DNA of 64,000 nt. It comes from a bacterium (GTDB lineage: Bacteria; UBA8248). Where the stretch lies: contig OZ242260.1 in NCBI GenBank assembly GCA_965207065.1, positions 1,472,001 to 1,536,000 on the forward strand. Direction: 5' to 3'. Under the pieces are notes generated by a model, which saw only the letters and a list, made by a program, of their open reading frames with translations, was not told the origin of the DNA and ran no database searches. Below are positions 1 through 64,000 of the stretch, one piece after another. Positions within the stretch are counted from its first letter, which is position 1. Each line of letters begins with the position of its first letter. Both the position numbers and the translations under genes were made by a program.

Positions 1-259
1 AGCTATCCGGGAAAGTGGGGGTACGGCGATTGCTGTTTCGGATGAAATGATGTTCGAGGCGCAAAGAAAGGTAGGTGCTTCTGAGGGGATTCTCATCTGC
101 CCGGAAGGCGGGGCCTGTATTGCAGCCCTGGAAGTTTTGGTTGAGCGAGGTGAAATCGGGCGCGATGAGCGTATCGTGACGTTTAATACGGCCACAGGCC
201 TAAAGTATGCGGATATGATAGAAACGGATGTCTCTATTATCGACCCGCTTTCAATCTAG
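1..259 (+). CDS. thrC: Threonine synthase-like PLP enzyme, C-terminal part (runs off window start)
   Basis: AIRESGGTAIAVSD...EGILICPEGGA...FNTATGLKY matches the C-terminus of the threonine synthase family. Confidence 0.75.
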   Translation, partial: AIRESGGTAIAVSDEMMFEAQRKVGASEGILICPEGGACIAALEVLVERGEIGRDERIVTFNTATGLKYADMIETDVSIIDPLSI

Positions 260-271
260 GATGAATGGCAA

Positions 272-700
272 GTGATAGAGATAACAAGGCAAGAGGAATT
301 CTCCGCGGCGCACCGGTTGTTTCGGCCTGATTGGAGCGATGAGCGCAATGAGGCCTTGTACGGAAAATGCGCCAATCCACACTATCATGGGCACAATTAT
401 GTTTTTGAAGTAACCCTGCGATGTCCCGTAAACCCAGAGACGGGGATGGCTTATAATCTGGCCGACTTGAAAAAGCTCATGAGGCGGGAAGTCGTAGAAG
501 CGCTCGATCACAAGAATTTGAATGAAGACGCTGCGGGTTTCATGAAAAACCGGATACCCACGGCGGAGAACATAGCGATTTCGATTTGGGAATGTCTGGT
601 AGAGCACATAGACACGGAAATTCTGTTTCGCGTCCGCTTGTATGAAAACGCGCGGAATTTCGTGGATTATTATGGAGAAAACCCAGATGGCGTTCGGTGA
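272..700 (+). CDS. 6-pyruvoyl-tetrahydropterin synthase family protein (PTPS/QueD)
   Basis: FSAAHRL, CANPHYHGHNY, LDHKNLN, PTAENIA and LYEN motifs. Confidence 0.92.
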   Translation: MIEITRQEEFSAAHRLFRPDWSDERNEALYGKCANPHYHGHNYVFEVTLRCPVNPETGMAYNLADLKKLMRREVVEALDHKNLNEDAAGFMKNRIPTAENIAISIWECLVEHIDTEILFRVRLYENARNFVDYYGENPDGVR

Positions 701-1418
701 ACCGAGAAACCTGGAGAAAAGGCGAATTGTTCTGACCGGGGCTTCTCGGGGTATAGGTCGTGTAAGCGCGCTTCGTCTCGCCAAAGCGGGAGCGAAGATT
801 CTTGCCGTTTCGAGGGATGCCGATGACCTGGCGAGATTGGCCTTTGATTCAAAAGGGTACGTAGGGCAGATTTTTCCGCACAGTTGCGACGTGACGAAAG
901 CAGACGAAGTCGAAGCGCTCAGTGAAATGGCGGAAAAACGCCTGGAGGGAGTGGATGCGCTGATAAACAATGCGGGCTCAGGTGTATTCAAGGATATCGA
1001 AAACCTCTCTGTGGATGAATTTAACGCTACGGTCTCGGTGTGTCTCACCGCCCCTTTCATGTTGACGCGGGCGCTTTGTCCCTTGCTTGCGGCGGCGAAT
1101 GGCGATGTTATTAACATATCTTCGATCAGTGCGGTGTCGGGCTTTCCGGGGGCGTCGGCTTATTGCGCCGCGAAAGCCGGTCTTGAGGGACTCTCCAGGG
1201 CATTGGTGGAGGAGTTGAGGCCGAAGGGGATACGCCTTACTATCCTCCGGCCTGGAGCCTGCGCAACGGATATGTGGAAATCCATCCCGGGGGAGTTCGA
1301 TTTTGAGGCGATGATCCCACCAGATCTGGTGGCGGAAGCCATTGAGTTTCTACTCTCTCAATCCCGCAAGGCCTGGACGGAATCGATTGTGGTTCTTCCC
1401 CCGAAAGGCATGGTCTAG
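687..1418 (+). CDS. Short-chain dehydrogenase/reductase (SDR)
   Basis: TGASRGIG, NNAG and YCAAK motifs; ATG at 687 overlaps the end of PTPS. Confidence 0.9.
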   Translation: MAFGEPRNLEKRRIVLTGASRGIGRVSALRLAKAGAKILAVSRDADDLARLAFDSKGYVGQIFPHSCDVTKADEVEALSEMAEKRLEGVDALINNAGSGVFKDIENLSVDEFNATVSVCLTAPFMLTRALCPLLAAANGDVINISSISAVSGFPGASAYCAAKAGLEGLSRALVEELRPKGIRLTILRPGACATDMWKSIPGEFDFEAMIPPDLVAEAIEFLLSQSRKAWTESIVVLPPKGMV

Positions 1419-1630
1419 TTCGCCCTCGTCCCTCCGTGAATCTGGATATTCGTGCTTGCCGTCTGTTGAAATAATGCCCCAAAAATGAGAAGCGCGCTTG
1501 TTGAAGAGAACAAAAAAAGATATAGATTTGCCCCTTGATGGAAGGGGTTTTGTAAAATTCTCATGTTCGTGAAGAACGTTTTAATCTAGCGATTCTGTAA
1601 GGTTAGAAAATCATTTTTTCGGGAGGTGGA

Positions 1631-1933
1631 TTGTTGAGTACTATTCGATATGAAAATCTCGATGTCGAATATAAGATGGCGACTGGAGATTCCATTCTAG
1701 ATGCGGATTTGGAAAATGGTGTCGATCATACCTGCGATTGCGGCGGCAATTGCGCATGTTCGACTTGTAAGGTGATTGTGATTTCCGGAGCCGAGTTTCT
1801 CTCTTCACAGCAGGAAGACGAGAAAGATACGCTGGATGCCTATGGATGGAATCCGGATGAATATCGCCTTGCTTGTCAATGTATAGTCGAAGGAGAGGGC
1901 CGGATCGTCTTGAATATGCCTGAGCCTGAATAA
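1631..1933 (+). CDS. 2Fe-2S ferredoxin
   Basis: CGGNCACSTC...RLACQ; TTG start after GGAGG. Confidence 0.9.
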   Translation: MLSTIRYENLDVEYKMATGDSILDADLENGVDHTCDCGGNCACSTCKVIVISGAEFLSSQQEDEKDTLDAYGWNPDEYRLACQCIVEGEGRIVLNMPEPE

Positions 1934-1951
1934 AATTCAGGGCGCAGGTTC

Positions 1952-2587
1952 TCAGGGATTATTCCAAGCTTGAACCACCGAATCGAAATCAACCACACCT
2001 TCGCGCAGGATTATTGGTTTATTCCCTCTCGCGTCCACTACGGTGGAAGGCCGGGTATTCTCTGTTGTTCCACCGTCCAAGACCAGCCCCACCTTGTTTT
2101 GGAATCGAGAAGAAATCGCTTGAGCGTTATGGAGTGGAAGTTCTCCGGATGCGTTCGCGCTCGTCGCCACGAACGGGCCGACTCGCATCGCAAGTATTCG
2201 GCAAAGCGCTTGAGCGGGCATACGCACGGCGACAGAAGCACCGCCTTCGGTGAGCAGGGGAGACAGATTGGGAGTTGCCGGTAAAACCAAAGTCAGACCC
2301 GAGGGCCATAATGAGTCTATCAGGCTGAAAGCTTGCGGAGAAATGTCGCCTGCAAGCCCTTTTAACTGGGAGCGGCAGCCGATGAGAACGGGCGCGCCTT
2401 TCTCGTCTTCTCTTCCCTTTGTTTCGTAGAGTTTCTCGACGGCTTCTTTATCGAGAGCGCTGGCGCATAGGCCATAAATCGTATCCGTGGGCAAAGCGAC
2501 GATGTTTCCAGAATTCAGTTCTTCGCCGGCCTGTCGAATTACTTCTTCTTCTGGTGAACCAGGATTCACCGGGAGGATTCTGCTCAC
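1952..2587 (-). CDS. tsaC: L-threonylcarbamoyladenylate synthase (TsaC/Sua5/YrdC)
   Basis: PTDTIYGL, KGR, AVRMP, TSANASG and PSTVVD motifs. Confidence 0.92.
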   Translation of the reverse strand: MSRILPVNPGSPEEEVIRQAGEELNSGNIVALPTDTIYGLCASALDKEAVEKLYETKGREDEKGAPVLIGCRSQLKGLAGDISPQAFSLIDSLWPSGLTLVLPATPNLSPLLTEGGASVAVRMPAQALCRILAMRVGPFVATSANASGELPLHNAQAISSRFQNKVGLVLDGGTTENTRPSTVVDARGNKPIILREGVVDFDSVVQAWNNP

Positions 2588-2590
2588 CGT

Positions 2591-3220
2591 CTATTTTTTC
2601 CGGTACGTTCTTTTGGCGCGACTACGCTTGGGCCTTGATTTCTGGCCTGTACTTTTTTTGGTTTCATTTTGTGGTTGTTTCGCGCCGTCTTTTTGCGCTT
2701 GGGCGGGCAGAGGGGAAATTTCTTTCTGGAGCGCGGCGTCCGCGGCCAGAACCTTCTCTGTTTGTTGTTGCGCGAAACGCCGGTATTCCTTCGCGAGTTT
2801 CTGATCGGTCAAGGCGAGTATCCGGGCGGCGTGGAGGGCCGCGTTCCTGGCGCCCGGGCCACCAATCCCCATCGTCGCCACGGGTATGCCGGGGGGCATC
2901 TGCACCGTGGAGAGAAGAGAATCGAGGCCGCCAAGGGAGGAACTGTCGATGGGAACGCCTATCACGGGCAGGTCCGTCGCGGCTCCGACGACGCCCGCCA
3001 GGTGCGCCGACATGCCTGCGCCCGCGATCAGCACCCGGATTCCGCGCTCGGGGGCATTTTTCACATACTCATGAACGGCGTCAGGCGTGCGGTGGGCCGA
3101 TAAGATTCTCATTTCAGAGGGAATGTTGAAGGTTTCGAGCGCCTTCGTGGCTTCTTCCATCACCGGTTTATCCGATGCGCTTCCCATCAGTATCCCGACC
3201 AGGGGTGCTCTCGTGGCCAA
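2591..3220 (-). CDS. purE: N5-carboxyaminoimidazole ribonucleotide mutase, with a basic C-terminal tail
   Basis: MGSASD, SAHRTP, AGAGMSAHLAG and SLLSTVQMPPGIPVAT motifs. Confidence 0.96.
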   Translation of the reverse strand: MATRAPLVGILMGSASDKPVMEEATKALETFNIPSEMRILSAHRTPDAVHEYVKNAPERGIRVLIAGAGMSAHLAGVVGAATDLPVIGVPIDSSSLGGLDSLLSTVQMPPGIPVATMGIGGPGARNAALHAARILALTDQKLAKEYRRFAQQQTEKVLAADAALQKEISPLPAQAQKDGAKQPQNETKKSTGQKSRPKRSRAKRTYRKK

Positions 3221-3248
3221 AAAAGATTCTCCTCTTGATATTGGGCGC

Positions 3249-3638
3249 TTATTTTGGGATGAACGCGAGCAGTTCGATTTCGAGCTTCGCGCCCGCGATG
3301 ATTTTCGCCGCCTGGAAAGTCGTTCGCGCCGGGGGATCTTCCGTCCCGAAGTATTCCTCGAATACGGCGTTCATGTCCCCCAGATCCGCCAGATCTTCCA
3401 TGAAAATGGTCACTTTCACGGCGTTTTTGAGCGATGTGCCGCCCGCCTCGCATACGGCCTTGAGGTTCTCGATAATCTGCCGCGTCTGTTCGGCGACGCC
3501 GCCCGGAACCAGTGCTCCCGTCGCGGGGTCGAGGGGCAACTGCCCCGAGCAGTGGAGCCACTCCCCCACCTGAATGGCCTGGGAGAGCGGTACCTTGCCG
3601 GATGCGGCCTTGTCTGTATGAACCACTCTTTTTTCCAT
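3249..3638 (-). CDS. RidA/YjgF family enamine deaminase
   Basis: PLSQAI, CSGQLPLDP, PPART and LEIE motifs; start MEKRVV after an RBS. Confidence 0.9.
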   Translation of the reverse strand: MEKRVVHTDKAASGKVPLSQAIQVGEWLHCSGQLPLDPATGALVPGGVAEQTRQIIENLKAVCEAGGTSLKNAVKVTIFMEDLADLGDMNAVFEEYFGTEDPPARTTFQAAKIIAGAKLEIELLAFIPK

Positions 3639-4281
3639 TGTAGCTCCCCGGTGGTGCATATGTGACGCCCCATCAAAACACAAAACGAGGCCTGTGGGTA
3701 TCTTTCGCGCCATGTTTCGGAGGCTGTGCTATAAGTCATATTTTATCAAACGGTTGCGGTGGATTCCTGTTCGCTCCAAAGGCGCCGCGCCGCGCAGATT
3801 CCCCCAATTGCCGCTTCAGGCGCGCCGCCGGGGACGCGGTATCCTCGCAATGCTTCTGCGGGAGTGAGATTTTCGACCCCGCAGTTCCCCGCATTTCCCG
3901 TCACCGCCGGACCCCCGGGTCATGGCAGAATCTTCCTGCGCATCGCTTCTGCGGCGCCTTTTCCCAAGAAAATAAATTCCCATCAATTTATCGAATAACC
4001 CCGTGAATTTATCGAATTTTATCGATATATCCAGAATATAAAAATTAAATTATTGTTTTTAAGCTAGTTACAAATTCATTAAAATAATTGTAATCAAAAC
4101 GCAAGCTGGTTCATTACAACTACAGCGTATGCGGGCGGGTCCGTGTCGGGTTAACCATGGTAAGCGTTCGGCGGGAGGGTGATGGATGTCAACAAAGCAG
4201 GGTTCCAAACCAATTGCACCGTACTAAATCAACAAATGCTTCCGTTGTCAGAGACAATCTCACCGCTTAACCGAACGCTTA

Positions 4282-6310
4282 TTGCGCCAGGCTAAGCCCT
4301 GGAGAGGAGGATGCCATGACCTGAAACCTCTCGTAGCGACCCAGCGGGTTCGACTCCCGCCCGGCAAAGGCGAAGCCGGCCAGCCGGAAGCGAGTCTTGC
4401 ATGGCGTGCGGCAACGCCCGTCGTGAAGCGTAGACAGCAGGTGACGAAGCGGCGGGGTAAGCCTCGAAATCGGTGAATCGACGACGCCTTCACTGTTAAG
4501 CGTGTGGGGGCAGCACCGGAAGCGCCGCCATCGGCGAGGCGCAACGGGTCGTCCGGGGTCGTGGACCGGCGCAAAGTTACGGGGATGGGTCGCCAGGGAA
4601 CCTGGGAGATCCTGCTCTTGCCCGTGGGCAAGAATGCTGGAAAGGGGACGGCCAGCGTGAACAATCCAGACCCCGGTCCGTCGCCGGACCTGCACGGCGG
4701 CGGGAGCGCCCCATGGCGGACACGAACCCGGCAGGCGCCCGCGGAACCGGCTGGCGAAAACAATAAGCCGAAGGACATGCGAGGGCAGGAAGTCGTAGCG
4801 CCCTGATAGTACCGCTGAAGGCGGGGAACCGTGGCCACCGGGACCCGCTGGAGGGAAGCGGGGCGTCATCTGTACAGAGCCACTGATGGGAAACGCTGGA
4901 GGAAACTCTGAGTTCCACGAACACGTACACGAAACAGCAGTGGATAGCCAAACAGGCGAGGGAGCATCCGGAGCGGGTGTTCACGTCCCTGCACCACCTC
5001 ATCGACGGCGAGTGGATGCGCGAAGCGTATCGCCGCACGCGCAAGGATGGGGCGAGGGGTATCGACGGCGTGAGCGCCGCCGACTACGAGAAGGACCTGG
5101 AGGTGAATCTTGACGACCTCCTGAGCCGGATGAAGTCGGGTCGATACTTTGCGCCGCCGGTGCGTCGGCACTACATCCCGAAGGCGGACGGCACGAAACG
5201 ACCGCTCGGCATTCCGACGTTCGAAGACAAGGTGGCGCAGCGGGCAATCCTGATGCTGCTGGAGCCGATTTACGAGACGGACTTCCTGACGTGCTCGTAC
5301 GGCTTCCGGCCCGGACGGTCGGCTCACGATGCCCTGGCCGCACTTCGCACGGGCATCATCGAGCAGCGCCAACGGTGGGTGATTGACGCCGATATCTCGA
5401 GGTACTTCGACTCGATATCGCACACCCACCTGCGGTCATTCCTCGACCTGCGGATCAAGGACGGCGTCGTAAGGCGCATGATTGACAAATGGCTGAAAGC
5501 GGGGGTTCTCGAAGAGGGAACCGTGCACAGGCCGGTCACCGGCACTCCCCAAGGCGGGGTAATCTCGCCGATGCTCTCCAACATCTTCCTGCACCATGTG
5601 CTGGATAAGTGGTTCGAGGAAGTGGCGAGGCCGCGCTTGCGCGGAAACTGCCAGCTGGTGCGATTCGCCGACGACTTTGTCGTCGCCCTGGAAGACCGTC
5701 ACAGCGGCAAGCGGTTGCTTGACCTGCTGGACAAACGTCTCGGCCGATTCGGACTCACGCTCCATGAGGCCAAGACGCGCTATGTGGACTTCCGCCGGAG
5801 GCGTCCCTACGGGCGTCACTGGATGGCGTCGACCACGACGTTCGACTTCCTCGGCTTCACCCACGTCTGGGGGCGGTCGATGCAAGGCAAGGACGTCGTT
5901 CGCCAAATCACGGCGAAAGGCCGCTTCGCCCGCGCGCTGAAATCGGTGCACGAATGGTGCAAGAAAAACCGGCACCTGCCGATTAAGGCGCAGCATGACC
6001 ATCTCGTCCGGGCGATACGAGGCCACTGCGCATATTACGGTCTGAGGGGGAACGGCAAACGTCTTCGGTGGTTCCGCTACCAGGTGGCTCGCACGTGGCG
6101 GAAGTGGCTTGCGCGCCGCAACCGCCTGCGTCGCATGAACCGGGACTGGATGAACGCGCTCCTCATGCGATACCCCCTTCCATATGTCTCTTACGCGCGC
6201 TCACGGCAAAGCTTCCTGAGCGAACCTGTCGGGTGAGGAACCGAGTGCGTCAATCGCGCACGCTCGGGTCTGTGGGGGGCGGGGCGCAGAAATGCCCCCG
6301 CCTACCCGGC
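4282..6310 (+). mobile_element. Full-length group II intron
   Basis: 5' TTGCG; domain V-like GGAACCGAGTGCG...CGCACGCTCGGGTCTG; end CCTACCCGGC; boundaries confirmed by the sibling copy at 52934-53742. Confidence 0.92.
4896..6236 (+). CDS. ltrA: Group II intron reverse transcriptase/maturase, no endonuclease domain
   Basis: RPLGIPTFEDK, YGFRPGRS, GTPQGG and RFADD motifs; inferred start is CTG at 4896 (ATG in the sibling), alternative GTG at 4977. Confidence 0.93.
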   Translation: MEETLSSTNTYTKQQWIAKQAREHPERVFTSLHHLIDGEWMREAYRRTRKDGARGIDGVSAADYEKDLEVNLDDLLSRMKSGRYFAPPVRRHYIPKADGTKRPLGIPTFEDKVAQRAILMLLEPIYETDFLTCSYGFRPGRSAHDALAALRTGIIEQRQRWVIDADISRYFDSISHTHLRSFLDLRIKDGVVRRMIDKWLKAGVLEEGTVHRPVTGTPQGGVISPMLSNIFLHHVLDKWFEEVARPRLRGNCQLVRFADDFVVALEDRHSGKRLLDLLDKRLGRFGLTLHEAKTRYVDFRRRRPYGRHWMASTTTFDFLGFTHVWGRSMQGKDVVRQITAKGRFARALKSVHEWCKKNRHLPIKAQHDHLVRAIRGHCAYYGLRGNGKRLRWFRYQVARTWRKWLARRNRLRRMNRDWMNALLMRYPLPYVSYARSRQSFLSEPVG

Positions 6311-6354
6311 CTAACCATGGGTAACCATTCGTTCGTAGGGTGATGGGGGCTGTT

Positions 6355-7227
6355 TCAGCGGTTGAGGACTTGCTTCCAGTTGTTGCGGAGGGGCTTTAGC
6401 CAGATGTCCTTTCTGGGTTTGTCGTGGCGATTGTACCTGTCGTATCGTCCGCGTCCCTGTGTGGTTCCCACATGGATCCATCCCGATGCCCTGTAGACGG
6501 CGCCGGTGTAGCGGGGCGTCTCGACGAAGGTTTCGATGAGAACGGGGGTCGTGTTGTAGCGTTCGGTCCAGTCTTTGGGCAGGCGCCTGCGGACGATGGC
6601 GAGGAGGTGCGAGCCGAGGTTGGGGATCTTGATCCATGGCAGGATGAGGAACCTCGGGTTGTCGACCACGAGGGGGAGGTTCTTCTCGCGCAGCCCGGGC
6701 GTCCAGCCGATGAAGGCATCGCGCGGAGCGAGCTTCCACGCGGCGGTGGAGAAGCCGAGCATGGCGAGGGGCCTGCCGTCGCGGTCGTGGACGGCGTAGC
6801 GCATCTGGGCGCCGACGAGGGTCTTGTAGCCGAGGTAATGGTAGCGGACGACGAACTCGTTCCAGAGCCTGCCCTCGCGGGTTCCGCGCACGACGACGCG
6901 CATATCGAGCGTGCGTACCTCATCGAGGGTCTCAGGCGCCGGGATGAGGGGCGCTTCGGTGTCGGGTCCGAAGACGATCGGCCCGGGCCGGTTCTGGCGC
7001 CACTTCGGAGGCGGCAGCGTGATCAGGCCGTCCTTGTGCATGGCGAGCATGGTCACCCGGGCCATCATGTCCTTGAGTCCGCCGTCGGGTTTGAACCAGC
7101 CGATGCGGCGGCAGAACTCCTTCGATAGCGCATGGCGGTTGAGCGCAGGAGGACCGGCGATCAGTTCGCGCAGAAGCGCCATCTCTTCCGTCGTGAAGTC
7201 GCGCCCGTAGTAGCGGCACTCGATCAC
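6355..7227 (-). CDS. DUF4338 (DruA-like) domain protein, passenger of an IS66-like element
   Basis: WNEFVVRYHYLGY, AAWKLAPRD.FIGW, NPRFLILPW and ETFVE...YRASGW motifs. Confidence 0.85.
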   Translation of the reverse strand: MIECRYYGRDFTTEEMALLRELIAGPPALNRHALSKEFCRRIGWFKPDGGLKDMMARVTMLAMHKDGLITLPPPKWRQNRPGPIVFGPDTEAPLIPAPETLDEVRTLDMRVVVRGTREGRLWNEFVVRYHYLGYKTLVGAQMRYAVHDRDGRPLAMLGFSTAAWKLAPRDAFIGWTPGLREKNLPLVVDNPRFLILPWIKIPNLGSHLLAIVRRRLPKDWTERYNTTPVLIETFVETPRYTGAVYRASGWIHVGTTQGRGRYDRYNRHDKPRKDIWLKPLRNNWKQVLNR

Positions 7228-7231
7228 GGCG

Positions 7232-7496
7232 TCATCCCGGCGCCGTGAGGGCGCGCCTGCGCTCGGCGCTCATCGACCAGGGCAGCCACGCGGAGAGGTC
7301 CCCGGGCGCCCGGCCGCCGATCTGCGCGCAGGCGGTGAGCCATGCATCGAGCCAGCGGAGCGGGTCGATGCCGTTCGAGGAGAGTGTGCCGAGGACCGAG
7401 TACATCATTGCCGTGAACCCGGCGCCGGCCTCGCTGTCGGAGCCGAACGAGAGGCGCCTGCCGATCACGGGACCCCGAAGCGCGCGTTCGGCGGCG
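7232..7496 (-). pseudogene. IS66 transposase 3' fragment cut by the RIT
   Basis: NAAERALRGPVIGRRLSFGS...MYSVLGTL..NGIDP. Confidence 0.8.
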
Positions 7497-7604
7497 TTAT
7501 GCCGATATCGGCATAACCAATCTAATGCCGCTAACCGGATTATGCCGCGTTCGTCTTCGAACCCCTTGATTCCGCTCACTTGCGCTCTCGCTTTGTCGGC
7601 ATAA

Positions 7605-8600
7605 TCACAGCCTCTCCAGATAGTCGAGCAAGGCGTCGGATGGCCGGTATCGACCGGGCGGAACGTCTAGCGGCCTGGTTCTTTCCATTGCCTTTTCCTT
7701 CACACGGAGGTCGGCGTGCAGGTAGACGCGGGTGGTCTCGACCGATTCGTGACCGAGCCAGAGCGCGATGACGGTGCAACCGACGCCTCGATACAGAAGC
7801 TCCATCGCCGCGGTGTGGCGCAGGGAGTGGGGGCTCACGCGCTTGCCCTCGAGGGTCGGACACCCTCGGGAGGCCAGCGCCGCGTATTTCCTGACGATGC
7901 GCTCGACGGCGTCACGGCTGAGAGGCCTGTTGCGGTTGCTCGGGAACAGCGGCTGATCGTCCGTACCGCCCCGCTCGGCCAGCCACGCGCGCAGGAGCGC
8001 CACCGTGTCTGCCCTGAGCGGGGTCGAGCGCTCCTTTCTTCCCTTGCCGCGGCACCGCACGTGGGCGCCCGCGCCGAGAACGACGTCGCCGCGGCGCAGG
8101 GCGATCAGCTCCGAGACCCTGACTCCGGTCTGCACGCACAGATGGAGAAGGGTCCTGTCCCGCCGTCCGTACCAGGTCGAGGGGTCGGGCGCGGCGAGGA
8201 GCGCCTCGGTCTGCTCGCGGTTCAGGTAGTCGAGTACGCGCTTCTCGCTGCGCTTCGCGGGAAGGGCGAGCACCCGCTGGCAATGGTGCAGGAGTTGCGG
8301 CTCGCTGATGGCGACGTACCGGAAGAACGAGCGGATCGCGGCCAGTCTTGTGTTGCGGCTGCGGGCGCTGTTGCCCCGCGAGGCCTCCACGAAGTCGAGG
8401 AAGCGCCCGACGAGGTCGGCATCGATATCGCTCACCAGCAGATCGGTCGGCCGGCGGCCGAGACGCTCCCCGGCGAAGTTCAGCATCAGCCGGAAGGTGT
8501 CCCGGTAGCTCGCTACCGTATTGACGCTGGCCGCCATCTGGCCGAGGAGGCGTTCGGTGAAGAAGCGTTGCACGAAGGCCGGAAGCGGATGCGTTGTCAT
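7605..8600 (-). CDS. RIT tyrosine recombinase C
   Basis: R..SEL, GKGRKER, HSLRH, LGH and Y catalytic motifs; ATGA overlap with B. Confidence 0.9.
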   Translation of the reverse strand: MTTHPLPAFVQRFFTERLLGQMAASVNTVASYRDTFRLMLNFAGERLGRRPTDLLVSDIDADLVGRFLDFVEASRGNSARSRNTRLAAIRSFFRYVAISEPQLLHHCQRVLALPAKRSEKRVLDYLNREQTEALLAAPDPSTWYGRRDRTLLHLCVQTGVRVSELIALRRGDVVLGAGAHVRCRGKGRKERSTPLRADTVALLRAWLAERGGTDDQPLFPSNRNRPLSRDAVERIVRKYAALASRGCPTLEGKRVSPHSLRHTAAMELLYRGVGCTVIALWLGHESVETTRVYLHADLRVKEKAMERTRPLDVPPGRYRPSDALLDYLERL

Positions 8601-9539
8601 GACGCTTCCCCCTCTGTGAAGGAACGCTCGCCGCGCTCCGTGGCCAGGCGCAGGAGTTCGGGCACCGCCTCGATGTACCAGTAGGTTCCCGCGGGGTCCG
8701 TATGACCGAGCCAGGTGCTGAGCTTGTACATCTCCCGGTCGGGGTCGCATCCCGAGCGGAACCACTCGAGGATCGTCATCGAGGCCATGGTGTGGCGCAG
8801 GTCGTGGATCCGGGGACCGCGCCCGCGCCCTGCCTGTCGCTTTCGAAGGCCGACGTCCTTGCCGACGACGGCAAAGGCGTGTCCGGCGATCTTGATGTTG
8901 AGCCGGCGCTCGTTCTCGCCGACGAAGAACGCCTCCGACACTCTCCCGAGGATGCGGTCACGCCGGGCGCGATAGGCGCGCAGACGCTCCGCTGTGCACT
9001 CCGTGAAGGGAACGAAGCGGCTCATTCCTTTCTTGTCTCCCCTGACGCGCAGGACGGCCGCGTCGGTATCGACGTCTGTGTCATCGAGCCCGACCGCTTC
9101 TCCGATCCGCAGTCCGGTGACCGCGACCAGGCCGAACAGGGTCGCATAGGTGGCGCCGCGCAATCCCCGCCGCGACTTCAATCGTGTGGCTGCTCTCACG
9201 ATTGCGGCGATCTCCTCTTCGGTATAGATGTAGGGCCGCAGGCGCCGTTGCCGGTGCGGGATCAGGCCCTTGGGCGGGACTTCCGTCCGCGGGTCAATGA
9301 CCCTGGAGCCAGAACGCGAAGCCGCGCACCACCGAGAGGCGGATCGCCCAGGTGTGCGTGGAGCCCGCGCCGAAGCGGTTTTTCCAGCGTAGGAACAGAT
9401 CGGCGGTGATCCGTTCATCGCCCTCGGCATCGGCGAAGGTGGCGAACGGACGCAGGATGAGGCCGCCCGAGGCGGGGTTGCCGCCATAGCGGCGGCGCTC
9501 GGCGAGGTAGTGGTCGAGCAATTCCGTGAACGTTCTCAT
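8597..9539 (-). pseudogene. RIT tyrosine recombinase B, frameshifted near 9296-9305
   Basis: MRTFTELL...FWLQG continues in another frame as IDPRTEVPP...HDLRH...WLGH..TYWY. Confidence 0.85.
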
Positions 9540-10750
9540 CGGGCGCCTCCCTGTAGCGGCCATGGCCTGGCGAGCGGACGCAGGGCCTCGACGTCGTAGC
9601 GGGCGTAAATCGTGGTCGTGGCGCGTCTGCGGTGCCGAAGGACGTCGCCGATATCGTCGAGCGACGCGCCCCGGTCCAGCATGTCGACGGCGAGCGAGTG
9701 GCGCAGCAGGTGGCCTCGGACCTCGCCCCTGGGCGGGCGCAGCTCCGTTTTCTCGAAGGCCTGGCGGAGAATGCGCCGGACGACCAGGGATGAGCCGAAC
9801 GGCCGGTAAGGGGCCTTGGCGGTGACGAACAGGTGGCGCGCGCCGCCCGCGCGCGCGCCCTGAAGATAGCCGGCGATCGCCTCTCCCACGTCCACGGGAA
9901 TCGGCATGCACTCATGCTGTTCGCCCTTGCCGCGGACCAGTATCTCTCCGGCCCGCCAGTCGATGTCCTCGAGCCGGATCGCAATCACCTCCTGCGCGCG
10001 AAGGCCGAGCCGGGCCATCAGCAGCACGATGGCGTAGTCGCGGCGGCCGGTCCCGGCGCGGCCGCGGACTGCGTCGATGAGGCGCCGGACCTCACCGGGT
10101 TCCAGATGGCGCGCCAGGGCGCCGGCGCGCGGCCCGGAGACCCTCGGAACGCAACTTCTCAGGTCGCGCCGGATACTGCCCGTTGCGAACAGGAAGCCGA
10201 ACATGCTGCGCAGGCACATCGCCTTGTAGACGCGGTTCGTCCTGCCGGTTGCCGGATCGGGCGAATCGAGGAAAGCCGCGACGTCGTCGCGCGTGATGGC
10301 GTTCAAGTCACCGGGTTGCGTACCGAACCGGAAGGTCAGGAATCGCCTCAGCACATTCTGGCGAATCGAGACGGTCTTCGGGGCGAGTCCGCGTTGCCGG
10401 CGAAGCCAGTCTCCGTACGCCAGGCTCAGTTCATCGAGCGGCCCGGGTTCCCGTGGCGCCGTTTGACGGGGCGCCGCCGCCACGCCGGCATCGATCAGAT
10501 GCCCGATGAACCGCGCGATGAGTCGCTCCCGCTGCCGTGTCACGGCAAGTTCAACGCAGACGTCCACGGAAGCGGGGTCGCGATCATGGACCCGTGCGCA
10601 GAACCAGTCGACGGCGCACCGGTAATCATCGACCGTCTTGGCGGCGTAACCGAGGCTGCGTAACTCTGCCAGGAACGCGTCGCGATGAGGCGCCAGCCGG
10701 CCGGGGCCGCCCGGCGCCGAAGATGTTTCACGATTGAGGCTGGAAGACAT
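9536..10750 (-). CDS. RIT tyrosine recombinase A
   Basis: RLGLRAQEV, GKG, HLLRH, LRH and YA motifs. Confidence 0.9.
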   Translation of the reverse strand: MSSSLNRETSSAPGGPGRLAPHRDAFLAELRSLGYAAKTVDDYRCAVDWFCARVHDRDPASVDVCVELAVTRQRERLIARFIGHLIDAGVAAAPRQTAPREPGPLDELSLAYGDWLRRQRGLAPKTVSIRQNVLRRFLTFRFGTQPGDLNAITRDDVAAFLDSPDPATGRTNRVYKAMCLRSMFGFLFATGSIRRDLRSCVPRVSGPRAGALARHLEPGEVRRLIDAVRGRAGTGRRDYAIVLLMARLGLRAQEVIAIRLEDIDWRAGEILVRGKGEQHECMPIPVDVGEAIAGYLQGARAGGARHLFVTAKAPYRPFGSSLVVRRILRQAFEKTELRPPRGEVRGHLLRHSLAVDMLDRGASLDDIGDVLRHRRRATTTIYARYDVEALRPLARPWPLQGGAR

Positions 10751-11008
10751 GTGCCGCTCCTTTCCCTGTAAGGTGGATGGAGCGAACGAGCATCGGCCAA
10801 TCCGGCGTCCGCTTCCAGATCGTCGATTGGGAAATCGCCCGGGTATCGCCGTGCGAGCGAACTCTCCGCGTGCTAAAAACAGGTTCAGGGATGCTCCCGA
10901 TTATGCCGACAAAGCGAGAGCGCAAGTGAGCGGAATCAAGGGGTTCGAAGACGAACGCGGCATAATCCGGTTAGCGGCATTAATGGCATTATGCCGATAT
11001 CGGCATAA

Positions 11009-11273
11009 CGCCAGGGAACGGGCGATCCGCGGGCCGGCCATCGGGCGCCGATTGAGCTTCGGTTCCAACAGCGAGGACGGCGCGAAGTTCACCGCCACCA
11101 TGTACTCCGTCATCGGCACGCTCTCGATGAACGGCATCGACGTGCCGCGCTGGCTGGAGGCATGGTTGGACGCCTGCGCGAAGAATGGCGGCAAACCGCC
11201 GGACGACCTGTCCCCTTGGCTGCCCTGGACGATGAGCGACGCGCGCAGGCGCAAGTTCACGGCGCAGGAATGA
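11009..11273 (+). pseudogene. IS66 transposase 3' fragment cut by the RIT (diverged second copy)
   Basis: NARERAIRGPAIGRRLSFGS...MYSVIGTL. Confidence 0.8.
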
Positions 11274-12151
11274 CCGGCGCCATCGAGTGCCGGTACCACG
11301 GGCGCGACTTCACCACCGATGAGATGGCGCTGCTGCGCGCCCTGATCGCCGCCGATCCACAGCCGACCCGCGCCGCCCTGTCCAGAGAGTTCTGCCGGCG
11401 TATCGGCTGGCTCAAGCCCGACGGCGGCCTCAAGGACATGATGGCCAAGGTGACCATGCTCGCCATGCACCGCGACGGCGTGATCGCCCTGCCGCCGCCG
11501 AGGGGCAGGCAGGGCCGGCCCAAGCCCATCGTCTTCGGGCCTGACACCGAGCAGCCGCTGTTCCCCGCGCCGAGGACACTCGACGAGGTTCGCCCGCTCG
11601 ACTTCCGCACCGTCGTGCGCAATACCCGGGAAGGCAGGCTCTGGAACGAGTTCGTCGCCCGCTACCACTACCTCGGCTACAAACGCCTGGTCGGCGCCCA
11701 GATGCGCTACGCCGTCCATGACCGAAACGGCTGGCCCGTCGCCATGCTCGGCTTCTCCACCGCCGCATGGAAGCTCGCCCCGCGCGACCGCTTCATCGGA
11801 TGGACGCCCGAGATGCGCGAGAAGAATCTGCTGCTGGTGGTGGACAACCCGCGCTTCCTGATCCTGCCATGGATCAAGATCCCCAACCTCGGCTCCCACC
11901 TCCTCGCCATCGTGCGCCGTCGCCTGCCCCGCGACTGGACCGCGCGCTAAAACGTCACCCCGGTGATCATCGAGACTTTCGTCGAGACCCCGCGCTACAC
12001 CGGCGCGGTCTACCGCGCCTCGGGCTGGACCCGCGTCGGGACCACCCAGGGGCGCGGGCGCTACGACACCCACATGAAGCGGGCGGAGCCCAGGAAGGAC
12101 ATCTGGCTGCGGCCGCTGAGACGAGACTGGAAGCGAACGCTCAATCGCTGA
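11270..12151 (+). pseudogene. DUF4338 protein, second copy with an internal TAA at 11948-11950
   Basis: Paralogue of 6355-7227; followed by an IS66-type end finishing CATTAC at 12186. Confidence 0.85.
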
Positions 12152-12186
12152 AATCACCATCCATCACCTGAGAACGGAAGCATTAC

Positions 12187-13604
12187 CCTCCTCGCCATGG
12201 CCACACCGCTCATGGGCCGCGACCACCACGTCACGTGCGTGCATCGTCTTCAGCCCGTTCGCCTTCTCGATCGGCAACGCATCGGGGGCGGGGAAGTTGG
12301 TCATTTAGGCCCGGATCGCGTAGGCGGGCCTGCCGTTTGCGGCCGCGAGTTCTCCCTCACCCAGGCCCAGCGACCCGGGGATGACGCGCCGGGTCACCAC
12401 GTAGCGGATCACGTGATGCGGCAGCGAGCGGCGACACTCCGACGAGACGTAGGGAAGCTCGGCGCATTCGAGTTTCGGCTTGTCCGGCCCCGCCGCACCG
12501 ACCCCCGTCTCGGCCGGCGCCGCCACCGGCTGCCAGGCATCGTCCGTGAGCCGCGCCACCTCCGCCATCAGCTGCGCCGAGCGTGTCGCGCCGCAGATCA
12601 GCCCGATGGTCCCGAACCGACGGGTCCCCTCGCTACGGAAGCCAGGGTCGTTGCAGGTGCGGATCACGTCGTCCTGATAGCCCGCCCCGTCGGTGCGCAG
12701 CGTGACCCGGCGGACATCCCCGGGCGGCTGCAACAGGGTCTCCCGGAGTGCGCGCTCGTTGTCGAGCTTCGCCGGCACGTTGCCGTCACGGCTCTCCAGC
12801 CACGGCACCATCCCGATCTCGGGACAGAAGGCGACCAGCGGGTGGTAGCCCCGCTCGCCCGGAACCAGACCCTCCGCCGCGCGGTAGGTATACAGGCACT
12901 CGCGCTTGCCGGACGCGATGATCGTCGCATCGAGGTCGATGGTCAGCGCGACCGCGCCCGCCTCGCGCACCCCTTCCGCCATTAGACGCCGGCCCACCTC
13001 GCGGAACAGTTCGTGGCGCTCGGTGTGCGCCGGGATGAAGGCCGTGCCCTTCTCGCGCTCGACGTCATGCACCCCCGCGATATGGAACCGGTCGAGCCAG
13101 TCGCGCAGCGAGCGCGCCGAGGGAAAGCAGCGCTCGCGTCCGCCCCGGAACCGCCTGGCGATGGCGCGCCGCGACAGCCCCAGCAGCTTCGGCTCGAAGC
13201 GACCGAGCATCGCGCAAAGCCCCGCATCGACCTCCAGATGCTCGATGTCCGACACCCGGTCGAACCCGGTGACGTTGAGAACCAGTACCGCGAGGATCAT
13301 CTGCGCGTCGCTCCAGCCTTGCGCCGGGCTGCCGCCTGTGCATGGGAGGCCAATCAGGATGCGCTTCGCCGCCAGCACTTCGAACAGCAACACCAGCCCG
13401 CCGCGTGCCGTCGCGGCCGCGCCCTCCCGAGACACTTCGAGCTTGCTCGGAGAGCGATAAGGCTGTACCATGGTCTTCACTCGGCTGGTGACGCCCCAAG
13501 GGGCGGGTTAGAGGCACTAACCCATCGTAAGCAATGGCCCAGCCGGGCACTCACCCTTTTCTGCTCGCCGATCGGGGCTTCGGTTGGTATATGTTAAAGA
13601 TGGG
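12187..13604 (-). mobile_element. IS1380-family element, truncated at the 3' end (transposase ~13471 to 12305)
   Basis: TARGGLVL, LTIDLDAT, RGYHPL, RDGNVPA and LRTDGAGY motifs; element end at GGG|CTAA. Confidence 0.8.
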
Positions 13605-13625
13605 CTAACCACGGGAGAAAGACGC

Positions 13626-14528
13626 ATGGCATACCTAAATGGACAATCGGGGCGAGCCGCGATGCAGGCGGTTGTCGCCGCGTCCGCCCTGTTAATTCTT
13701 GCTTCCTGCGGAGGCGGTGGTGGGGACAGAAACAGCGGCCCTGCTTCCTTTCCAACTTCCAGCAGCATCCAAGTTCTGACCAACTCGCAACCTCCGCAAG
13801 AAACACCGGCCGATGTTTCGTCAAGGCTGGCGGAGGTTATTTCCCGAATGGACTCCTTGTTCGCCTCAACATGGTTCGAACAACCACGTGAACCGTCTGC
13901 TTCAACGCTCAGTGTCCCATCATCATGTGACGGGACAACATGCAGGTTTGAGCCACAAACCGGGGGTTCGGTCACTTACGACCAGAACAATATCGAGTAC
14001 GACCCCACGACGAACAAAACCGTTCTCAGCAAGCATGGAATTACCATTACTAGGGCCGGGGCAAGTTACGGATCCTTGATGAACCACAGCCTGTTTTCAA
14101 TTTTAAGCGATGATAATGGGGAAGCCAATGCCTTGCGCCGTTTCTCTTATGCTGGCGGGGACCTGACGGGATCACGGCCAAGCGCATCCGCCACTTGGCA
14201 CGGAATCATGGTAGGAGTTCCGATTGCCGCTCCCGGGCGCAACGATTTCCTGCAAGGGGACGCAATCCTAACCTACGACTTCTCGGGAAGTTCTCTTGAT
14301 GCGTCGTTCACCAACATCAAGGACATCACGAGGAATCGTGATCACTCTGTCCCCAGCGTCCGGTTCCCTGATGTTCCTGTAGCTTCGAGCGGGACATTTC
14401 AGTTTCAGGACGGGACAAAGGGGAACCGCATTCAGGGTGGGTTTTACGGCCCCGGACATACCGAGACGGCGGGCACCTTCGAGCGGTCGGGCATCGTCGG
14501 TTCTTTCGGAGCCAAACATCGGCCCTAA
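13626..14528 (+). CDS. Surface lipoprotein with a TbpB-like C-terminal beta-barrel
   Basis: Lipobox LASC plus poly-Gly; SATWHG...IQGGFYGP...AGTF...VGSFGA C-terminus. Confidence 0.75.
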   Translation: MAYLNGQSGRAAMQAVVAASALLILASCGGGGGDRNSGPASFPTSSSIQVLTNSQPPQETPADVSSRLAEVISRMDSLFASTWFEQPREPSASTLSVPSSCDGTTCRFEPQTGGSVTYDQNNIEYDPTTNKTVLSKHGITITRAGASYGSLMNHSLFSILSDDNGEANALRRFSYAGGDLTGSRPSASATWHGIMVGVPIAAPGRNDFLQGDAILTYDFSGSSLDASFTNIKDITRNRDHSVPSVRFPDVPVASSGTFQFQDGTKGNRIQGGFYGPGHTETAGTFERSGIVGSFGAKHRP

Positions 14529-14599
14529 ACCAACATAGATCTCCTATGAGGCGCGCAGAACTGGCGTTATCGCTCTGCATATGTTCCCTCTATAGGAGA

Positions 14600-14763
14600 T
14601 ACGGATATCGAGGCCACCTTCCGCAGCCTCTAATCCGAGTTCGGCCTTCGCCCGATCTGGCACCAGTTCGACCGTCGCATCGCGGCCCACCTGCTGATCG
14701 CCGTGCTGGCCTATCACGCCGTGCATCTGATCCGCACCCGGCTGGCCGCGCGGGGCATCCACA
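14600..14763 (+). pseudogene. IS1634-like transposase fragment
   Basis: IEATFRSL*SEFGLRPIWHQFDRRIAAHLLIAVLAY. Confidence 0.7.
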
Positions 14764-14791
14764 GTGTTCCCCGCCCGCGCGGGGATGAACC
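14764..14791 (+). CRISPR. Solitary type I-E CRISPR repeat (no array or cas genes in the window)
   Basis: GTGTTCCCCGCCCGCGCGGGGATGAACC has the I-E ends and the CCCCGC/GCGGGG hairpin. Confidence 0.75.
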
Positions 14792-14910
14792 TAGTTGAAG
14801 CCCCATGGCAAAACTCGCTAAGTCCTTATCGAATAACTGATAAGCTGATCTATTCATCGTTTAGAGGGTTTGGATTCTGAAGTTCGTAAGACTGTAATTA
14901 CAAGCTCGAC

Positions 14911-15813
14911 TCAGATTGTCGAGAGTGTGTCTCGAAGCTTTGTCCACAGTTGGCGTTCTTGCTGATAGCGGTCCCCCGCCAATTCCAACTCATCAGGGGA
15001 CAGCTCCTTCAAGAATGCGAAACCCCGCGCGCAATCGGCAGTGATTTGTTCCTGCTCGATCGTCTGTGTTTTCCGGACCAGTTGCCTGAGGTCGTCCCAA
15101 TCGAAGGCATCGGCCTCCTGAAATTTCGCCATGAGTGCGTCCGGGTCGAAGACGTCTCCTGCCTGCCAGAGCTTGAGCACGACGAGCCGACGAATTAGCG
15201 GTTTATCGAGCGGCCGGGTCGCAAACATAGCGAGGTCGTAAATGTCACGTGCCTTGTTTCGCTGGAAGCAAGCACGAAGCTTCTCGGCGATAATTTCGGG
15301 CAGTGCCAAGCATGTGATGTCGACTGGGTCGAAGGGTAAGTGTCGGAAGTAACTCTGTGAGCATTGCGATTTCCGTGACAAGGAAAGACTGGGTATCTCC
15401 CGCTGGCTGATCTGAATCCTGATCTCGCTTTCTCCGCCTGGATTCCATTCGTGTGCGTAAACCGGATTGACACCCCATGACAAACCATCCTGCGTTTCGT
15501 AGTAGCTGCCATCCGAAATGCTGAACTGGATTCCGTGAAACGGATGCTCGAACGCTTCCATTATGGCAAGGATGACGTCTTCGTGATCGTGCTCTTCGGT
15601 CCCCGTAAAATCAAGATCGGTCGAAAATCGCCCTCCACTTCCGATGAACATCTTGCGCAGGCAGGTGCCACCTTTGAAGGCGAGCCTTTCTAGAATTCCG
15701 TGCTCTGCCATCAGCTGGAGCATGTAGGTGAGCACGACTTCGATTTCTGCGATCATGATGTTGCGCAGCCCGGCTTCTGCGGAGTAGCGCTGGACCTGTG
15801 GACGGGTAAGCAT
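14911..15813 (-). CDS. abiEii: AbiEii-family nucleotidyltransferase toxin (type IV TA)
   Basis: FKGGTCLRK, RFSTDLDF, AEKLRA and ARDIYDL motifs. Confidence 0.9.
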   Translation of the reverse strand: MLTRPQVQRYSAEAGLRNIMIAEIEVVLTYMLQLMAEHGILERLAFKGGTCLRKMFIGSGGRFSTDLDFTGTEEHDHEDVILAIMEAFEHPFHGIQFSISDGSYYETQDGLSWGVNPVYAHEWNPGGESEIRIQISQREIPSLSLSRKSQCSQSYFRHLPFDPVDITCLALPEIIAEKLRACFQRNKARDIYDLAMFATRPLDKPLIRRLVVLKLWQAGDVFDPDALMAKFQEADAFDWDDLRQLVRKTQTIEQEQITADCARGFAFLKELSPDELELAGDRYQQERQLWTKLRDTLSTI

Positions 15814-15816
15814 GGC

Positions 15817-16674
15817 TCAACTTACCCGGTCGACCGTGTGCCGCCGTGCGAGACTGGCACTCTCGCGCAGTTCCTCTATCCCGACGTTGACGTTGAGCTG
15901 CCAGGCGTCCTGATAGCCGATGGCGCTGGGTTTGGGGTTTCTCGGGCCGAGGAATGCCTTGCTGTTTCCTTTCGATAAATCGAGAAGATGTGCGTAGACG
16001 TCGTTAGGGACGGTGGCACCGGCATGATCGGCCAGCCATCCGAAACGTCGCGTGAGGGTGCGGGAGGCAATCCGTTCCAGATAGTTGGTCGCCCTGTACC
16101 AGTCGATGCGACGGCATGCTGTTGCGAGAATAGTCGCGGCCTCTCCCTCACCGCCGGCGAGGTCTGGGCGGTCGATGCAGTCGATGACGGTCTTCTCCCG
16201 GTCCGACATCATGACCGTGTAACCCAGCACCTCGACTGGCCCGAACCCGAAGAATTTGCATTGGACCGGATTGATGATACGGACATCGGTATCGAGCACA
16301 CGCCGGTTGCGCGTACGCACTGGTGTGACGAGCTGAACTACATGGCGGTGCTGTGTTGTGAACCCGTAGTGCGTCGCGGCCGTGCCGTAGCCGAAGTAAT
16401 AGGGGTCGGCGATGCGGCTGGCGAGTGCCAATACATTGCTTTCCCCTAGGGCGTCTGGGCCCATTTCAGGAGGTATGAGCAGATACCGGCCCCAACTCGC
16501 GCGTTCCAGCCAACCCTTCCGGCGCAGCGCCCGGATCACATGATCCGCAGCTTGCGGGCTGACGCCCAGCATGTCGATGATCTCCTGGCGCTCCACTTCC
16601 TTGCTGCCGTGCTCTGCCAGACTGAGGACGACACGGCTTTCCTGGGGCGATAACGACCGAGTATTGAACGCCAT
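15817..16674 (-). CDS. abiEi: AbiEi-family antitoxin / transcriptional regulator
   Basis: N-terminal wHTH (LRRKGWLER..GRY), SDREKTVIDC; directly upstream of AbiEii. Confidence 0.88.
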   Translation of the reverse strand: MAFNTRSLSPQESRVVLSLAEHGSKEVERQEIIDMLGVSPQAADHVIRALRRKGWLERASWGRYLLIPPEMGPDALGESNVLALASRIADPYYFGYGTAATHYGFTTQHRHVVQLVTPVRTRNRRVLDTDVRIINPVQCKFFGFGPVEVLGYTVMMSDREKTVIDCIDRPDLAGGEGEAATILATACRRIDWYRATNYLERIASRTLTRRFGWLADHAGATVPNDVYAHLLDLSKGNSKAFLGPRNPKPSAIGYQDAWQLNVNVGIEELRESASLARRHTVDRVS

Positions 16675-16748
16675 AGTTCCATCCAATGCGAAACATCATC
16701 AAAACTGCGTTTTCGCGAAAAAAGTATCATGCACCAGAATAACAATCA

Positions 16749-16801
16749 ATATAATATGTAACAAAACAAAGATATTATTCATGTTTTGTTACATATTATA
16801 T
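16749..16801. promoter_or_regulatory. Inverted-repeat operator upstream of abiE
   Basis: Perfect 20-bp arms ATATAATATGTAACAAAACA and TGTTTTGTTACATATTATAT with a 13-bp spacer. Confidence 0.75.
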
Positions 16802-16929
16802 CATCGCTCACGGTCGGCACCCAAGACACTCCGGCATACTCCGCAAATTCGAGAATGGGCAAATACGTCGGCGGAAGACCGCCATCCCCTAGAGCAATGT
16901 CCCGCACCAGTAAGCATTATCTAATGCCA

Positions 16930-17280
16930 TTTTCGGCATGATGCGTGTCGCTGACGTGCAGCGCTGGTTCGATTCCATGAGCGACACCCCATCAACTCCA
17001 ATCGGACTTTGCCTGTGCTCTAATGATGTGACAGACGGGGCTTTGGGAGTTTCACCCTCAGCGTTCACACCTCAGTAGCAACATGCGCTGCTAAATGGCA
17101 AAGCCGCACGAGCAGTTCATGTCGCCGGACAAGCTGAAGCACTTAGGCTCCATGCTCGCTCACGCTGATGGCAATCAGGCTACAGTAGAACCCCGGCTCT
17201 ACTACTCGCAGAGGTACGGTCCTCGGAAACCACCGGCCTCAGATGGAACTGGATATTCGGCACCAACGTGGTGCTGCCCG
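16930..17280 (+). pseudogene. Degenerate tyrosine integrase remnant
   Basis: Fragments DVQRWFDSMSDTP, NRTLPVL and KPHEQFMSPDKLKHLG across frameshifts. Confidence 0.5.
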
Positions 17281-17388
17281 ATAGCAAGACTGACCGAAGG
17301 CAGACCAGCTTCCACTGCCCGCGCGAGTTACCTCCCCACTGGGAAATCTAGATTCGACGGAGAGATGGGGCGTCTCTAACCCAGGCTA

Positions 17389-20300
17389 TTAGAGTCCCAG
17401 CGTTGCGCAAAGCTCTTTCAGTTTTTCTTTGGGAGATTCGGGAATGTCGGATTCGATGAGCTTGTCGATGAGTTCTTTGCCCTTATACCACGCATGAGGG
17501 GGCGATTCACACCCGCCCAAATGGAGCAACAGCTTCGCAACCACCTCTGGATACCGCCGCCACAAATCGGAGTGGTTGATCTTATGAATTGACAAACCAC
17601 GTTGCATCGGCTCTTTCGGCATACGAACTGCCAAGACAATTGCTTCGGGAAATACGTCGCTCTTCAAATACGGCAGCCAATTAAGCATTTGCTCGATTTC
17701 ACCGACGTTGAGCGGCTTTGGTACACCCTTTAATCGGTTTTGCCAATAGCGCTTGAGCCAGCGTTTCCACAATGCTTGTTGTTTTTCTTCATTCATTCTA
17801 CGAAGAAGTTCGTGTATTCGTGATGCGAAATGACTCTGGTCCTCTTCATCAGAATTATTAAAGAATTCGGGAATCCAGTCCTGGATAGGATCATCGACAT
17901 AGTACACTAGCATGAGGGTATAGGCTTCGATGAAGCTTGCTCGTCGAGGTCCATAAAAAATTTCATTTTTGATCTGCGAAACCGCTTCAAGAAAAGGAGC
18001 CTTCATAAGCTCGGCCACGGGCGGGCTGAGGGACACATACCGAAAACCATCCCATACCGCCTGATAATCACTTATATTGTCATTTGCCATGAATAAAGCC
18101 AGCAAATTTTCTCTTGTCCATTTTTCATCGACTGTCAGCAAAAAGGGAAGTTGACTTACGAGAACAGAGCGCCCCAATCTTCCAGCCAACGATTTCTCTT
18201 GAACGATACGAGACAACGCGTCGAGATACTCACCACGGAGAGCATCAGGCTTAGAGTCTTGCGCTTTTCGCCGCAGAGAAAGACTCCCCAGCCAGAACTG
18301 GGCGAGCACGCCGCCGGGATGAACAATGGCTTGATTGTGCCAATTAGAAGAATTATCGGATGATGCGTCGCGGTCGAGATGTTCCCACAACCTCATGGCA
18401 ACCTCGTGGGCTTTGGGGAGTAACCTAGGCGTATAAGGCGCGCCGCCGCTCCTTACGAGCGTGTAAAGCACATCGGCAACTAAACGAGCGCATTCCTGGT
18501 ACAGTTCACCTCTACTCAGTCGGCAAAGCACTTCGCGGTGCTCGTCCTCAGTCAGTTCGTTCGACCACGAGCGGAGCAAGGGTTCCCAAAGATCGGAATC
18601 CCACACATCCCGCTTGGCTAATTCGTCTACCAAACCGATGCCCCACTCGAAATTCTGATTTGCCGCATCCTCGACAGCACGAACGAGTCCTCTGCGGTCA
18701 GGTCCGTCAAATCTCGACAAATCCGTTTCTTGAAAGGACAATAACTTGTTCACCCATTCCTCGGCTGGCCGAGACAGAAGTTCCTCGGTGCTCCAAGGGC
18801 TTTGAGAGCCAACCGACATCCTATGCCAGGATAATAGATCCGGATGTTCATACGGTTGGAAATCAGGATATTGCTCCGATACATCGTCTAGAGCTTCCTT
18901 GGCAAAAGGACAGTCCTGGTCGGCGCTATGAAGCCAGTGGAGCAGGCGAAAATGATGATAGGCAGTCGATTCCTCTTTGTCCTCGTCCTTTTTTATGGGC
19001 CAATGGAAAGCGTGCACAGCCTTGATAATGGCCTTTCGCCGTTTCGAGTCGGCTTCGGGATATGTTTGTTTCAAAAACACAAACACTTCATGATGCGCGG
19101 GAGTATCGTGCAAATCCATTCGAGTCAGAAACCAGTCGATTTTCTCGTTTGGGGTCAAATCTTCGCGTTTAAGCAATGTATGTACCGCCAATCGACGCAA
19201 AAGCGGCGCATCCAAATTGACGAGTTGGTCGCACCATCGCGCTGCCGCCTCCGGCCGATGTGACACCAGCCATTCCAGACAATCACGCGCCACATTTATC
19301 AGCATACTGATCGGTTCGTAGTATTCATCTTGTTCATGAGGTTCAATGGCGCTGCGGCAAAAACTCGACGGATCATAATCACGTGTCGCCGCCTGCCATG
19401 CGCAAAGCCTGCGGTGTTGCGCCGCCAAGTGTTCGACGACAGGCGCCAATAAAAGCTCTGCCACACGATCTATATTCGGCTTCAACCCCTTTTCCCAAAG
19501 TTCATTTAGCTCATACAAACTATGCGTCGACGACAACTCCACATAGATGGGCGGGTGTTGGTCGTCCGTATTTTCACCAGAAGAGGTAAAACCCGGTTTG
19601 ATTTCAAGATGACTCGTTGCGCAAGCCACGAAGATTTCAATGAGACTATTCACCAACCCCGCCTCAATGCAGCGCTCTCCCAAACATTGCAACAGGTGCT
19701 CGTCAAGATGTGCAGGAGCAGTGAAAAGCAACAACGAAACCCAACGCGATAAGGTATCCGCATCCAGAGGCGGATCATTTTGCAATCCAATCTTCCAGCC
19801 TAATCGAGACCAGAACTCTGGGTGCACACGCATTCCGTGTCGGCCAATCAAGAGAAAAAGTGCATCGGCATTTTCATATACGAATTTCTGCGCCAGCCAC
19901 CATGCCAATAGCTTATCTCGTTCGCAGATTTCACCGACGCAGAAGAGTCCGTCCAGATGCTTGCGCTCATCAAGCCAGTCGACCCATTCAGGTGATGAAG
20001 CGGCTTCGACGAAGAAACGCGTTTTCACTACATCCGACAGGGCTTCTTCAATGAGATCCATTTCTTCCTCGTTAAGGGAAGGCCGCTTCTCCGCTAGGTC
20101 AGTTATCTCGCGCTGCCAGTCCAGGATGCCGCGCGCCGCATAATCGGCAAAACCCTTAACGCCGTTGTAGAGATTTTTTTGTCGGTCGACGGTGGATAGA
20201 TAATCGGCTCGATGCCGAGCAGTCGCCACCGCGCCGCATCGGTCTCATCCGTGAGCGCGAAACGCCCTCCTGTTTCATCCACCGGCAACGCCCGAGCCAG

Positions 20301-20924
20301 ATAATTCATAATCGTATCGTTGTGGCTATAGCCGACGAAGAGAACGGTGAACGAACGGAACAAGTCGAGGAGAAAACGCCGCGCCCATCCCTCAGTCAGA
20401 TATGCGCGACCGAAATCCGCGTCCGTAAGCACCATGTCCACAGGATGGGTGACCGCGCCATGAACGTGAACTATGCCATTAAAGTCATGACCCAGAGGAA
20501 GCGCCGGTGCCCGAAACACTTCGAGCTTAGAGTCGAATATGTCCTCCGCCGCCTGTTCGAACAGCAGGTCGAAGTTAGTGGTGATAACCCGAATCGGTCG
20601 TGGCGCCGAGTAGAGTCTTAGCAGAGCACGATGCAAGTCGGTCGGTTTCGGATCATTTCTGAAAAGTTCTTCTTTCACCCGTTCATGTACGTTAACGCCC
20701 TTTTGCCGGAGTTTACCCAGAAAGCGGTCCTCAGTCTCATGCTCTCCTAGTTTTTCCCCGGTCCCTTGCGCAACTGCCAGTACCAGATCCCTGAAGTTCG
20801 GAAGATTCGCCGGTTCACCCATCGAAACACCCGCGCCCGCAAAGACGACCAAAGTCCCGTCACGCAAGGCGTCCAACAGTGGTCCGGGAAAATCAATGCC
20901 TGAAATCTTCACGCTTGTCTCCAA
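17389..20924 (-). pseudogene. SIR2-domain defence protein (Dsr1-like), split by a frameshift at an A7 run (20174-20180)
   Basis: VFAGAGVS, TTNFD, HVHG and FVGYS..D motifs in 20103-20924; long helical C-terminal region in 17389-20229. Confidence 0.8.
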
Positions 20925-21090
20925 TGACTACCGGAGAACTATCGGCGGAGTTCCATGCCAAGATACTATGAGGGAATCATCAGTCTCACGCCAGTGACTA
21001 GTGCGGCCAATAATGATGGCTTTACCTTCCTGAACCACTCGGACCGGGGAATCCGAGTCACGAGTTGTCATTCTCTGAATTCGCACGATC

Positions 21091-21320
21091 TCACATTTCT
21101 TTCGCCGATTTACCAGGTAATTCGGGCGCGACTTCGGAGATAGTCCGGCTGATTTGCTCGATCTCTTCCTCTCGTCCGGCCTTCTCCATGTCGCGGATGA
21201 TGGCCTGCGCGGTGAACATGGCAGAGCGCAGGAGGTGAATTTCCGCCTCCGTGCGCGGCCATTCGCGGCGTTTCAGACCATCCATTGTGAACTCGACCAC
21301 GAGCCGGTTCGGTGAAATGA
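21091..21320 (-). pseudogene. 3' part of a small repeated gene (possible ribbon-helix-helix protein), copy 1
   Basis: SPNRLVVE...WPRTEAEIHLLRSAMFTAQAIIRDMEKAGREEEIEQISR; recurs at ~32720, ~35620 and ~37960. Confidence 0.55.
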
Positions 21321-21419
21321 CACCCTGAACACAATAGGCAACTTCCGGTTTGAGCGCCAGATTGTGGCGTGGCGGGATCGTTCGTAATTTGCTCTTCGCC
21401 GCAAGGGATAATATTATTA

Positions 21420-23135
21420 TGACAAATGACACGTTCAACGAAGTCCCAGAAAGCCGAGCGGATCAACGCAGCCTACACGCTGCTCGAGCAGGGCGTCACG
21501 GCGAACGAGGCTGTAGCGCTGCTATCGCAGCGTTTCGGCGTATCGCAGCGGCAGTCCTACCGCTACGTTCAGCAGGCGGTAGCCATGGGCCGGCCGAGCC
21601 GGTCGAATCCCGGATTCCCATGACAATCAAGATTCCGGGCGCGTTGGCGCAAGCCCTGCGTATGCAGGCCAGAAGCAGCGGTCAGGCCATCGGGGACATC
21701 GTTGGACGGGCCCTGAGACGCTTTCTCCCGGATGTGGATTGAAATGGCTGCGCGTCGCCCGGGTTCGCGGCCCGGCGTTGAACTTGATTATCGATTCGAT
21801 CGCCTGTTCGCAGCCAGACTCCAGAATGCCTACGAGATACTGGTTCCTGATCAGGTCCACAAAATCCCTGCCCGAAGACATGACACAGGAGACGAGGATG
21901 AAAGTCGCAGCCCTTTATGCGTGGGTCTCGGGCGAGCAGCAGAGGGAGAGCAACACGATCGCCAGCCAGACCGAGGCGCTGGTCGAATACGCCAGGAACC
22001 ACGGCTACAGCGTCGCGCCGGAGATGCTCGTCTAGGATGACGGCTACAGCGGCGCTGTTCTCGAGCGTCCGGGGCTGGAGCGGATCAGGGACCTCGCCGC
22101 GGAAGGGCGCTTCGATACATTGGTGGTTCATGCCCCGGACCGTTTGAGCCGCCGCTACGCCCACCAGATGCTGATCATCGAGGAGATGGCCCGCCAGGGC
22201 GTTGAGACCGTGTTCGTGAACGCGCCGTCGATGGAAACCCCGGAAGACAACCTCCTCGTCCAGTTCCAGGGCATGATCGCGGAATACGAGCGCGCACAGA
22301 TCCTGGAGCGTTCGCGTCGCGGCAAGCGTCATCGGGCGCAGCGTGGTGAAGTTGCGGTTCTCGGAGGCGCGCCTTATGGCTACCGCTACCACAAGAAAAC
22401 CTTCGAGAGCGATGCCTATTATGAAGTGCTCGAACCTCAGGCGTCGGTGGTTCGCGAAGTCTATCACTACTATACTCATGACCACATGAGCATTGGCGAG
22501 ATCACCCGCAAGCTCAACGAGCGGGCGGTGCCCACGTCCTCCGGTCGCGGACGCTGGGAGCGTTCGGCCGTGTGGGCGATGCTGCGCAACCCGGCGTACA
22601 AGGGCAAGGCGTGTTTCGGCAAGACCCGCCAGATGCCGCGAAAAATCGTGACCCGTCCCTTGCGATTGCGCGGCGGTGTGGCCGGCGCCACCACCGGCGG
22701 TCACGAGAAACCGCGTGAGGAATGGATCGAGATTCCAGTGCCGGCGATCGTCAGCGAGGAAACCTTCGCCCTGGCCGAAGAGCGGCTGGAGATGAACAAG
22801 GCCCGCGGGCCGCGCCGAACAAAGACGCCCAGCGTGGTGCAGGGGCTGGTCTCATGCGCCAAATGCGGCTATTCCCTGTATCGCACATCGACCCGGACGA
22901 GCGCCCGCACGATTTACTATTATCGCTGCCTGGGGCCCGATGCATGGCGGCATCTCAACGGGCCGGTATGCGACAATCGGCCGGTGCGCCAGGATCTACT
23001 TGACGAAGTTGTCTGGAGCGAAGTCGTCCGCCTTCTCGAGGATCCGAATCTGATCGGCGCCGAGATCGAGCGTCGGCTGGAGGCGGCCCGCGACTCCGAC
23101 CCCTGTCGGCAGCGCGAGACCGACTTGCGGCGCCG
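21420..23135 (+). mobile_element. Large serine recombinase element remnant (small upstream ORFs; recombinase from 21898 with TAG at 22033, 3'-truncated)
   Basis: AALYAWVS, DDGYSG..LERPGL, DRLSR, APYGY and CAKCG zinc ribbon. Confidence 0.8.
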
Positions 23136-23510
23136 GTGTTCGTCGTCGAGGGAGAGACGGCGGAGTTCAGGGTCAGGTTCCAGATACGGCCTTATTACCT
23201 TCGCTATTCGTACCGTACGGAAGATGAAACGGCGACGGGGGGTGAGGATTACAGTCCTGTCGAGGGCACGGTGGAGTTTGCTCCGGGAGATACGTCCCGG
23301 ACGGTTTCGGTAGCGACTCTTGCCGACGACGTTTCGGAGGGTCACGAGACTTTCAGGTTGGTGTTTGATAATCTCAAGATCAAAAACAAGGCGACGATCT
23401 ACGATGCCCTGCGCGGGAGCGGTCCGGAATGGCGTGACCCCGGCCCCGGCGAACTCGCTCTCTTCCCGGGGGAGTGGGCCCTGTACGCGGTGATCAGGGG
23501 GTCGAACTGA
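23136..23510 (+). pseudogene. Calx-beta domain fragment
   Basis: YRTEDETATGGEDYSPVEGTVEFAPGDTSRTVSVATLADDVSEGHETF. Confidence 0.7.
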
Positions 23511-24285
23511 TTCGATCGCTGCGTAATCCCCGAGGCGGCCCCCGGCGCCGCCCGCGCGGAGCAGGACGGGCTTGACCCGGGATCCGGTCCGGAGCATTTC
23601 GTCCCTTTTGAGCGTAGCGCGAAGGTATGCGTCGCGATAGATACGTTTGATTTAGGCCGCGACTTCCGGCGGAAACTCCTTGAAAACGCTTGAGAGGCCA
23701 CCCGCGAACCGGATACAAGTGTCAGCGATCCCGGGAAGATACTAGCACCCCCGCCGAGCGCAAAGGAGGGTCCGTTTGATGGAATAAGGTGAAACCAGAA
23801 ATGGCTCATTGAGTCTGCTTCATGTGCTCCTGCAATTTACGTCCCTTGTCCGTCAGCTGATACCTCTGTTTACAGTTTTGAGGCTTGTCCGCGATTCCGT
23901 GAGGAAGACGTACGAAACCTTTTGAGGGAACGTACGACAGGTCAAAGTCGGATTACTTGGTCGTGAGGCACAGCCGCACTGTCGGACGCCGACTTTCTGG
24001 CCGGCCTATCCGGCACACAGGTCGGCCAAGATTGGTCGCCGGATGTTAGTGCGTGGAGACAAACCTTGGCCACATAGACGACCGCCTCGGTACGATACAG
24101 ACTTCGTGGCGTTGGTGGGCCCTTGATCGACGGGTACCCAGCCGCCACATTCTCGATGAGATCAACGAGGGAGTCGAACGGCTGTAGGATGGGGAGTCGG
24201 CCCGAGGAAGAAATTCTTAAACAACCGGGTTAGTGTCCTCGATATTGCAAAGATTTCGTTTCAGATAGCCAAAAGGAGAAAAAAC

Positions 24286-24744
24286 ATGGGGAAACGGGAA
24301 ATATTATCAATGCTCCTGTTCGTCTTCCTGCTGACAGGCTGCGGCGCATCGTTGCGCGACCTGCAGAACATGTCGGCAGATGACAGAGCCGATTATGTTT
24401 GCGAAAGGCGCCCAAAGGTCAAAGCCCTGTACAATAAGGTCAACGGGTCCGTCGATGCCGTCCAGAGAATCGAGAAGGCGCTAAGTTCAGGTTATTGGGA
24501 GCGACAGAAGTGCACAACATACCAATACCGGGACAAGAAAGGGTATCTCCAATCCTATAGACACTGCGTGTCCTTGAAAGGCTCCCCTGTCGACCAGCTC
24601 AGAGCGAAGGCAGCCCTATCCAGAGAGGGGGAACGACTCGCAGGGTACAAGGCGGTGCATCAGAAGGCGTTGGCCAACTGCAAGACACGAGTGATGAACA
24701 TGACCCCCGAGCGAGCATTCGACTACTACGAAGAGGGTAAATAA
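24286..24744 (+). CDS. Hypothetical lipoprotein
   Basis: AAGGAG RBS; lipobox LTGC. Confidence 0.7.
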   Translation: MGKREILSMLLFVFLLTGCGASLRDLQNMSADDRADYVCERRPKVKALYNKVNGSVDAVQRIEKALSSGYWERQKCTTYQYRDKKGYLQSYRHCVSLKGSPVDQLRAKAALSREGERLAGYKAVHQKALANCKTRVMNMTPERAFDYYEEGK

Positions 24745-24836
24745 GAACGGGTATGTCCGATGATGAGCGGGCTATGGTAGGCTCCCTTACCGCTTTCGTG
24801 AATGGAGACGGACAGGTGAAAGGGGCAGTCACGGCG

Positions 24837-25661
24837 TCAGCGGAACCTCCACGTCCTGCCATCGCTCTTTCGGCGCTTCAGTATCTCGGCCCTGCGCAAC
24901 TGCAGTTCGGAGACCGCTGCTTTCTTCACTTTCTCGCTCAGTAGAATACCGACGAAGAGGTGCCTGAACGTTGCTCGCGTCACACCGTTTTCTTTCGCCA
25001 AGGCATACCAGATGTATGCCTCTTTCTTGTCGACCGACACCCCATCGCCAATGTCATACATCTGGCCGAGCCTGTACTGTGCGGAACCTTGACCGCGCAA
25101 AGCCGCCGGACGCAGCCAGCGCAAAGCCTTCTTCTTGTCCTGAGAGACTCCTTTCCCCTCTAAATACATCATGCCCAAGGCGGTTTGCGCTTGAGGCACA
25201 TCCTTTTCTGCCGCTTTCCGCATCCACTCAACCGCCTTCTTGAAGTCCCGTGGTAGAACGCCTTCCTCCCCGTTGTAGTACATGAAAGCGAGTTTTGCGT
25301 TCGCCAATCCGTCTCCTTTGTTCGCCGCTGAACGGAACAGCCTTAGTGCCTCGACCCTGTCCTGTCTTACCCCTTGGCCATTGTAATACATATTGCCTAG
25401 GTTGGCCTCCGCGCCAGGCCACCCCTGTGCGGCCGCTAGGCCGTACCATTTTAACGCCGCTTGCAGATCACGAGCGATTTCTTTGCCCTTGTGATACATT
25501 ACACCGAGATTGAATTGTGCGACAGGATCGCCCTTCTTGGCGTCACTCAATGTCGACTCGAAACGGGAGAGCTTGGCGGAACCAGCTGAGCATCCGCTCA
25601 GAAGAGTCGCTAACAACAGGGTCGCCGAAAGCGTACTCCAAAAGGCCTTTGCGTTTTTCAT
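24837..25661 (-). CDS. Sel1-like repeat lipoprotein
   Basis: Lipobox LSGC; five AQ.NLG.MY..G.GV..D repeats. Confidence 0.9.
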   Translation of the reverse strand: MKNAKAFWSTLSATLLLATLLSGCSAGSAKLSRFESTLSDAKKGDPVAQFNLGVMYHKGKEIARDLQAALKWYGLAAAQGWPGAEANLGNMYYNGQGVRQDRVEALRLFRSAANKGDGLANAKLAFMYYNGEEGVLPRDFKKAVEWMRKAAEKDVPQAQTALGMMYLEGKGVSQDKKKALRWLRPAALRGQGSAQYRLGQMYDIGDGVSVDKKEAYIWYALAKENGVTRATFRHLFVGILLSEKVKKAAVSELQLRRAEILKRRKSDGRTWRFR

Positions 25662-26259
25662 CTATACCACCCCGATTGCAAGAACAAACAATATCAAACT
25701 ACTTCTATCAAATTAGTTGCGTGACATCCAGACACCCTCCGTCAATGATATATATAGTCTGCTCCACATGGCAGGCAGCTATTACCTAGAGAAGGCAAAC
25801 CGGTTGCGGACATATATCCGGTCTCTTGATGAGAGCGCTTCCACTTCCGGTCCCTGATGGATATCGCACACACCGGCCTCAAAAACCGAGCAGTCTTGAT
25901 GACCTTGACACTGACTAAGCTTTGGACGTGTCGGGTCAATCTGCCTGCTATCACTGAGATTATTTTTTTCTCATTCCAGAATTTATTCGCCACTTTGCGC
26001 CTATGCGTTGACGCTCTAATGGACCAAAAGACGGCGACCAATTCATCGTCTCGAACTGCGCTCTCATATTTGAAGAACCCGGCAAGTTCTTCATCGCAAG
26101 TTTTGCAACGGGGAAGGTTCGTCGCTTTGTCCTGGGAAATGATGCTCTTTGTAATTACGTCATTCAAATTCGATGATCAGACTATTTTGCTCTTCATTCA
26201 GGTGAAGTCCTAAACTTGCTGGAAACTATGGAGGGGGAGCGCTAGGCGAATTGGTGACA

Positions 26260-27957
26260 GTGCAGCCGGTGAGAGTCCGGCAGGAGGGAGAAGGCCAGCC
26301 ACCACCTCCACCCCGAGTCATGGGCCGCCACTCGCGAGGGTGGGGGCCAAGCGTTGACAGGGGCGCCGTGCGAGCGGGGCTATTGAGCACCGAAAGAATT
26401 ATTGTCCGGGATGTCGAGGTTTTCCCCTCAGCCGAAGACAGCATCCGACCCGCCGATATGGCGAGGCGTGCCGGAATCCCGCGGTGTCAAAGAACGCACG
26501 TACGCCCTCTTCCGGGACCTGGGAGGTCTCCATGTCACCCCGCCGTCGTTGCGGGGTCGCAGAGGGAAGGGTGCAGCGAGACTAGCTGCTGTGCTTGCGG
26601 GTGAAAGTCCCGCCGGCGCAATTCTCAGTTTGGCGCCGTAGTCATATCCGGCAGGCATTCGGGGCGACCCGGTGACCTGATAGCCCGGAAGTAAAAGCCT
26701 CGGGAGGCCGGGGAACCTTCGGGAACTCCAGGCCTGGTCAGCCCGCTGAGGCGAGCGAACAGGAGGGCCGTAGCGAGAGCGAACGGACTAGACGCCGAAA
26801 ACTGCGACCCGCGTGAAGCTGATTCGAGCGGAGTTATCGGAGTTGCCAAGGGTTTCTCCTTCCTACCTGATGGCCAGTGTCGATACGGAAGAACTGAGGC
26901 GCACGTATCGGAGCTCCCGGCGTAAGCTGAAGGCGGCAATCCTGGAAAGTACAGCAGTGAAAGTCCGGAAGGTGTGGAGGTTGGACAGGATGACCCTGTG
27001 AATGTCGAAGACCGTCTCTATAACCGGGGGAGCCGGGAAGTGAGACGGAGACCCCCACACTGGCGGATGAGGTCGCCAAGCGATGAAGGGTGGGACAACA
27101 TAACCCACCCGGAGCGAGGACCTCTGGGCACAGGCGGCGGAGCCGTTATGAGCATCCCGCACACAGAGGCGGGTTAACCGCTCTCTCAAATGGTGACGCC
27201 TGAGGACGGAGTAAACGTTGGACTCGCCGAGGGGTATGATGGGGTCGGTCTTAACCCCGGCGGTTCCGCGGAAGGCTCCGCTCCAAACTGGGAGGTGCCT
27301 GTTGCTTGAAGCCGTACCCGGGAAAACCGGACGTACGGAATTTCAGGGGGGACGCTGGAAACGTGGTCTATGGTGGAATTGCGCACCCACCCGCAATCGA
27401 AAGAGCGGGGTCGGACAAGCCTCCACCTAAGGATGCGCGCGCCAGTGTCCTACCCGACAGGAATCCGTAACCGATGATGAACGGCATGGAGAAGTCAGAC
27501 TTAAGTGTAGTAGCCGAGAAGCCGACGAACAAGGGGACGCGAGTTCTGGCGGAGTCGGTGGAGCGAAGGGCCGGGCCCGAGGGGAATCCGGGAAGCCAAA
27601 GCACGCGCCGGACACAGGGCCGGGAAAGCGTGTCACAAGCGGCCGACCGGATACGGCAATTCGTTGTACAGGAACCACGGAGCGTCTGACGACGCTTCTC
27701 CACCATATCACGGTCGATGCGCTGCGCTGGGCGTTCTTCGAGTTGAAGAGGGACGCTGCGGCGGGTGCGGACGGGATGACGTGGCGGATGTACGAGGAAG
27801 GGCTGGAAGGCCGTCTAGCCGACCTGCACGAGCGCGTACACACGGGAGCGTACCGGGCGACGCCGTCACGGCGGGTGAACATTCCGAAGCCCGACGGCGG
27901 GACACGACCGCTCGGCGTCGCGGCCATCGAGGACAAGATAGTCCAGAAGGCGGTGAC
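26260..27957 (+). mobile_element. Outer group II intron (5' boundary approximate), RT frameshifted and truncated
   Basis: Domain I-like sequence is continuous across the inner intron; RT fragment AAGADG...HTGAYRATPSRRVNIPKPDGGTRPLGVAAIEDKIVQ. Confidence 0.75.
26571..27458 (+). ncRNA. ORF-less group II intron nested in the outer intron (twintron)
   Basis: GTGCAG start; domain V GAAGCCGTAC...GTACGGAATTT; end CCTACCCGAC; EBS1/EBS2 complementary to the upstream flank. Confidence 0.82.
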
Positions 27958-28123
27958 GGAGCGAAACATCGCCGTTCACAAGTTCCGAGATTGTCGCTTG
28001 GCGTACGCCGAGTATCCGCGCCGCCGCCGTAACGCTCAACCCGAATTCCTCAAGTATTTCCAGGCAGATGAAGGCTCTGGGGTGCGAGGGTGGCATCCCC
28101 ATCTTGATGCCGCCGCTGTTCAT
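27958..28123 (-). pseudogene. HigA-family antitoxin fragment
   Basis: MPPSHP...EILEEFGLSVTAAARILGVRQATISELVNG. Confidence 0.7.
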
Positions 28124-28283
28124 CAGTGGTAGTCCTCCAGATTCAGACGCTCAATCTCGCTGTCTCGTGGAGGCCCCGATCGCCGAGCGGGCATACGGCT
28201 CGTATTTTCGGGAGAATTCGCGTTTCGCGGAGTTGCGCTCAGGCTTGGCGTGTGACTATTATGAGTCTAGGAGGCGTAACGCG

Positions 28284-28583
28284 ATGGCTCTAAAGACGAT
28301 AGCGGCAGTGGTGGCCCTGGCGGCGACTTTCATGAGCGCACCGGCAACCGCGCACATACTGAAATCCTGCCATGCAAAATACAACCAACAAATAAAGGCA
28401 GCTCATTATGACGTGAAATCTGTGGAACGTGTCGTGAAGAAACATTTGAAAACAGAAGGATGGAGCGAAGACAAAGAAAAAATGAAAAAGATTGTACAAT
28501 TGCTGCTCCTGGAAAGAAAAAGGATATCCAATCTTGCGAATTTGGTAATCAAACTCGCGGCGTGCGGCAATAAGAAAAAATAG
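28284..28583 (+). CDS. Small secreted hypothetical protein
   Basis: AGGAGG RBS; signal peptide ending ATA; low-GC, Lys-rich helical body. Confidence 0.65.
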   Translation: MALKTIAAVVALAATFMSAPATAHILKSCHAKYNQQIKAAHYDVKSVERVVKKHLKTEGWSEDKEKMKKIVQLLLLERKRISNLANLVIKLAACGNKKK

Positions 28584-28690
28584 AAACCACAGCTTTCGAA
28601 CCAGTGGATTCCGATGAGTTGGATTGTCTGATCGGGAGATGGCCAAAGTTGAAAAATCTGAATTCATACCCATATAATAACCGCGCAAGT

Positions 28691-28710
28691 CCCCCCCCCC
28701 CCCCCCCCCC
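28691..28710. repeat. C20 homopolymer
   Basis: 20 consecutive C. Confidence 0.9.
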
Positions 28711-29018
28711 GAGAATCTCGGTACTAACTTTTTTCAGATCGGCATCGGAAAAGAACCACATGGAAATTCCGGCGCCGATACCTTTACAGGTTCCATTTCA
28801 AACCGTCCAGTCCACAGTTCGGCTTCGAACTTACGTCTCGGAAACCCTCTTGAGAACGGGCAACCATCAACCCTTGCGCCCAAGTTACGGGCAGAAAAAT
28901 GCTTAAAGCTGTTGAAATCAGGGTCTGTTCCTGGTCATTCGAGTTCAAGTATTCGGGAGCCTATCTTGTTCGTTCTTGCTGATGTGGTTGCCGAATTAAC
29001 CACAACCAAGAGAATAAA

Positions 29019-30422
29019 ATGACGCGACACAATAAGAAAGTAAACCATAAAACCTTTTTTTCTTTCATGATGATTTTGATAACAATTGCTTGCGTTTACA
29101 CATTATCGGGCTGTGGTGGAGGGGGTGGTGGTAGCGTGCCCGGCACTGGCCCAATGGTAATGCCGGAGCAGCCGGAAATGCCCGAGCAGCCGCCAATGGA
29201 TACTGTCACGCTCCCGATGGATTTCGTCACCCACGCAAATCCTGGTGCGTTGGACCCGCTGCCGTCGTTCCGCGCCGCGTCAGATCCCGCGTCCAGCAGG
29301 TTCGATTACCAACGCGAAGCTCCCTCTGGTGCTCCCGCGCTCGAGATCACCCGCTACACGGCACCCGGAACAATTGCGCCCGCTGATCTGACACCAATGT
29401 TAGAACGCGCGGCCAAGCTCTGGACCAGGCGCATCTCGGGTCTCCGAGCGCCTGGTGGGAAGCATCAATTCTTCCCGCATGCGGAACCAGGCGCCGATGT
29501 CCGGATTGAACTGGATTTCCTCGTCGGCTATGAACAACCACGCTGTCCAGACACTGCTGCCTGTGGGAACCATTACGGTGATCGTCTGATGCTGCCCTCC
29601 GGGCGCGCAAATGACGGTGAGAATCCGCACGTTACCGTCATGCCTGCGTTTCTGACCCGGGATGTACGCGATGGAAAACTCACGATCGGCGGTTTTCGTA
29701 CACTGGCGCACGAGTTCGGACATATTTTCGACCACGGCGACCAGTTAAACGATGGTAATTACCATTCAGATTGCCGTGGCGGTGCTATCATGTGCGATAT
29801 CTGGGACTCGAACGTACCTGCGGTCCCGGTAGAACAAGACTTCGACGGTATTCGTCACCATTATGATTTGAGGCCCCACCTCGACTACGAACAGTTCGGC
29901 ATCTGGGCCGAAGTTCCGGGAGAAAATTCTAACCTCGAGCGCTTCGGCGTGTATGTAAGGCGAATGCTGACGGTCAAGGATGCCATCGACATTTGGGATG
30001 TATCGGCCTCAGAATTCATCAGCGATCAGGTCTCGATCGAGACCATCGTCTTGGGTGTCGCGAGCAGCGGACCGCACCCTGGCATTGGAACAGTAACGTG
30101 GAGCGGCGACCTGATCGCGGTCGATACGACTCGTTTCCAACCGATCCTTGGCACGGCTCGCTTGGGTATGGACCTGACGTCTGTCGAATCACTTGATGTG
30201 TCGTTCACCGGCTTGCGCCGGACCGATGACGCTGGCGGGACCCACAATATCCCGAATCTGGACTACACGCTTGTGCGAATCGGAACAACCTGGGTCGACG
30301 CACGTGGTACCGTAGCCGCCAACTTCTACGCCGTTGACTCGGACCCTGGCGGCGCTGTCGCTGGCAAGCTTCATGATGACACGCAGAACCTGATGGGGGC
30401 CTTTGGGGCGCTTCGCGATTAA
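29019..30422 (+). CDS. Lipoprotein with a zincin metallopeptidase-like domain and a TbpB-like barrel
   Basis: LSGC plus poly-Gly; AHEFGHIFDH; C-terminal VTWSG...AGKL...MGAFGA. Confidence 0.7.
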   Translation: MTRHNKKVNHKTFFSFMMILITIACVYTLSGCGGGGGGSVPGTGPMVMPEQPEMPEQPPMDTVTLPMDFVTHANPGALDPLPSFRAASDPASSRFDYQREAPSGAPALEITRYTAPGTIAPADLTPMLERAAKLWTRRISGLRAPGGKHQFFPHAEPGADVRIELDFLVGYEQPRCPDTAACGNHYGDRLMLPSGRANDGENPHVTVMPAFLTRDVRDGKLTIGGFRTLAHEFGHIFDHGDQLNDGNYHSDCRGGAIMCDIWDSNVPAVPVEQDFDGIRHHYDLRPHLDYEQFGIWAEVPGENSNLERFGVYVRRMLTVKDAIDIWDVSASEFISDQVSIETIVLGVASSGPHPGIGTVTWSGDLIAVDTTRFQPILGTARLGMDLTSVESLDVSFTGLRRTDDAGGTHNIPNLDYTLVRIGTTWVDARGTVAANFYAVDSDPGGAVAGKLHDDTQNLMGAFGALRD

Positions 30423-30612
30423 TTGGTGGCTGAATTGGGGATGGATACAACTCATTTATTGACTTGAGCGCACAGAACGGAGGATTGGTCACCCTATCAG
30501 GAAGAGAAAAAGATGGAATAGAAGCAGGGCTTGTCGAACTGATCAGTAGTGGCGTCTCCGATGAATCGCCCAACATAAATTTCCGCTCACCTGAATTGAG
30601 GAGGAATCGCCA

Positions 30613-31941
30613 ATGTCCGATTTGAAACACATTCTTGCTTTTACAGTTGCCGCATCCTTTGCACTACTCCTGGCCGGATGCGGCGGTGGCGACAACAACA
30701 AGGCACAGCCTCCTGCCCAAATGCCGCCGACAACCGGTACCGTAACCGAATTCGCCGGTTTGAAACCCACAAACGCCGACTACGCGGCGACTGCCGCTAG
30801 CAGAGCCGCTGATGCCAGACCCCGCTCGGGCAGTGTCACACAGTCATCGAACGTCAACAACGGCATCACGGTGGATCGCGTATCGGTGACGGCTCAGCAT
30901 GGATCCGGCCGGAACAACTACTCGATTCACAACGGGTCATCGTGGTCCATCAGCACAAGCGACGGCAATCCCGTAACGATTTACGCTAACGCACCATTCG
31001 ATGGCCAGGAACTGTACAAGCGCATCAATGGGGGCACACTCTACGTCGATATTTATTCCGATATCGAGGCGCCCAAAACTACGACCATCACCACGACGAT
31101 GCCCGGTCAGCCCCAGGATGTCGGGTCCGGAGACCGAATTGTAGGTCTTTCCTGCCTTGGGCCGAGATGTACGTCGGACTCTCAAGAAGGGACACTGAAT
31201 GGCGTAAGCGGTACGTTCAGCTGCCCTTCCGGTTGCAGCATTCAATTCGGAGGACTGTCACTCTCTAGTGGCAGCAACATTTCCTTTCAGGGAGCCACAT
31301 TCAATGGCCTGGTAGTCGGAGAGGACGAGTTTAGGGTCACTTCCGCGACAGGCATAACGTTCACGCCGGCACAATCGACACAGCCGTCTGAGCAGACGAC
31401 TTCCGACACAGACTATCTGGCGGGTGGTGTCTGGCTGTTCGTACCCGACGACGCGGCGAGCGCCGACGATGTAGTGATCGGAGCCTTCGGGGATGGCAAC
31501 GACCCGTTCGACCAGAACAACCTGATGGCGGTGCAAGGCTCGGCGGACTATGTCGGTTTGGCGACGGGCGTCTACGCGGACAAATCAGAAAATGAAGTCG
31601 GATATTGGGGCGGCAACGTGACCCTGACGGCCGACTTCGGGGGGCGAAGCGACCTGGGATCGATTAGCGGTAGGATCACTGGCATCGAAGCAGACGGCGA
31701 AAGCCAATCAGGCTCCGTGAGCCTGGATCGGGCCAATATCGGGTCTTCGAACAGCGGTTTCTTTGAGGGGCAGTTGAGCGGCGCCGTCAACGGGGGCGGT
31801 TTGACCGGTCGATGGGGCGGACAGTTCTTCGGAAACAGCGAGACGGACGGCAAGCCCGGGTCCATCGGCGGGACGCTGGGCGGACGATCTCAAGACCGCA
31901 GCGTGAGCTTCGTGGGAGTCTTCGGCGCCTACAAGCAGTGA
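30613..31941 (+). CDS. Surface lipoprotein with a TbpB-like beta-barrel
   Basis: LAGC lipobox; YLAGGVWL, VTLTADF, GRWGGQFFG and VGVFGA motifs. Confidence 0.78.
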   Translation: MSDLKHILAFTVAASFALLLAGCGGGDNNKAQPPAQMPPTTGTVTEFAGLKPTNADYAATAASRAADARPRSGSVTQSSNVNNGITVDRVSVTAQHGSGRNNYSIHNGSSWSISTSDGNPVTIYANAPFDGQELYKRINGGTLYVDIYSDIEAPKTTTITTTMPGQPQDVGSGDRIVGLSCLGPRCTSDSQEGTLNGVSGTFSCPSGCSIQFGGLSLSSGSNISFQGATFNGLVVGEDEFRVTSATGITFTPAQSTQPSEQTTSDTDYLAGGVWLFVPDDAASADDVVIGAFGDGNDPFDQNNLMAVQGSADYVGLATGVYADKSENEVGYWGGNVTLTADFGGRSDLGSISGRITGIEADGESQSGSVSLDRANIGSSNSGFFEGQLSGAVNGGGLTGRWGGQFFGNSETDGKPGSIGGTLGGRSQDRSVSFVGVFGAYKQ

Positions 31942-31959
31942 TGGACTAGCACGTTCGCC

Positions 31960-32540
31960 TTCTAGCGCACCCGGCAACGATCGTCACCGATTTCTGCGTT
32001 TGTGGAACGACTCACGACGCTGCACCGTGAGCGCAAGCGAATGGCGAGTTTGCTGATCAAGGACGTCACCCTCGCCAAGGGGCGAAGAGTTGCTCTTGGG
32101 AGTGCGTCTGCGTTCCGGCGCCGGAGCGGCCCGCGCATGAGGTTTATAAAACCCCCGGCGAAGTCGTTGCCGAGATCGACAGATTGCTCGAAGCCCACAC
32201 TGACCCCGAGATCGCGACAATCCTCAATGAGCGAGATTACCGGAGCGGATACGGCCACGCATTCCACAAGGGGATAGTCTGGAAGATCAGCACCAACCAT
32301 GCCCTGAGGTCGCGCTATGAGCGCCTGCGGTTACGCGGGCTGTTGCCCATCGAAGAGATCGCTGAGCTGCTCATCGTCTCGACATGGACAATCAAGAAAT
32401 GGCGCGCAAGCGCGAGTTTTTTGCACGGACACGCCTATAACGATAAACCCTGCTGCTTGTACGAGCTTCCGGAGTATCCGCCGATCATACGAGTGGGGGC
32501 AGTATCTCGCGACAGCTTCTGCGAACGTCGGTGGTGTAAC
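31960..32540 (+). pseudogene. Serine recombinase C-terminal remnant
   Basis: RERKRMASLLIKDVTL; HTDPEIATILNER...LRSRYERLR; frameshifted. Confidence 0.6.
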
Positions 32541-32719
32541 CATGTGTAACATTCGGTAATAAGGTGATGGAGGTTGGCCAAGCGAAGAGTTGCGGGATGT
32601 TTCTATTCTTGCGCTGCCGCTGATATTAGTGGTCTTACCCGGCTGAAACACCTAGATCAGGAAAGCCGACTCACTCCTTGCTATTCTGAAAATCGAATGA
32701 TGGGATGTCCGGTTTCGAA

Positions 32720-32850
32720 AGTTTCTCTGGCAATTCGGGCGCGACTTCGGAGATATTCCGGCTGATTTGCTCGATTTCTTCCTCGCGGCCGGCCTTCTCC
32801 ATGTCGCGGATGATTGCCTGAGCGGTGAACATTGCCGAGCGCAACAGGTG
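32720..32850 (-). pseudogene. Small repeated gene remnant, copy 2
   Basis: Near-identical DNA to 21118-21240 (HLLRSAMFTAQAIIRDMEKAGREEEIEQISR). Confidence 0.65.
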
Positions 32851-33569
32851 GGTGCGACAGGCTGCTAGGTTAAATTATTCAGATAATCGGAATAATGCCG
32901 TCGCCCGCTCGTAGCCATGGACGTCACGCTTACCGATATTGTCCTTATTCTCGCGCCACAACTTCACCCCTTTCAAGAGGGACATTGAGGCGCGTGCGCA
33001 GCACCTCTTGCGCCTGCAGTTCATTCTGTATTGTTCAGTTTCCCGCCGCTTCGTTACGGCAGTCGCATCATCAGCCGCTTCGTTCGCCAAGTGGAGATGC
33101 GGGTCGAAGCAGCGTTCTCTATGAGGCGTACTGGATCGCCCTAGAAGTCACCCTAGTTGTAGGAATTAGTGAAACTCGTGGCCGTGATGCGTGCACGCTT
33201 AGACAATGACCGCAACGCTTCGATGTCCCTGGTGCCAAGCGGGCGATCAATCCGTTTGTATTGGTATTCGCTCACGACTCGCCCTACCGGTATTAGGCCA
33301 TTGCGCTATTCACCAAGATTCGGATTCTGCAAGAAAAATGATCCCCGTGTTTATGCTTGATGGCAACCGTGTGCGGCGCATACCCGGCGAAGACGGCAGG
33401 AATTCCTTTACCTTGCCTGCAAATTTACTTCCACCTTCTCCAATCGAGTTGGCCGGGACAAGTTTATTTGCCCCGGTTTTGTGGCCGAAACTCTTGTGGC
33501 CAGATTTACCCACCTGTTATTATCTCAATATAGATAATTGCCGAAACTGGTCCGTGCCCAACTAGAAGA

Positions 33570-33860
33570 AGGCGGTCTCCGCTTCGAGCCGACGCGAACT
33601 CTTTGCCCGGTGCTGGTAGCCGTAAAGATACAGCTTCAGCAGCAGCGCCGGGTCGAACGCTGGCTAACCGGCGCCGCAGTTCCCTTCGGCATGCTCGAAT
33701 CCCAGCGCCCGCAGATCCAGCGTACCGACGAACGCATCAATTGCGCGCACCGCATTTTGCCCGGACATGTAGTCGTCCAGAGACGGCGGAAGCAGCATCA
33801 TCTGGCTTCGGGACTGCACCTCCTGATAACGCCTCTCGGACATGGAGGTGATCCTTGATT
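33570..33860 (-). pseudogene. IS1182-family transposase N-terminal remnant
   Basis: RSQMMLLPPSLDD...VRAIDAFV..LDL...G*PAFDPALLLKLYLYGY...SSRRLE. Confidence 0.75.
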
Positions 33861-34171
33861 GGTTGTCTCGCTCGCCGATAATGATAGCACCTACAGACAA
33901 CTCAGACATCACTCGCCATCGTCTCATACCTGACTCGTTGAATATTCTGTCATAGTGTCGTTCGATATTTGTGAGAATACTTTCACAGTCTCCAACGCGG
34001 CGTATTTACCGCGATGCCGGGCGCTGAGGGCCACCGGCTTCGAACGAAGCCGGATAGACGCCCTGAGACAGGAAATGAACCACAACTACGAGGGGGGAAA
34101 CGAACTCGGTCGCAAGTCCTTGGTCGATGTACGTCTAAAGGAATTTTCCAGCATTATTCGGACTTGATCAA

Positions 34172-34564
34172 TTACTTTAATTTAGGTGTTCTCAAGCAAC
34201 TCAGCGTGACTGTGTAGCTATGCTCTCCGAATAGATTGAGAAGACCCCTACCTTGCTCGGCGGTCTCTTTCACTTGTTTGAGAATCTCCGCTATATTTTC
34301 TGCAATATTCGGCCATTCAAAATACGAATATGACATAACTCCCGAGGTGCCGCTTTTACCGCTCCCAGTAGAATTTTCGCCGACCACCTTCTCTACAGTA
34401 CATGCGTACACGGCAACAGTATTGGTATGATCTATGATAGAGGTGGCACTTTGCAGCACCGATCCAGTTCCGACGGCAATTACTTGATTATCCGAACGCG
34501 TAATCGTCACTTTTGAACACGCCGCAAGCGAAAGCGCCAGCACAGCCAACATGATTCTATACAT
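34172..34564 (-). CDS. Hypothetical lipoprotein
   Basis: AAGGAG RBS; lipobox LAAC. Confidence 0.65.
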   Translation of the reverse strand: MYRIMLAVLALSLAACSKVTITRSDNQVIAVGTGSVLQSATSIIDHTNTVAVYACTVEKVVGENSTGSGKSGTSGVMSYSYFEWPNIAENIAEILKQVKETAEQGRGLLNLFGEHSYTVTLSCLRTPKLK

Positions 34565-34863
34565 TGTCAAAACTCCTTGATACGGTCGTGAGATTACCTT
34601 GAACACGATACTAGAACTAGCAGCTCTCAGCAACGGTGCGACCGAGTCGAGGTTCGGGTTGGCACAAAGTCCTTGGGGCCCACTCCTGGGGCTTTGTCCA
34701 TCCACCAGACAGGGATCCCGGTCGTCAGCCTCAGAAAGCCGGAGAACGACACGGATTTGTTCTTCTTGATGTTTTCATACTTCACAATGAGATAACTGTA
34801 GATCTGGCGTCTCGTGAGATGGGACACTGCCTATTCAATGCCGTTCTAGGAACTTTGCTGTCC

Positions 34864-35277
34864 TTATTTACATTCAAGTTTCCATTGATAGAAGCAACCG
34901 CCGGGCCGGTGATCCGTGTCGTCGCGAAACACCTTCGTCCAGTTTCCTGTGCGCAATGACGTGCTCCAACCACTGCATGTGTTCCGATTCCTCTGACATT
35001 GGTCAGAGCCTTCGGTTTCTCGGAAGCAGATTCTGCACTCCTTTATTCTCTTCGTCAGTTCGTTTGTCGCGCTCTTCAAGCCGCTCTCATTGGCCGACAA
35101 GCGGGCTTCCGCTGTTCTCATATCGTCGGTAGTTGCACCATTCATAGCCTTAATCAGCCAGCCATCAGTCACCTTTTCCAAAACGAGAATTCCGATCGCG
35201 AGCAATATGGCGGTTACCACCCCGCCGATGACCTGAGTCTTGATTACATTGAACATCTTGCGTTGATCGTCGGACAT
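34864..35277 (-). CDS. Membrane-anchored protein with a Cys-rich C-terminal domain resembling the accessory domain of invertebrate MACPF proteins
   Basis: TM helix, coiled coil, then CRICFRETEGSDQC...CSGWS...WT..FRDDTD.RPGGC.YQWKLEC. Confidence 0.65.
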   Translation of the reverse strand: MSDDQRKMFNVIKTQVIGGVVTAILLAIGILVLEKVTDGWLIKAMNGATTDDMRTAEARLSANESGLKSATNELTKRIKECRICFRETEGSDQCQRNRNTCSGWSTSLRTGNWTKVFRDDTDHRPGGCFYQWKLECK

Positions 35278-35619
35278 TGTTGGTTCTCCCTGTCTATAAA
35301 GAAAAGATTCGGAGGCCCGCTCGGGCGCATCAACAGCGGCGAGATACCGGCACACTTGAACGGCGGCCCGGGTCTCTCGTCAGTGGCGGGCTTGATTGTT
35401 AAAGCGTTCGCATTTATGCTCGTAGCCATTCGGATATACTGAGGCGTTTTGGCCAAGGTTGAAGGGTCACTAATGTGCACAACATACCACAACCGGTTGC
35501 TGAGAAACCAAACTCTTTATCTTTACAAAAATGGTAGATATAGGCGGCTTTACTTGGCTGAAACTTATGAATTGTTACAGTCTGCCTGCTTCCCCTTTTC
35601 TCTGAACCTGCCTGCTTTT

Positions 35620-35760
35620 TGAATCTTTCCCTGATTTCCCCGGAAATTCCTGCGCGATTCGGGAGATAGTGCGGCTGATTTGCTCGATTTCCTCCTCGCG
35701 TCTGTCTTGTTCCATGTCGCGGTCTTGGGCTGCGAACATGGCCGACGAGGTGAACGATCC
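35620..35760 (-). pseudogene. Small repeated gene remnant, copy 3 (degenerate)
   Basis: Shares GGCTGATTTGCTCGATTTC..CCTCGCG and CCATGTCGCGG with copies 1 and 2. Confidence 0.5.
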
Positions 35761-36104
35761 CTCCCGGCAATATCACACCATGACAAGGTGACGTCGTATA
35801 TGGACGCGACCGAGCCCGGATGCGCGAAAGTTGCAATGAATCCGCTTATTGGTTGATTACATGTTGCGCAAGAGGGATCCTAGAGAAGATGGGAAAAATC
35901 ATCCAATACAAGTAGTTTCAGCAGAATATGAGGATTTCACAACTGGTGGAAATTGTCGAATGTCTAGATTGATAAATTGAGCGAAATCTGGTGGAAATCC
36001 GCAAAAAATGTCTGTACGCGCTCACCGTCACGGTGTCCTCCTTCAAACCCGCCATCAGGTGCAGCAGGACCTTGGCACTGTTCGCCGTGAATCCCCAGGC
36101 CGCT

Positions 36105-36673
36105 AATACTGGTTCTCACCTACTTCCTGGGCGGATACGTACCACAATCCCGTCGGTGAACAGATAGACGTCCTCGTACGTGCCCAGATCCTGCAACGCG
36201 AACTTCTGATAGTCTTCCCAGAGTCGCTCCCCGAATTCCGAAACCGCCGTGCGCGAAAGTAGCAGACGATCGCTCTCGTCGGTGAAAACTTCTTCAACCT
36301 CGCGGACCGACAGACCGTGTGCCAGAAGCTCCACCGCCAACCCTTCGAGCGTCTCGGTGCGACCCTTGAGATTATCCCGGATATCCGAGTGAAACCCTTC
36401 CCCGTGCCCGGCAATCTGCGGGGACGCGTACTCGATAAACCCTTCCGCCGCTTTCAGACGACCAAGTCGGTGGCCCTAGCCGGGTTCCGGTCCGTGCTCG
36501 TAATATTCCCGGCCGAGAGCGTCGCGGCTTTCCGCCTCCAGCGCTTCTTCCACGATGAGGCGCGTGGCCGGCTTCACCAGGTTGGCTTGCGCATCGGGAG
36601 TCGACAGGCGAACTTCAATCAGGGCGGACAGGGCTTGGCAAGTGTGAATCGATACCTGTCATCACTTCTTCAT
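36105..36673 (-). pseudogene. IS256-family transposase N-terminal remnant
   Basis: RLIVEEALEAE..DALGR.YYE; GLSVREVEEVF; YLFTDG. Confidence 0.7.
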
Positions 36674-36973
36674 GGGTGCCTCCTCTGTTGGATGCTGGCA
36701 CTCACCTGCACGGTTTTATGATGCCTCTGTCGAGGATACATCACTTTCGGAAATTTCCAGCAAGTTTAAGACTTAACAGTCTGTCGAACTTGGCTTGCTG
36801 AGAAGGTCGAAGCGCCGTCGTAGGAGCAATTCTCGGGGTTCCCTGTCATAGATTCGCGTTGGACAGCGATTCGGTGTCAGGAGTCATGCTCGACCTTCAC
36901 TGGCCCGGTGGTGGTCGTATTGGCCGTAGGTAGGCCACGGGACGAGGCGTTTTATTGCCGGAGCACGCCAACG

Positions 36974-37560
36974 TCAGGTTGTGTAGGCGAATGCAGTGTA
37001 GGCTGGCATCACCAAAGACCCCCACTCACCCTGCACCTTGTCGAGACCGCGCAAGTGGAAGTGCCTGAAGAGCATCGCCTGCTTGACGATGCCGAACACC
37101 GGCTCCACCGTCTGTCGGCGCAGGAGATATCGGGCACGCTCTTCGGGCTGCGCCATCTTCGTGCGCATCGCAGCAATCCAGTCTGCCCGAACCGCCGGAC
37201 ATGGCCGGAAGTCGTGCCGACGGCGTTGTCCTTCGGATTCCGTGCCCACCAGAATCCGGCGCCGCGTCCCTTGAGTCGTTCCACATCCTTGACAGTCGCA
37301 TAGCCGCTGGCCGCCAGCACCCGGGTCGGTGCGCCAATCCTTGGCGGAATCGCGTCCACACCCGACACCAATTCCCGGTGGTCGCTCGCATTGTTGCTCA
37401 CCAGCGCACCCAACACCAACCGGCTGCCCTCGGCATCTACCGCCGCCTACGCGTTGTAGGCCTGACGGTACTCGTGCCTTTTGCTCTTGCGCATCAAGGC
37501 GTTGTCCCCATCCGTCAGGTTGATCTGCCGCCTTCTTCGGGCCCCTCCCGCGCTTGCATC
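36974..37560 (-). pseudogene. IS1182-family transposase C-terminal remnant
   Basis: INLTD.DNALM...YRQAYNA; RRQTVEPVFGIVKQ..FRHFHLRGLDKV. Confidence 0.75.
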
Positions 37561-37939
37561 ACATGGTTTCCGTGCCAAGTAAGCTTGCACCATCATCGTG
37601 CGCGACGTGAAATTAATAGAGATTTCCCACGCGCTTCTCGTCAAATTAAATTCTAAGGAATGGTTCAGAGGAATGCGCAAGACCAAGAGATGTTGCGGCT
37701 ATTGCCTGCAAATCTCTGCTTCATCATTTTGTATCAACGCAGTTCGGGCCGATGCACAGGTCTCGGTAATCACATCGTGCCCCGAACAAAGTGTCAGTTT
37801 GAACATGTAAAGCAACGATATCTCGCGGATACGGTCTGTCGAATGTCTATGTGGCGTGAATTTTCGACTTTCATAACCATTTCTCAGATGATCCATGATC
37901 GCGCAGTTTATGGATTGACGCCGCTCGAGTCTGTCCAAC

Positions 37940-38290
37940 CCCGCATAATCTTCTGCCGATTTACGCTGCAATTCCGGCGCGGCTTCGGAGACATTTCTGT
38001 TGATTCGCTTGATTTTCTCTTTGCTTCGGGTACTTTCCATGTGCGGATGATGACCTGTGCGGAGAACATCACAGAACACAACAGGTGAATTCCCGCCTCA
38101 GTTTGCGACCACTTGCGACGCTCGATAGCCTCCATTGCGAGTTCGACCACGAGTCTGTTCGGCGATTTTTCTCGCCTTTCGGCTTCTTTTTCGAGGCGCC
38201 TCCACTGCTCGGGCTTCACCCTGACGTTCTTTTGTATTGTCTGAAGCCTCGGTTTTGCAGCTTCTTTATTGAAGGTTTTCACTCTAATTG
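37940..38290 (-). pseudogene. Small repeated gene, copy 4 (most complete, frameshifted); possible RHH DNA-binding protein
   Basis: TIQKNVRVKPEQWRRLEKEAERREKSPNRLVVELAMEAIERRKW. Confidence 0.55.
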
Positions 38291-38481
38291 ATCGCAAAAC
38301 GGGTCGGAAAATCCCGTTTCCTTGCATCGGGCTCGCTACATTTTGGGCGCATGCATCCTCAAAAAGCCCCGGTCGATGAGATACCAAACGGATAGCCATC
38401 ATAGCGCAGCGCACGCCCATCCGTATTCTCATAGCATACGTGCAGGAAACACCCTGATACCAGATGTATGCCATCAGCATA

Positions 38482-39399
38482 GTGCGCCGTGGAAAGGCGC
38501 CATTCCCTAGCGGGTGCGAATCCCGCCCGGCAACTGTCGCTCCAGCCGGTAGCAATCGGGGCGGGTGATGGAGGCAACGACATGGCCTGAAGCACTCCGA
38601 TGGAAAAGGGCCGCCACGGGCGGCTCAGCGACCATGCGGGCCGCAACGCGAGTGAACGCCGAGCAGGCCTCGAAAATGCATGATGCGAGTGCCGACCCGC
38701 CTATGCAACGGGGAAGGCTGTCACCGGCCGGGAAGCGAGCGACATGAGCACCGGCCGGGTCTCGCCGGGGTAGTGGCGGCGGCACGCATGGAAGATGGGA
38801 ATGGCAGCAACACGGGAAGCCCTGCCGGTGGAGCGCACACTCCAACCGGAACCCCGCGAGGGGCAGGCCGGGCCGGCAGGGTGGCGGATGGGCTCGTAGT
38901 ACCTGAGAGGCCGGGTAACGCCGGCGGAGGAAAGGAGCCCTGGTTCGGGAGCGATGCGGAAAGGGAGGAAGGGCATGACCACTGGCGAGAGCCTATCAGG
39001 GTCGGAAAAGGCTCGGAAACTCCAGACCGTGTTACATGCGAAAGCCAAGGAAGAACCCGGACGGCGCTTCCACGCGCTGATAGACAAGGTGTGGCGCGAA
39101 GACTTTCTGGCCGAAGCCTGGAGGCGGGTCCGCCGCAATCGCGGGGCCGCCGGGGTGGACGGAGAGACGTTCGCGGACATCGAGGCGTACGGCGTGGGAC
39201 GCTGGCTCGGGGAACTGGCGCGGGAACTGAAGGATGGGGTATACGCACCGAAGCCTGTGCGACAAGTGCTCATCCCGAAGAAACAGCCCGGCAAGTTCCG
39301 GCCTCTGGGCATCCCCTGCATAAGGGACCGGGTGGCGCAGACGTCGGCCCTGCTCGTGCTTGAGCCGATATTCGAAGCGGACCTGCAACCGGAGCAGTA
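38482..39399 (+). mobile_element. Group II intron 5' part with RT (from ~38975) truncated by IS256
   Basis: GTGCGCC start; RFHALIDKV, GAAGVDG and RPLGIPCIRDRVAQ motifs. Confidence 0.85.
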
Positions 39400-39428
39400 G
39401 AGTTACTGTCAAATGTTGTGTATGGCCG

Positions 39429-39692
39429 TATGTGGACGGCCCCGTAAATGCAAACATGTTGTTTGAACGATTCAGGGTCTGTGGTCAGGTGCAGTCGTAT
39501 GTCCGACCTCTTGGTGCGGCATATCTCTCACCGCGGGCCCGTATGGAGATGCGCGGATCGGGTCCGAATCGTCCTGGCGAGCTCAAGGGCTCTCGGCCAT
39601 ACCCCGGTTTACCCGACCCTGTCTCATTGACCATTTACCCTTACCCGTCCTCCGACCTGCTCACATTCCTGGATAATCCGTTTGTCTGCCGC
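39429..39692 (-). ncRNA. Predicted bridge/seek RNA region of IS110 copy 1
   Basis: Long 3' non-coding end conserved with 52160-52430; segments at 39594-39602 and 39570-39576 match the flanking DNA. Confidence 0.75.
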
Positions 39693-40504
39693 TCAGGCGA
39701 CCGGCGCCGGTTCCTGGTAGACTTCTTTCTTCGTCATCAGCGCCCATGCGATGCGCGCCATTCGATTCGCCAGCGCCACCGCGACCAGCATTCGTGGCTT
39801 GCGCGCCAGCATCCGGGCCAGCCATGAGCCCGCCGGCGCGCCGCGCCGGACCGCGCTGCGCACCACCGTCATAGCACCTATGTTCAAGAGCCGCCTGATG
39901 TCGCGCTGTCCCATCTTCGACACTTTGCCCAGTCGGGACTTGCCTCCGGTCGAGTGCTGTCTGGGCACGAGGCCGAGCCAGGCGGAGAAGTCCCGTCCGC
40001 GTTTGAAGCTCTCCAAAGGCGGCGCGAAGGCCAGTATCGCCGACGCGGTGATCGGACCGATTCCCGGGATGCTCATCAGACGCCTCGCCTCCGCATCCGC
40101 GTAAGCGCCCGCGTGGAGTTGCCTCTCCAACTCCCTGATCTTCTCGTTGAGTTCGGCAATTTGATCGAGAAGAACCCCGCCCAACTCGCGGACCACCGTC
40201 GGCAGCTCCGTAACCGGGTCTCCAAGAGCCGCCGCCAGGCGAGAGGTATTCACTAGTCCCTGCGGAGCGATGACCCCGAACTCCGCGAAGTGACCGCGCA
40301 ACGCATTGACAGTCTGCGTGCGCTGGCGAACCAGGAGATCGCGCGTGCGGAACATCATCCCCTGGGCCTGCTGCGTTTCGCTCTTCACCGCCACGAAGCG
40401 CATGGTCGGGCGCGAGGCGGCCTCGCAGATCGCCTCCGCGTCCGCCGCGTCGTTCTTCTGACGCTTGACCAAAAGGGTCACACACTGCCCGTTATCATGA
40501 TGGG

Positions 40505-40945
40505 GTGAGGGTTTATTACCGCTACCATCCGCTGGCGGGCTGCCGCGTAACTTGCCTTGGGCGTCGAAAGGCGTATGGGCAGAGGATGTTGATCATCCGG
40601 CATCCGGACGGAACACAGATGCATGTCCCGGAGTGGATGACCAGGCCGGATGCGGCCCTGCTCGAGGTTCGCGACGTCCCGAGAATCTCCCTGCGGGCGC
40701 TTCGTGAATTGCGGAATCTCATCGATGCGTCTCTTCTTGTACCGGACCAGGCCCGGAGGGGAGGAGACGATGAACACCAGACGCCGAAATTCGAAACAGG
40801 GGGAACTGTTTCCCCCGGAACAACCGCCGCACCTGATAACGGACGAAAGACGCGAGGCGCTGATACCGCTCCTGTCGATGACCATCGCAGTGGCCATGGA
40901 AGCTCCGGGACCGGAGAGCCCGACGAGTCGGGGGGCCGGCCATGA
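40505..40945 (+). CDS. Small accessory protein upstream of the LSR
   Basis: YRYHPLAG...DGTQMHVPEWMT...ALRELRNLID; stop overlaps the LSR start (ATGA). Confidence 0.55.
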   Translation: MRVYYRYHPLAGCRVTCLGRRKAYGQRMLIIRHPDGTQMHVPEWMTRPDAALLEVRDVPRISLRALRELRNLIDASLLVPDQARRGGDDEHQTPKFETGGTVSPGTTAAPDNGRKTRGADTAPVDDHRSGHGSSGTGEPDESGGRP

Positions 40946-43017
40946 GGGGTGAGCAAACAAGGATCACCGCCGGCCATCTGGCGCGCGCGGCCTGTGTCTA
41001 CGTTCGACAGTCCTCACTCGGCCAGGTTCGCAACAACCTGGAAAGCCAGCGCCTTCAGTACGGATTGCAGGCCCGCGCGAAGGAGCTGGGCTGGCGGGAA
41101 GTGATGACGATCGACGAGGACCTCGGCCGTTCGGGAGGTGGCGGCGTCGAGAGGCCCGGCTTCCAGAAACTCCTGAGCGCGGTCTGCGAGAACAGGGTCG
41201 GCATCGTGTTGTCCGTCGACGCCTCCCGCCTGTCCCGAAACGGCCGTGAGTGGCATACTCTTCTCGAGTTCTGCGCCGTGGTCGGCTGCCTCCTGGGAGA
41301 CGGGCGCGGCATCTACGACCCCGGTCTGCCCGATGATCGCATGCTGCTCGGCATGAAGGGGAGCTTCAACGAAATGGAAAGCTCGCTCCTGCGCCAGCGC
41401 TCCCACGACGCCCGTCGCCAGAAGGCGGAGCGGGGCGAGTTGTTCCTGAACCTGCCGGCCGGATACGTGAAGGTCGGGCGCGACGCCATCGCGCTCGACC
41501 CCGACCAGCGGGTGCGCGACGCGGTACGGCACGTATTCCGCAAGTTCACCGAGCTGCGGAGCATTCGCCAGGTGTTCCTGTGGTTCCGGCAGGAAGGAGT
41601 CGAGCTTCCGTATCGCTCTCTCGACACCGGCGTTCATGGATGGCGGGTCGCCTGGAAGCTGCCGGTGTACAATACCGTCCACCAGATCCTGACCAACCCG
41701 ATCTACGCGGGCGCCTACGCCTACGGTCGCAGGAGGCGGCGGAGGGTGATCGAGGAGGGGCGCCAACGCATCGTGAACGAGGTCAGGCGCAACCCGGAGG
41801 AGTGGGCGATATTGATTCGCGACAACCACGAGGGCTATATCTCCTGGGAGGAATATGAACGCAATCGCGGCCTGATCGCGGCCAATGAGCCGAAAATCAA
41901 GGGAGCGGTGCGCGAGGGCGGCGCGTTGCTGACCGGCTTGTTGCGATGCGGTCATTGCACCCACAAACTCCAGGTCGTCTATTCGGGGAACAGCGGGGTG
42001 GGCCGCTACCTCTGCCAGGGCAGGCGGTCGCACACGGATGGTACAACCTGCATCTCCTTTGGTGCGGGCGACGTCGACGAGGCCGTCGCCGCCGCCGTGT
42101 TGCGAGCGGTAGAGCCGCTGGGAGTGGAAGCCGCGCTCGGTGCGCTCAAAGAGCGCGGAAAGGAAGCAGCCGAACGCGCCCGTCTGGCGGAGCTGGCGCT
42201 CGAGGAAGCCCGGTTCCAGGCGGAGCAGGCGCGGGCGCGGTTCGAGGCGGTCGATCCCCGCAACCGCAACGTCATCGGCAATCTCTCGCGGGCATGGGAG
42301 GAGCGCCTCGAGGTCGTGCGGGAGCGGGAGGCCCGGTTGGAGGCGGCGCGCTCACAACTCCAGCTTCAGGAGCCGACACCCTGCGAGCGAGCCGCGTATC
42401 TCGCCCTCGGCGCCGATCTGGAGCAGGCCTGGAACCATGAGAACGTGACGACCGCGATGCGCAAGCACATTCTGCGCGCGGTGCTCGTTGAGATCATCGT
42501 GACCGTCTCGGCCGAGCGGATCGATCTCGTCCTGCATTGGGAGGGCGGCGATCATACGGGACTCTCCGTACGCAGGAGAAAGAGCGGACTAACGCGTATC
42601 GCGGCGGACGCCGACACCGGGACCATGATCCGGGAACTTGCCCGCCTCATGCCGGACCGGGCCATCACCGCGTTCCTGAACCGGGCCGGGAAGCGGACCG
42701 GCAAGGGCAATGCCTGGACCGAGGCGCGCGTACGCGCCTGGCGTTCCCATCACGGCATAGCGGTCTATCGTGATGGGGAGCGACAAGAGCGCAACGAACT
42801 GACACAGACCGAAGCCGCGGCGAGGCTGAAAGTCAGCGCCAGAACAATGAACCGTCTGATCAAGCGCGGCGTTGTTCCGGCCCGCCAGGCCTGCAAGGGC
42901 GCGCCCTGGGTGATATCCGCAGATGCTCTCGAACTGCCGGATGTTGCCCGGGCGCTGAAAAAGGGAGTATACCCGCCGGCACCGGATGATGAACAGAAAA
43001 CCTTTTGTTTTCAATAA
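40942..43017 (+). CDS. Large serine recombinase
   Basis: YVRQS, DEDLGRSG, SRLSRN, recombinase domain, CGHC zinc ribbon, coiled coil and C-terminal HTH. Confidence 0.92.
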   Translation: MRGEQTRITAGHLARAACVYVRQSSLGQVRNNLESQRLQYGLQARAKELGWREVMTIDEDLGRSGGGGVERPGFQKLLSAVCENRVGIVLSVDASRLSRNGREWHTLLEFCAVVGCLLGDGRGIYDPGLPDDRMLLGMKGSFNEMESSLLRQRSHDARRQKAERGELFLNLPAGYVKVGRDAIALDPDQRVRDAVRHVFRKFTELRSIRQVFLWFRQEGVELPYRSLDTGVHGWRVAWKLPVYNTVHQILTNPIYAGAYAYGRRRRRRVIEEGRQRIVNEVRRNPEEWAILIRDNHEGYISWEEYERNRGLIAANEPKIKGAVREGGALLTGLLRCGHCTHKLQVVYSGNSGVGRYLCQGRRSHTDGTTCISFGAGDVDEAVAAAVLRAVEPLGVEAALGALKERGKEAAERARLAELALEEARFQAEQARARFEAVDPRNRNVIGNLSRAWEERLEVVREREARLEAARSQLQLQEPTPCERAAYLALGADLEQAWNHENVTTAMRKHILRAVLVEIIVTVSAERIDLVLHWEGGDHTGLSVRRRKSGLTRIAADADTGTMIRELARLMPDRAITAFLNRAGKRTGKGNAWTEARVRAWRSHHGIAVYRDGERQERNELTQTEAAARLKVSARTMNRLIKRGVVPARQACKGAPWVISADALELPDVARALKKGVYPPAPDDEQKTFCFQ

Positions 43018-43389
43018 CGTAGAGGGGTGACTTAGTATGACTGGCGTTTCACGTAAGGCTTCACGTAGACCGGTGGCATGAGCTTCACCTCGTGACCGAG
43101 CCTGCCGATCTCGCGGCCCCAGTAGTGCGCGCTCGCGCACGCCTCCATCGCAATCAGGCAGCGCGGCTGCGAAGCCAGAAAACCCGGTACATTCCCCCGG
43201 GTCAACTTCTTGCGAAACGCGACCGAACCGTCTATGCGCGCGCCATGGAGTTGAAAACCATGTTTCACCAAGTCGATACCGATGATGTGAACCTGTTCCA
43301 TGGGGTCCTCCTTCCGGGCGGTATGAAGACGCCACCTCGCCACAGTGTGATACCTGCCAGGAGGGGTCGTCCACCCCATCGTCCTGAGT

Positions 43390-44004
43390 TCAGCGGCCTC
43401 CCTGCCGGTTTCTTTTTCGTTCACCCCATCGATGAACCTCACGTCGGTGATCACGTCGGCCAGATGACGCAAGCCGCTTAGCCGCCCCCATCGCTTCTCG
43501 GCGCTCATGGCGAGTTGATGCACCAGGCTCAGCGCCGTCTTCTCGCTCAGGCAGTTCCTCGTCTTCGCCGTTCGCAGCCGGATCGTGGCGAAGGTCGACT
43601 CGATGGGGTTCGTCGTCCGGATACTCCGCCAGTGCGCCGCCGGGAAGTCGTAGAAGGCGAACAACTCCTCGCGGTCCCGCGCCAGACACTCGGCGGCCTT
43701 GGGGTACTTCGCCTCCCAGGTGGCGAGAAAGCGTTCAAACGCCTTCTCCGCGCGCTCGCGGGCGTCGGCCCCCCACATCTCATACAGCATCGGCCTCGCT
43801 TCGCTCTGAACGCTTTTGGGCAGCTTGTCCAGAACGTTCGCCGTCTTGTGAACCCAGCAGCGCTGCGCCCGGGTCTCGGGATACACCTCGGCCAGCGCCG
43901 ACCAGAACCCCAGCCCCCCGTCGCCCACCGCCAGCTTCGCCGCCTTCACCCCCCGCTCCCGCAGGCTCAACAGAACCGCCTTCCAGCTCTCCTTCGATTC
44001 CCGG
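43390..44004 (-). pseudogene. IS256 transposase 3' half
   Basis: ESKESW, VGDGGLGFW, QRCWVHKTANVL and RTTNPIESTF motifs. Confidence 0.88.
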
Positions 44005-44191
44005 TTATGTAGAGCTCTACATAACCGGGATTATGTGGAGTTCATGGTTATGTGGAGTTCATCCTGGAGTTCGTTGTTTTTGTGTGGTTTGCGGGTAGCG
44101 AACTCCACATAACTTTTGCATCGTCTCTCCTGTCCGCGTCGTTTCGGAGAGCGGCGGCAAGACAGGCCTGCCGCCGCTCTCCGTTCCCTCA

Positions 44192-45202
44192 TCAGCACCT
44201 CGAGCGTTGTCCGTCTCCATTGCCTGCGAGCATGGCGAGCAGCTTGTCGGGCGCCCGGAAGCGACCCGGCCGGAGGTCCGGCAATCGGGCGCCGTCGAGC
44301 ATCTCGAGTTTTTCTGTGGGGTCGGCGTGCAGATAGACCTCGGTGCTCTGGATGGTCGCATGTCCGAGCCAGAGGGAGACCTTGCGCATGTCCCCGGTTG
44401 CCTGAAGCGTATGCATCGCGCAACTGTGTCTCAGGGTGTGGGGCGTCACGTGTTTGCCGGCGAGGCCCGGCTCCGCCCTGGCCGCGTTCTTCAGATGTTT
44501 TGCGAGTATGACGTTGAACCCCCAGCGGCTCAGCCTTCGCCCGAGCCGGTTGTGGAACAGTTCCGGGTCGCCTTCGGGGTCGCGCAGGCGGAGCCATGCC
44601 TCGATGCCCGAGCGCGTCTCTTTCCAGAGCGGAAGTCTCCGCTCGCGGCGTCCCTTGCCCATGATCCGGACGCCGGCCGGCGCCCGGCGGTCGTAGTCGT
44701 CGAGCTTCAGGGCGGTCAGTTCACTGACGCGCAGTCCGCAGGCGTACGTCAGATGGAGCATGGCCCGGTCACGTATTCCGTCCCTTCGCCCCGGGTCGGG
44801 CGCGTCGAGCAGGGCCTTGATCTCGGCGCGGGTGAGCCAGGCCACCAAGGCCTTGTCTGCCTTCTTCTTCGGGATCAGGGCGATCCGGACGGCTTGCTCC
44901 AGGGTGCCGGGCTCGCGCCATTCGACGAAGCGGAAGAACGCCTTGACGGCCGCGAGGCGCGCGTTGCGCGTACTGACGGCCGCGCCCTTGCGCTCGACGT
45001 GCTCCAGGAAGGCGAGCACCATATCCGCGTCGATCTGCTCGAGAGCAAGCTGCGAAGGTCTCACCCCGAGCCTGCGGGCGACGAAGCGCAGCAGCAGCGA
45101 CAGCGCTCGCGAGTAGGCGTCCACCGTGTTCGGGCCGGCGCCCTTCTCAAAGGGGAGATGCTCGGACACGAAGGCGCTTGCATGCCGGGCCAGCGGGGTC
45201 AT
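44192..45202 (-). CDS. RIT tyrosine recombinase C
   Basis: GLRVSEL, GKGRRER, HTLRH, LGH and Y motifs. Confidence 0.9.
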   Translation of the reverse strand: MTPLARHASAFVSEHLPFEKGAGPNTVDAYSRALSLLLRFVARRLGVRPSQLALEQIDADMVLAFLEHVERKGAAVSTRNARLAAVKAFFRFVEWREPGTLEQAVRIALIPKKKADKALVAWLTRAEIKALLDAPDPGRRDGIRDRAMLHLTYACGLRVSELTALKLDDYDRRAPAGVRIMGKGRRERRLPLWKETRSGIEAWLRLRDPEGDPELFHNRLGRRLSRWGFNVILAKHLKNAARAEPGLAGKHVTPHTLRHSCAMHTLQATGDMRKVSLWLGHATIQSTEVYLHADPTEKLEMLDGARLPDLRPGRFRAPDKLLAMLAGNGDGQRSRC

Positions 45203-46116
45203 GACGCGTCCTCCCCATGGAAGGCTTCCGTCCGCCGGGCGACTTCTCCCAGCAGCGCCTCGGTGCTCTCGTGATACCACCAGGTATGGGCGACGGAGGC
45301 ATGGCCGAGCCAGGCGCTGAGAGCGACCATGTGCCGGGCGACCGCCCGCCGCCCGGAGCCGCAGGCTTCGAGCGAGCGCACCGCGAAGGTGTGGCGCAAG
45401 TCGTGGATACGCGGGTTGCGCCCGTCTTCCCGCGCACCTGCGAGACCTGTGCGCGAGCGCATCCGGCGGAACACGGCGCGGGCCGCGGAAGGACCCATGC
45501 GGCCGCGGCCGTCGGCCAGGAAGAGGGCTTCGGTATCCGCCGGCACGCGAACCCGCGCCCGGAGGTGACGCGCGAGTTGCGTTTCGACCGTGGGATGGAA
45601 GGGCAGCAGGCGCCGTCCTCCACGCTTCGCCGTCCTGACCATCAGTCCCTCCGGGGTGACGTCATCCACGTCGATCGCCAGCGCCTCGCAGCCCCGCAGT
45701 CCGGTGGCGGCGATCAGCCCGAACAGGATCCGGTACTGGCCCGGGACCGGGCACCTGATCGTGGCGCACTCATCGGCCACGGCCAGGAGCGCGGCGATCT
45801 CGGAAGCAGAGTAGATGTAGGGCTTGGGCCGCACCCGGTGCGCGCGGGGCAGGACGTCCGCCGGAGGCGCCTCGTGCCGGGGGTCCTCCACGGCCATCGC
45901 CAGGGCGAAGCGGCGCACGAGCAACACCAGTCTGCGCCGCTGCAGGGCCGATGAGGAACGGCGCGCCCATTCGAGGACGCTCTGCGTGTTGACGTGGCTA
46001 TCGCCGCGGGCCTGCGCGAAGGCGGCGTAGTTCGCGAGACGCCGGGCGTCCTTGCGGAAGCTGCGCCCGGCGGCGCGGATGGAGGCGACGTATCGCTCGA
46101 CGGCATCGACGATCAT
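45199..46116 (-). CDS. RIT tyrosine recombinase B
   Basis: PYIYS, TGLRGCEA, HDLRHTFA and WLGH...TWWY motifs; ATGA overlaps. Confidence 0.9.
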   Translation of the reverse strand: MIVDAVERYVASIRAAGRSFRKDARRLANYAAFAQARGDSHVNTQSVLEWARRSSSALQRRRLVLLVRRFALAMAVEDPRHEAPPADVLPRAHRVRPKPYIYSASEIAALLAVADECATIRCPVPGQYRILFGLIAATGLRGCEALAIDVDDVTPEGLMVRTAKRGGRRLLPFHPTVETQLARHLRARVRVPADTEALFLADGRGRMGPSAARAVFRRMRSRTGLAGAREDGRNPRIHDLRHTFAVRSLEACGSGRRAVARHMVALSAWLGHASVAHTWWYHESTEALLGEVARRTEAFHGEDAS

Positions 46117-47354
46117 GACGCGCCTCCCGGCCAGGGCTGCGCAATCTCGCGAAGCCGTATCGGGTCCGTTCTGGCGTAGATGGAAGTGGTCAGTATACTC
46201 CTGTGCCGCAGGAGCGTGGCGATGGTCTCCAGCGTGGCGCCGTCTTCGAGCAACCGGCAGGCCACCGAATGGCGAAGCAGGTTTACGCCTCCCGATGGAG
46301 TATCCTCCAATCCCGCGCGGCGCAGGGCGCTCGCGACGATTGAGCCGACGACGGACGAGGAGGAGAAGGGACGCCAGGGCGGACGCATACAGAGGAACAC
46401 GTGCGGGTCGTCCAACGGCGGCCGCCCGTCCTTCAGCCAGACGAGGATGGCGTCGCCGACCTCCTGGGGCAGGGGCAGCGTGGCCTCGCGACGCCCCTTG
46501 CCCGTGACGCGCAGACGTCCGCGCCGCCAGTCGATCTGCTCGAACGTCAGGCCGCCGGCGTCGCCCGCCCTGAGCCCCAGCCGGGCGACCAGGAGCAGGA
46601 AGGCGAGGTCCCGCCGTCCGATCGCCGTGCCCGTGTCGCAGGAGGCGAGGAGCCGCTCCACCTCCGCCGCCTTCAGGCCGCGCGGAACGTTGTCGCGCCG
46701 CGGCATGACGACGCACGGCACGGCTCTTGCCAATATCGCCGGACACCGGTCGAGCGCGGCGTTGTACCCGAGCCAGGAGCGTAGCGCCGTCGCTCTCGAC
46801 TTCCGGGAGGGCAACTTCCCGGACAGACCCGCGTGGGAGAACGCCGCGCGAAGGTTCGCGGCGTCGTAGCGCGCCGGGTCCGTGCCGACCAGCGGCAGCA
46901 GTTGGCTCAGCGCGCACTCGTAGCGCCGCAGGCTCGAGGCGGCCAGCCCCTTGTGCCGCCCAAGCCAGTCGAGCCAGGCCGCGACCTCCGGCGCCCGTTC
47001 CGGCGTTCGCACCGCCGGAGCATCGGTCACCCCGCTCCCTGAGAGGAACCGCACGAACCTTCGCACCCCGTAGAGGTACCTCTTGCCGGGCGGACGGCGG
47101 CGCGCCCCGGGACAGCGGCACTCATGAGCGCCGAAGCGAGCCACATCGCTCTCGACGGCGTCATCCGGACATCTGCCCGTCAAGTGAAGCCAATGGCAAA
47201 AATGCCGGGCTGCCTGAACGTATCCCTCCACCGTCGAGCAAGTGTGATCGAGTTGGAACAGATGATGCCGGTAGGCGTCGACGTGCCGGGCGTGCGGCCC
47301 CATGTCCATCAACCAGCGTCGTGTGACAGGATCGAATCGTGTCGTATCGGGCAT
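46113..47354 (-). CDS. RIT tyrosine recombinase A
   Basis: RLGLRAGD, GKG, NLLRH and LRH...YA motifs. Confidence 0.9.
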   Translation of the reverse strand: MPDTTRFDPVTRRWLMDMGPHARHVDAYRHHLFQLDHTCSTVEGYVQAARHFCHWLHLTGRCPDDAVESDVARFGAHECRCPGARRRPPGKRYLYGVRRFVRFLSGSGVTDAPAVRTPERAPEVAAWLDWLGRHKGLAASSLRRYECALSQLLPLVGTDPARYDAANLRAAFSHAGLSGKLPSRKSRATALRSWLGYNAALDRCPAILARAVPCVVMPRRDNVPRGLKAAEVERLLASCDTGTAIGRRDLAFLLLVARLGLRAGDAGGLTFEQIDWRRGRLRVTGKGRREATLPLPQEVGDAILVWLKDGRPPLDDPHVFLCMRPPWRPFSSSSVVGSIVASALRRAGLEDTPSGGVNLLRHSVACRLLEDGATLETIATLLRHRSILTTSIYARTDPIRLREIAQPWPGGAS

Positions 47355-47500
47355 CGTAACCTCCTGTTGTGAATAGGCGCCCGAAGCGCGGGCGCGGACA
47401 GGAGAGACGATGCAAAAGTTATGTGGAGTTCGCTACCCGCAAACCACACAAAAACTACGAACTCCAGGATGAACTCCACATAACCATGAACTCCACATAA

Positions 47501-48132
47501 TCCCGGAAGCCCGGCTCCAGGGCCAGGAAGCGCTTGCGGCCCCGCGCGTCGCAGCCCACAACCACCAGAAGACAGCGCCGCTCCCCGCTGCGCACGTTCA
47601 CGTAGATGCCGTCCGCCCACAGATACGCGAACTCCTCGTCATCCCACGCCCGCTCGCGCCACTGCGCGTACTCGCGCTCCCAGCCCTCCTTGAGACGCGA
47701 GACCGTCGACGGGGACAAGCCCCCCACCGACTCGCCGAACAGCGCCCGGAGCGCCTCATCGAAGTCGTTCGTCGATACCCCCTTCAGGTACAGCCACGGT
47801 ATCACCGCCTCCACGCGCCGCGTCTTGCGCAGATACGGCGGCAACAACTCCGAGCGGAAACGCCGCCCCGAACCCGACCTGTCCCGCGTCCGCGGGACAC
47901 GGACACGCACCCGACCCACTCCCGTCAATACCTCCCGCGACGGCAGATAGCCGTTGCGCACCACCGCGCGACGACCCTGCGCGTCGTGTTCGCCCGCATG
48001 TTCTGCCAGATAGGCTTCCAACTCCGCTTCCACCGCCTGGCGGATGATTCGCTGCGCGCCCGCGCGTACCAGTTCGCTCAACTCGTCGCGATAGGCTGGA
48101 TTCCGGAAGGGAATCGTCGTATCTTCTCTCAT
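47501..48132 (-). pseudogene. IS256 transposase 5' half
   Basis: VRNGY, VPRTRDR, LYLKGVST and YLWADG motifs. Confidence 0.88.
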
Positions 48133-48322
48133 GGTGGCGCATCTCCTTGTGCTGAATGACCGGGCTTCTGACAACCCTATTTCAGCAGGATGCGCCGCCT
48201 TCTTCAATTCAGCCCATACACAAGTTCTGAGAGTAACTCCAGTATATACGATGATTTTTGCAAAAGGAAAAATTGGTGATTGGTCGTAATTGCATAAGGC
48301 ATATACTCACTTGACTAACCCA

Positions 48323-49291
48323 CTATCTATCAGGCCATATTTCAGCATCCTCGCCCGGTTCTTGATTTGGCCTGAAATCCAGCAGGTAGGTTTCGGGGTC
48401 GATTTTCGAGAACGTAACATCTGTCCGGCCATACTCGATGAGGTGATGCCTCGTCACATACACGCCAGAACCAACACGTAGACGCGCCCTCAAGTAAGCA
48501 CCGAGCAAACTGTTGTCCTGTGTAGTGTGCAATCCCTTTCCGGCATCTTGAGCGCGAACACATATGAAGCTGTCGCCATCATCCGTAAGAACCGTGAATT
48601 GCTCAAACCTGTCAGGGAAGAATCCACTACGCCCCACGCTTGCGGGAATGTTGATGTAGGCTTGGTTCGGGTTTCTCCCAGACCTTTGCCCCCAGTTAAT
48701 GCCCGATCTGGTAGGCGTCTCACCTTCTCTCGAAAGAAGAGTGAGGGTAACGCTTTCAAGTGGGCTTCCCGTCTCAAAACCCTTCCGGCTTTGCAGCAAG
48801 GTGATCTGAGTGTCGATATGGGGCTGAATGCAGTCCGATGCGTTCCTGAGAATGAGGTTGTGGAAGTCGTTTGCATCGCATGAATCGGCTGGGGACATGA
48901 CCTCTATTTGCGCCCTTCCGAATCCCGTCATAGTATAGTTGGCGGAGCCGCAGAAAGCCTTTATCGGCTCTCCTTTGGCATTCAACCACACATACGATTT
49001 AGCATGAACTGGATTGCCTCGAACCACGTATCGGCAAATGAAGTCCGTATCCCAGGACGGATGATCCATCATTTTGCAGAATGCGGAATGCTGGGCTTCC
49101 TCTATCCCGTGTTGTATCGTCATGCCGATTATGAGTTCTATCGAGATGTTGAGGTCTAGTTCCTTCAGGTGCTCCATATGCCTGTCGGCCATATTCGCGG
49201 TAGCGAATCCGCTGACAATACGCAGGCGCCCTCCGTTCACGTCATACGCGGGCGATAGCAGGACTTCACGGAAGAGGTCTTCGTGGATCAT
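48323..49291 (-). CDS. PLD-family type II restriction endonuclease (NgoFVII-like)
   Basis: IVSGFA, HAKSY...GSANYT...E; C-terminal SGINWGQR..RNPNQAYI domain. Confidence 0.82.
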   Translation of the reverse strand: MIHEDLFREVLLSPAYDVNGGRLRIVSGFATANMADRHMEHLKELDLNISIELIIGMTIQHGIEEAQHSAFCKMMDHPSWDTDFICRYVVRGNPVHAKSYVWLNAKGEPIKAFCGSANYTMTGFGRAQIEVMSPADSCDANDFHNLILRNASDCIQPHIDTQITLLQSRKGFETGSPLESVTLTLLSREGETPTRSGINWGQRSGRNPNQAYINIPASVGRSGFFPDRFEQFTVLTDDGDSFICVRAQDAGKGLHTTQDNSLLGAYLRARLRVGSGVYVTRHHLIEYGRTDVTFSKIDPETYLLDFRPNQEPGEDAEIWPDR

Positions 49292-50373
49292 ATTGTGAGT
49301 TCATAAGCAGGGACGTCATGCTTGACGAGTGAATTCAGGACGGCGCGATAAACGACCTCCGCGCCCTTCGGTGGAACGGCCATGCCGATTTGCTTTCGCA
49401 CGGATTCTTTCCCGCCCTCAAAGACAAAGCTGTCGGGAAATGTTTGGAGTCTCGCCCTTTCTCTATTCGTCAAGGCGCGATTTTCTTCCCAATGATATAG
49501 ATGCGTTCCACCGCCACCGGAACCAGTAACCGTATAGCTTGGCGCATCCGGCTTGAGTCTTCTGTAAATTTGGCTGATGGTTGCGCCGCTCTTGAGGTTC
49601 AATTTTAGATGCTTGGGCAAATCAGCCGTGAAGGCGTTCTCTCCCGGCTTGATATGTTTCAACCTCTCGACAACATTTCCAGACTGGTTTGTGCGCTCGT
49701 TGTTGGTCGCATCATCCGGTATGTCGCTCAATGCTTCTTTAGCCGTATTGAAATTATCCATGTGTGTGGGCGCAGGATGCTCGAAAGAATCAATGCCCAG
49801 GTCTTTGCGAAAACCGACCACGAACAATCTGTGGCGCGCTTGAGGCACTCCGTATTCCTCTAGGCGATAGGTGTGCGGGAAAATCGCATATCCGGCTTTT
49901 CGCAGGGAAGACAGGATGATGGCAAAGTCTTTATTATCACCGCTCGACTTGATGCCGCTCACATTCTCGGCTACGAAAAATGCAGGTTTCTTCGCCTTGA
50001 GCGCACGCACTCCCCAGATGTAAAGGCCACCATGCTGGCCAGATATACCCCGTCGCTCTCCTATTACGCTGAAATCATTGCATGGGAACCCGAAGGCCAG
50101 CCCGTCAATATCCGCCAGTTCCTTGAAGTCCAAGTCCTTCACATCCCCGCACATGACACCGCCTTCCGGCAACGGGATATTATTTTCGAGCGTCTTGCAA
50201 GCATCCGCGTCCCTGTCGTTTACCCACACGTGAACGAAACCATGCCCGCCCACCTTCGCGTTGTGCGCGCCCAGCGTCATGCCTCCTGCACCAGCAAATA
50301 ATTCACCTATCCGATAGGTCTTGTGATCCGGAGATGGAGCCATAGCGAGCGCAAGCTGATTGTCGAAGCTCAT
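49288..50373 (-). CDS. DNA (cytosine-5) methyltransferase
   Basis: ELFAGAGG, GFPCNDFS, ENV, YGVPQARHR, RERARLQTFP and QIGMAVP motifs. Confidence 0.95.
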   Translation of the reverse strand: MSFDNQLALAMAPSPDHKTYRIGELFAGAGGMTLGAHNAKVGGHGFVHVWVNDRDADACKTLENNIPLPEGGVMCGDVKDLDFKELADIDGLAFGFPCNDFSVIGERRGISGQHGGLYIWGVRALKAKKPAFFVAENVSGIKSSGDNKDFAIILSSLRKAGYAIFPHTYRLEEYGVPQARHRLFVVGFRKDLGIDSFEHPAPTHMDNFNTAKEALSDIPDDATNNERTNQSGNVVERLKHIKPGENAFTADLPKHLKLNLKSGATISQIYRRLKPDAPSYTVTGSGGGGTHLYHWEENRALTNRERARLQTFPDSFVFEGGKESVRKQIGMAVPPKGAEVVYRAVLNSLVKHDVPAYELTI

Positions 50374-51296
50374 CCGGTAAGCTCCCGCCAAGAGAGTTTC
50401 CCGCAGGTGATGCGGCTGATGATGTTTTCACATCGGATGCCTGAGCTTCGCTCTTTCCTCATGTTGAATCGAGCGGAGTATTCGTCCACATAGCGATGCA
50501 AATGCTTCGCGCTCATCTTGTAATAGACGCCGATATAACCGCGCTTGAGCAAGCTCCAAAAGCTTTCCACGCCATTCGTATGCGCCATGCCCTTCACATA
50601 CTGGCCTACGCGGTGGTTCACCATGACATGATGATAGAGACGGCCTAGATGCCGATAGGAGAGAAACTCATCCGTTGAAATGACCGACCCGGATGCGACC
50701 GACTTGAGGACTTCCCTTGCTATGGTGCGCTTCTTGGTGTTCTCGACTGGACGGGCCACAATATCTCCGCCTCGTTGTAACATCGCCAGGACGGGTTTCT
50801 TCGTTTTTAGACTGCGCCCCTTGGTTCCTCCGGTGCGCTTGTGTTTATGCTTGTTGGCCTCTCGACCCCCGATATAACTTTCATCGACCTCAATCGTTCC
50901 CGAGAGCTTGGGAGCCTTTTCGGTTGCGCCAAAGGCTTTTCTGATTCTGTGTTCCATGAACCATGCCGTATTGTATGCAACGCCAAGCTCACGCTGCAAC
51001 TGCGTAGCGGGAATGCCTCTGCGATTCGAGGACATGAGCCATATCGCCACGATCCATTTTCGGAGAGGAACTGGAGAATCCTGAAATATCGTGCCGATTC
51101 TCACAGTGAATTGATCACGGCAATCAGCGCACTTATACCGCTTCCCATCGCTGAAAGCATAGACCTTGCCCGTGCTTCCACACTTAGGGCAATACATCCC
51201 ATGCCGCCACCTGATTTGCGCGATGTACTTGTGAGCCGCTTCCTCGTTCGGTATGTTTTCGTATAGCTGATTCAGGCTGTCAAAACTTATTTCCAT
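50370..51296 (-). CDS. IS1595-family transposase
   Basis: CPKCG/CADC zinc ribbon, EVDESYIGG, STDEF, VNH and HTNGVESFWS motifs. Confidence 0.93.
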   Translation of the reverse strand: MEISFDSLNQLYENIPNEEAAHKYIAQIRWRHGMYCPKCGSTGKVYAFSDGKRYKCADCRDQFTVRIGTIFQDSPVPLRKWIVAIWLMSSNRRGIPATQLQRELGVAYNTAWFMEHRIRKAFGATEKAPKLSGTIEVDESYIGGREANKHKHKRTGGTKGRSLKTKKPVLAMLQRGGDIVARPVENTKKRTIAREVLKSVASGSVISTDEFLSYRHLGRLYHHVMVNHRVGQYVKGMAHTNGVESFWSLLKRGYIGVYYKMSAKHLHRYVDEYSARFNMRKERSSGIRCENIISRITCGKLSWRELTG

Positions 51297-51554
51297 GACC
51301 TTCCCTCCCTATGATGATAACAATATACATCATTTAATTGGGTTAGTCAAGTGAGTATATGCCTTGCATAAAGGTACACTCTACGTTACGTCTGTTCGGT
51401 ATTTCTTTTTTGCTCCTTATTCCCTATGTCCAAATCTTCGATCCACACGGAACTAACTGCGCCGTCAATATTATTATGTTCAGCTTACCACGGAATGATC
51501 TCGCAGCTGACTAGATACTGAGATAATCACTATCATTGGCACCAGAAGGCTGCG

Positions 51555-52432
51555 GTGCCATCTGGCGGAGTTCGGGCTCATCGCTCCAAAAGGGGCCGGT
51601 TCATCTCACATGGTTGCTGTTGGCAGTGAAAGGTCTGGACTCGGGTCTGCCGGAGGCGGTGCACGAACTGGGCGGGGTTCTGCTCGCGTAGATTGCCAGC
51701 CTGAAGGAGAAGATACAGGAGTTGGAGGGGCAACTGCGCGCGAGCGCGCGCGAAGACGAGGAGGCGAGACACCTGATGAACATCCCGGGGGTCGGGTCGC
51801 TCTGCGCGTCGGTGATACAGGCCTTCGCGCCGCCGATGGAAAGCTTCCGACACGGGAGGGATTTCTCCGCCTAGATCGGCCTCGTGCCCCGACAACACTC
51901 CACGGGCGGCAAAACGCGGGTGGGCAGAATATCAAAGATGGGCCAGCGCGACATCAGGCGGCTTTTGATCATAGGGGCCATGGCGGTAGTGGGTTGGGCG
52001 GTCCGGCGCGGCGCGCCGGCGGGTTCATGGTTGGCCCGGATGTTGGCGCGCAAACCTCTTATGCTGGTCGCGGTGGCGCTGGCGAATCGAATGGCGCGCA
52101 TCGCTTGGGTGTTGATGACGAACAGGGAATTCCACAAGGAGCCTGTGCCGGTCATCTGAGCGGCAGGCGAGTGAATATAGCCGGGAGGAATGTAAGCAGG
52201 TCGGAGGACGGGTAAGGGAAAATGGTCGACGAGACGGGATCGGGAAAACCAGGGTACATTCGAGAGTTAACAAGCTCGCGAGGCCGATTCGGACCCGGTC
52301 CGCGCATCTCCATACGGGCCCGCGGTAAGAGTTAAACGCCGCAAACGAGAGGTCGGACATACGACTGCACCTGACCACGGACCCTGAATCGTTGAAATAA
52401 CATGCTTGTATTCACGGGGTCGTCCACATACG
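51555..52432 (+). mobile_element. IS110/IS1111-family remnant (5'-truncated, internal stops) with intact 3' non-coding end
   Basis: GLVPRQHSTGGK...VALANRMARI; end CGTCCACATA|CG as in copy 1. Confidence 0.85.
52160..52430 (+). ncRNA. Predicted bridge/seek RNA region of IS110 copy 2
   Basis: Homologous to 39429-39692; guide GTACATTCG (52254-52262) is the reverse complement of the flank 52431-52439. Confidence 0.75.
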
Positions 52433-52618
52433 AATGTACGACAGAGCCTGACCGTATTGCGACGAACCCTCCGAAGAAAACGCTTGCATTCTAGTGGGCG
52501 TCCATGTTCATAAATATACGATTGGGTGAACGCGACCTCCCATCGACAGCGACTCGTTTGCTTTTGTTGCCAAGTCAGCGCATGCCACTTAACGAGATGT
52601 ATCAGTGGGAGTGAGGAA

Positions 52619-54777
52619 ATGAACATCGCAGAACTCAAACAAATTAGCCGGACTGGACCGGTTCTCGACATAACTAATTACACAGATCATTTCATAAGGT
52701 CACTTGTTAAGTTGATCCGAAGCACGAAACGTCACGGCGTTATGTTTGAGACGGAATCGTCGACTTCCGCAGCCGCATGGCTACTGTGTATAGCGGATGC
52801 CAATGCTTTCGGAACCCTCAGCACCGACGCTCAGTTGGAATGTACATTTCCCGAGATGGCTCCAAACCAACTCCTAGGATTTCGGGGGCAGAAGGCCAAA
52901 TATGAGAGTATTGTGACTAGACTGCATCGATTATTGCGCCAGGCTAAGCCCTGGAGAGGAGGATGCCATGACCTGAAACCTCTCGTAGCGACCCAGAGGG
53001 TTCGACTCCCGCCCGGCAAAGGCGAAGCCGGCCAGCCGGAAGCGAGTCTTGCATGGCGTGCGGCAACGCCCGTCGTGAAGCGTAGACAGCAGGTGATGAA
53101 GCGGCGGGGTAAGCCTCGAAATCGGTCAATCGACGACGCCTTCATTGTTAATCGTGTGGGGGCAGCACCGGGAGCGCCGCCAATGGCGAGGCGCAACGGG
53201 TCGTCCGGGGTCGTGGGCCGGCGCAAAGTCACGGGACGGGTCGCCAGGGAACCTGGGAGATCCTGCTCTTGCCCGTGGGCAAGAACGCTGGAAAGGGGAC
53301 GGCCAGCGTGAACAATCCAGACCCCGGCCCGTCGCCGGACCTGCACGGCGGCGGGAGCGCCCCAGGGCGGACACGAACCCGGCAGGCGCCCGCGGAACCG
53401 GCTGGCCAAAACAATAAGCCGAAGGACATGCGAGGGTAGGAAGTCGTAGCGCCCTGATAGTACCGCTGAAGGCGGGGAACCGTGGCCATCGGGACCCGCT
53501 GGAGGGAAGCGGGGCGTCATCTGTACAGAACCACTGATGGGAAACGATGGAGGAAACTCTGAGTTCCACCAACACGTACACGAAACAGCAGTGGATAGCC
53601 GAACAGGCGAGGAATGCCTCGACCTGCGGACCAAGGGTGACAACCCCTTGAGCGAACCTGTCAGGTGAGGAACCGAGTGCGTCAATCGCGCACGCTCGGG
53701 TCTGCGGGGGGAGGGGCGCAGCAATGCCCCCTCCTACCCGGCCCTCAAGAAAAGCGTGTCGAGGCAGACAAAGCTTTCAGTTGGTTTCGTGCTGCAATTT
53801 CAGCTTGGCACAATACAAACTTCCGCTACCTTAATGACATGTTCGACAATGGTGGGGTTGAGCATGAGTCCGCCATGGGTGTCGCGCAACATTACCAACT
53901 CCCCACTTTTTTAGTGGACTGGACATGGAATCCTTTCGTGGCCTTGGCGTTCGCCATGTCCGATCTAAGGGATGGTGAAGAGGGCGTGGTCTTTCTTCGA
54001 GATTTTGGCGACGGAACTAACCCAACATCCGACTATAACGTTCTTTTGCCGCCGTCGTTTGCCAAGAGAGCTTGGCGTCAAAGGGCGTTCTTTTCCTGGC
54101 ATCCAGTTGCTCCTGAGGATTGGGACAATCCGGTCGTGCAGAGAATTGCAGGGGATATTCCGCGGCATAATGCAATGCCCAACAATTATTATCACATCAA
54201 ATTTCGTGCGACTGAGAGTGACATAAAATGGGCGAAACAGAGTTATGCTGGATTGATGAAGGAGGATCTGCCCGGCTTGGGTTGCTTGGCGAAATGGTGT
54301 TTAGAAGCCGCACGAAAGGGCGCGAATGGGCCTTTACATCCCAATGTTCTCTCGTTGGATGATTTCCAGAAATGGTGTAATCGTTGCAACTTGAATTTAC
54401 CTGAGTTTGTGGTGACGAATCGAGAAGTGGAAGTAACAGAGAACTTTGCTCTCATGATGGATTATATAGATGAAATGAGCGTTAGGCGTAATCCAAGTAA
54501 TGGCACAATCGGTTACTTCATTCCGAGTGTGTTAACGGCCTGTGTGGGAATGCCATGGAACAGTTGTATGAAGTATCCCGCCCGCGGACTTAAGAACCTG
54601 AATGATCCAAGAGCAGATGTTTTCTTTGACGATGATGGGCAACCCTGTATGGATCACTGGCATAAAAAGCTGAGCTATATGAAGTCGTTGGTTGACATAA
54701 GACGTATACAGAACGACGATTTTTTTCGATCAATGTTTGTAGAACGCCCGCGGGGAAAGAGGCAACAAATCGGTTAA
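52619..54777 (+). CDS. FRG-domain protein in two exons (52619-52933 and 53743-54777; 449 aa after splicing)
   Basis: GFRGQ in exon 1 and AQHYQLPTFLVDWTWNPFVALAFA in exon 2; intron removal joins HRL|PQEK in frame. Confidence 0.85.
52934..53742 (+). ncRNA. ORF-less group II intron, internal-deletion sibling of 4282-6310
   Basis: Highly similar 5' ~670 nt and 3' ~90 nt; RT ORF deleted. Confidence 0.92.
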
Positions 54778-55134
54778 ATGTGGACACAATGATTGTACGA
54801 CTAAAACTTTTGCTTTGTTCGGGTGAGCTACTGTCGATGGGATGGACACAGAATCTATCTTGCAAACTGGGCCCGATCATTGTTTGCAGCAAGTGGAAAG
54901 GGGTTCCAATGAGAAGAAGAGCGGAGATGAGGGATTGAGTGTCAAATGAACCACGTGCCAAAATCGCTACATGAAACCGAAAATTATTGGTGTTTGGGTC
55001 CAGGTGTGGATGCGGGAAGATCGCGGCATATTTTCACATTGCTGAGGAATTCATGGAATTGGGGATAGGGCGATTGGATGCATCGTCGTTTTCCCAGATA
55101 GGGTTTTATCGTTACAGCGTCGGCGTATTTTGTC

Positions 55135-55461
55135 TTGGCCATGCGTTTGAATTATTGTAAAAAGGCATTATTAAAAGAAAATGTTACAGGGCATAAATTT
55201 GGAACCTTATACAAGGCAATAAACGATTCGCGAAGGAGCGAGCTTGAAGATATCATTGTTGGTGAAGGATGGTCGTCAGTGGACGAGTTCCACAAATTCC
55301 TGCTTAAAACAATTAACCCCGTGAATAGAAAGTATTTTGATGAGAGTAGTGGGTGGGATATTTGGAGTCATGATGGCATTGGAAATGTAAACCATAAGTT
55401 GTGGCCGGGCTTAGTTCAATTGTGGAAACGAGTACACGATTACGCCGCGTCTAAAATTTGA
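55135..55461 (+). CDS. Hypothetical protein, probably the 3' part of a disrupted gene
   Basis: Low-GC ORF with natural-looking composition; no clear start. Confidence 0.35.
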   Translation: MAMRLNYCKKALLKENVTGHKFGTLYKAINDSRRSELEDIIVGEGWSSVDEFHKFLLKTINPVNRKYFDESSGWDIWSHDGIGNVNHKLWPGLVQLWKRVHDYAASKI

Positions 55462-55990
55462 AAAAATCCCAATCTTTCGAACTGATCCTTCGCCCGTTTT
55501 CAGACGGCGGGGGGGGGGTCAGACTGGCGGGGAATCTTTGTAGTTTGTTGATAGTATTTTGGATGTTAGTTTTTTCGAGCTTCGTTGAGGATTTGCTTAT
55601 CTGCAATACGTAATCAAAACGAAAGCGGATGAATTATAATTTGTGCGTATCCTAGCGGGCCCGTGTCGGTGTAACCGCGCAGCCGTTCGTCCAGCGGTAT
55701 ATCGGTATTGTCGTTAAACGCGGTCATGGCGCGCGAACATAAGGAAAGAACGAGTGTCCGTTCAATCGTTATTTCTAGCGCGGAATATACACCAGTGAAG
55801 AGCCCGCGCCCGCGCCGGCGAGTGGGTCGCTCATCGATTCGACCTGAAATCAAGGGGATTTTGCAGAGAAAAAATGACGCCGGAAGATACAGGAACAGGC
55901 GCTACGGAAAAAACCGATAAATCCGAAAGCCCGGGATCGAACCCTCAAAAGACTCTTTCGTTCACGCCCCTGTACCCGCCGCGCCCGGCC

Positions 55991-56956
55991 TCACTTGCCG
56001 TAGCGCAGCCTTGCCACGGCGCCCTGTTGCGCGAGTTGCCCCTGCGCGTAGCGCCCAGGCATGGTCGGCGATTGCCAGCGCCCGGCGAGCTGCATCTCGA
56101 CCAGGGAAGCCCCCGCCGTGGCCAGGCTCTGCGCGCTGCCCACCCGGAGGCTGTGCCCACTGATCCGCCCCTCCACTCCTGCGTCGCGCGCGCGATGGAT
56201 GATTATGCGGCGGATGCTCCCCTCGGTTAGACGACCTTTCCGCAAGCAGCCCGATCTGTGAACGGGCCGGAAAAGCGCCCCCTCCGAGATTGAGGCAATC
56301 TCGAGCCAGGTACTGATGCGCACGATGGTGGGTTCTCCCAGAAACTGCACGACGCCCGCACCTTCCTGGTCCGTCTTCGAGCGCCGGATGAGCACAGTCT
56401 GCTCGTCCAGGTTCACGTCGGAGACGTCCAAAGCTTCCATCTCCGACACCCGGAGCAACGCGTCGCTCGCCACAGAGATGATCGCGGCGTCGCGTAGTCC
56501 GGCCAGATCCCCGAACCTTTCGGCCAGTTCCGCGGCATGGTCCGCTTGCTCCCAGCGCACCCCGGCCACCTGACCGCGACCGCGCTCATAGGCCAAGCGC
56601 CTAAAGCCGGCCAGCACCCGCTCCGTCGCAGGTCCCACGGGCGAGTCCCGCCCCGCAAGTCTCACCCGGAAGCGAAGCGCCGCCACCGTCAGCGAGGCGG
56701 TAGCAGCCGAGCGGCCCTCCTCGTAGAGATCTCCCAGATACGCCGCCACACCGACGTCGGTTTCGGGGTGCCCCGAGCGATCAAATCCCCGCAGAGCCGC
56801 CCCGTACACCCGACGGGTGTTCTCAGACATCGAGGCCCTCGCCAAGTTTGCTGCCAGCGGAGCTTGAACCGCTTCCTTGGCCCCGGCGTCTTCGTCAAAG
56901 CGAAGTTTCGTGTCGGGCCGGATGGTGATGCTCCCGTCGCCATGATGAGAGGCCAA
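55991..56956 (-). CDS. Cre-like tyrosine recombinase (start uncertain)
   Basis: LRVSE, RSKTDQ, GHSLRVG and AGRWQS...RY motifs. Confidence 0.88.
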   Translation of the reverse strand: MASHHGDGSITIRPDTKLRFDEDAGAKEAVQAPLAANLARASMSENTRRVYGAALRGFDRSGHPETDVGVAAYLGDLYEEGRSAATASLTVAALRFRVRLAGRDSPVGPATERVLAGFRRLAYERGRGQVAGVRWEQADHAAELAERFGDLAGLRDAAIISVASDALLRVSEMEALDVSDVNLDEQTVLIRRSKTDQEGAGVVQFLGEPTIVRISTWLEIASISEGALFRPVHRSGCLRKGRLTEGSIRRIIIHRARDAGVEGRISGHSLRVGSAQSLATAGASLVEMQLAGRWQSPTMPGRYAQGQLAQQGAVARLRYGK

Positions 56957-57550
56957 CCCCCAGGATCGGCGGCTGATTCCTTTACACGAAGCCGTTCGAG
57001 CGCCTCGTGTACTAACAAATATAGACAGTTGCGGGGAAATGCCAAGGAAAAAACGTCGTTCGACGGCACGAAGTCAGGCTCCAAGGCAATGAATTTTCTA
57101 AAGATTGATAATTATCATTATCAATTTTTTCTACAAGCATTCTGGAGGCACGTCAAGCGTAATTCCGGGGCCTTGAAGGGGTTTTGAGGGCCGTTTCGGA
57201 CCGTATTGCGTCCTTTTGCGCAAGTTTGCGCCTCGAAACAGGGGTTCAGGAAAGATAATGGAACTACTGGCATCCCGCAATGATAATTATCGATGGATAC
57301 GCAGGAATCGAGACGCCCAAGACGGTCAGCGTCGTCGTCCTGGACAACTTGGTTGATGTCAGCGGTTAAACCTTCAAATTGCGGCTCAGCAACGCCTTCA
57401 GTGTACAGATTGCCGACTCATAGTCGACTGGCACAAACGAGCCTTTAAAAGCTGTGCCATAAGGCCGACGGAGACCGAAGAGAAAAAGATATATCAGGTG
57501 ATAGCAAGGCTGGAAAAATCATTAATTCTATTTACTGAAAGGACTCGACT

Positions 57551-58300
57551 ATGAACTACACGAGAAGGCAGTTTCTGAAGAACTCAGCAACAGCCTCCGC
57601 CCTCCTCGCGACCGGGTGCGTCAGCTCCCATGGAGAAAAAGCATCCTACACCACCCAGATTCTAAAACCCCAAAACCAAAACACCGTCTTCCACTGGATC
57701 GACGTGGCCTTACAGCAGGTTCGGAACCAGCGGCTCCTCGTTCCCCGGGCGGCATACAATTACGGGCTGACCATGGCCACCGGCTTTCTCGCCGCGAATG
57801 GAATCCTACAAACTTATGATGAACCTTTCGGCATCGGCCCCGGCCCGCACGGCGCGGATCCGGAAGTTGCCTACGGCGTTGCCTTCGCAGAGTCGGCGGA
57901 AGAAGCGTTCCAGCAGCCTTTTTCGTTCGAGCGCGCCAGATTCCTGAGACGCTTTCCCGGAAGCGAGGCAAAATCCTTGGGCGTTAAGTGGGGCCGCACA
58001 GTCGCCCGCAAGGTGCTCAGGATGCGGACGAACGACGGCTCCGAACCCAGCGAAGCCAACTATTATCTAGGGCGTTACGAGCGACGTACAGACTCACTGC
58101 GGTGGCGCCCCACCGGCCCGTTTTACGGCGCGACACCGGGACCGGCGTTCGCCTCTTTCGACCGCGGCCTCTTTCCGGGCCATGGACAAATCAAGCCTTG
58201 GACGATGAGGAGTGGTTCGCAGTTTCGAGTAGGCGATTTCTACGATCCGGCGAGCCCCGAGTTTGCCGAAGAATTCGATAACATCCGGCGCATCGGGGAT
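57551..58300 (+). pseudogene. Tat-exported vanadium-dependent haloperoxidase-like protein, truncated before the catalytic C-terminus
   Basis: TRRQFLK signal; G..VA..VL..R.NDGS, WRPT and PASPEFAEEF..I..IG motifs. Confidence 0.65.
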
Positions 58301-58328
58301 ATGCGCCATTATGTTTAATTGCACATAA

Positions 58329-59346
58329 CGGCGCGCATCTGCTGTGCGCGCGGTTGCGCCGCTTGAACGTCGACGCCTCGGCCGGCAGCGAGGAGGAGTT
58401 GGCGCGGATCGTGGCGCAGGTCCGCAGGCGCTGGCCGCGTACGCGGGTCGTGGTCCGCGGCGACTCGGGGTTTTGCCGCGAACCGTTGATGCGCTGGTGC
58501 GAGGAGAACGGCGTCGACTACGTGTTCGGCATGGCGCGTAACGCGCGGTTGGTCCGGGCGATTGGCCGGGACCTCTACCGGGCCGGGGTCGTGTGCCACC
58601 GCAGCAGTGAACCGGCGCGCCGGTATCGCGACTTCCGCTATCGCACACGCAAGAGCTGGTCCCGAACCCGGCGGGTGGTGGGCAAGGCGCAGCACCTGCC
58701 CAGGGGGGCGAACCCCCGGTTCGTAGTCACCAGCCTCCGCCCCCGGCGGGCCGACGCCAGGCGCCTCTACGAAGAACTCTACTGCGCCCGGGGAGAGATG
58801 GAGAACCGCATCAAGGAACAGCAACTCGGCCTGTTCGCCGACCGCACCAGCAGCGCCACCCTGAAGGCCAATCAGTTGCGACTCTACTTCGCCTCCTTCG
58901 CCTACGTCCTGATGCACGGATTGCGACGCCTGGGGCTGGCCGGCACGACATACGCCAGGGCCCAGTGCGCCACGCTCCGGCTGAAGCTGCTCAAGCTCGG
59001 CGCCCGCGTGAGGGTCACCGTGCGCAAGGTCCGGCTGTCAATCTCCGGAGCCTACCCCCATGCGGCGACCTTCGAAAAGGTGCTGAACAACCTGCGTACG
59101 CACCCGCCCTGGCCGGCGGCGGGGGAGAGAAGCTGAACGTACAATCGCAGCGACGCTAATCCTTGCAGGGGGAAACCTGCGCCTGCGCGTCGGCCGACAC
59201 TCCGAAAAAGCATTCGTAAGGGCCGGGGAAACGCCTCTCGGGCACCGTGCGTCATCGTATCATGCCAGCGAAGAAGGCTGCCTCCCGAATAAAGCCGTCC
59301 ACAACTTCAAATCAGGCCGATCCGCAGCCTCGGTGAAATATCCGGG
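58329..59346 (+). mobile_element. IS1380-family element 3' half (transposase fragment to 59136)
   Basis: VRGDSGF, NPRFVVT and Y..RGEMENRIKE motifs; end GGTGAAATATCCGGG|CTAA. Confidence 0.85.
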
Positions 59347-59360
59347 CTAATCATGTCGGC

Positions 59361-59830
59361 ATGAAGATTTGCACAGAAGATATTCAGGCGGAAGTTTCGT
59401 TAGTCGAGAGGTCGGATGTCCCACGGCCTCATCCCCCCGGGTTGCCCGCAACCGCAGAGGCGTACTGGCGTTCGCTGTACGAGCGCGAGCGTGCGCGCGC
59501 GGAGGCGGCGGAGGCGCGCTGCGAGGGGTTGCGGCTCAAGGAGGTGGCTTCGCGCGCGCGGGCGGGTTCGCTGAAGTGGCATCTCGACAACAGCCGGAGG
59601 AAGCTTGCCGCGCGCGTCAAGAAGTTGAAGGAAGTCCGCCGCGCCGCGAAGCAGGACGTCCTGGCGCTCGAGGCGGAAGTGGCTCGACAGGAGAAGCTTC
59701 TCCGCAAAGCCGATGTCGAACCGGGGGAGCGCAGCCCGCTCGAGTCGCTGCGCAAGGAGATTGAGCGGTGGAAGGAGGCGCACGCCCGGCTGAAGAACCG
59801 GCTGGCCTGGGAGAAGCGGGAGACGCTCAG
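59361..59830 (+). pseudogene. Coiled-coil fragment, possibly an IS66 transposase N-terminus
   Basis: YWRSLYERERARAEAAEARCE coiled coil; high GC; abrupt switch to unrelated sequence. Confidence 0.4.
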
Positions 59831-60216
59831 GCGAACGTTGAAGTCGTCCGAACCCGTCAAGTCACCGACCGAGACCGCCGTCCCGTCCCGAGCGACGCAG
59901 CGCGCGCCCGCGCAATCGAACGTCTCCCCGACGAGCGTCGCGCCCCCGCCTTCAAGCAAATCGCGGGCATGGGTACTGGTGAGGAGCAGCGCGTCGGCGC
60001 GCCCGATGTGGGACGACTGGATCTTCGTCACAGAACCGCCGATCCGTCGTCTCGACGGAGTTGTCTGATGGTCTGCACCGGCGAGAAGCCAACCTGTCAT
60101 AAAAAAGTGGCGGCCATGGACATGAAGCCATACAATAGAAGGCAGATATCATAGAGGTATGGGGAAAAAGATTACCGGAAGCTGCACGAGTCGGCATCGC
60201 GAGAAGGAATCAAATC

Positions 60217-62556
60217 ATGCGGGAAAGCGCACAGAACATGACATCCAAGTCGAAGTCCGGTTTTTTCGATCTGGTAGTGGGTCGATACTTCTGGACGATA
60301 GCCGTCACATTCCTGGTGACCGCGGTTCTCGCCGCGGGAGTGCAGCACCTGATTACCGTCAATGTAGGCATCCGAAATCACTTCGATGAAGATGATCCGC
60401 ATTTGATCAAACTCGACGATTTCGAAAAGACCTACGCAGTGTCGGACAGCGTGCTCGTCATTGTCGCCCCGCCGAACGACACCGTTTTCACGCGCAAAGC
60501 ACTCGATGCGATTGAGCAACTGACGGAGGTGTTGTGGCAAACGCCTTATTCTGTCCGTGTCGATTCGATAACCAATTACCTGCACACCGAGGGAATCGAG
60601 GACACCCTGATTGTCGAGCAGCTGGTCGACGATGCGGCTTCGCTGGACGAGGTCAAACTCGCCCGCATTCGAGAGATTGCGCTCACCACACAGGAAACGG
60701 CCGGCCGTTTCGTCTCTCGCGATGGTCGTGTGGCCGGGCTGATCGTGAGCCTGGCAATTCCCGATGAGAAACGGAAACAGCGCAAAATCGAAGTGGTCGA
60801 CGGTCTCTACGGTCTCGTCAACAAACAGCGCGCGGCCAACCCCGACATCGAATATCACATCTATGGTGAACTGTTGTTGAATCGGGCGGTTCGCGAGGCG
60901 CTGAATGAAGATATGTCCTTTTTGGCGCCAATCGCGTTTGCGATGATGGTTCTGGTGGCCATTCTATTGCTGCGTTCGGTTTGGAGCGTTTGTGGAATTT
61001 TTGCGATGATAATTGCGGTGATGGCATCGAGTTTCGGTTTAACCGGCTGGTTCGGATTGAAATTCTATGCGGAAAGCGGCGCCGCGGTATTCGTTCTGAT
61101 GGCGATTGCCATCGCACACTCTGTCCACCTGATCGAAGGAATGACCGATGGAATGCTTCGTGGAATAGAACGTAAAGCCGCTGTTGTTCATTCCCTGCAA
61201 ATCAATGCCCATCCGATATTCCTCACTTCGCTCACCACCATGGTCGGTTTTCTGAGCCTGAATTTCTCGGAAATGCCCCCGTTTCGAGTGATGGGAAATA
61301 TCGTTGCGTTCGGCGCCATGTGCGCATTCGTTTACGCGGTCACGCTTTTGCCCGCATTGTTGGCGATGATGCCCATGCGGGCGCCCGCCGAAAAGAGAAA
61401 CGGAACGAAAACATTCAAGCGTTTGGGAGATTTCGTCGTTTCCAAAAGCACCTTGTTGCTTTGGGCTTTCGTCATACTCGTTCTGGTGAGCGCATATGGC
61501 GTCTCGAGAATTAAACTGAATGACAACAACAACGCCAAGCTGCTTAATGAAAGCTACGAGTTGCGCCGATCGGGGGATTTCATAAACGAGAACTTTTCCG
61601 GGCTGGATTCCTTTGAATATTCCCTGATCTCCGGGCGTGCAGGGGGAATCACCGACATTGAGTACCTGCATCGGGTGGATTCGTTCGCCAATTGGCTTCG
61701 CGAACAGCCTGAAGTTTCTCACGTCACCTCGATTGCCGATATCATGAAGCGGATTAATCAGAATCTGCACAATGACGCAAAAGGCTCCTATGCCCTGCCG
61801 GCAAACTCCGACCTTGCGGCGCAATACCTGCTTTTATACGAGTTCTCTCTACCGGTCGGCCGCGACATAAACAATCTCATCAACTTTGAGCGTTCGGCGA
61901 CCCGGATGACCGTCGTGATCGGGGGAATGTCGGTCAAAGAGCAAATCGAGCTGGACAATCGCGCTTCTGCCTGGCTGGGAAAAAATGCGCCGCAAATGCG
62001 AACCGGAGCGACCGGCGTCACCATTGTCGGCGCTTACTCGGTGATGAGAAACATCGTGAACATGTTACTCGGCACCTTCATCGCAATCTCGATCGTCTCG
62101 CTGCTGTTGATTTTTGCATTCAAAAGCCTTCGTTTGGGGCTTCTGAGCTTAATACCTAATTTCGTTCCGGCAATCATGTCCCTGGGGGCTTGGGGTTACG
62201 CCGTGGGAACCGTGAATATTGCGGCGTCAATCGTTACCGCGATAGCGTTTGCCATCGTTGTGGACGATACCATCCATCTCCTGTCCAAATACCTAAAATC
62301 ACGCGCAGAGGGCAAATCACCTTCCGAAGCTATCGCGCCGACTTTCGAACTCGTTGGAAAACCACTACTAAGCACAACCTTGATTTTTGCGGTGGCGTTT
62401 TTCGTCTTTGGCGCATCGGGGCTAGTGACCAATCAGACGCTCGGGTTGCTGGTCGGAATGACGGTCATCATTGCGCTCGTTGCGGACCTCTTTTTACTAC
62501 CGCCGCTTCTGCTGGCGCTCGACAGGACGAAACACGGGCAAGCGCTCGGCGACTAG
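60217..62556 (+). CDS. MMPL/RND-family transporter
   Basis: Two TM blocks with large periplasmic loops; TSLTT..GFLSL and IVVDDTIH motifs. Confidence 0.9.
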   Translation: MRESAQNMTSKSKSGFFDLVVGRYFWTIAVTFLVTAVLAAGVQHLITVNVGIRNHFDEDDPHLIKLDDFEKTYAVSDSVLVIVAPPNDTVFTRKALDAIEQLTEVLWQTPYSVRVDSITNYLHTEGIEDTLIVEQLVDDAASLDEVKLARIREIALTTQETAGRFVSRDGRVAGLIVSLAIPDEKRKQRKIEVVDGLYGLVNKQRAANPDIEYHIYGELLLNRAVREALNEDMSFLAPIAFAMMVLVAILLLRSVWSVCGIFAMIIAVMASSFGLTGWFGLKFYAESGAAVFVLMAIAIAHSVHLIEGMTDGMLRGIERKAAVVHSLQINAHPIFLTSLTTMVGFLSLNFSEMPPFRVMGNIVAFGAMCAFVYAVTLLPALLAMMPMRAPAEKRNGTKTFKRLGDFVVSKSTLLLWAFVILVLVSAYGVSRIKLNDNNNAKLLNESYELRRSGDFINENFSGLDSFEYSLISGRAGGITDIEYLHRVDSFANWLREQPEVSHVTSIADIMKRINQNLHNDAKGSYALPANSDLAAQYLLLYEFSLPVGRDINNLINFERSATRMTVVIGGMSVKEQIELDNRASAWLGKNAPQMRTGATGVTIVGAYSVMRNIVNMLLGTFIAISIVSLLLIFAFKSLRLGLLSLIPNFVPAIMSLGAWGYAVGTVNIAASIVTAIAFAIVVDDTIHLLSKYLKSRAEGKSPSEAIAPTFELVGKPLLSTTLIFAVAFFVFGASGLVTNQTLGLLVGMTVIIALVADLFLLPPLLLALDRTKHGQALGD

Positions 62557-62735
62557 CTTCCGGGACGTTTCGTGATGGCGTAGGTCGAAGGCATGAGGCC
62601 GTCGAAGCGCCGATCAGGCCGGGGTAGTTCCGCCGGTGTCTCGCGAGCAAACTTCCGCCCGTCCGCGTCCACGTTTGCGGCATGCCTTCATTCTCGATAG
62701 CGTCCGTATTGCCGGTCAGGCCTGCAGGAGCACCT

Positions 62736-63998
62736 TCAAGCCGAAATTTCGCGCAACTGGCTTGCGATGCGCAGCCGAAGTTTCTTCGTAACCGACAATG
62801 CCGGGAACGGGTTGATTTTCAGCTTATAGTCTTTAGGCGGCAGCGCGAACTCGAAATGATGCGCTATAACCAACACGGTAACCGTCAACTGCAAATGCAT
62901 CCATGCCCATCCTGCGCACGAGTGGGTATCCAAGCCGTTCGGAGCGTATCCAGGACCTTGATGCTCATTGCGCGGCGGCAGGTAACGGTCGATATCGAAT
63001 TCGTAGGGGTCTGCGAAGCAATCACTCATGTAGTGCGCCGCGGTTTGCACAATGTACAACCGTTCCCTGAGCGGCAGTGAATAATTTTCCACGACGCAAG
63101 AACTTGCGACATCGCGAAGATGTATGCAGATAATCGGATACATTCGTAAACATTCCATGAGAAAACGTCTGGTAACGTCATACTTGTCCGGCGAAAACTC
63201 GTCTTTATCCGGGTCGCCGCCATCGAAAAGCGCGTTTGCCTCTTCACGAATTCTCGCCGTAATTTCCGGCTGTCTGGCCATTTCATAAAGCACGAATCCC
63301 AACATGTCCCCTAGATAAATACTTTGAAACACAGGCGTTACCGCCAGCATGAACAGCAGGTTTTGCTCCGGGATAAACTGCGGGTCGCTGTTGTGCAGAG
63401 AAATCAGTTCGTCCGCCAGATCCTCGGCAACACCTGCGCGGTGAATGGGTATATGGTTCTGCTCGATGCGCCGCAGGAGTTTCTCGTAAAGCTGAAAGCG
63501 ATACTTCATGCCGGGAGTGCGCGTCAGGAATTTCGGCAGAAAATCCGCAACGTAGCAAAGGATTGCTCTTTCATTCCATTTGACCAGATCTTCAAATACA
63601 TCTTGCGAATCCGTACTAATAAGAACCTGAGACATTTGAAAATTGGTCATCAACCGGGTATCTCGCTGTACTTCTAGTCTCGAGCCCGCCTGCCACTCTT
63701 GACTTATCATGAATTGGCGGCTCAGTCGGAACATATCATCCAGCCTCTCATAGAAACTGGCTTTCGAGTAAATTCTCCCCATCAGCTTGCGCAATCGAAA
63801 ATGATCGGCTCCGTCCATCGACGGCAGTAAATTGTTTGCGCCGCAAACCATCTCCATCTTGCGAAAAAAATTGCCGGAAGTTAAAAACCTTCGGGAATTT
63901 CGACGCACCCAATGATTGATATCAGGTCCAGCCAAAAATGTTCGCGGCTCTTGAAACGGCGCACAGATTTGAAAGACCGGACCATATCGGTCGGCCAG
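62736..63998 (-). CDS. Cytochrome P450 (5' end beyond the window)
   Basis: ECLR (ExxR), FDIDRY and heme-ligand region APNGLDTHSCAG. Confidence 0.82.
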   Translation of the reverse strand: MADRYGPVFQICAPFQEPRTFLAGPDINHWVRRNSRRFLTSGNFFRKMEMVCGANNLLPSMDGADHFRLRKLMGRIYSKASFYERLDDMFRLSRQFMISQEWQAGSRLEVQRDTRLMTNFQMSQVLISTDSQDVFEDLVKWNERAILCYVADFLPKFLTRTPGMKYRFQLYEKLLRRIEQNHIPIHRAGVAEDLADELISLHNSDPQFIPEQNLLFMLAVTPVFQSIYLGDMLGFVLYEMARQPEITARIREEANALFDGGDPDKDEFSPDKYDVTRRFLMECLRMYPIICIHLRDVASSCVVENYSLPLRERLYIVQTAAHYMSDCFADPYEFDIDRYLPPRNEHQGPGYAPNGLDTHSCAGWAWMHLQLTVTVLVIAHHFEFALPPKDYKLKINPFPALSVTKKLRLRIASQLREISA

Positions 63999-64000
63999 AT

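Follow-up and report, generated by a model that had tools for sequence, protein, structure and literature searches.

The stretch between positions 39429 and 43379 is, with high probability, an IS1111-subgroup element carrying a 3′ bridge/seekRNA-type guide RNA that spells the element's own insertion site. It lies on the minus strand of the window, the 64,000-nucleotide stretch of bacterial DNA analysed here (GenBank assembly GCA_965207065.1, contig OZ242260.1), and its insertion point is the inner edge of the terminal repeat of an IS256-family insertion sequence, 8 nt beyond the stop codon of that host's transposase gene. The element, which we call copy 1, provides a clear example from nature of an RNA-guided mechanism that is already published; the mechanism is not new, and the picture of how RNA-guided IS110/IS1111 systems work is unchanged.

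The initial annotation had assigned 39400–43390 to an IS110 element; the family assignment holds, while the span includes a foreign serine-recombinase element at 40468–43040. Within the IS110 family, copy 1 belongs to the IS1111 subgroup, with its guide RNA 3′ of the gene and with subterminal repeats. This IS1111-type insertion sequence measures 1,368 bp on its own and 3,951 bp at present, because the serine-recombinase element landed inside its transposase gene. Its non-coding parts are as follows.

43302–43379, minus strand: left non-coding end of 78 nt, starting ATGGG at 43379–43375
43374–43363, minus strand: left subterminal repeat, read as GTGGACGACCCC
39429–39692, minus strand: 3′ non-coding region of 264 nt, predicted from alignments and a consensus structure to encode a bridge/seekRNA-like RNA
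39432–39443, minus strand: right subterminal inverted repeat GGGGCCGTCCAC; ATA (39431–39429) then extends the end by 3 nt

The 3′ region runs from the transposase stop codon (39693–39695) to the right end of the element at 39429, where the sequence reads ...CCACATA and then CG. The 12-bp subterminal repeats are reverse complements at 11 of 12 positions in copy 1 (GGGGCCGTCCAC against GTGGACGACCCC) and at 12 of 12 in its sibling copies, the left-end motif is kept across 80 related loci, and the terminal extensions are CGATGGG on the left (7 nt, the core counted) and ATA on the right (3 nt). The criterion for repeats and extensions (11–13 bp, with 7 nt on the left and 3 nt on the right) was taken from the part of Siddiquee et al. 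(2024; PMC11187229) drawn on here, and the element resembles the IS1111 seekRNA elements described there in these features, in its DEDD transposase of 330–350 aa and in the long non-coding region downstream of the gene.

The transposase gene of copy 1 is split at codon ~87, and the junctions of the intruding element were mapped against an intact copy.

43041–43301, minus strand: N-terminal piece of the transposase gene (MEQVHIIGID...VKRQ), 93% identical to sibling copies
39693–40466, minus strand: remaining, C-terminal part of the DEDD transposase gene, from ...KNDAAD through its stop, matching PF02371 (E 3.9e-23) and PF01548 (E 1.5e-09)
40468–43040, plus strand: large-serine-recombinase element of about 2.57 kb
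40505–40945, plus strand: open reading frame of 146 aa in the serine-recombinase element
40942–43017, plus strand: serine recombinase of 691 aa, with Resolvase, Recombinase, Zn_ribbon_recom and HTH_17 domains

The C-terminal piece is collinear with an intact sibling copy from sibling base 331 onward, and the N-terminal piece, searched by itself, has no Pfam match. The intact transposase is 341 aa long and contains the motif GLVPRQHS(S/T)G, in keeping with the IS110 family, whose members combine a DEDD/RuvC-like N-terminal domain with a PF02371 C-terminal domain bearing G..P....S/T-G; one intact sibling protein (P0001) matches NCBIfam NF033542, 'IS110 family RNA-guided transposase', at 322 bits against a cutoff of 140. 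As the foreign element, a single-copy element in this genome, splits its gene, copy 1 cannot move alone, and it could move only with transposase from a sibling copy. Two siblings (L003 and L004) have intact transposases, while that of the third (L002) has an in-frame stop. Contigs from two runs (X5 and X1) skip 2583 bases, joining 40457 to 43041 or 40467 to 43051, and may originate from the intact sibling copies.

Four segments of the 3′ region match either the flanks or the ends of copy 1.

39594–39602, minus strand: right target guide GTATGGCCG, reverse-complementary to the core plus right flank (CGGCCATAC)
39570–39576, minus strand: left target guide CAGGACG, which repeats the left flank together with the core
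39496–39502, minus strand: right donor guide ACATACG, in which ACATA repeats the final 5 nt of the right end and CG the core
39543–39548, minus strand: candidate left donor guide CTCCAT, able to pair with the left end ATGGGG given one G.U pair

On the minus strand, the junctions of copy 1 read CTCAGGA-CG at 43388–43380 on the left and CG-GCCATAC at 39428–39420 on the right, and against these flanks the right guide matches at 9 of 9 positions and the left guide at 7 of 7, both at homologous alignment columns. The two bases that follow CAGGACG are AT, the first two bases of the element. The top-strand match lies 5′ of the bottom-strand match in the RNA, and the two segments overlap at the core. 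Every guide and junction coordinate that the initial annotation gave for copy 1 proved correct on direct reading, as did its claims of perfect flank matches (which extend to every genome copy with a comparable flank), of a match between ACATACG in the second loop and the element end, and of a partial match for the other donor guide.

Such matches are rare outside cognate pairs. When guides and flanks of 44 aligned elements are paired non-cognately (1720 pairings), the right guide finds a perfect 9-mer in 0.1% of cases; with positions anchored to alignment columns, the right target guide averages 7.28 of 9 in cognate rows and 4.43 in non-cognate ones, while a perfect 7-mer of the left target guide is seen in 29 of the 40 cognate rows and in 1.3% of the non-cognate pairings. 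In 47 relatives with both ends and flanks, exact matches of at least 7 nt lie at fixed distances from the right end, for the left guide in 35 (6.6% in shuffled pairings) and for the right guide in 22 (2.5%), although the 47 and 44 rows include near-duplicates, and related elements are non-independent samples. Chance complementarity was refuted by permutation controls and can be dismissed almost with certainty, even though the matching words have a length of just 7 and 9 nt, the region is GC-rich and single-sequence folding is not significant: the same columns hold perfect matches in most of 40 relatives and, within this genome, in four different guide sets. The right donor guide likewise follows its partner: 36 of the 40 cognate rows have a perfect 7-mer, against 13.9% of non-cognate pairings, and the guide co-varies with both the end (ATA/ACA/AGA/AAA) and the core (CG/TG/AG/CA). 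It appears to be the only donor guide with clear covariation; that of the left donor guide is weak (cognate mean 5.21 of 6, non-cognate 5.00) and hard to tell from conservation.

The putative guides are set in a conserved RNA structure, defined by a consensus with slide and shuffle controls.

39483–39632, minus strand: structured RNA core
39632–39628 with 39487–39483, minus strand: outer stem
39619–39612 with 39562–39555 and 39607–39605 with 39566–39564, minus strand: stems of the target-binding internal loop, with a hairpin at 39592–39579
39539–39536 with 39508–39505, minus strand: stem of the donor-binding loop, with a hairpin at 39534–39516

Compensatory changes occur in 18 of the 29 consensus pairs across 44 sequences, compared with 3–7 when the partners are slid, and 97.7% of cells are paired as against 26–44% after sliding; none of 500 shuffles reaches the observed values. 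The frequent G.U pairs fit the transposase strand only. Single-sequence folds are no better than shuffles (z −1.64 and +0.11), and Rfam holds no family matching the non-coding region. A contig from an RNA library spans 39400–39641 with one mismatch, its strand and ends being indeterminable from the contig; it establishes presence in an RNA library and is not proof of transcription, and may reflect DNA carry-over. This structure bears on another explanation, in which gene conversion, imprecise excision or a similar event copied target sequence into the element as the matching segments, so that the match records history and not guidance. The concerted change of both guides between 95%-identical copies, which is unexplained, speaks in its favour. 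It is nevertheless very improbable, since the segments lie over 140 nt away from both ends, within an internal loop of a structure that covariation supports, the predicted sites are present empty elsewhere in the genome, and one guide is sense and the other antisense, overlapping at the core, as in the proven seekRNAs and bridge RNAs described in the parts of PMC11187229 and PMC11208160 used here.

If the segments act as guides, the 9-nt segment of the first loop would pair with the top strand, across the right target half and core, and the 7-nt segment of the same loop with the bottom strand, across the left target half and core, while the 7-nt segment of the second loop would match the element's own right end and core. 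By analogy with ISEc11/ISPa11 and IS621, the element would leave as a circle, with the CG core common to the two ends joined in it, the DEDD recombinase and the RNA would pair the circle junction with CTCAGGA-CG-GCCATAC, and strand exchange would take place at CG. Transcription, RNA processing, circle formation and recombination of the copy 1 element are steps that we infer from these analogies. A second study on IS621 and the IS110-group bridge RNA is reportedly that of Hiraizumi et al. in 2024.

Siddiquee et al. (2024; PMC11187229), in the part drawn on here, describe the same arrangement for the IS1111-family seekRNA elements ISEc11, ISPa11 and ISKpn4/ISPst6: each target strand has a short complementary RNA segment, the two overlap where the element inserts, and the segment matching the top strand lies 5′ of the other. 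As in the IS110 bridge RNA of IS621, one loop corresponds to the target and another to the element ends, a 2-nt core is common to target and donor, and guide and target co-vary among relatives; IS1111 elements carry their bridge RNAs in the right end (Durrant et al., 2024; PMC11208160). Unlike IS621, as far as that account was consulted, copy 1 has the RNA in its right and not its left end, a reversed guide order, long 12-bp subterminal repeats and clear covariation for the right donor guide only.

Three further copies in the genome (L002, L003 and L004), 94–96% identical outside the guides, keep the guide–flank rule: the guides of L002 (GTACCGCCG and CCCGCCG) match its flanks, and those shared by L003 and L004 (GTCTGGCCG and TGGGCCG) match theirs. 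Between copies this similar elsewhere, the guides differ at 4–6 of 16 positions (Fisher p 0.011 to 3e-5), and the comparisons that involve copy 1 give significant guide-specific divergence (p 0.011 to 0.0012). The three siblings sit in multi-copy DNA, a unit of ~8 kb with 8 or more copies, and several relatives are located in short repeats. A more distant relative also lies in the window.

51551–52430, plus strand: copy 2, a 5′-truncated relative, with right guide GTACATTCG at 52254–52262 and left guide GAGGCCG at 52280–52286

The right guide of copy 2 matches its core plus right flank, CGAATGTAC at 52431–52439. Copies 1 and 2 had been put forward as a natural reprogramming pair with a conserved scaffold and differing guides. 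The non-coding regions do share 89% mean column identity, with differences concentrated in one hairpin loop and the two stretches that hold the guides, and the guides differ, those of copy 1 and the right guide of copy 2 matching their own flanks; guide-specific divergence between these two copies, 79% identical outside the guides, is not significant (Fisher p about 0.1). The initial annotation had mentioned neither this identity and the truncation of copy 2 nor the split of the copy 1 transposase by a 2.6-kb element, nor that natural reprogramming had already been published. In the part of Siddiquee et al. (2024; PMC11187229) drawn on here, the close relatives ISEc11 and ISXne4 have different guides and targets; unlike the elements described there, the present ones offer three guide sets in one genome at 94–96% identity, and are known from sequence alone. 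They form a compact natural series for target change in RNA-guided recombinases, with near-identical scaffolds, and each guide set has occupied and empty sites; the more distant fourth set adds to it.

The host of copy 1 is itself a composite, arranged as follows.

39401–39428, minus strand: outer portion of the right terminal repeat of the IS256-family element, with one CG core (39428–39427) as its last bases
39426–39420, minus strand: right target half GCCATAC
43380–43388, minus strand: left target half CTCAGGA with the second CG core (43381–43380)
43392–43390, minus strand: IS256 transposase stop codon
43389–48239, minus strand: remainder of the host IS256-family element, with PF00872, three PF00589 proteins and the left terminal repeat, which ends at 48239
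44025–47506: element with three tyrosine recombinases and 114-nt inverted repeats, splitting the IS256 transposase

The IS256 transposase lies in two pieces (43390–44024 and 47507–48132) that match PF00872, the profile of Mutator-type DDE transposases, at profile positions 21–201 and 217–376 (E 1.4e-32 and 1.4e-29). The terminal repeats GAGTTACT..TTGTGTATGG, of ~26 bp, stand at 39401 and 48239, and GAGTTACTGTCAAATGTTGTGTATGG at the right end agrees with the other end at ~22 of 26 positions. The CG core occupies positions 28–29 from the outer end, just inside the repeat, which bears out the claim that the target overlaps the repeat's inner edge. As the target word lies 8 nt past the IS256 stop codon and reaches the inner 7 nt of the repeat, the insertion leaves the IS256 gene and outer repeat unbroken.

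This sparing of gene and outer repeat would also suit an arrival of copy 1 inside a transposing IS256, or through recombination between IS256 copies, instead of by insertion here. The IS256 flanks show no clean 8–9-bp target duplication, the group II intron interrupted at 39400 has no continuation beyond 48239, and contigs of other runs carry the junction with a different outer flank. Misassembly at repeats is possible in a metagenome-derived genome, and such an arrival, which we regard as possible though doubtful, is compatible with the RNA-guided mechanism and no alternative to it. The IS256 copy is now broken by the second insertion, and therefore any IS256-borne move of copy 1 predates that break.

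Empty sites accord with guided insertion. The reconstructed site CAGGACGGCCATAC has one further, uninterrupted occurrence in the genome, in the right end of a different IS256, as had been predicted for empty IS256 copies; all four reconstructed 14-mers occur uninterrupted in the genome, and a contig joining 39426 to 43380 is present in four of four public runs. The host belongs to the IS256 family (PF00872), and IS256 had been named as the target; as a preferred target class, IS256 ends are suggested by one insertion and one empty site. We consider it somewhat more probable than not that the guides are real and the IS256 location incidental, the target being a 14–16-bp word in one IS256 lineage and no class comparable to the Tn21 ends of IS4321/IS5075. 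Of ~10 IS256-like right ends in the genome, one is occupied and one is identical and empty, the rest differing at 1–3 positions or lacking the site; none of the 43 further genomes searched from the order has the junction, 0 of 12 exact pattern matches in metagenomes are an IS1111 end, and an IS256-like transposase lies within 2.5 kb in 0 of 80 related loci. Against an incidental location stand the multi-copy surroundings of the siblings, the relatives in short repeats, and a 1,399-nt contig (X5) with the same IS1111/IS256-repeat junction at 99% identity followed by sequence unlike the window; the RNA-library contig (X13) likewise departs from the window beyond the junction. Both contigs give hints of an IS1111/IS256 composite in a second context.

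IS4321 and IS5075 are reportedly the subject of Partridge and Hall in 2003. Like copy 1, they are IS1111-family elements at a fixed position and orientation in another transposable element's terminal inverted repeat, their host being a Tn21-family transposon with a 38-bp repeat, whereas here it is an IS256-family insertion sequence with the site at the repeat's inner boundary; and hundreds of their insertions are on record, nearly 900 in the part of PMC11187229 used here, compared with one. The IS1111 targets named in that part are a short linear site, attC sites, REP sequences and Tn21-type repeats, unlike the inner edge of an IS256-family terminal repeat found here. An IS256 end as an IS1111-type target appears, on one insertion, to be new to the literature and joins the list of mobile-element ends serving as landing sites.

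It is a tentative and rather unlikely idea that the IS256 right end serves as a carrier, with guides that aim between the stop codon and the functional outer repeat so that IS256 stays mobile and the IS1111 element rides along, and with a single lineage re-aimed at least three times in this genome at 94–96% identity, each time at multi-copy mobile DNA. Were it true, retargeting towards 'safe' repeated hosts would be fast and driven by selection, and riding would have left its first trace in the contigs from other samples, where the same junction borders different outer sequence.

A search of the integrated sequence from 39380 to 39900 found no sigma-70-like promoter. The right end does hold a conserved −35-like hexamer.

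39448–39453, minus strand: TTGCAT, in which CTTGC is invariant or nearly so across 44 sequences

It lies 17 nt ahead of TA + CG + AT, a putative hexamer that would be formed only at the circle junction.

Copy 1, an IS1111-subgroup element of the IS110 family lying inside the right end of an IS256-family element, carries two target guides that match the flanks of its own insertion site perfectly, as the initial annotation had proposed. Reading the sequence directly, we find every string and coordinate of that annotation as given, and the features on which the argument rests are listed below.

Features of copy 1 and its host (window coordinates)
43379 (start), minus strand: left end of copy 1, ATGGGGTGGACG
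39429 (terminus), minus strand: right end of copy 1, GCCGTCCACATA
43388-43380, minus strand: left junction CTCAGGA-CG, bracketing copy 1
39428-39420, minus strand: right junction CG-GCCATAC, bracketing copy 1
39602-39594, minus strand: right target guide GTATGGCCG in the 3′ non-coding region, exact reverse complement of CG+GCCATAC
39576-39570, minus strand: left target guide CAGGACG in the 3′ non-coding region, identical to the final seven bases of the left flank
39502-39496, minus strand: right donor guide ACATACG, equal to the terminal five element bases plus CG
~40468-43040: inserted element of ~2.57 kb, encoding a 146-aa protein and a 691-aa large serine recombinase
39401-48239, minus strand: IS256-family host of copy 1, with a PF00872 transposase and terminal repeats

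The proposed agreement of ACATACG with the element end also holds. In nearly all rows of the aligned elements AT directly follows the left guide; since the element itself begins with AT, the match of this segment to the left junction formed on insertion extends to 9 nt.

The same correspondence is seen among relatives. Species-representative genomes yielded 80 loci with transposases 60-82% identical; once 10 additional copies from a single genome (L056-L064, L068) were excluded, 70 loci remained, with both ends recognised by the search patterns in 50 and sufficient flank in 44, which together with three copies from the present genome make 47 elements. The dinucleotides adjoining their left and right ends are equal; CG and TG predominate, with AG and CA occurring as well. 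The left guide has an exact match of at least 7 nt in 35 of the 47 elements, compared with 6.6% of shuffled pairings, and right-guide matches of at least 7 nt in 22 of the 47, compared with 2.5%, at fixed distances from the right end, although these counts overstate independence because the elements are related and some are near-duplicates. We then aligned 44 sequences, comprising four copies from this genome and 40 relatives (46 were eligible and six near-duplicates were dropped), in which the scaffold is conserved while the guide columns are hypervariable.

Guide matches in the 44-sequence alignment
Right target guide (9 nt): cognate mean 7.28; non-cognate mean 4.43
Left target guide (7 nt): cognate mean 6.67, perfect 29/40; non-cognate mean 3.19, perfect 1.3%
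Right donor guide (7 nt): cognate perfect 36/40; non-cognate perfect 13.9%
Candidate left donor guide (6 nt): cognate mean 5.21; non-cognate mean 5.00

With means this close, the candidate left donor guide has no real cognate signal in this alignment. Counts from the alignment, too, overstate independence, since its rows are related and still include near-duplicates.

The RNAalifold consensus of the alignment contains 29 pairs in six helices. In this fold, an outer stem surrounds a target-binding internal loop, where a small hairpin separates the two target guides, and also holds a donor-binding loop with a hairpin of its own. Paired cells amount to 97.7%, falling to 26-44% once the partners are shifted 1-3 columns along the alignment, and double changes are found in 18 pairs versus 3-7 after shifting, with the observed values reached by none of 500 shuffles. 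Covariation that passes both controls backs the conserved RNA scaffold suggested earlier, and the many G.U pairs are compatible with the transposase strand only. Single-sequence folds of copy 1 and copy 2 (a 5′-truncated relative at window 51551-52430, plus strand) are no better than shuffles, and Rfam (E up to 1, window 36000-56000) gives no match to the guide-RNA regions, its matches there being group II introns and two weak chance hits. A promoter scan of the integrated region 39380-39900 finds no sigma-70-like site. A hint of expression comes from a 253-nt RNA-library contig of public run X13, which spans 39400-39641 with one mismatch and takes in the IS256 repeat, the element end and both loops; RNA-library contigs may include DNA, and strand and ends are not readable from them. 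Figures for run X14 are identical to those of X13, the two possibly being one data set, and the lack of RNA-contig cover over 39864-43106 in both is not a sign of silence.

How the guides vary between copies can be followed within the genome itself, which is a single contig of 4.48 Mb and was searched whole at the DNA level for the non-coding region. Five good copies are present: copy 1, copy 2, and L002, L003 and L004, all three full-length, the last two differing at a single base. Every copy carries its own words at identical alignment positions, matching its own flanks, with GTACCGCCG and CCCGCCG in L002, GTCTGGCCG and TGGGCCG in L003 and L004, and GTACATTCG in copy 2, which no longer has its left flank. 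Copy 1 and L002-L004 share 94-96% identity once the 16 guide positions are set aside, and 4-6 of those 16 differ (Fisher p 0.011 to 3e-5). The initial annotation had put forward copy 1 and copy 2 as a natural reprogramming pair; each does match its own flank, but the two are only 79% identical and the enrichment of guide differences is not significant (p about 0.1), which leaves copy 1, L002 and L003 as the best natural reprogramming series. The transposase genes of L003 and L004 are intact, and that of L002 has a single in-frame stop. In the helix adjoining the target loop (window 39605-39607 with 39564-39566), copy 1 has a G-C pair and the 95%-identical siblings an A-U pair, so that both partners have changed in a compensatory way inside a single genome. 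Left ends of IS1111 type that are more distant (72-80% identity) occur at three places, genome positions 2260464 (+), 85271 (-) and 338435 (+), and were left out of the guide comparison as fragments without a guide region. In the element at 2260464 the 341-aa transposase gene is still intact, yet the non-coding region breaks off ~60 nt past the stop codon, and the guide RNA is therefore lost.

The landing site of copy 1 can be placed precisely on the IS256 end, whose terminal repeats agree at about 22 of 26 positions. The CG core occupies positions 28-29 counted from the host outer end, 8 nt past the IS256 stop codon, which makes the inner 7 nt of the repeat the right target half, in keeping with the proposed overlap of the target with the repeat's inner edge, and the left half is unique IS256 sequence. 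Reconstructing the target from the flanks, or for copy 2 from guide and flank together, gives four 14-mers, each of which occurs uninterrupted somewhere in the genome. An empty IS256 site had been predicted, and the copy-1 word is indeed found uninterrupted, once, in another IS256-like 3′-terminal fragment that is 92.8% identical and has the same repeat around the word. About eight other IS256-like right ends have 1-3 changes in the word, among them a CA or TG core and one or two altered flank bases, or lack the site. The word for copy 2, which its left guide helped to predict, has one occurrence, where chance would give ~0.03 for a 14-mer across both strands (9 Mb) at equal base frequencies. 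Contigs joining 39426 to 43380, equivalent to an empty IS256 end, are present in four public runs and may derive from the paralogous IS256 copy.

The evidence for IS256 ends as a target class is thin. In this genome it consists of a single occupied site and a single empty site identical to it. Across 43 other genomes of the order the junction word has no match, and no IS256-like transposase gene was found near the 80 related loci. Twelve metagenome matches to the word were judged to be chance, none being preceded by an IS1111 end. Contigs from public runs X5 and X13 carry the copy-1/IS256 junction at ~99% identity with adjoining sequence unlike the window, which could represent a second context or copy 1 riding inside IS256. 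L002, L003 and L004 are likewise inside multi-copy DNA, in a unit of ~8 kb that the genome contains at least eight times, and several relatives are placed in short repeats. This unit (genome 4442336-4451703, L088; 16361-23336, L109; and at least six other places, 80-90% identity) encodes an HU-like protein, a DUF4143 ATPase, a YspA-type SLOG protein and a UvrD-like helicase; Pfam and Rfam matches assign it no element type, and the three copies occupy two of its intergenic sites, about 900 bp apart. In literature titles and abstracts we found no report of an IS110/IS1111 element targeting an IS256 end. The earlier observation is confirmed and its interpretation supported; natural reprogramming is already published, and what is new, if modest, is one more IS1111-family member, a landing site in an IS256 end and a guide series of three steps in one genome.

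Against NCBIfam NF033542 ('IS110 family RNA-guided transposase'), the 341-aa protein of the intact sibling reaches 322 bits. The subterminal inverted repeats of the element are 12 bp long, its terminal extensions measure 7 nt (core counted) and 3 nt, and a long non-coding stretch follows the transposase gene; the 2024 seekRNA paper lists these features as IS1111 family criteria (PMC11187229). Copy 1 is a member of this family, an element of a kind already known. Its guides run in the order top-strand complement, then bottom-strand complement, with overlap at the core, an order described in the same paper for IS1111-family seekRNAs and reversed in the IS110 group (PMC11187229). IS1111 elements are also described as carrying, in their right end, a bridge RNA that has a target loop and a donor loop (PMC11208160). 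Given this order and these published right-end RNAs, the element reads as one that would work like ISEc11/ISPa11. By this analogy, excision would produce a circle with abutted ends and a common CG, the RNA would pair with both target strands and the donor end, and the DEDD recombinase would swap strands at CG. A conserved TTGCAT lies 17 nt ahead of TA|CG|AT at the putative circle junction and may be part of a promoter there, junction promoters being reported for these families (PMC11187229).

The span 39400-43390, given earlier for copy 1, is not a single element: alignment to the intact 1,368-bp sibling, which matches copy 1 as bases 1-339 and 331-1368, places ~2.57 kb of foreign DNA inside it. 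The insert, single-copy in the genome, splits the copy-1 transposase after ...YVKRQ, and both gene pieces are otherwise open. Its 691-aa recombinase has Resolvase, Recombinase, Zn-ribbon and C-terminal HTH_17 domains, with distant relatives only (36-55% identity, in 2 of the 50 other genomes in a phylum set of 51). The insert is a minimal mobile element whose 146-aa ORF has a weak DUF5372 match; the insertion point falls at the conserved ...YVKRQ|KND codons, and a similar 12-nt word (9/12 identical) is common to the two junctions, with a probable crossover at a GT dinucleotide.

The host PF00872 transposase is also split, in its case by an element of 3.5 kb that encodes three tyrosine recombinases and has inverted repeats of 114 nt. 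This element (window 44025-47506) interrupts the IS256 transposase gene, its terminal repeats are 99% complementary, and its three consecutive recombinase genes (~413, 305 and 362 aa) give it the layout of a putative 'recombinase in trio' element. Two group II introns are present (window 38508-39400 and 53003-53742). The first is interrupted at 39400, part-way through its reverse-transcriptase ORF, by the end of IS256 and does not resume past 48239. Since this intron is truncated without resumption and no clean IS256 target duplication is seen at the host ends, the region around the host is rearranged or misassembled. Beyond it, at window 48296-51365, a 3.07-kb unit between perfect 27-bp inverted repeats encodes an IS1595-family transposase, a C5 cytosine methyltransferase and an NgoFVII-like restriction endonuclease, and is an IS with a restriction-modification system as cargo.

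Follow-up and report, generated by a model that had tools for sequence, protein, structure and literature searches.

Element A, a dead, 5'-truncated IS1111-type element at positions 51536-52432 (+) of the window, probably carries a seek/bridge RNA programmed for the sequence GAGGC-CG-AATGTAC, and was probably inserted at the CG of that sequence by RNA-guided recombination, inside the RNA gene of a sibling element of subfamily C. The window is the whole stretch of DNA that was analyzed, 64,000 nucleotides in length, and was taken from positions 1472001-1536000 of a genome that consists of a single contig. For comparison we used a set of 101 genomes, made up of the window's own genome and 100 relatives.

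The transposase gene of A survives as a remnant at 51536-52159 (+), which corresponds to approximately residues 140-340 of an intact 341-aa paralog. By tblastn the two were 70% identical over residues 140-340, and the gene of A showed two in-frame stops and one frameshift near 51590-51594. The domain search found the PF02371 C-terminal part kept and the N-terminal DEDD (catalytic) domain absent, while the intact paralog matched PF01548 with 50.3 bits, PF02371 with 87.5 bits and the model NF033542 ('IS110 family RNA-guided transposase') with 322 bits, the cut-off being 140. To the left of A lies unrelated AT-rich DNA and then an IS1595-type unit, which indicates that A was cut on its 5' side. 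The cut is at about 51536, in agreement with the sequence-only reading that the left junction is lost in this copy. Since that junction and the 5' part of the victim are missing, the insertion of A is visible from one side only.

Downstream of the gene remnant is a 3' non-coding region of 273 nt (52160-52432, +), the putative seek/bridge-RNA gene, which reaches the right end and is conserved across all relatives aligned. No Rfam family matched 51900-52700, even at E <= 10. The element ends at the ATA at 52430, and homology to the paralogs breaks off at 52432; the core dinucleotide CG (52431-52432, +), the predicted crossover point, is constant on both sides of the full-length paralogs c355, c1933 and c4446. 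Just inside the end is the right subterminal inverted repeat GGGGTCGTCCAC (52416-52427, +), followed by the 3-nt extension ATA. The reverse complement of this repeat, GTGGACGACCCC, is found 7 nt (CGATGGG) inside the left end of intact paralogs; in A the right copy alone survives, occupying 52416-52430 with its extension. The paralogs have subterminal inverted repeats, 11-13 bp long, whose extensions are asymmetric, 7 nt on the left and 3 nt on the right, and the same extension lengths are given for IS1111 members in PMC11187229. Insertion was site- and orientation-specific, and without duplication beyond the shared core: c355, c1933 and c4446 have the CG on both sides, and the three nests described below agree in orientation. 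By every feature that could be tested, A is a member of the IS1111 group. It had previously been labeled an IS110 element, and this holds at the level of the IS110 family, but the subgroup is IS1111 and not IS110 proper.

Seven PF02371 matches were obtained from the window's own genome by domain search. They consist of A, four copies of a family designated B, one 3'-truncated copy and one distant copy. The family B copies (full element 1376 bp) are approximately 80% identical to A and 95% identical among themselves. The best relatives of A across the 101 genomes, with four candidates scored per genome, were 82% identical, and no second copy of the A lineage was seen among them. A pattern containing both guides of A gave 0 matches in a genome contig collection.

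The non-coding region had been proposed to hold two target guides, and the strings were indeed found: GTACATTCG at 52254-52262 (+), GAGGCCG at 52280-52286 (+) and, in the right flank, CGAATGTAC at 52431-52439. Guide 1 is complementary to the top strand of the core and right target, CG-AATGTAC, and guide 2 is identical to the top strand of the left target and core, GAGGC-CG. When A was aligned with its four paralogs of about 80% identity, the differences clustered in 52254-52262 and 52280-52286. The first of these segments is, in A and in each of the four paralogs, the reverse complement of the CG plus the 7 nt that come after ...CCACATA; those 7 nt are AATGTAC in A, GCGGTAC in c355, GCCAGAC in c1933 and c4446, and GCCATAC in c1511. 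At the right junction of A the agreement with guide 1 is 9/9. The second segment is the same as the 5 nt that precede the left end, with CG added, namely CCCGC-CG in c355 and TGGGC-CG in c1933 and c4446. Sixteen parsed elements were scored for the match of this segment to the left-flank 7-mer, and it was 7/7 in seven, 6/7 in six, 5/7 in two and 4/7 in one, so that 13 of the 16 matched at 6/7 or 7/7. Because the two segments track the right and left flanks from copy to copy, we take the core to be CG and the target to have the form 5 nt-CG-7 nt. This covariation in A, the paralogs and the 16 parsed elements upholds the earlier assignment of the two segments as target guides, and on these alignments the assignment is not a chance 9-mer match. 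The loop segments are thus complementary to both target strands and covary with the flanks, as in a seekRNA or bridge RNA. Their order is also that of the IS1111 seekRNAs, in which, according to PMC11187229, the complement of the top strand lies 5' of the complement of the bottom strand and the two overlap on the target.

A consensus fold of 17 non-redundant right-end regions was produced with RNAalifold and contained 50 pairs. In this fold 96.3% of the cells were paired, compared with 23-44% when the partners were slid, and 7 pairs had a compensatory change, a modest covariation that follows from the alignment set being only moderately diverged. The predicted structure, all on the plus strand, has an outer stem (52188-97 with 52404-13), two further long-range stems, an arm 1 (52231-52310, helices 5-8), an arm 2 (52317-26 with 52338-42 and 52349-54) and a single-stranded stretch (52355-52373). 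Arm 1 is a seekRNA-like hairpin with a target-binding internal loop, guide 1 being located on the 5' side of the loop (52251-52263) and guide 2 on its 3' side (52278-52290). Its 80 nt fall within the 70-100 nt reported for the seekRNAs of IS1111 members in PMC11187229. The sequence GAGG(C/T)C makes up the 3' strand of arm 2, and the pair 141/176 is GC in 12 cases, GU in 3 and AU in 2. The homologue in A of its own predicted target is GAGGTCGGACATAC (52349-52362, +), of which GAGGTC is the 3' strand of arm 2.

Overlapping this homologue is ACATACG (52357-52363, +), which matches the right end of A, ACATA-CG. The corresponding segment of subfamily C is ATGTACG, which lies inside the 14-mer target and equals the C right end, ATGTA-CG. 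Among 25 parsed rows, the 5-nt segment was the same as the element's right-end tip in 23 (the exceptions are L028 and L031), and five variants were seen: ACATA, ATGTA, ATATA, ATGCA and ATACA. Since it covaries with the element's own right end in 23 of the 25 rows, we read the segment as the left-donor guide; a donor-binding segment that covaries with the element's own end is again a property of seekRNAs and bridge RNAs. A candidate right-donor guide, CTCCATACG, is found at 52308-52316, and both this candidate and the left end are invariant. The position predicted for the donor guide, in a multi-loop, agrees with many of the IS1111 orthologues of Durrant et al., in which the donor guide is in a multi-loop and the RNA in the right end (PMC11208160). 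The target in the victim therefore covers two features, namely the 3' strand of a conserved stem (GAGGCC) and the beginning of the single-stranded donor-guide segment; from the place of the 14-mer in the predicted fold, the crossover of A would fall between arm 2 and the donor guide of the victim. The earlier suggestion that the donor-binding part of the victim's RNA is disrupted is consistent with this placement, and with the identity of ATGTACG in the target to the victim's right end. Such a crossover would detach from the rest of the victim its right end and donor guide as well as the 3' strand of each of the three long-range stems.

What follows A on the right is the tail of the victim element, approximately 77 nt at 52433-52509 (+). 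Within this tail the left-donor guide, ATGTACG, occupies 52434-52440 and the subterminal repeat, GGGCGTCCA, 52496-52504; the tail also supplies the 3' strands of the long-range stems and has a decayed right tip. As the tip reads CCATGTTC, the end of this C tail is degenerate. A global alignment of 52354-52432 with 52431-52509 scored 16, against -10.4 +/- 4.0 with a maximum of 3 for 500 shuffles, and the A and C tails of the window are about 62% alike, so the resemblance of the flank to A's own terminal region that had been noted from the sequence is well beyond that of the shuffles. We used 52431-52640 as a query against the genome set and obtained matches in 17 of the 101 genomes, the window's own included. 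Fourteen of the 16 other matching genomes were among the 22 genomes of the same genus. The flank matches were multi-copy, ran from query position 1 to 75-98 at 80-90% identity, and had E values down to 4e-25. The sequence upstream at the matching loci showed complete elements that belong to this IS group and are 74-82% identical to B over approximately 1380 bp. The flank from 52433 to about 52509 thus matches IS1111-type right ends in sister genomes, and the proposal that it is the tail of a related right end stands.

Intact C right ends read ...GAGAGGC|CGAATGTACGAC... and end in ...GGGCGTCCATGTA-CG. The idea that 52506-52530 (CGATTGGGTGAACG...) might be a left end, as in a circle junction or tandem dimer, was rejected because intact C right ends are followed by an ordinary palindromic target with which this stretch aligns; an example of such a target after a C-type right end is locus L018, CG|CATATATGCGTGGGGTGG. 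At three loci (L016, L031 and window 52500-52525) a second decamer resembling the right tip was seen after a C-type right end, the decamers being TCCATACACA, TCCACATACA and, in the window, TCATAAATATACG. A local duplication could account for these decamers, as could an insertion for which the subterminal repeat of a further sibling was the site; at L031 the element's own guides do not match the decamer flank.

The left half of the target, GAGGC, is not seen in the window and was predicted from guide 2. Intact C copies in five sister genomes carry GAGGC directly before CGAATGTAC, so that the full 14-mer is present at the homologous place. The exact 14-mer, GAGGCCGAATGTAC, had 11 matches in 6 of the 101 genomes, compared with 1 for its reversed control. 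All 10 exact sites outside the window's own genome were in C-type right ends of the five sister genomes, from which we conclude that intact relatives do have the predicted left half; a reading of eight loci likewise sustains the prediction. The eleventh match, at 602400-602413 (+) of the own genome, is in a short, decayed, uninterrupted relic of a C-type right end. No intact C-type element was present among the PF02371 matches of the own genome. When up to 2 mismatches were allowed, the own genome had 20 hits besides the exact one where 28.8 were expected, which is within chance.

Two sister genomes, G019 and G005, contain nests in which both junctions can be read. In G019 the host element reads ...GAGGT-CG, after which a complete inner element begins with its left end, ATGGGGTGGACG...; beyond the inner right end, ...CCATGCA-CG, comes the host tail, ACATACGAATGCGCC.... 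The inner guides, GTATGTCCG and GAGGTCG, specify GAGGT-CG-GACATAC, a 14-mer identical to window 52349-52362 and present in all B copies. The transposase ORF of this inner element is intact (341 aa), and its right flank is one G short relative to the guide. The G005 host reads ...AAGGC-CG|ATGGGG..., and the right end of its inner element ...CCACATA-CG|GATACACGAATGCGCC.... Here the inner guides, GTGTATCCG and GAGGCCG, specify GAGGC-CG-GATACAC; the right flank is CG-GATACAC, the left flank is AAGGC where the guide has GAGGC and is thus one base off, and the inner gene is broken. The target in G005 is the donor region of a D-type subfamily, the right end of which is ATACA-CG. Inner and host elements are co-oriented in all three nests, that of the window included. 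None of the outcomes that the sequence-only reading had named as refuting it was observed; the two left flanks, GAGGT-CG and AAGGC-CG, lie inside IS non-coding DNA.

Over 2.2 kb, the composite in G019 is 86.6% like that in G005, and the outer flanks of their hosts are similar, so it is not certain that the two nests arose independently. They differ at three guide positions, each of which is mirrored in the nest's own flanks, and this disfavors decay after one shared insertion. Full independence of the two nests can thus be argued from their sequences, but it is not proven. The own genome has one more structure of this kind at 1429267-1429400 (-), where a degenerate A/B-like tail is joined through CG to a C-like tail in the same register (...GTCCACGTC-CG-AAAGAAC...), with an outer flank unlike that of the window. 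Such nests are uncommon: of 61 genomes, two had the right-junction pattern, the window's and G005. The left-junction 20-mer had 7 matches in the genome contig collection, one of them real (L045, with the same upstream and left-end sequence as the G019 nest) and six due to chance in coding DNA, and none of its 8 matches in a metagenome contig collection was real. A tree of the 3' half of the transposase (21 rows) placed the G019 and G005 attackers as sisters (97/96) and A in a polytomy. The grouping of the attackers as one clade is therefore unsupported, and the label needs 2 changes on the transposase tree.

In the mechanism that we propose, the RNA-transposase complex of A would bind a C-type element through both guides, guide 1 pairing with the top strand at CG-AATGTAC and guide 2 with the bottom strand at GAGGC-CG, and would exchange strands at the CG, as experiments showed for other IS1111/IS110 members. 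That RNA guidance made the insertion is suggested by analogy with ISEc11, ISKpn4 and IS621. The insertion would split the RNA gene of the victim, parting its transposase, target loop and arm 2 from its donor guide, stems and right end. Subsequently, the 5' half of A and all of the left part of the victim would have been lost, and the transposase gene of A would have decayed. Such a site might be favored for being multi-copy, neutral for the host and constrained in the victim, the constraint following from the fact that a change would need a matching change of the right end and of a structural stem. Knock-out of a competitor and a free ride on the mobility of the victim are possible side benefits. 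As had been pointed out earlier, the homologous sequence of A itself differs from the target (at 4 of 14 positions), and for this reason self-insertion of A seems unlikely. The anatomy of A would fit a lineage that parasitizes its relatives and itself escapes. Since the same boundary was struck in two sister genomes, where guide 1 of each attacker was matched to a different variant of the victim donor guide, aiming at the donor-guide boundary of siblings appears to have happened repeatedly in this IS group. The pattern nnGGn-CG-... is common to the group's ordinary targets, which suggests that the sibling site is perhaps a few mutations away from common chromosomal targets.

That last consideration can also be turned against a specific aim. 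The guides of A might have evolved for an ordinary chromosomal (REP-like) site to which the sibling tail is merely similar, and the nest would then be an off-target accident with no meaning for the lineage. Most elements of the IS group sit in palindromic, non-IS sites, the usual targets of the relatives share nnGGn-CG-(G/C)A.AT.., and the guides of one C-type copy (L023, in genome G011) specify CAGGT-CG-GACATAT, two changes from the donor-loop sequence of A and B. We nevertheless consider such an accident unlikely, because the guides of A match the C-type site at 14 of 14 positions, each of the 11 exact 14-mers of the 101 genomes belongs to a C-type right end or to a relic of such an end, and the three attackers have three different guide 1 sequences, each exact or near-exact for the variable donor guide of its own victim.

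The C-type tail might instead be a separate hitch-hiking module, or a second, alternative right end of A, comparable to MITEPpu9 and ISPpu9, where an IS110-family element is likewise directly adjoined by sequence with end-like boxes. According to PMC12288879, the module next to ISPpu9 has its own end boxes and several kinds of circle are formed. Solo partial tails occur in sister genomes (L026 and L037), and the nest at 1429k of the own genome is a second pair of A-like and C-like tails. Yet MITEPpu9 is described there with both end boxes and circles of its own (PMC12288879), whereas the tail that flanks A is a right end only: 52433-52509 has no left-end box, the tail corresponds to the last 77 nt of the right end of intact C elements, and the solo tails begin at differing query positions (22, 29 and 33), as deletion relics would. 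A module of this type is accordingly very unlikely.

Very unlikely as well is a tail-to-tail joining without target guidance, through recombination of a right end with an internal copy of the donor guide or through homologous recombination or deletion between neighbors. An event of this kind is seen at locus L052 (G011:C1:4139888-4140032), where the last ~72 nt of the right end are duplicated in tandem and joined at ATATACG|ACTGAGCC; the right end appears, from this sequence, to have undergone recombination with the DNA in which its own donor guide is encoded. This mechanism was rejected for the window as the junction register does not fit: the window junction is 7 nt upstream of the G011 register, at the CG that precedes AATGTAC, which is the position specified by the target guides. 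Moreover, a homologous crossover would not yield two complete tails from different subfamilies (the window tails are about 62% alike), and G019 and G005 have a whole inner element with its left end at a matching left junction. RNA-guided insertion of A into the sibling's RNA gene thus remains the preferred reading.

The boundary that is struck in the nests is also where the tails of related elements change. Between loci L055 and L057 the body is 97.7% alike and the tail 75%, and between the inner elements of G019 and G005 the body is 85.9% alike and the tail 67.4%; these are the two pairs relied on, with approximate tail boundaries and the breakpoint checked by eye. Differing tails on near-identical bodies, with the breakpoint at the donor guide, were seen in the pairs L055/L057 and L060/L054. 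The tail, from donor guide to right end, thus seems to behave as an exchangeable module. If a nested insertion were followed by loss of the inner tail, the attacker would be left with a new, self-consistent pair of guide and end, and tail swaps in which guide and end still match would follow from such events. It is tempting, if doubtful, to extend this to a network of RNA-guided hyperparasites among the IS1111 siblings of the genus, all striking the donor-guide boundary, with that same boundary being the crossover point for exchange of donor modules. The differing tails, and the guide 1 sequences of the three attackers, which track three victim variants, were counted as support for this network.

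Comparison with known systems places A closest to the IS1111 seekRNA elements ISEc11, ISPa11, ISKpn4 and ISPst6 (Siddiquee et al. 2024, PMC11187229). Shared with these are a DEDD transposase of ~340 aa, a long downstream non-coding region, a two-guide hairpin of ~80 nt, and subterminal inverted repeats with 7- and 3-nt extensions. Their targets are a short linear site, attC sites and REP sequences, whereas the predicted target of A lies inside the non-coding RNA gene of a sibling. Like the bridge RNA of IS621, the predicted RNA has separate target- and donor-binding parts, a shared core dinucleotide and guides for both strands; unlike IS621, in which the RNA is in the left end and has two simple internal loops, the group of A has a right-end RNA, with the donor guide in a predicted multi-loop between arm 2 and the long-range stems (for IS621, Durrant et al. 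2024, PMC11208160). Our literature search found no IS110/IS1111 element aimed at the RNA gene of another, and the supplementary tables of PMC11187229 and PMC11208160 might list one. The new point is the target, in that an element directs its guide RNA at the gene for the guide RNA of a sibling. This target sequence is one that the victim must conserve, since it has to match the victim's own end. Natural targets reported for IS110/IS1111 elements include REP sequences, attC sites, transposon ends and short chromosomal sites, and the IS621 bridge RNA is reportedly also the subject of Hiraizumi et al. 2024. Some IS1111 members insert site- and orientation-specifically into constrained sequence of other mobile elements, their victims being unrelated elements, Tn3-family transposons and integron cassettes. 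In the case of A, by contrast, the victim comes from within the IS group, and it is this sibling's guide RNA gene that is hit. If this behavior is general, programmable recombinases serve in conflicts between mobile elements, and donor specificity could be reshuffled by a natural route. It would also mean that bridge-RNA DNA has target-like and donor-like sequence that other bridge systems can strike, which bears on engineering.

Several further observations concern the paralogs and other features of the window. The family B copy c1511 is itself in the window (39427-40205, -) and is 5'-truncated; its guides specify CAGGA-CG-GCCATAC, and its right flank is CG-GCCATAC. Two family B copies, at 1933146-1934005 (L003) and 4446334-4447192 (L004) of the own genome, occupy one shared site in a larger repeat that is 86% alike over 3.3 kb, and the right flank of c355, a third copy, matches the left flank of one of these two with 80% identity. 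Family B thus also seems to be located inside a repeated element. The IS1595-type unit to the left of A spans 48296-51365 and is bounded by 27-nt inverted repeats that are 100% identical (51339-51365 and 48296-48322). It encodes, all on the minus strand, an ISXO2-like transposase (50370-51296), a C-5 cytosine methylase (49288-50391) and an NgoFVII-type restriction enzyme (48323-49291), and given that the methylase and restriction enzyme are within the repeats, we regard the unit as a transposon with restriction-modification cargo. Matches to group II intron RNAs were found on the plus strand, three to D1-D4-6 (RF02005; 4351-4568, 26272-26496 and 53003-53220, with 124-169 bits) and two Rfam matches to D1-D4-4 (RF02003; 26595-26778 and 38508-38651). 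Just upstream of the third RF02005 match, an 83-nt stretch (52928-53010) occurs at six other places in the genome with 95-99% identity.

What the first reader, a model, noticed from the sequence alone, without database searches (positions are those of the whole stretch)
52619..54777. FRG-domain gene that can be expressed only by splicing an ORF-less intron with re-matched EBS motifs
Seen: removing 52934-53742 restores a 449-aa FRG protein in frame. The intron is a deletion derivative of 4282-6310. Its putative EBS1 is TAATCG (53149-53154), pairing with exon end CGATTA, whereas the full copy has TAAGCG (4497-4502), pairing with CGCTTA. The putative EBS2 also shifts (TCGGTG to TCGGTC) to fit ACCGA versus GACTG. 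Both exons are free of stops although much of the island is decayed. Inference: the intron still splices, probably using the maturase of the full copy in trans, so a candidate defence gene depends on a distant retroelement.
Basis: partly seen in the sequence, partly recalled or inferred. Interest (0 to 1): 0.72.

Follow-up and report, generated by a model that had tools for sequence, protein, structure and literature searches.

The report
Protein-less mobile intron inside FRG gene
A small self-splicing-type (group II) intron that has lost its own helper-protein gene recently jumped into a candidate anti-phage gene of a sponge bacterium, so the gene can be made only if the intron is cut out of the RNA; this is a known kind of event.

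Summary
The core observation holds. Window 52934-53742 is an 809-nt ORF-less group II intron (Rfam D1-D4 model 123.6 bits). Removing it gives a 449-aa FRG-domain protein that lines up with intron-less homologues without a gap at the junction.

The "re-matched EBS" reading does not hold:
- The intron is 809/809 identical to a copy 768 kb away that sits in the family's usual target, the tip of an insertion-sequence inverted repeat.
- Its EBS1 and EBS2 are the family's commonest forms. The window's full-length copy is the odd one.
- The proposed EBS2 fit occurs at 12-16% of mock sites.

This is a very recent, off-target retrotransposition of a non-autonomous intron lineage that also occurs in related species. 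Intact exons therefore say nothing about selection.

Splicing is plausible, because the copies moved recently and D5/D6 show compensatory changes, but it is untested: RNA libraries covered only the intron. The only uninterrupted maturase of the family has CTG where relatives have TTG or ATG, and the closest one is broken by an insertion element.

This is a new member of a known kind (Thermosynechococcus-type ORF-less introns). The scan has noted similar cases in other genomes.

The parts
52619..52933 (+). Exon 1 of the FRG gene (105 codons). Carries the FRG motif itself at residues 88-90. A GAGG ribosome-binding site lies just upstream.
   Evidence: No Pfam hit on its own, but it aligns with the N-termini of 7 full-length homologues.
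52928..52933 (+). IBS1 (CGATTA), the last six exon bases. Pairs 6/6 with EBS1.
52934..53742 (+). ORF-less group II intron, 809 nt, boundaries 5'-UUGCG...GGC-3'.
   Evidence: Rfam RF02005 123.6 bits and RF00029 35.7 bits. Precise ends are shared by 7 copies in the genome. Identical to genome 2292740-2293548.
53122..53127 (+). EBS2 (TCGGTC) in an internal loop of domain 1. Pairs 5-6/6 with the usual target (G/C)(A/G)CCGA at -13..-8, but only 2/6 with the FRG exon in that register.
   Evidence: register count read from the alignment.
53149..53154 (+). EBS1 (TAATCG) in the terminal loop of a domain 1 hairpin.
   Evidence: Structure line of the cmscan alignment.
53547..53651 (+). Remnant of the maturase ORF in domain 4 (ATG plus 34 codons plus stop). 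It includes a roughly 30-nt piece from mid-ORF that closes a hairpin.
53670..53702 (+). Domain 5 helix with a 2-nt bulge. The catalytic-triad position reads AAC (53671-53673), with the middle A opposite G.
53704..53742 (+). Domain 6 with a bulged A at 53736, the 7th base from the 3' end.
53743..54777 (+). Exon 2 of the FRG gene (344 codons plus stop). Its first base, C, follows the intron in all 7 copies (candidate IBS3).
   Evidence: Pfam FRG PF08867 41.1 bits, profile positions 55-91 only. PADLOC PDC-S15 E 6.3e-13..
4282..6310 (+). Full-length sibling intron (2029 nt). It sits at the tip of an insertion-sequence inverted repeat.
4896..6236 (+). The only uninterrupted RT/maturase ORF of this family in the genome (446 codons). 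Its first codon is CTG.
   Evidence: Pfam RVT_1 126 bits. PDB relatives LtrA and GsI-IIC RT. tblastn of the genome. Start codons. dN/dS 0.18-0.21 against orthologues.

Best explanation
A young copy of a non-autonomous (ORF-less) group II intron lineage inserted by retrotransposition into an off-target site in an FRG-domain (PADLOC PDC-S15) gene. It lies in the sense orientation, between the strand that carries the FRG motif and the next helix.

Target choice is explained by base pairing: the family's standard EBS1 pairs 6/6 with the exon end, and the next exon base is the C that follows every copy. Nothing in the intron was adapted to this gene.

The ribozyme looks intact and was active very recently. 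If the gene is transcribed and a family maturase is present, the intron should splice and give the 449-aa protein. Without splicing, the product is a 230-aa read-through that lacks most of the FRG domain.

Shown: the intron, its exact ends, the colinear spliced product, the identity with another copy, the family-wide EBS motifs, and the state of the maturase genes. Inferred: recent mobility implies a working ribozyme and a working maturase in the recent past. I put splicing in vivo at about 45-50%. The dependence of the gene on a distant retroelement is an accident of insertion, not a maintained arrangement.
For: - Rfam matches.
- A 449-aa product that is colinear with 8 of the 9 homologues spanning the junction.
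- 0 of 809 differences from the copy at genome 2292740 and 2 of 809 from the copy at 2259640, with unrelated flanks and the same exact ends. This means movement as an intron, recently.
- 16 of 18 flanked copies across genomes lie in one repeat (...ATCACC...CGAACGNTTA|C). The FRG site does not.
- EBS1 and EBS2 are the family's majority forms.
- D5/D6: 7 of 39 predicted pairs keep pairing through changes on both sides among 7 sequences.
- The Rfam scores of the short and full copies are equal: 123.6 versus 123.7 bits, and 35.7 versus 35.3 bits.
- ORF-less forms with the same domain-4 hairpin exist in G013, in G044 (another family of the class), and in G002 and G011 at 73% identity.
- The maturase ORF 4896-6236 is open, with dN/dS 0.18-0.21 against orthologues.
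- Only the FRG copy, of 7 in the genome, splits a long open frame with substantial sequence on both sides: 140 + 344 codons.
Against: - There is no direct evidence of transcription or splicing.
- The only uninterrupted family maturase starts with CTG. The closest maturase, in the 99%-identical full copy, is split by a 2223-bp serine-recombinase element.
- The D5 triad reads AAC, and D5-D6 scores below Rfam's gathering threshold. A review I read in passages lists only AGC or CGC (PMC4424553).
- IBS2 pairing in the normal register is 2/6, which could lower splicing efficiency.
- No intron-less allele close enough to date the event was found.
Confidence: 0.6

Rival explanations
1. The gene is in effect dead. 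The intron landed there recently and is not removed in vivo, either because no working maturase of the family is left or because the weak IBS2 pairing and unusual core make splicing too poor. The exons look intact only because there has been no time to decay.
For: - The insertion is very young: 0 of 809 differences from a sister copy.
- The closest maturase is broken by an insertion element, and the only open one begins with CTG.
- The surrounding island is full of broken mobile DNA.
- The gene call on record for this locus is a 312-aa fragment starting at an internal Met.
- IBS2 pairs 2/6 in register.
Against: - The same RNA sequence spread to at least three sites recently, which needs a working ribozyme and reverse transcriptase.
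- The maturase ORF 4896-6236 is open and shows purifying selection.
- CTG can start translation at a low rate (general knowledge, not tested here).
Confidence: 0.3
2. One reading: the intron's EBS1 and EBS2 changed to fit this gene, so the gene and the intron form a maintained, co-adapted pair that relies on the distant maturase.
For: - EBS1 pairs 6/6 with the exon here, and the full copy's different EBS1 pairs 6/6 with its own exon.
- Position -4 shows six pair types across copies.
Against: - The FRG copy is identical to a copy in the standard target, and its EBS forms are the family majority.
- Shuffles reach the observed pairing in 6% of trials overall and 12% at position -4.
- The EBS2 fit is at chance level, 12-16% of mock sites.
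- The FRG gene was not found in 22 of 22 congeners searched, so there is no sign of a long joint history.
Confidence: 0.06
3. The intron self-splices without any protein, so the gene does not depend on a maturase at all.
For: [quoted passage not shown]
Against: - This intron keeps the start of the maturase ORF and the domain-4 stem, as do ORF-less forms that live beside maturase-encoding siblings.
- Its spread needed a reverse transcriptase.
- This was not tested.
Confidence: 0.05

Closest known systems
ORF-less group II introns of Thermosynechococcus elongatus (Mohr, Ghanem & Lambowitz 2010, PMC2882425; I read the outline and abstract)
   Same: Multi-copy family in one genome. [quoted passage not shown] Target specificity diverges. 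Insertion is preferentially into other mobile elements.
   Different: Different host (sponge-associated bacterium) and a different RNA type (Rfam D1D4-6, maturase without an endonuclease domain). This copy sits inside a candidate defence gene. The maturase supply looks marginal. Nothing has been tested experimentally.
ORF-less bacterial introns with a trans-acting IEP, as summarised in Zimmerly & Semper 2015 (PMC4424553; passages read)
   Same: [quoted passage not shown]
   Different: The review says most bacterial introns lie outside host genes. This one splits a conserved protein domain. Its boundaries (UUGCG...GC) and triad (AAC) differ from the GUGYG...AY and AGC/CGC given there.
UHB.I2, a group IIB intron in an integron (Sonbol & Siam 2021, PMC7923331; passages read)
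   Same: Non-consensus boundaries 5'-UUGCG...GU-3': U as the first base and G as the penultimate base, as here (UUGCG...GC).
   Different: UHB.I2 was assigned to class CL1 with its own IEP and has a different target. I did not compare sequences.
FRG domain (Pfam PF08867) / PADLOC candidate system PDC-S15
   Same: Exon 2 passes the Pfam cut-off (41.1 versus 25 bits) and matches 13 PDC-S15 models, best E 6.3e-13. The FRG motif is in exon 1. Iyer et al. 2022 (PMC9503650, passages read) place Frg in the ADP-ribosyltransferase superfamily as a possible antiviral NADase effector.
   Different: This is a 449-aa subfamily with a long C-terminal part that matches no family. Only 10 relatives were found, at 34-59% identity. 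A defence role has not been tested here, and PDC systems are candidates only.

Membership tests
Group II intron (ribozyme) | Domain 1-4 core matching a curated covariance model | tested here: met
   RF02005 123.6 bits against a gathering score of 49, full model 1-225.
Group II intron (ribozyme) | Domain 5 helix with 2-nt bulge and the AGC (or CGC) triad, and domain 6 with a bulged A | tested here: inconclusive
   The helix, the AC bulge and the bulged A are present, and 7 of 39 pairs co-vary. The triad reads AAC, and RF00029 gives 35.7 bits, below its gathering score of 40. All family members share this.
Group II intron (ribozyme) | Boundary consensus 5'-GUGYG...AY-3' | tested here: not met
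   The ends are UUGCG...GC in all 7 copies and in relatives at 73% identity. A sister family in the same genome has GUGCG...AU. One published intron has UUGCG...GU (PMC7923331). This is a variant of the consensus, not a reason to exclude the element, since D1-D4, the EBS/IBS pairing and sibling IEPs are all present.
Group II intron (ribozyme) | EBS1-IBS1 pairing next to the 5' splice site | tested here: met
   6/6 here, and 94 of 108 cells paired across 18 copies. The covariation itself is weak: 6% of shuffles reach the observed value.
Non-autonomous (ORF-less) intron served by a sibling maturase | No RT/maturase ORF in domain 4 | tested here: met
   Only a 34-codon remnant is present.
Non-autonomous (ORF-less) intron served by a sibling maturase | A related intron with an intact maturase in the same genome | tested here: inconclusive
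   One open 446-codon ORF at 97% intron identity, but with a CTG first codon. A second is split by an insertion element.
Non-autonomous (ORF-less) intron served by a sibling maturase | Splicing or mobility that depends on the maturase supplied in trans | not testable with these tools
   This needs an experiment. Indirect support comes from three near-identical copies at unrelated sites.
FRG domain protein / PDC-S15 | Match to the Pfam FRG model above its cut-off, with the (F/Y)RG motif | tested here: met
   Exon 2 scores 41.1 bits over profile positions 55-91. The FRG motif is at exon 1 residues 88-90. The homologue P0003 covers profile positions 5-88 in one piece.
FRG domain protein / PDC-S15 | Anti-phage activity | not testable with these tools
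   Context only: a type II restriction-modification pair lies at 48323-50391, with integrases and transposases around it.
ADP-ribosyltransferase superfamily (proposed for Frg) | ART fold | tested here: inconclusive
   Model of P0003: pLDDT 81.7, pTM 0.84. Foldseek gives no match at E <= 0.001. In the wide VIA search 5 of 50 rows are ART toxins over model residues of about 79-370 at Z 2.9-3.4, below the tool's stated noise level.

The most novel reading that the evidence does not exclude
The insertion works as a switch. A potentially toxic NAD-targeting defence effector is kept silent because its catalytic domain is split by a non-autonomous intron, and it is produced only when a retroelement maturase encoded about 48 kb away is expressed. 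Defence would then be gated by the activity of a mobile element.
Probability: 0.06. Interest if true: 0.7.

Novelty: new member of a known kind. Interest (0 to 1): 0.33.

Why it matters
If the intron splices, this would be a bacterial protein-coding gene outside cyanobacteria, and a defence candidate, whose expression depends on a maturase encoded elsewhere in the genome. That would be a small natural model of how introns and a shared splicing factor can become separated.

As things stand it mainly shows how non-autonomous group II introns spread in a sponge symbiont rich in mobile DNA, and how such an element can knock out, or make conditional, a defence gene.

The family's unusual core (U at the first base, G at the penultimate base, and AAC where AGC is expected) in copies that moved recently may interest ribozyme specialists more than the FRG gene itself.

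Tried and rejected
1. RNA evidence. One search found 17 RNA libraries holding 5-12% of the sampled words. I laid 3 RNA runs and 1 DNA run, all as contigs. The RNA contigs covered only the intron (about 52928-53744), mostly with 1-10% differences, so they come from other copies or strains. No FRG exon was covered and no 52933>53743 joint was seen, so nothing can be said about expression or splicing. The DNA run carried both exon-intron junctions without differences and showed no intron-less joint.

2. Close or intron-less alleles. Nothing was found in 22 congeners or in the other 38 relatives searched, apart from a 39-residue weak match. Nothing was found in metagenome contigs or genome contigs.

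3. Minimum-free-energy folding of the whole intron was uninformative (z -1.44).

4. The covariation test of EBS1/IBS1 was weak. The EBS2 fit was at chance level.

5. Fold searches with the model of homologue P0003 gave no clear match in Foldseek PDB or in the wide VIA search.

6. The joined (spliced) protein was made only inside scripts and was not sent to Pfam, structure prediction or the database searches. The homologue P0003 stood in for it.

7. Literature. For an AAC triad, one full-text search gave 2 papers, of which I read passages of one, the review PMC4424553, which lists only AGC or CGC. For UUGCG ends, one search gave one relevant paper.

8. I considered a DNA-level duplication as the source of the identical copies and rejected it. 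The flanks are unrelated, and identity starts and stops exactly at the intron ends.

Full report
WHAT IS THERE

Window 52934-53742 is a group II intron. Its 5' part (53003-53220) matches Rfam RF02005 (group-II-D1D4-6) at 123.6 bits against a gathering score of 49. Its last 75 bases match the D5-D6 model RF00029 at 35.7 bits, E 1.2e-4 in a 3-kb search, which is below the gathering score of 40. The full-length copy at 4282-6310 gives nearly the same scores, 123.7 and 35.3 bits.

The short copy has no reverse-transcriptase ORF. It keeps only an ATG plus 34 codons (53547-53651).

THE HOST GENE

- Joining 52619-52933 to 53743-54777 in a script gives 449 codons and a single terminal stop.
- Exon 2 alone passes the Pfam FRG cut-off (41.1 versus 25 bits), but only over profile positions 55-91 of 94.
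- The FRG motif itself is in exon 1, at residues 88-90.
- A database search with exon 2 found 11 proteins. One of them is the locus's own gene call, a 312-aa fragment that starts at an internal Met.
- Of the other 10, 9 span the junction. 8 of those 9 align without any gap there (...HRL|PQEK... against ...YRLPEQER... and the like). The most distant, P0011, has one extra residue next to the junction.
- Shifting both splice sites by one base would put Ser in place of the Pro that 5 of the 9 homologues have at that position (read from the alignment).
- In the homologue P0003 the FRG domain is continuous (profile 5-88). The junction corresponds to residue 101|102 of P0003, between the strand that carries FRG and a long helix in the predicted structure.

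THE INTRON FAMILY

The genome (4.48 Mb, one contig) gave 13 matches to the 809-nt intron. The intron copies are:
- Three 809-nt ORF-less copies: the FRG copy; genome 2292740-2293548, with 0 differences; and 2259640-2260448, with 2 differences.
- Two 790-nt ORF-less copies at 92% identity.
- Two full-length copies: the window's 4282-6310 (97% over positions 1-679) and genome 2285140-2289399 (99%).

So the short intron is not a direct derivative of 4282-6310. It belongs to the lineage of the other full copy. The coordinates printed are one base too high because of a counting slip in my script. The variable EBS bases are at 53152 and 53127.

All seven copies share exactly the same ends, are preceded by TA and are followed by C, while their flanks are unrelated. 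They therefore moved as introns, not by DNA duplication.

The family is also present in 9 of 22 other species of the genus and in 2 of 7 genomes of another family of the class. Whole-length ORF-less forms occur in G013 (91%), G044 (89%), and G002 and G011 (73%). These forms keep the same mid-ORF fragment, which closes a domain-4 hairpin whose loop varies in length. The ORF-less form is therefore an established non-autonomous lineage, not a one-off decay product.

TARGET SITES AND THE "RE-MATCHED EBS" CLAIM

Of 18 copies with a 5' flank, across 9 genomes, 16 sit at the end of one repeat...ATCACC(4-8 nt)(C/T)GAA(C/T)(C/G)N(A/T)TA|C. This repeat is the tip of the terminal inverted repeat of an insertion-sequence family and of a roughly 123-bp miniature element. 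The FRG site and one other site (genome 28155) are off-target.

EBS1 lies in the hairpin loop that the Rfam model leaves unpaired.
- It reads TAATCG in 6 of 7 copies of this genome and in 11 of the 19 copies aligned.
- Only the window's full copy and one copy in G005 read TAAGCG.

EBS2 reads TCGGTC in 4 of 7 copies of this genome and fits the standard target GACCGA. In the same register the FRG exon pairs only 2/6.

Across the 18 copies, 94 of 108 EBS1-IBS1 cells pair, but shuffling EBS1 among the copies reaches that value in 6% of trials, and in 12% of trials for position -4 alone.

The intron was not re-matched to this gene. The gene happened to carry a perfect IBS1 plus the C that follows every copy.

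AGE OF THE INSERTION AND WHAT THE INTACT EXONS MEAN

With 0 differences in 809 nt from a sister copy, the insertion is very recent, so stop-free exons carry no information about selection since the insertion.
- The exons are 47% G+C, against 59.5% for the genome and 65% for the intron.
- The gene was not found in 22 of 22 congeners searched.
- It lies beside a type II restriction-modification pair, integrases and transposases.

It is therefore a horizontally acquired gene in a mobile or defence island. It matches 13 PADLOC PDC-S15 models, best E 6.3e-13.

Passages in Iyer et al. 2022 (PMC9503650) place the Frg domain in the ADP-ribosyltransferase superfamily as a possible NADase effector. My structure check was inconclusive. 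The model of P0003 is good (pLDDT 81.7), but there was no Foldseek match at E <= 0.001, and ART toxins appeared only as weak rows (Z 2.9-3.4, 5 of 50 rows).

CAN IT SPLICE?

For:
- The same RNA sequence reached at least three sites recently. That requires forward splicing, reverse splicing and a reverse transcriptase.
- D5 and D6 keep pairing through double changes at 7 of 39 pairs among 7 sequences.
- The domain-4 stem and the start of the ORF are kept.

Against, or open:
- tblastn with the family maturase finds only one uninterrupted ORF (window 4896-6236). A second is cut at residue ~221-225 by a 2223-bp element that encodes a large serine recombinase. There is also a 105-residue fragment. 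Two copies of a sister family show 41% identity.
- The open ORF is under purifying selection (dN/dS 0.18 and 0.21 against orthologues in G014 and G019). But its first codon is CTG, where 7 of 10 copies examined have TTG, 1 has ATG and 1 has CTA. The short copies have ATG.
- The family core is unusual. The first base is U, the penultimate base is G, and the D5 triad reads AAC, with G or C opposite the middle A. A sister family of the same Rfam type in this genome has the standard GUGCG...AU ends and AGC triad.

Because the unusual features are shared by copies that moved recently, they are probably compatible with activity. That is an inference.

RNA libraries gave no information on the FRG transcript.

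COMPARISON WITH WHAT IS KNOWN

The closest precedent is the Thermosynechococcus elongatus intron family. There, ORF-less derivatives are spliced and mobilised by sibling maturases, target specificity diverges, and insertion favours other mobile elements (PMC2882425, abstract and outline).

The review PMC4424553 (passages) makes three relevant statements:
- ORF-less bacterial introns are rare and nearly always accompany related IEP-encoding introns.
- Trans splicing has been shown for a cyanobacterial IEP.
- Most bacterial introns lie outside host genes.

An intron with UUGCG...GU ends has been described (PMC7923331).

Earlier notes of this scan describe comparable ORF-less introns in other genomes.

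VERDICT

The element is real and the gene can be restored only by splicing. The co-adaptation story is not supported. This is a recent off-target hit by a non-autonomous intron, a new member of a known kind, and whether it splices remains open.

Noticed in passing
window 52934, 53741 and 53671-53673; the same positions in 4282-6310; loci L016, L017, L030, L031: The whole intron family has U as its first base, G as its penultimate base, and AAC where the D5 catalytic triad is normally AGC, with G or C opposite the middle A. Copies still moved recently. A sister family of the same Rfam type in this genome (genome 2317394-2319300 and 914000-915932) has the standard GUGCG...AU ends and AGC triad.
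   Followed up: partly
window 4250-4281 and 6311-6350; genome 2259518-2259639, 3202981-3203103, 61909-62031, 1962085-1962209: The family's usual homing site is the very tip of the terminal inverted repeat of an insertion-sequence family and of a roughly 123-bp miniature element. The ORF next to 6311, at 6355-7227 on the minus strand, matches Pfam DruA/DUF4338. Because two repeats often abut, the target is palindromic, and inverted intron 3' fragments lie nearby.
   Followed up: partly
genome 2286421-2288643; partial copy at window 21319-23137: A 2223-bp element with about 21-bp inverted ends that encodes a large serine recombinase is inserted in the conserved ...GGVISP... codons of the maturase gene of the full intron copy closest to the FRG intron. 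A 98%-identical partial copy of 1823 bp lies in this window.
   Followed up: partly
loci L016 (G013), L017 (G044), L030 (G011), L031 (G002); window 53603-53632: ORF-less forms in different species, down to 73% identity, keep the same mid-ORF fragment. With the start of the ORF it forms a hairpin that closes domain 4 (stem CAGGCGAGG/CCUCGACCUG or a co-varying GCCGG/CCGGC), with loops from 4 to 33 nt.
   Followed up: partly
window 4896-4898 and the same position in loci L004, L018, L020-L023, L029, L033: The first codon of the family's maturase ORF varies: TTG in 7 copies, ATG in 1, CTG in 1 and CTA in 1. An in-frame TGA lies four codons upstream. The start is therefore weak or uncertain across the family.
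   Followed up: partly
window 48323-50391 (minus strand): An apparently intact type II restriction-modification pair (NgoFVII-like endonuclease of 322 aa and a C5 cytosine methylase of 367 aa) lies 2.2 kb upstream of the FRG gene. It is flanked by an IS1595-type and a Mutator-type transposase.
   Followed up: no
window 26272-26778 and 38508-38651: Further group II intron remnants of other families are present (RF02005 at 169.3 bits; RF02003 at 86.7 and 57.6 bits), with only fragments of their maturase genes (window about 27680-27955 and 38987-39385).
   Followed up: no
window 52928-53744: Contigs from sponge and marine metatranscriptome libraries of several studies carry this intron family at 90-99% identity, in other sequence contexts. 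That is compatible with the family being transcribed in sponge microbiomes, but contigs from RNA libraries do not prove it.
   Followed up: partly
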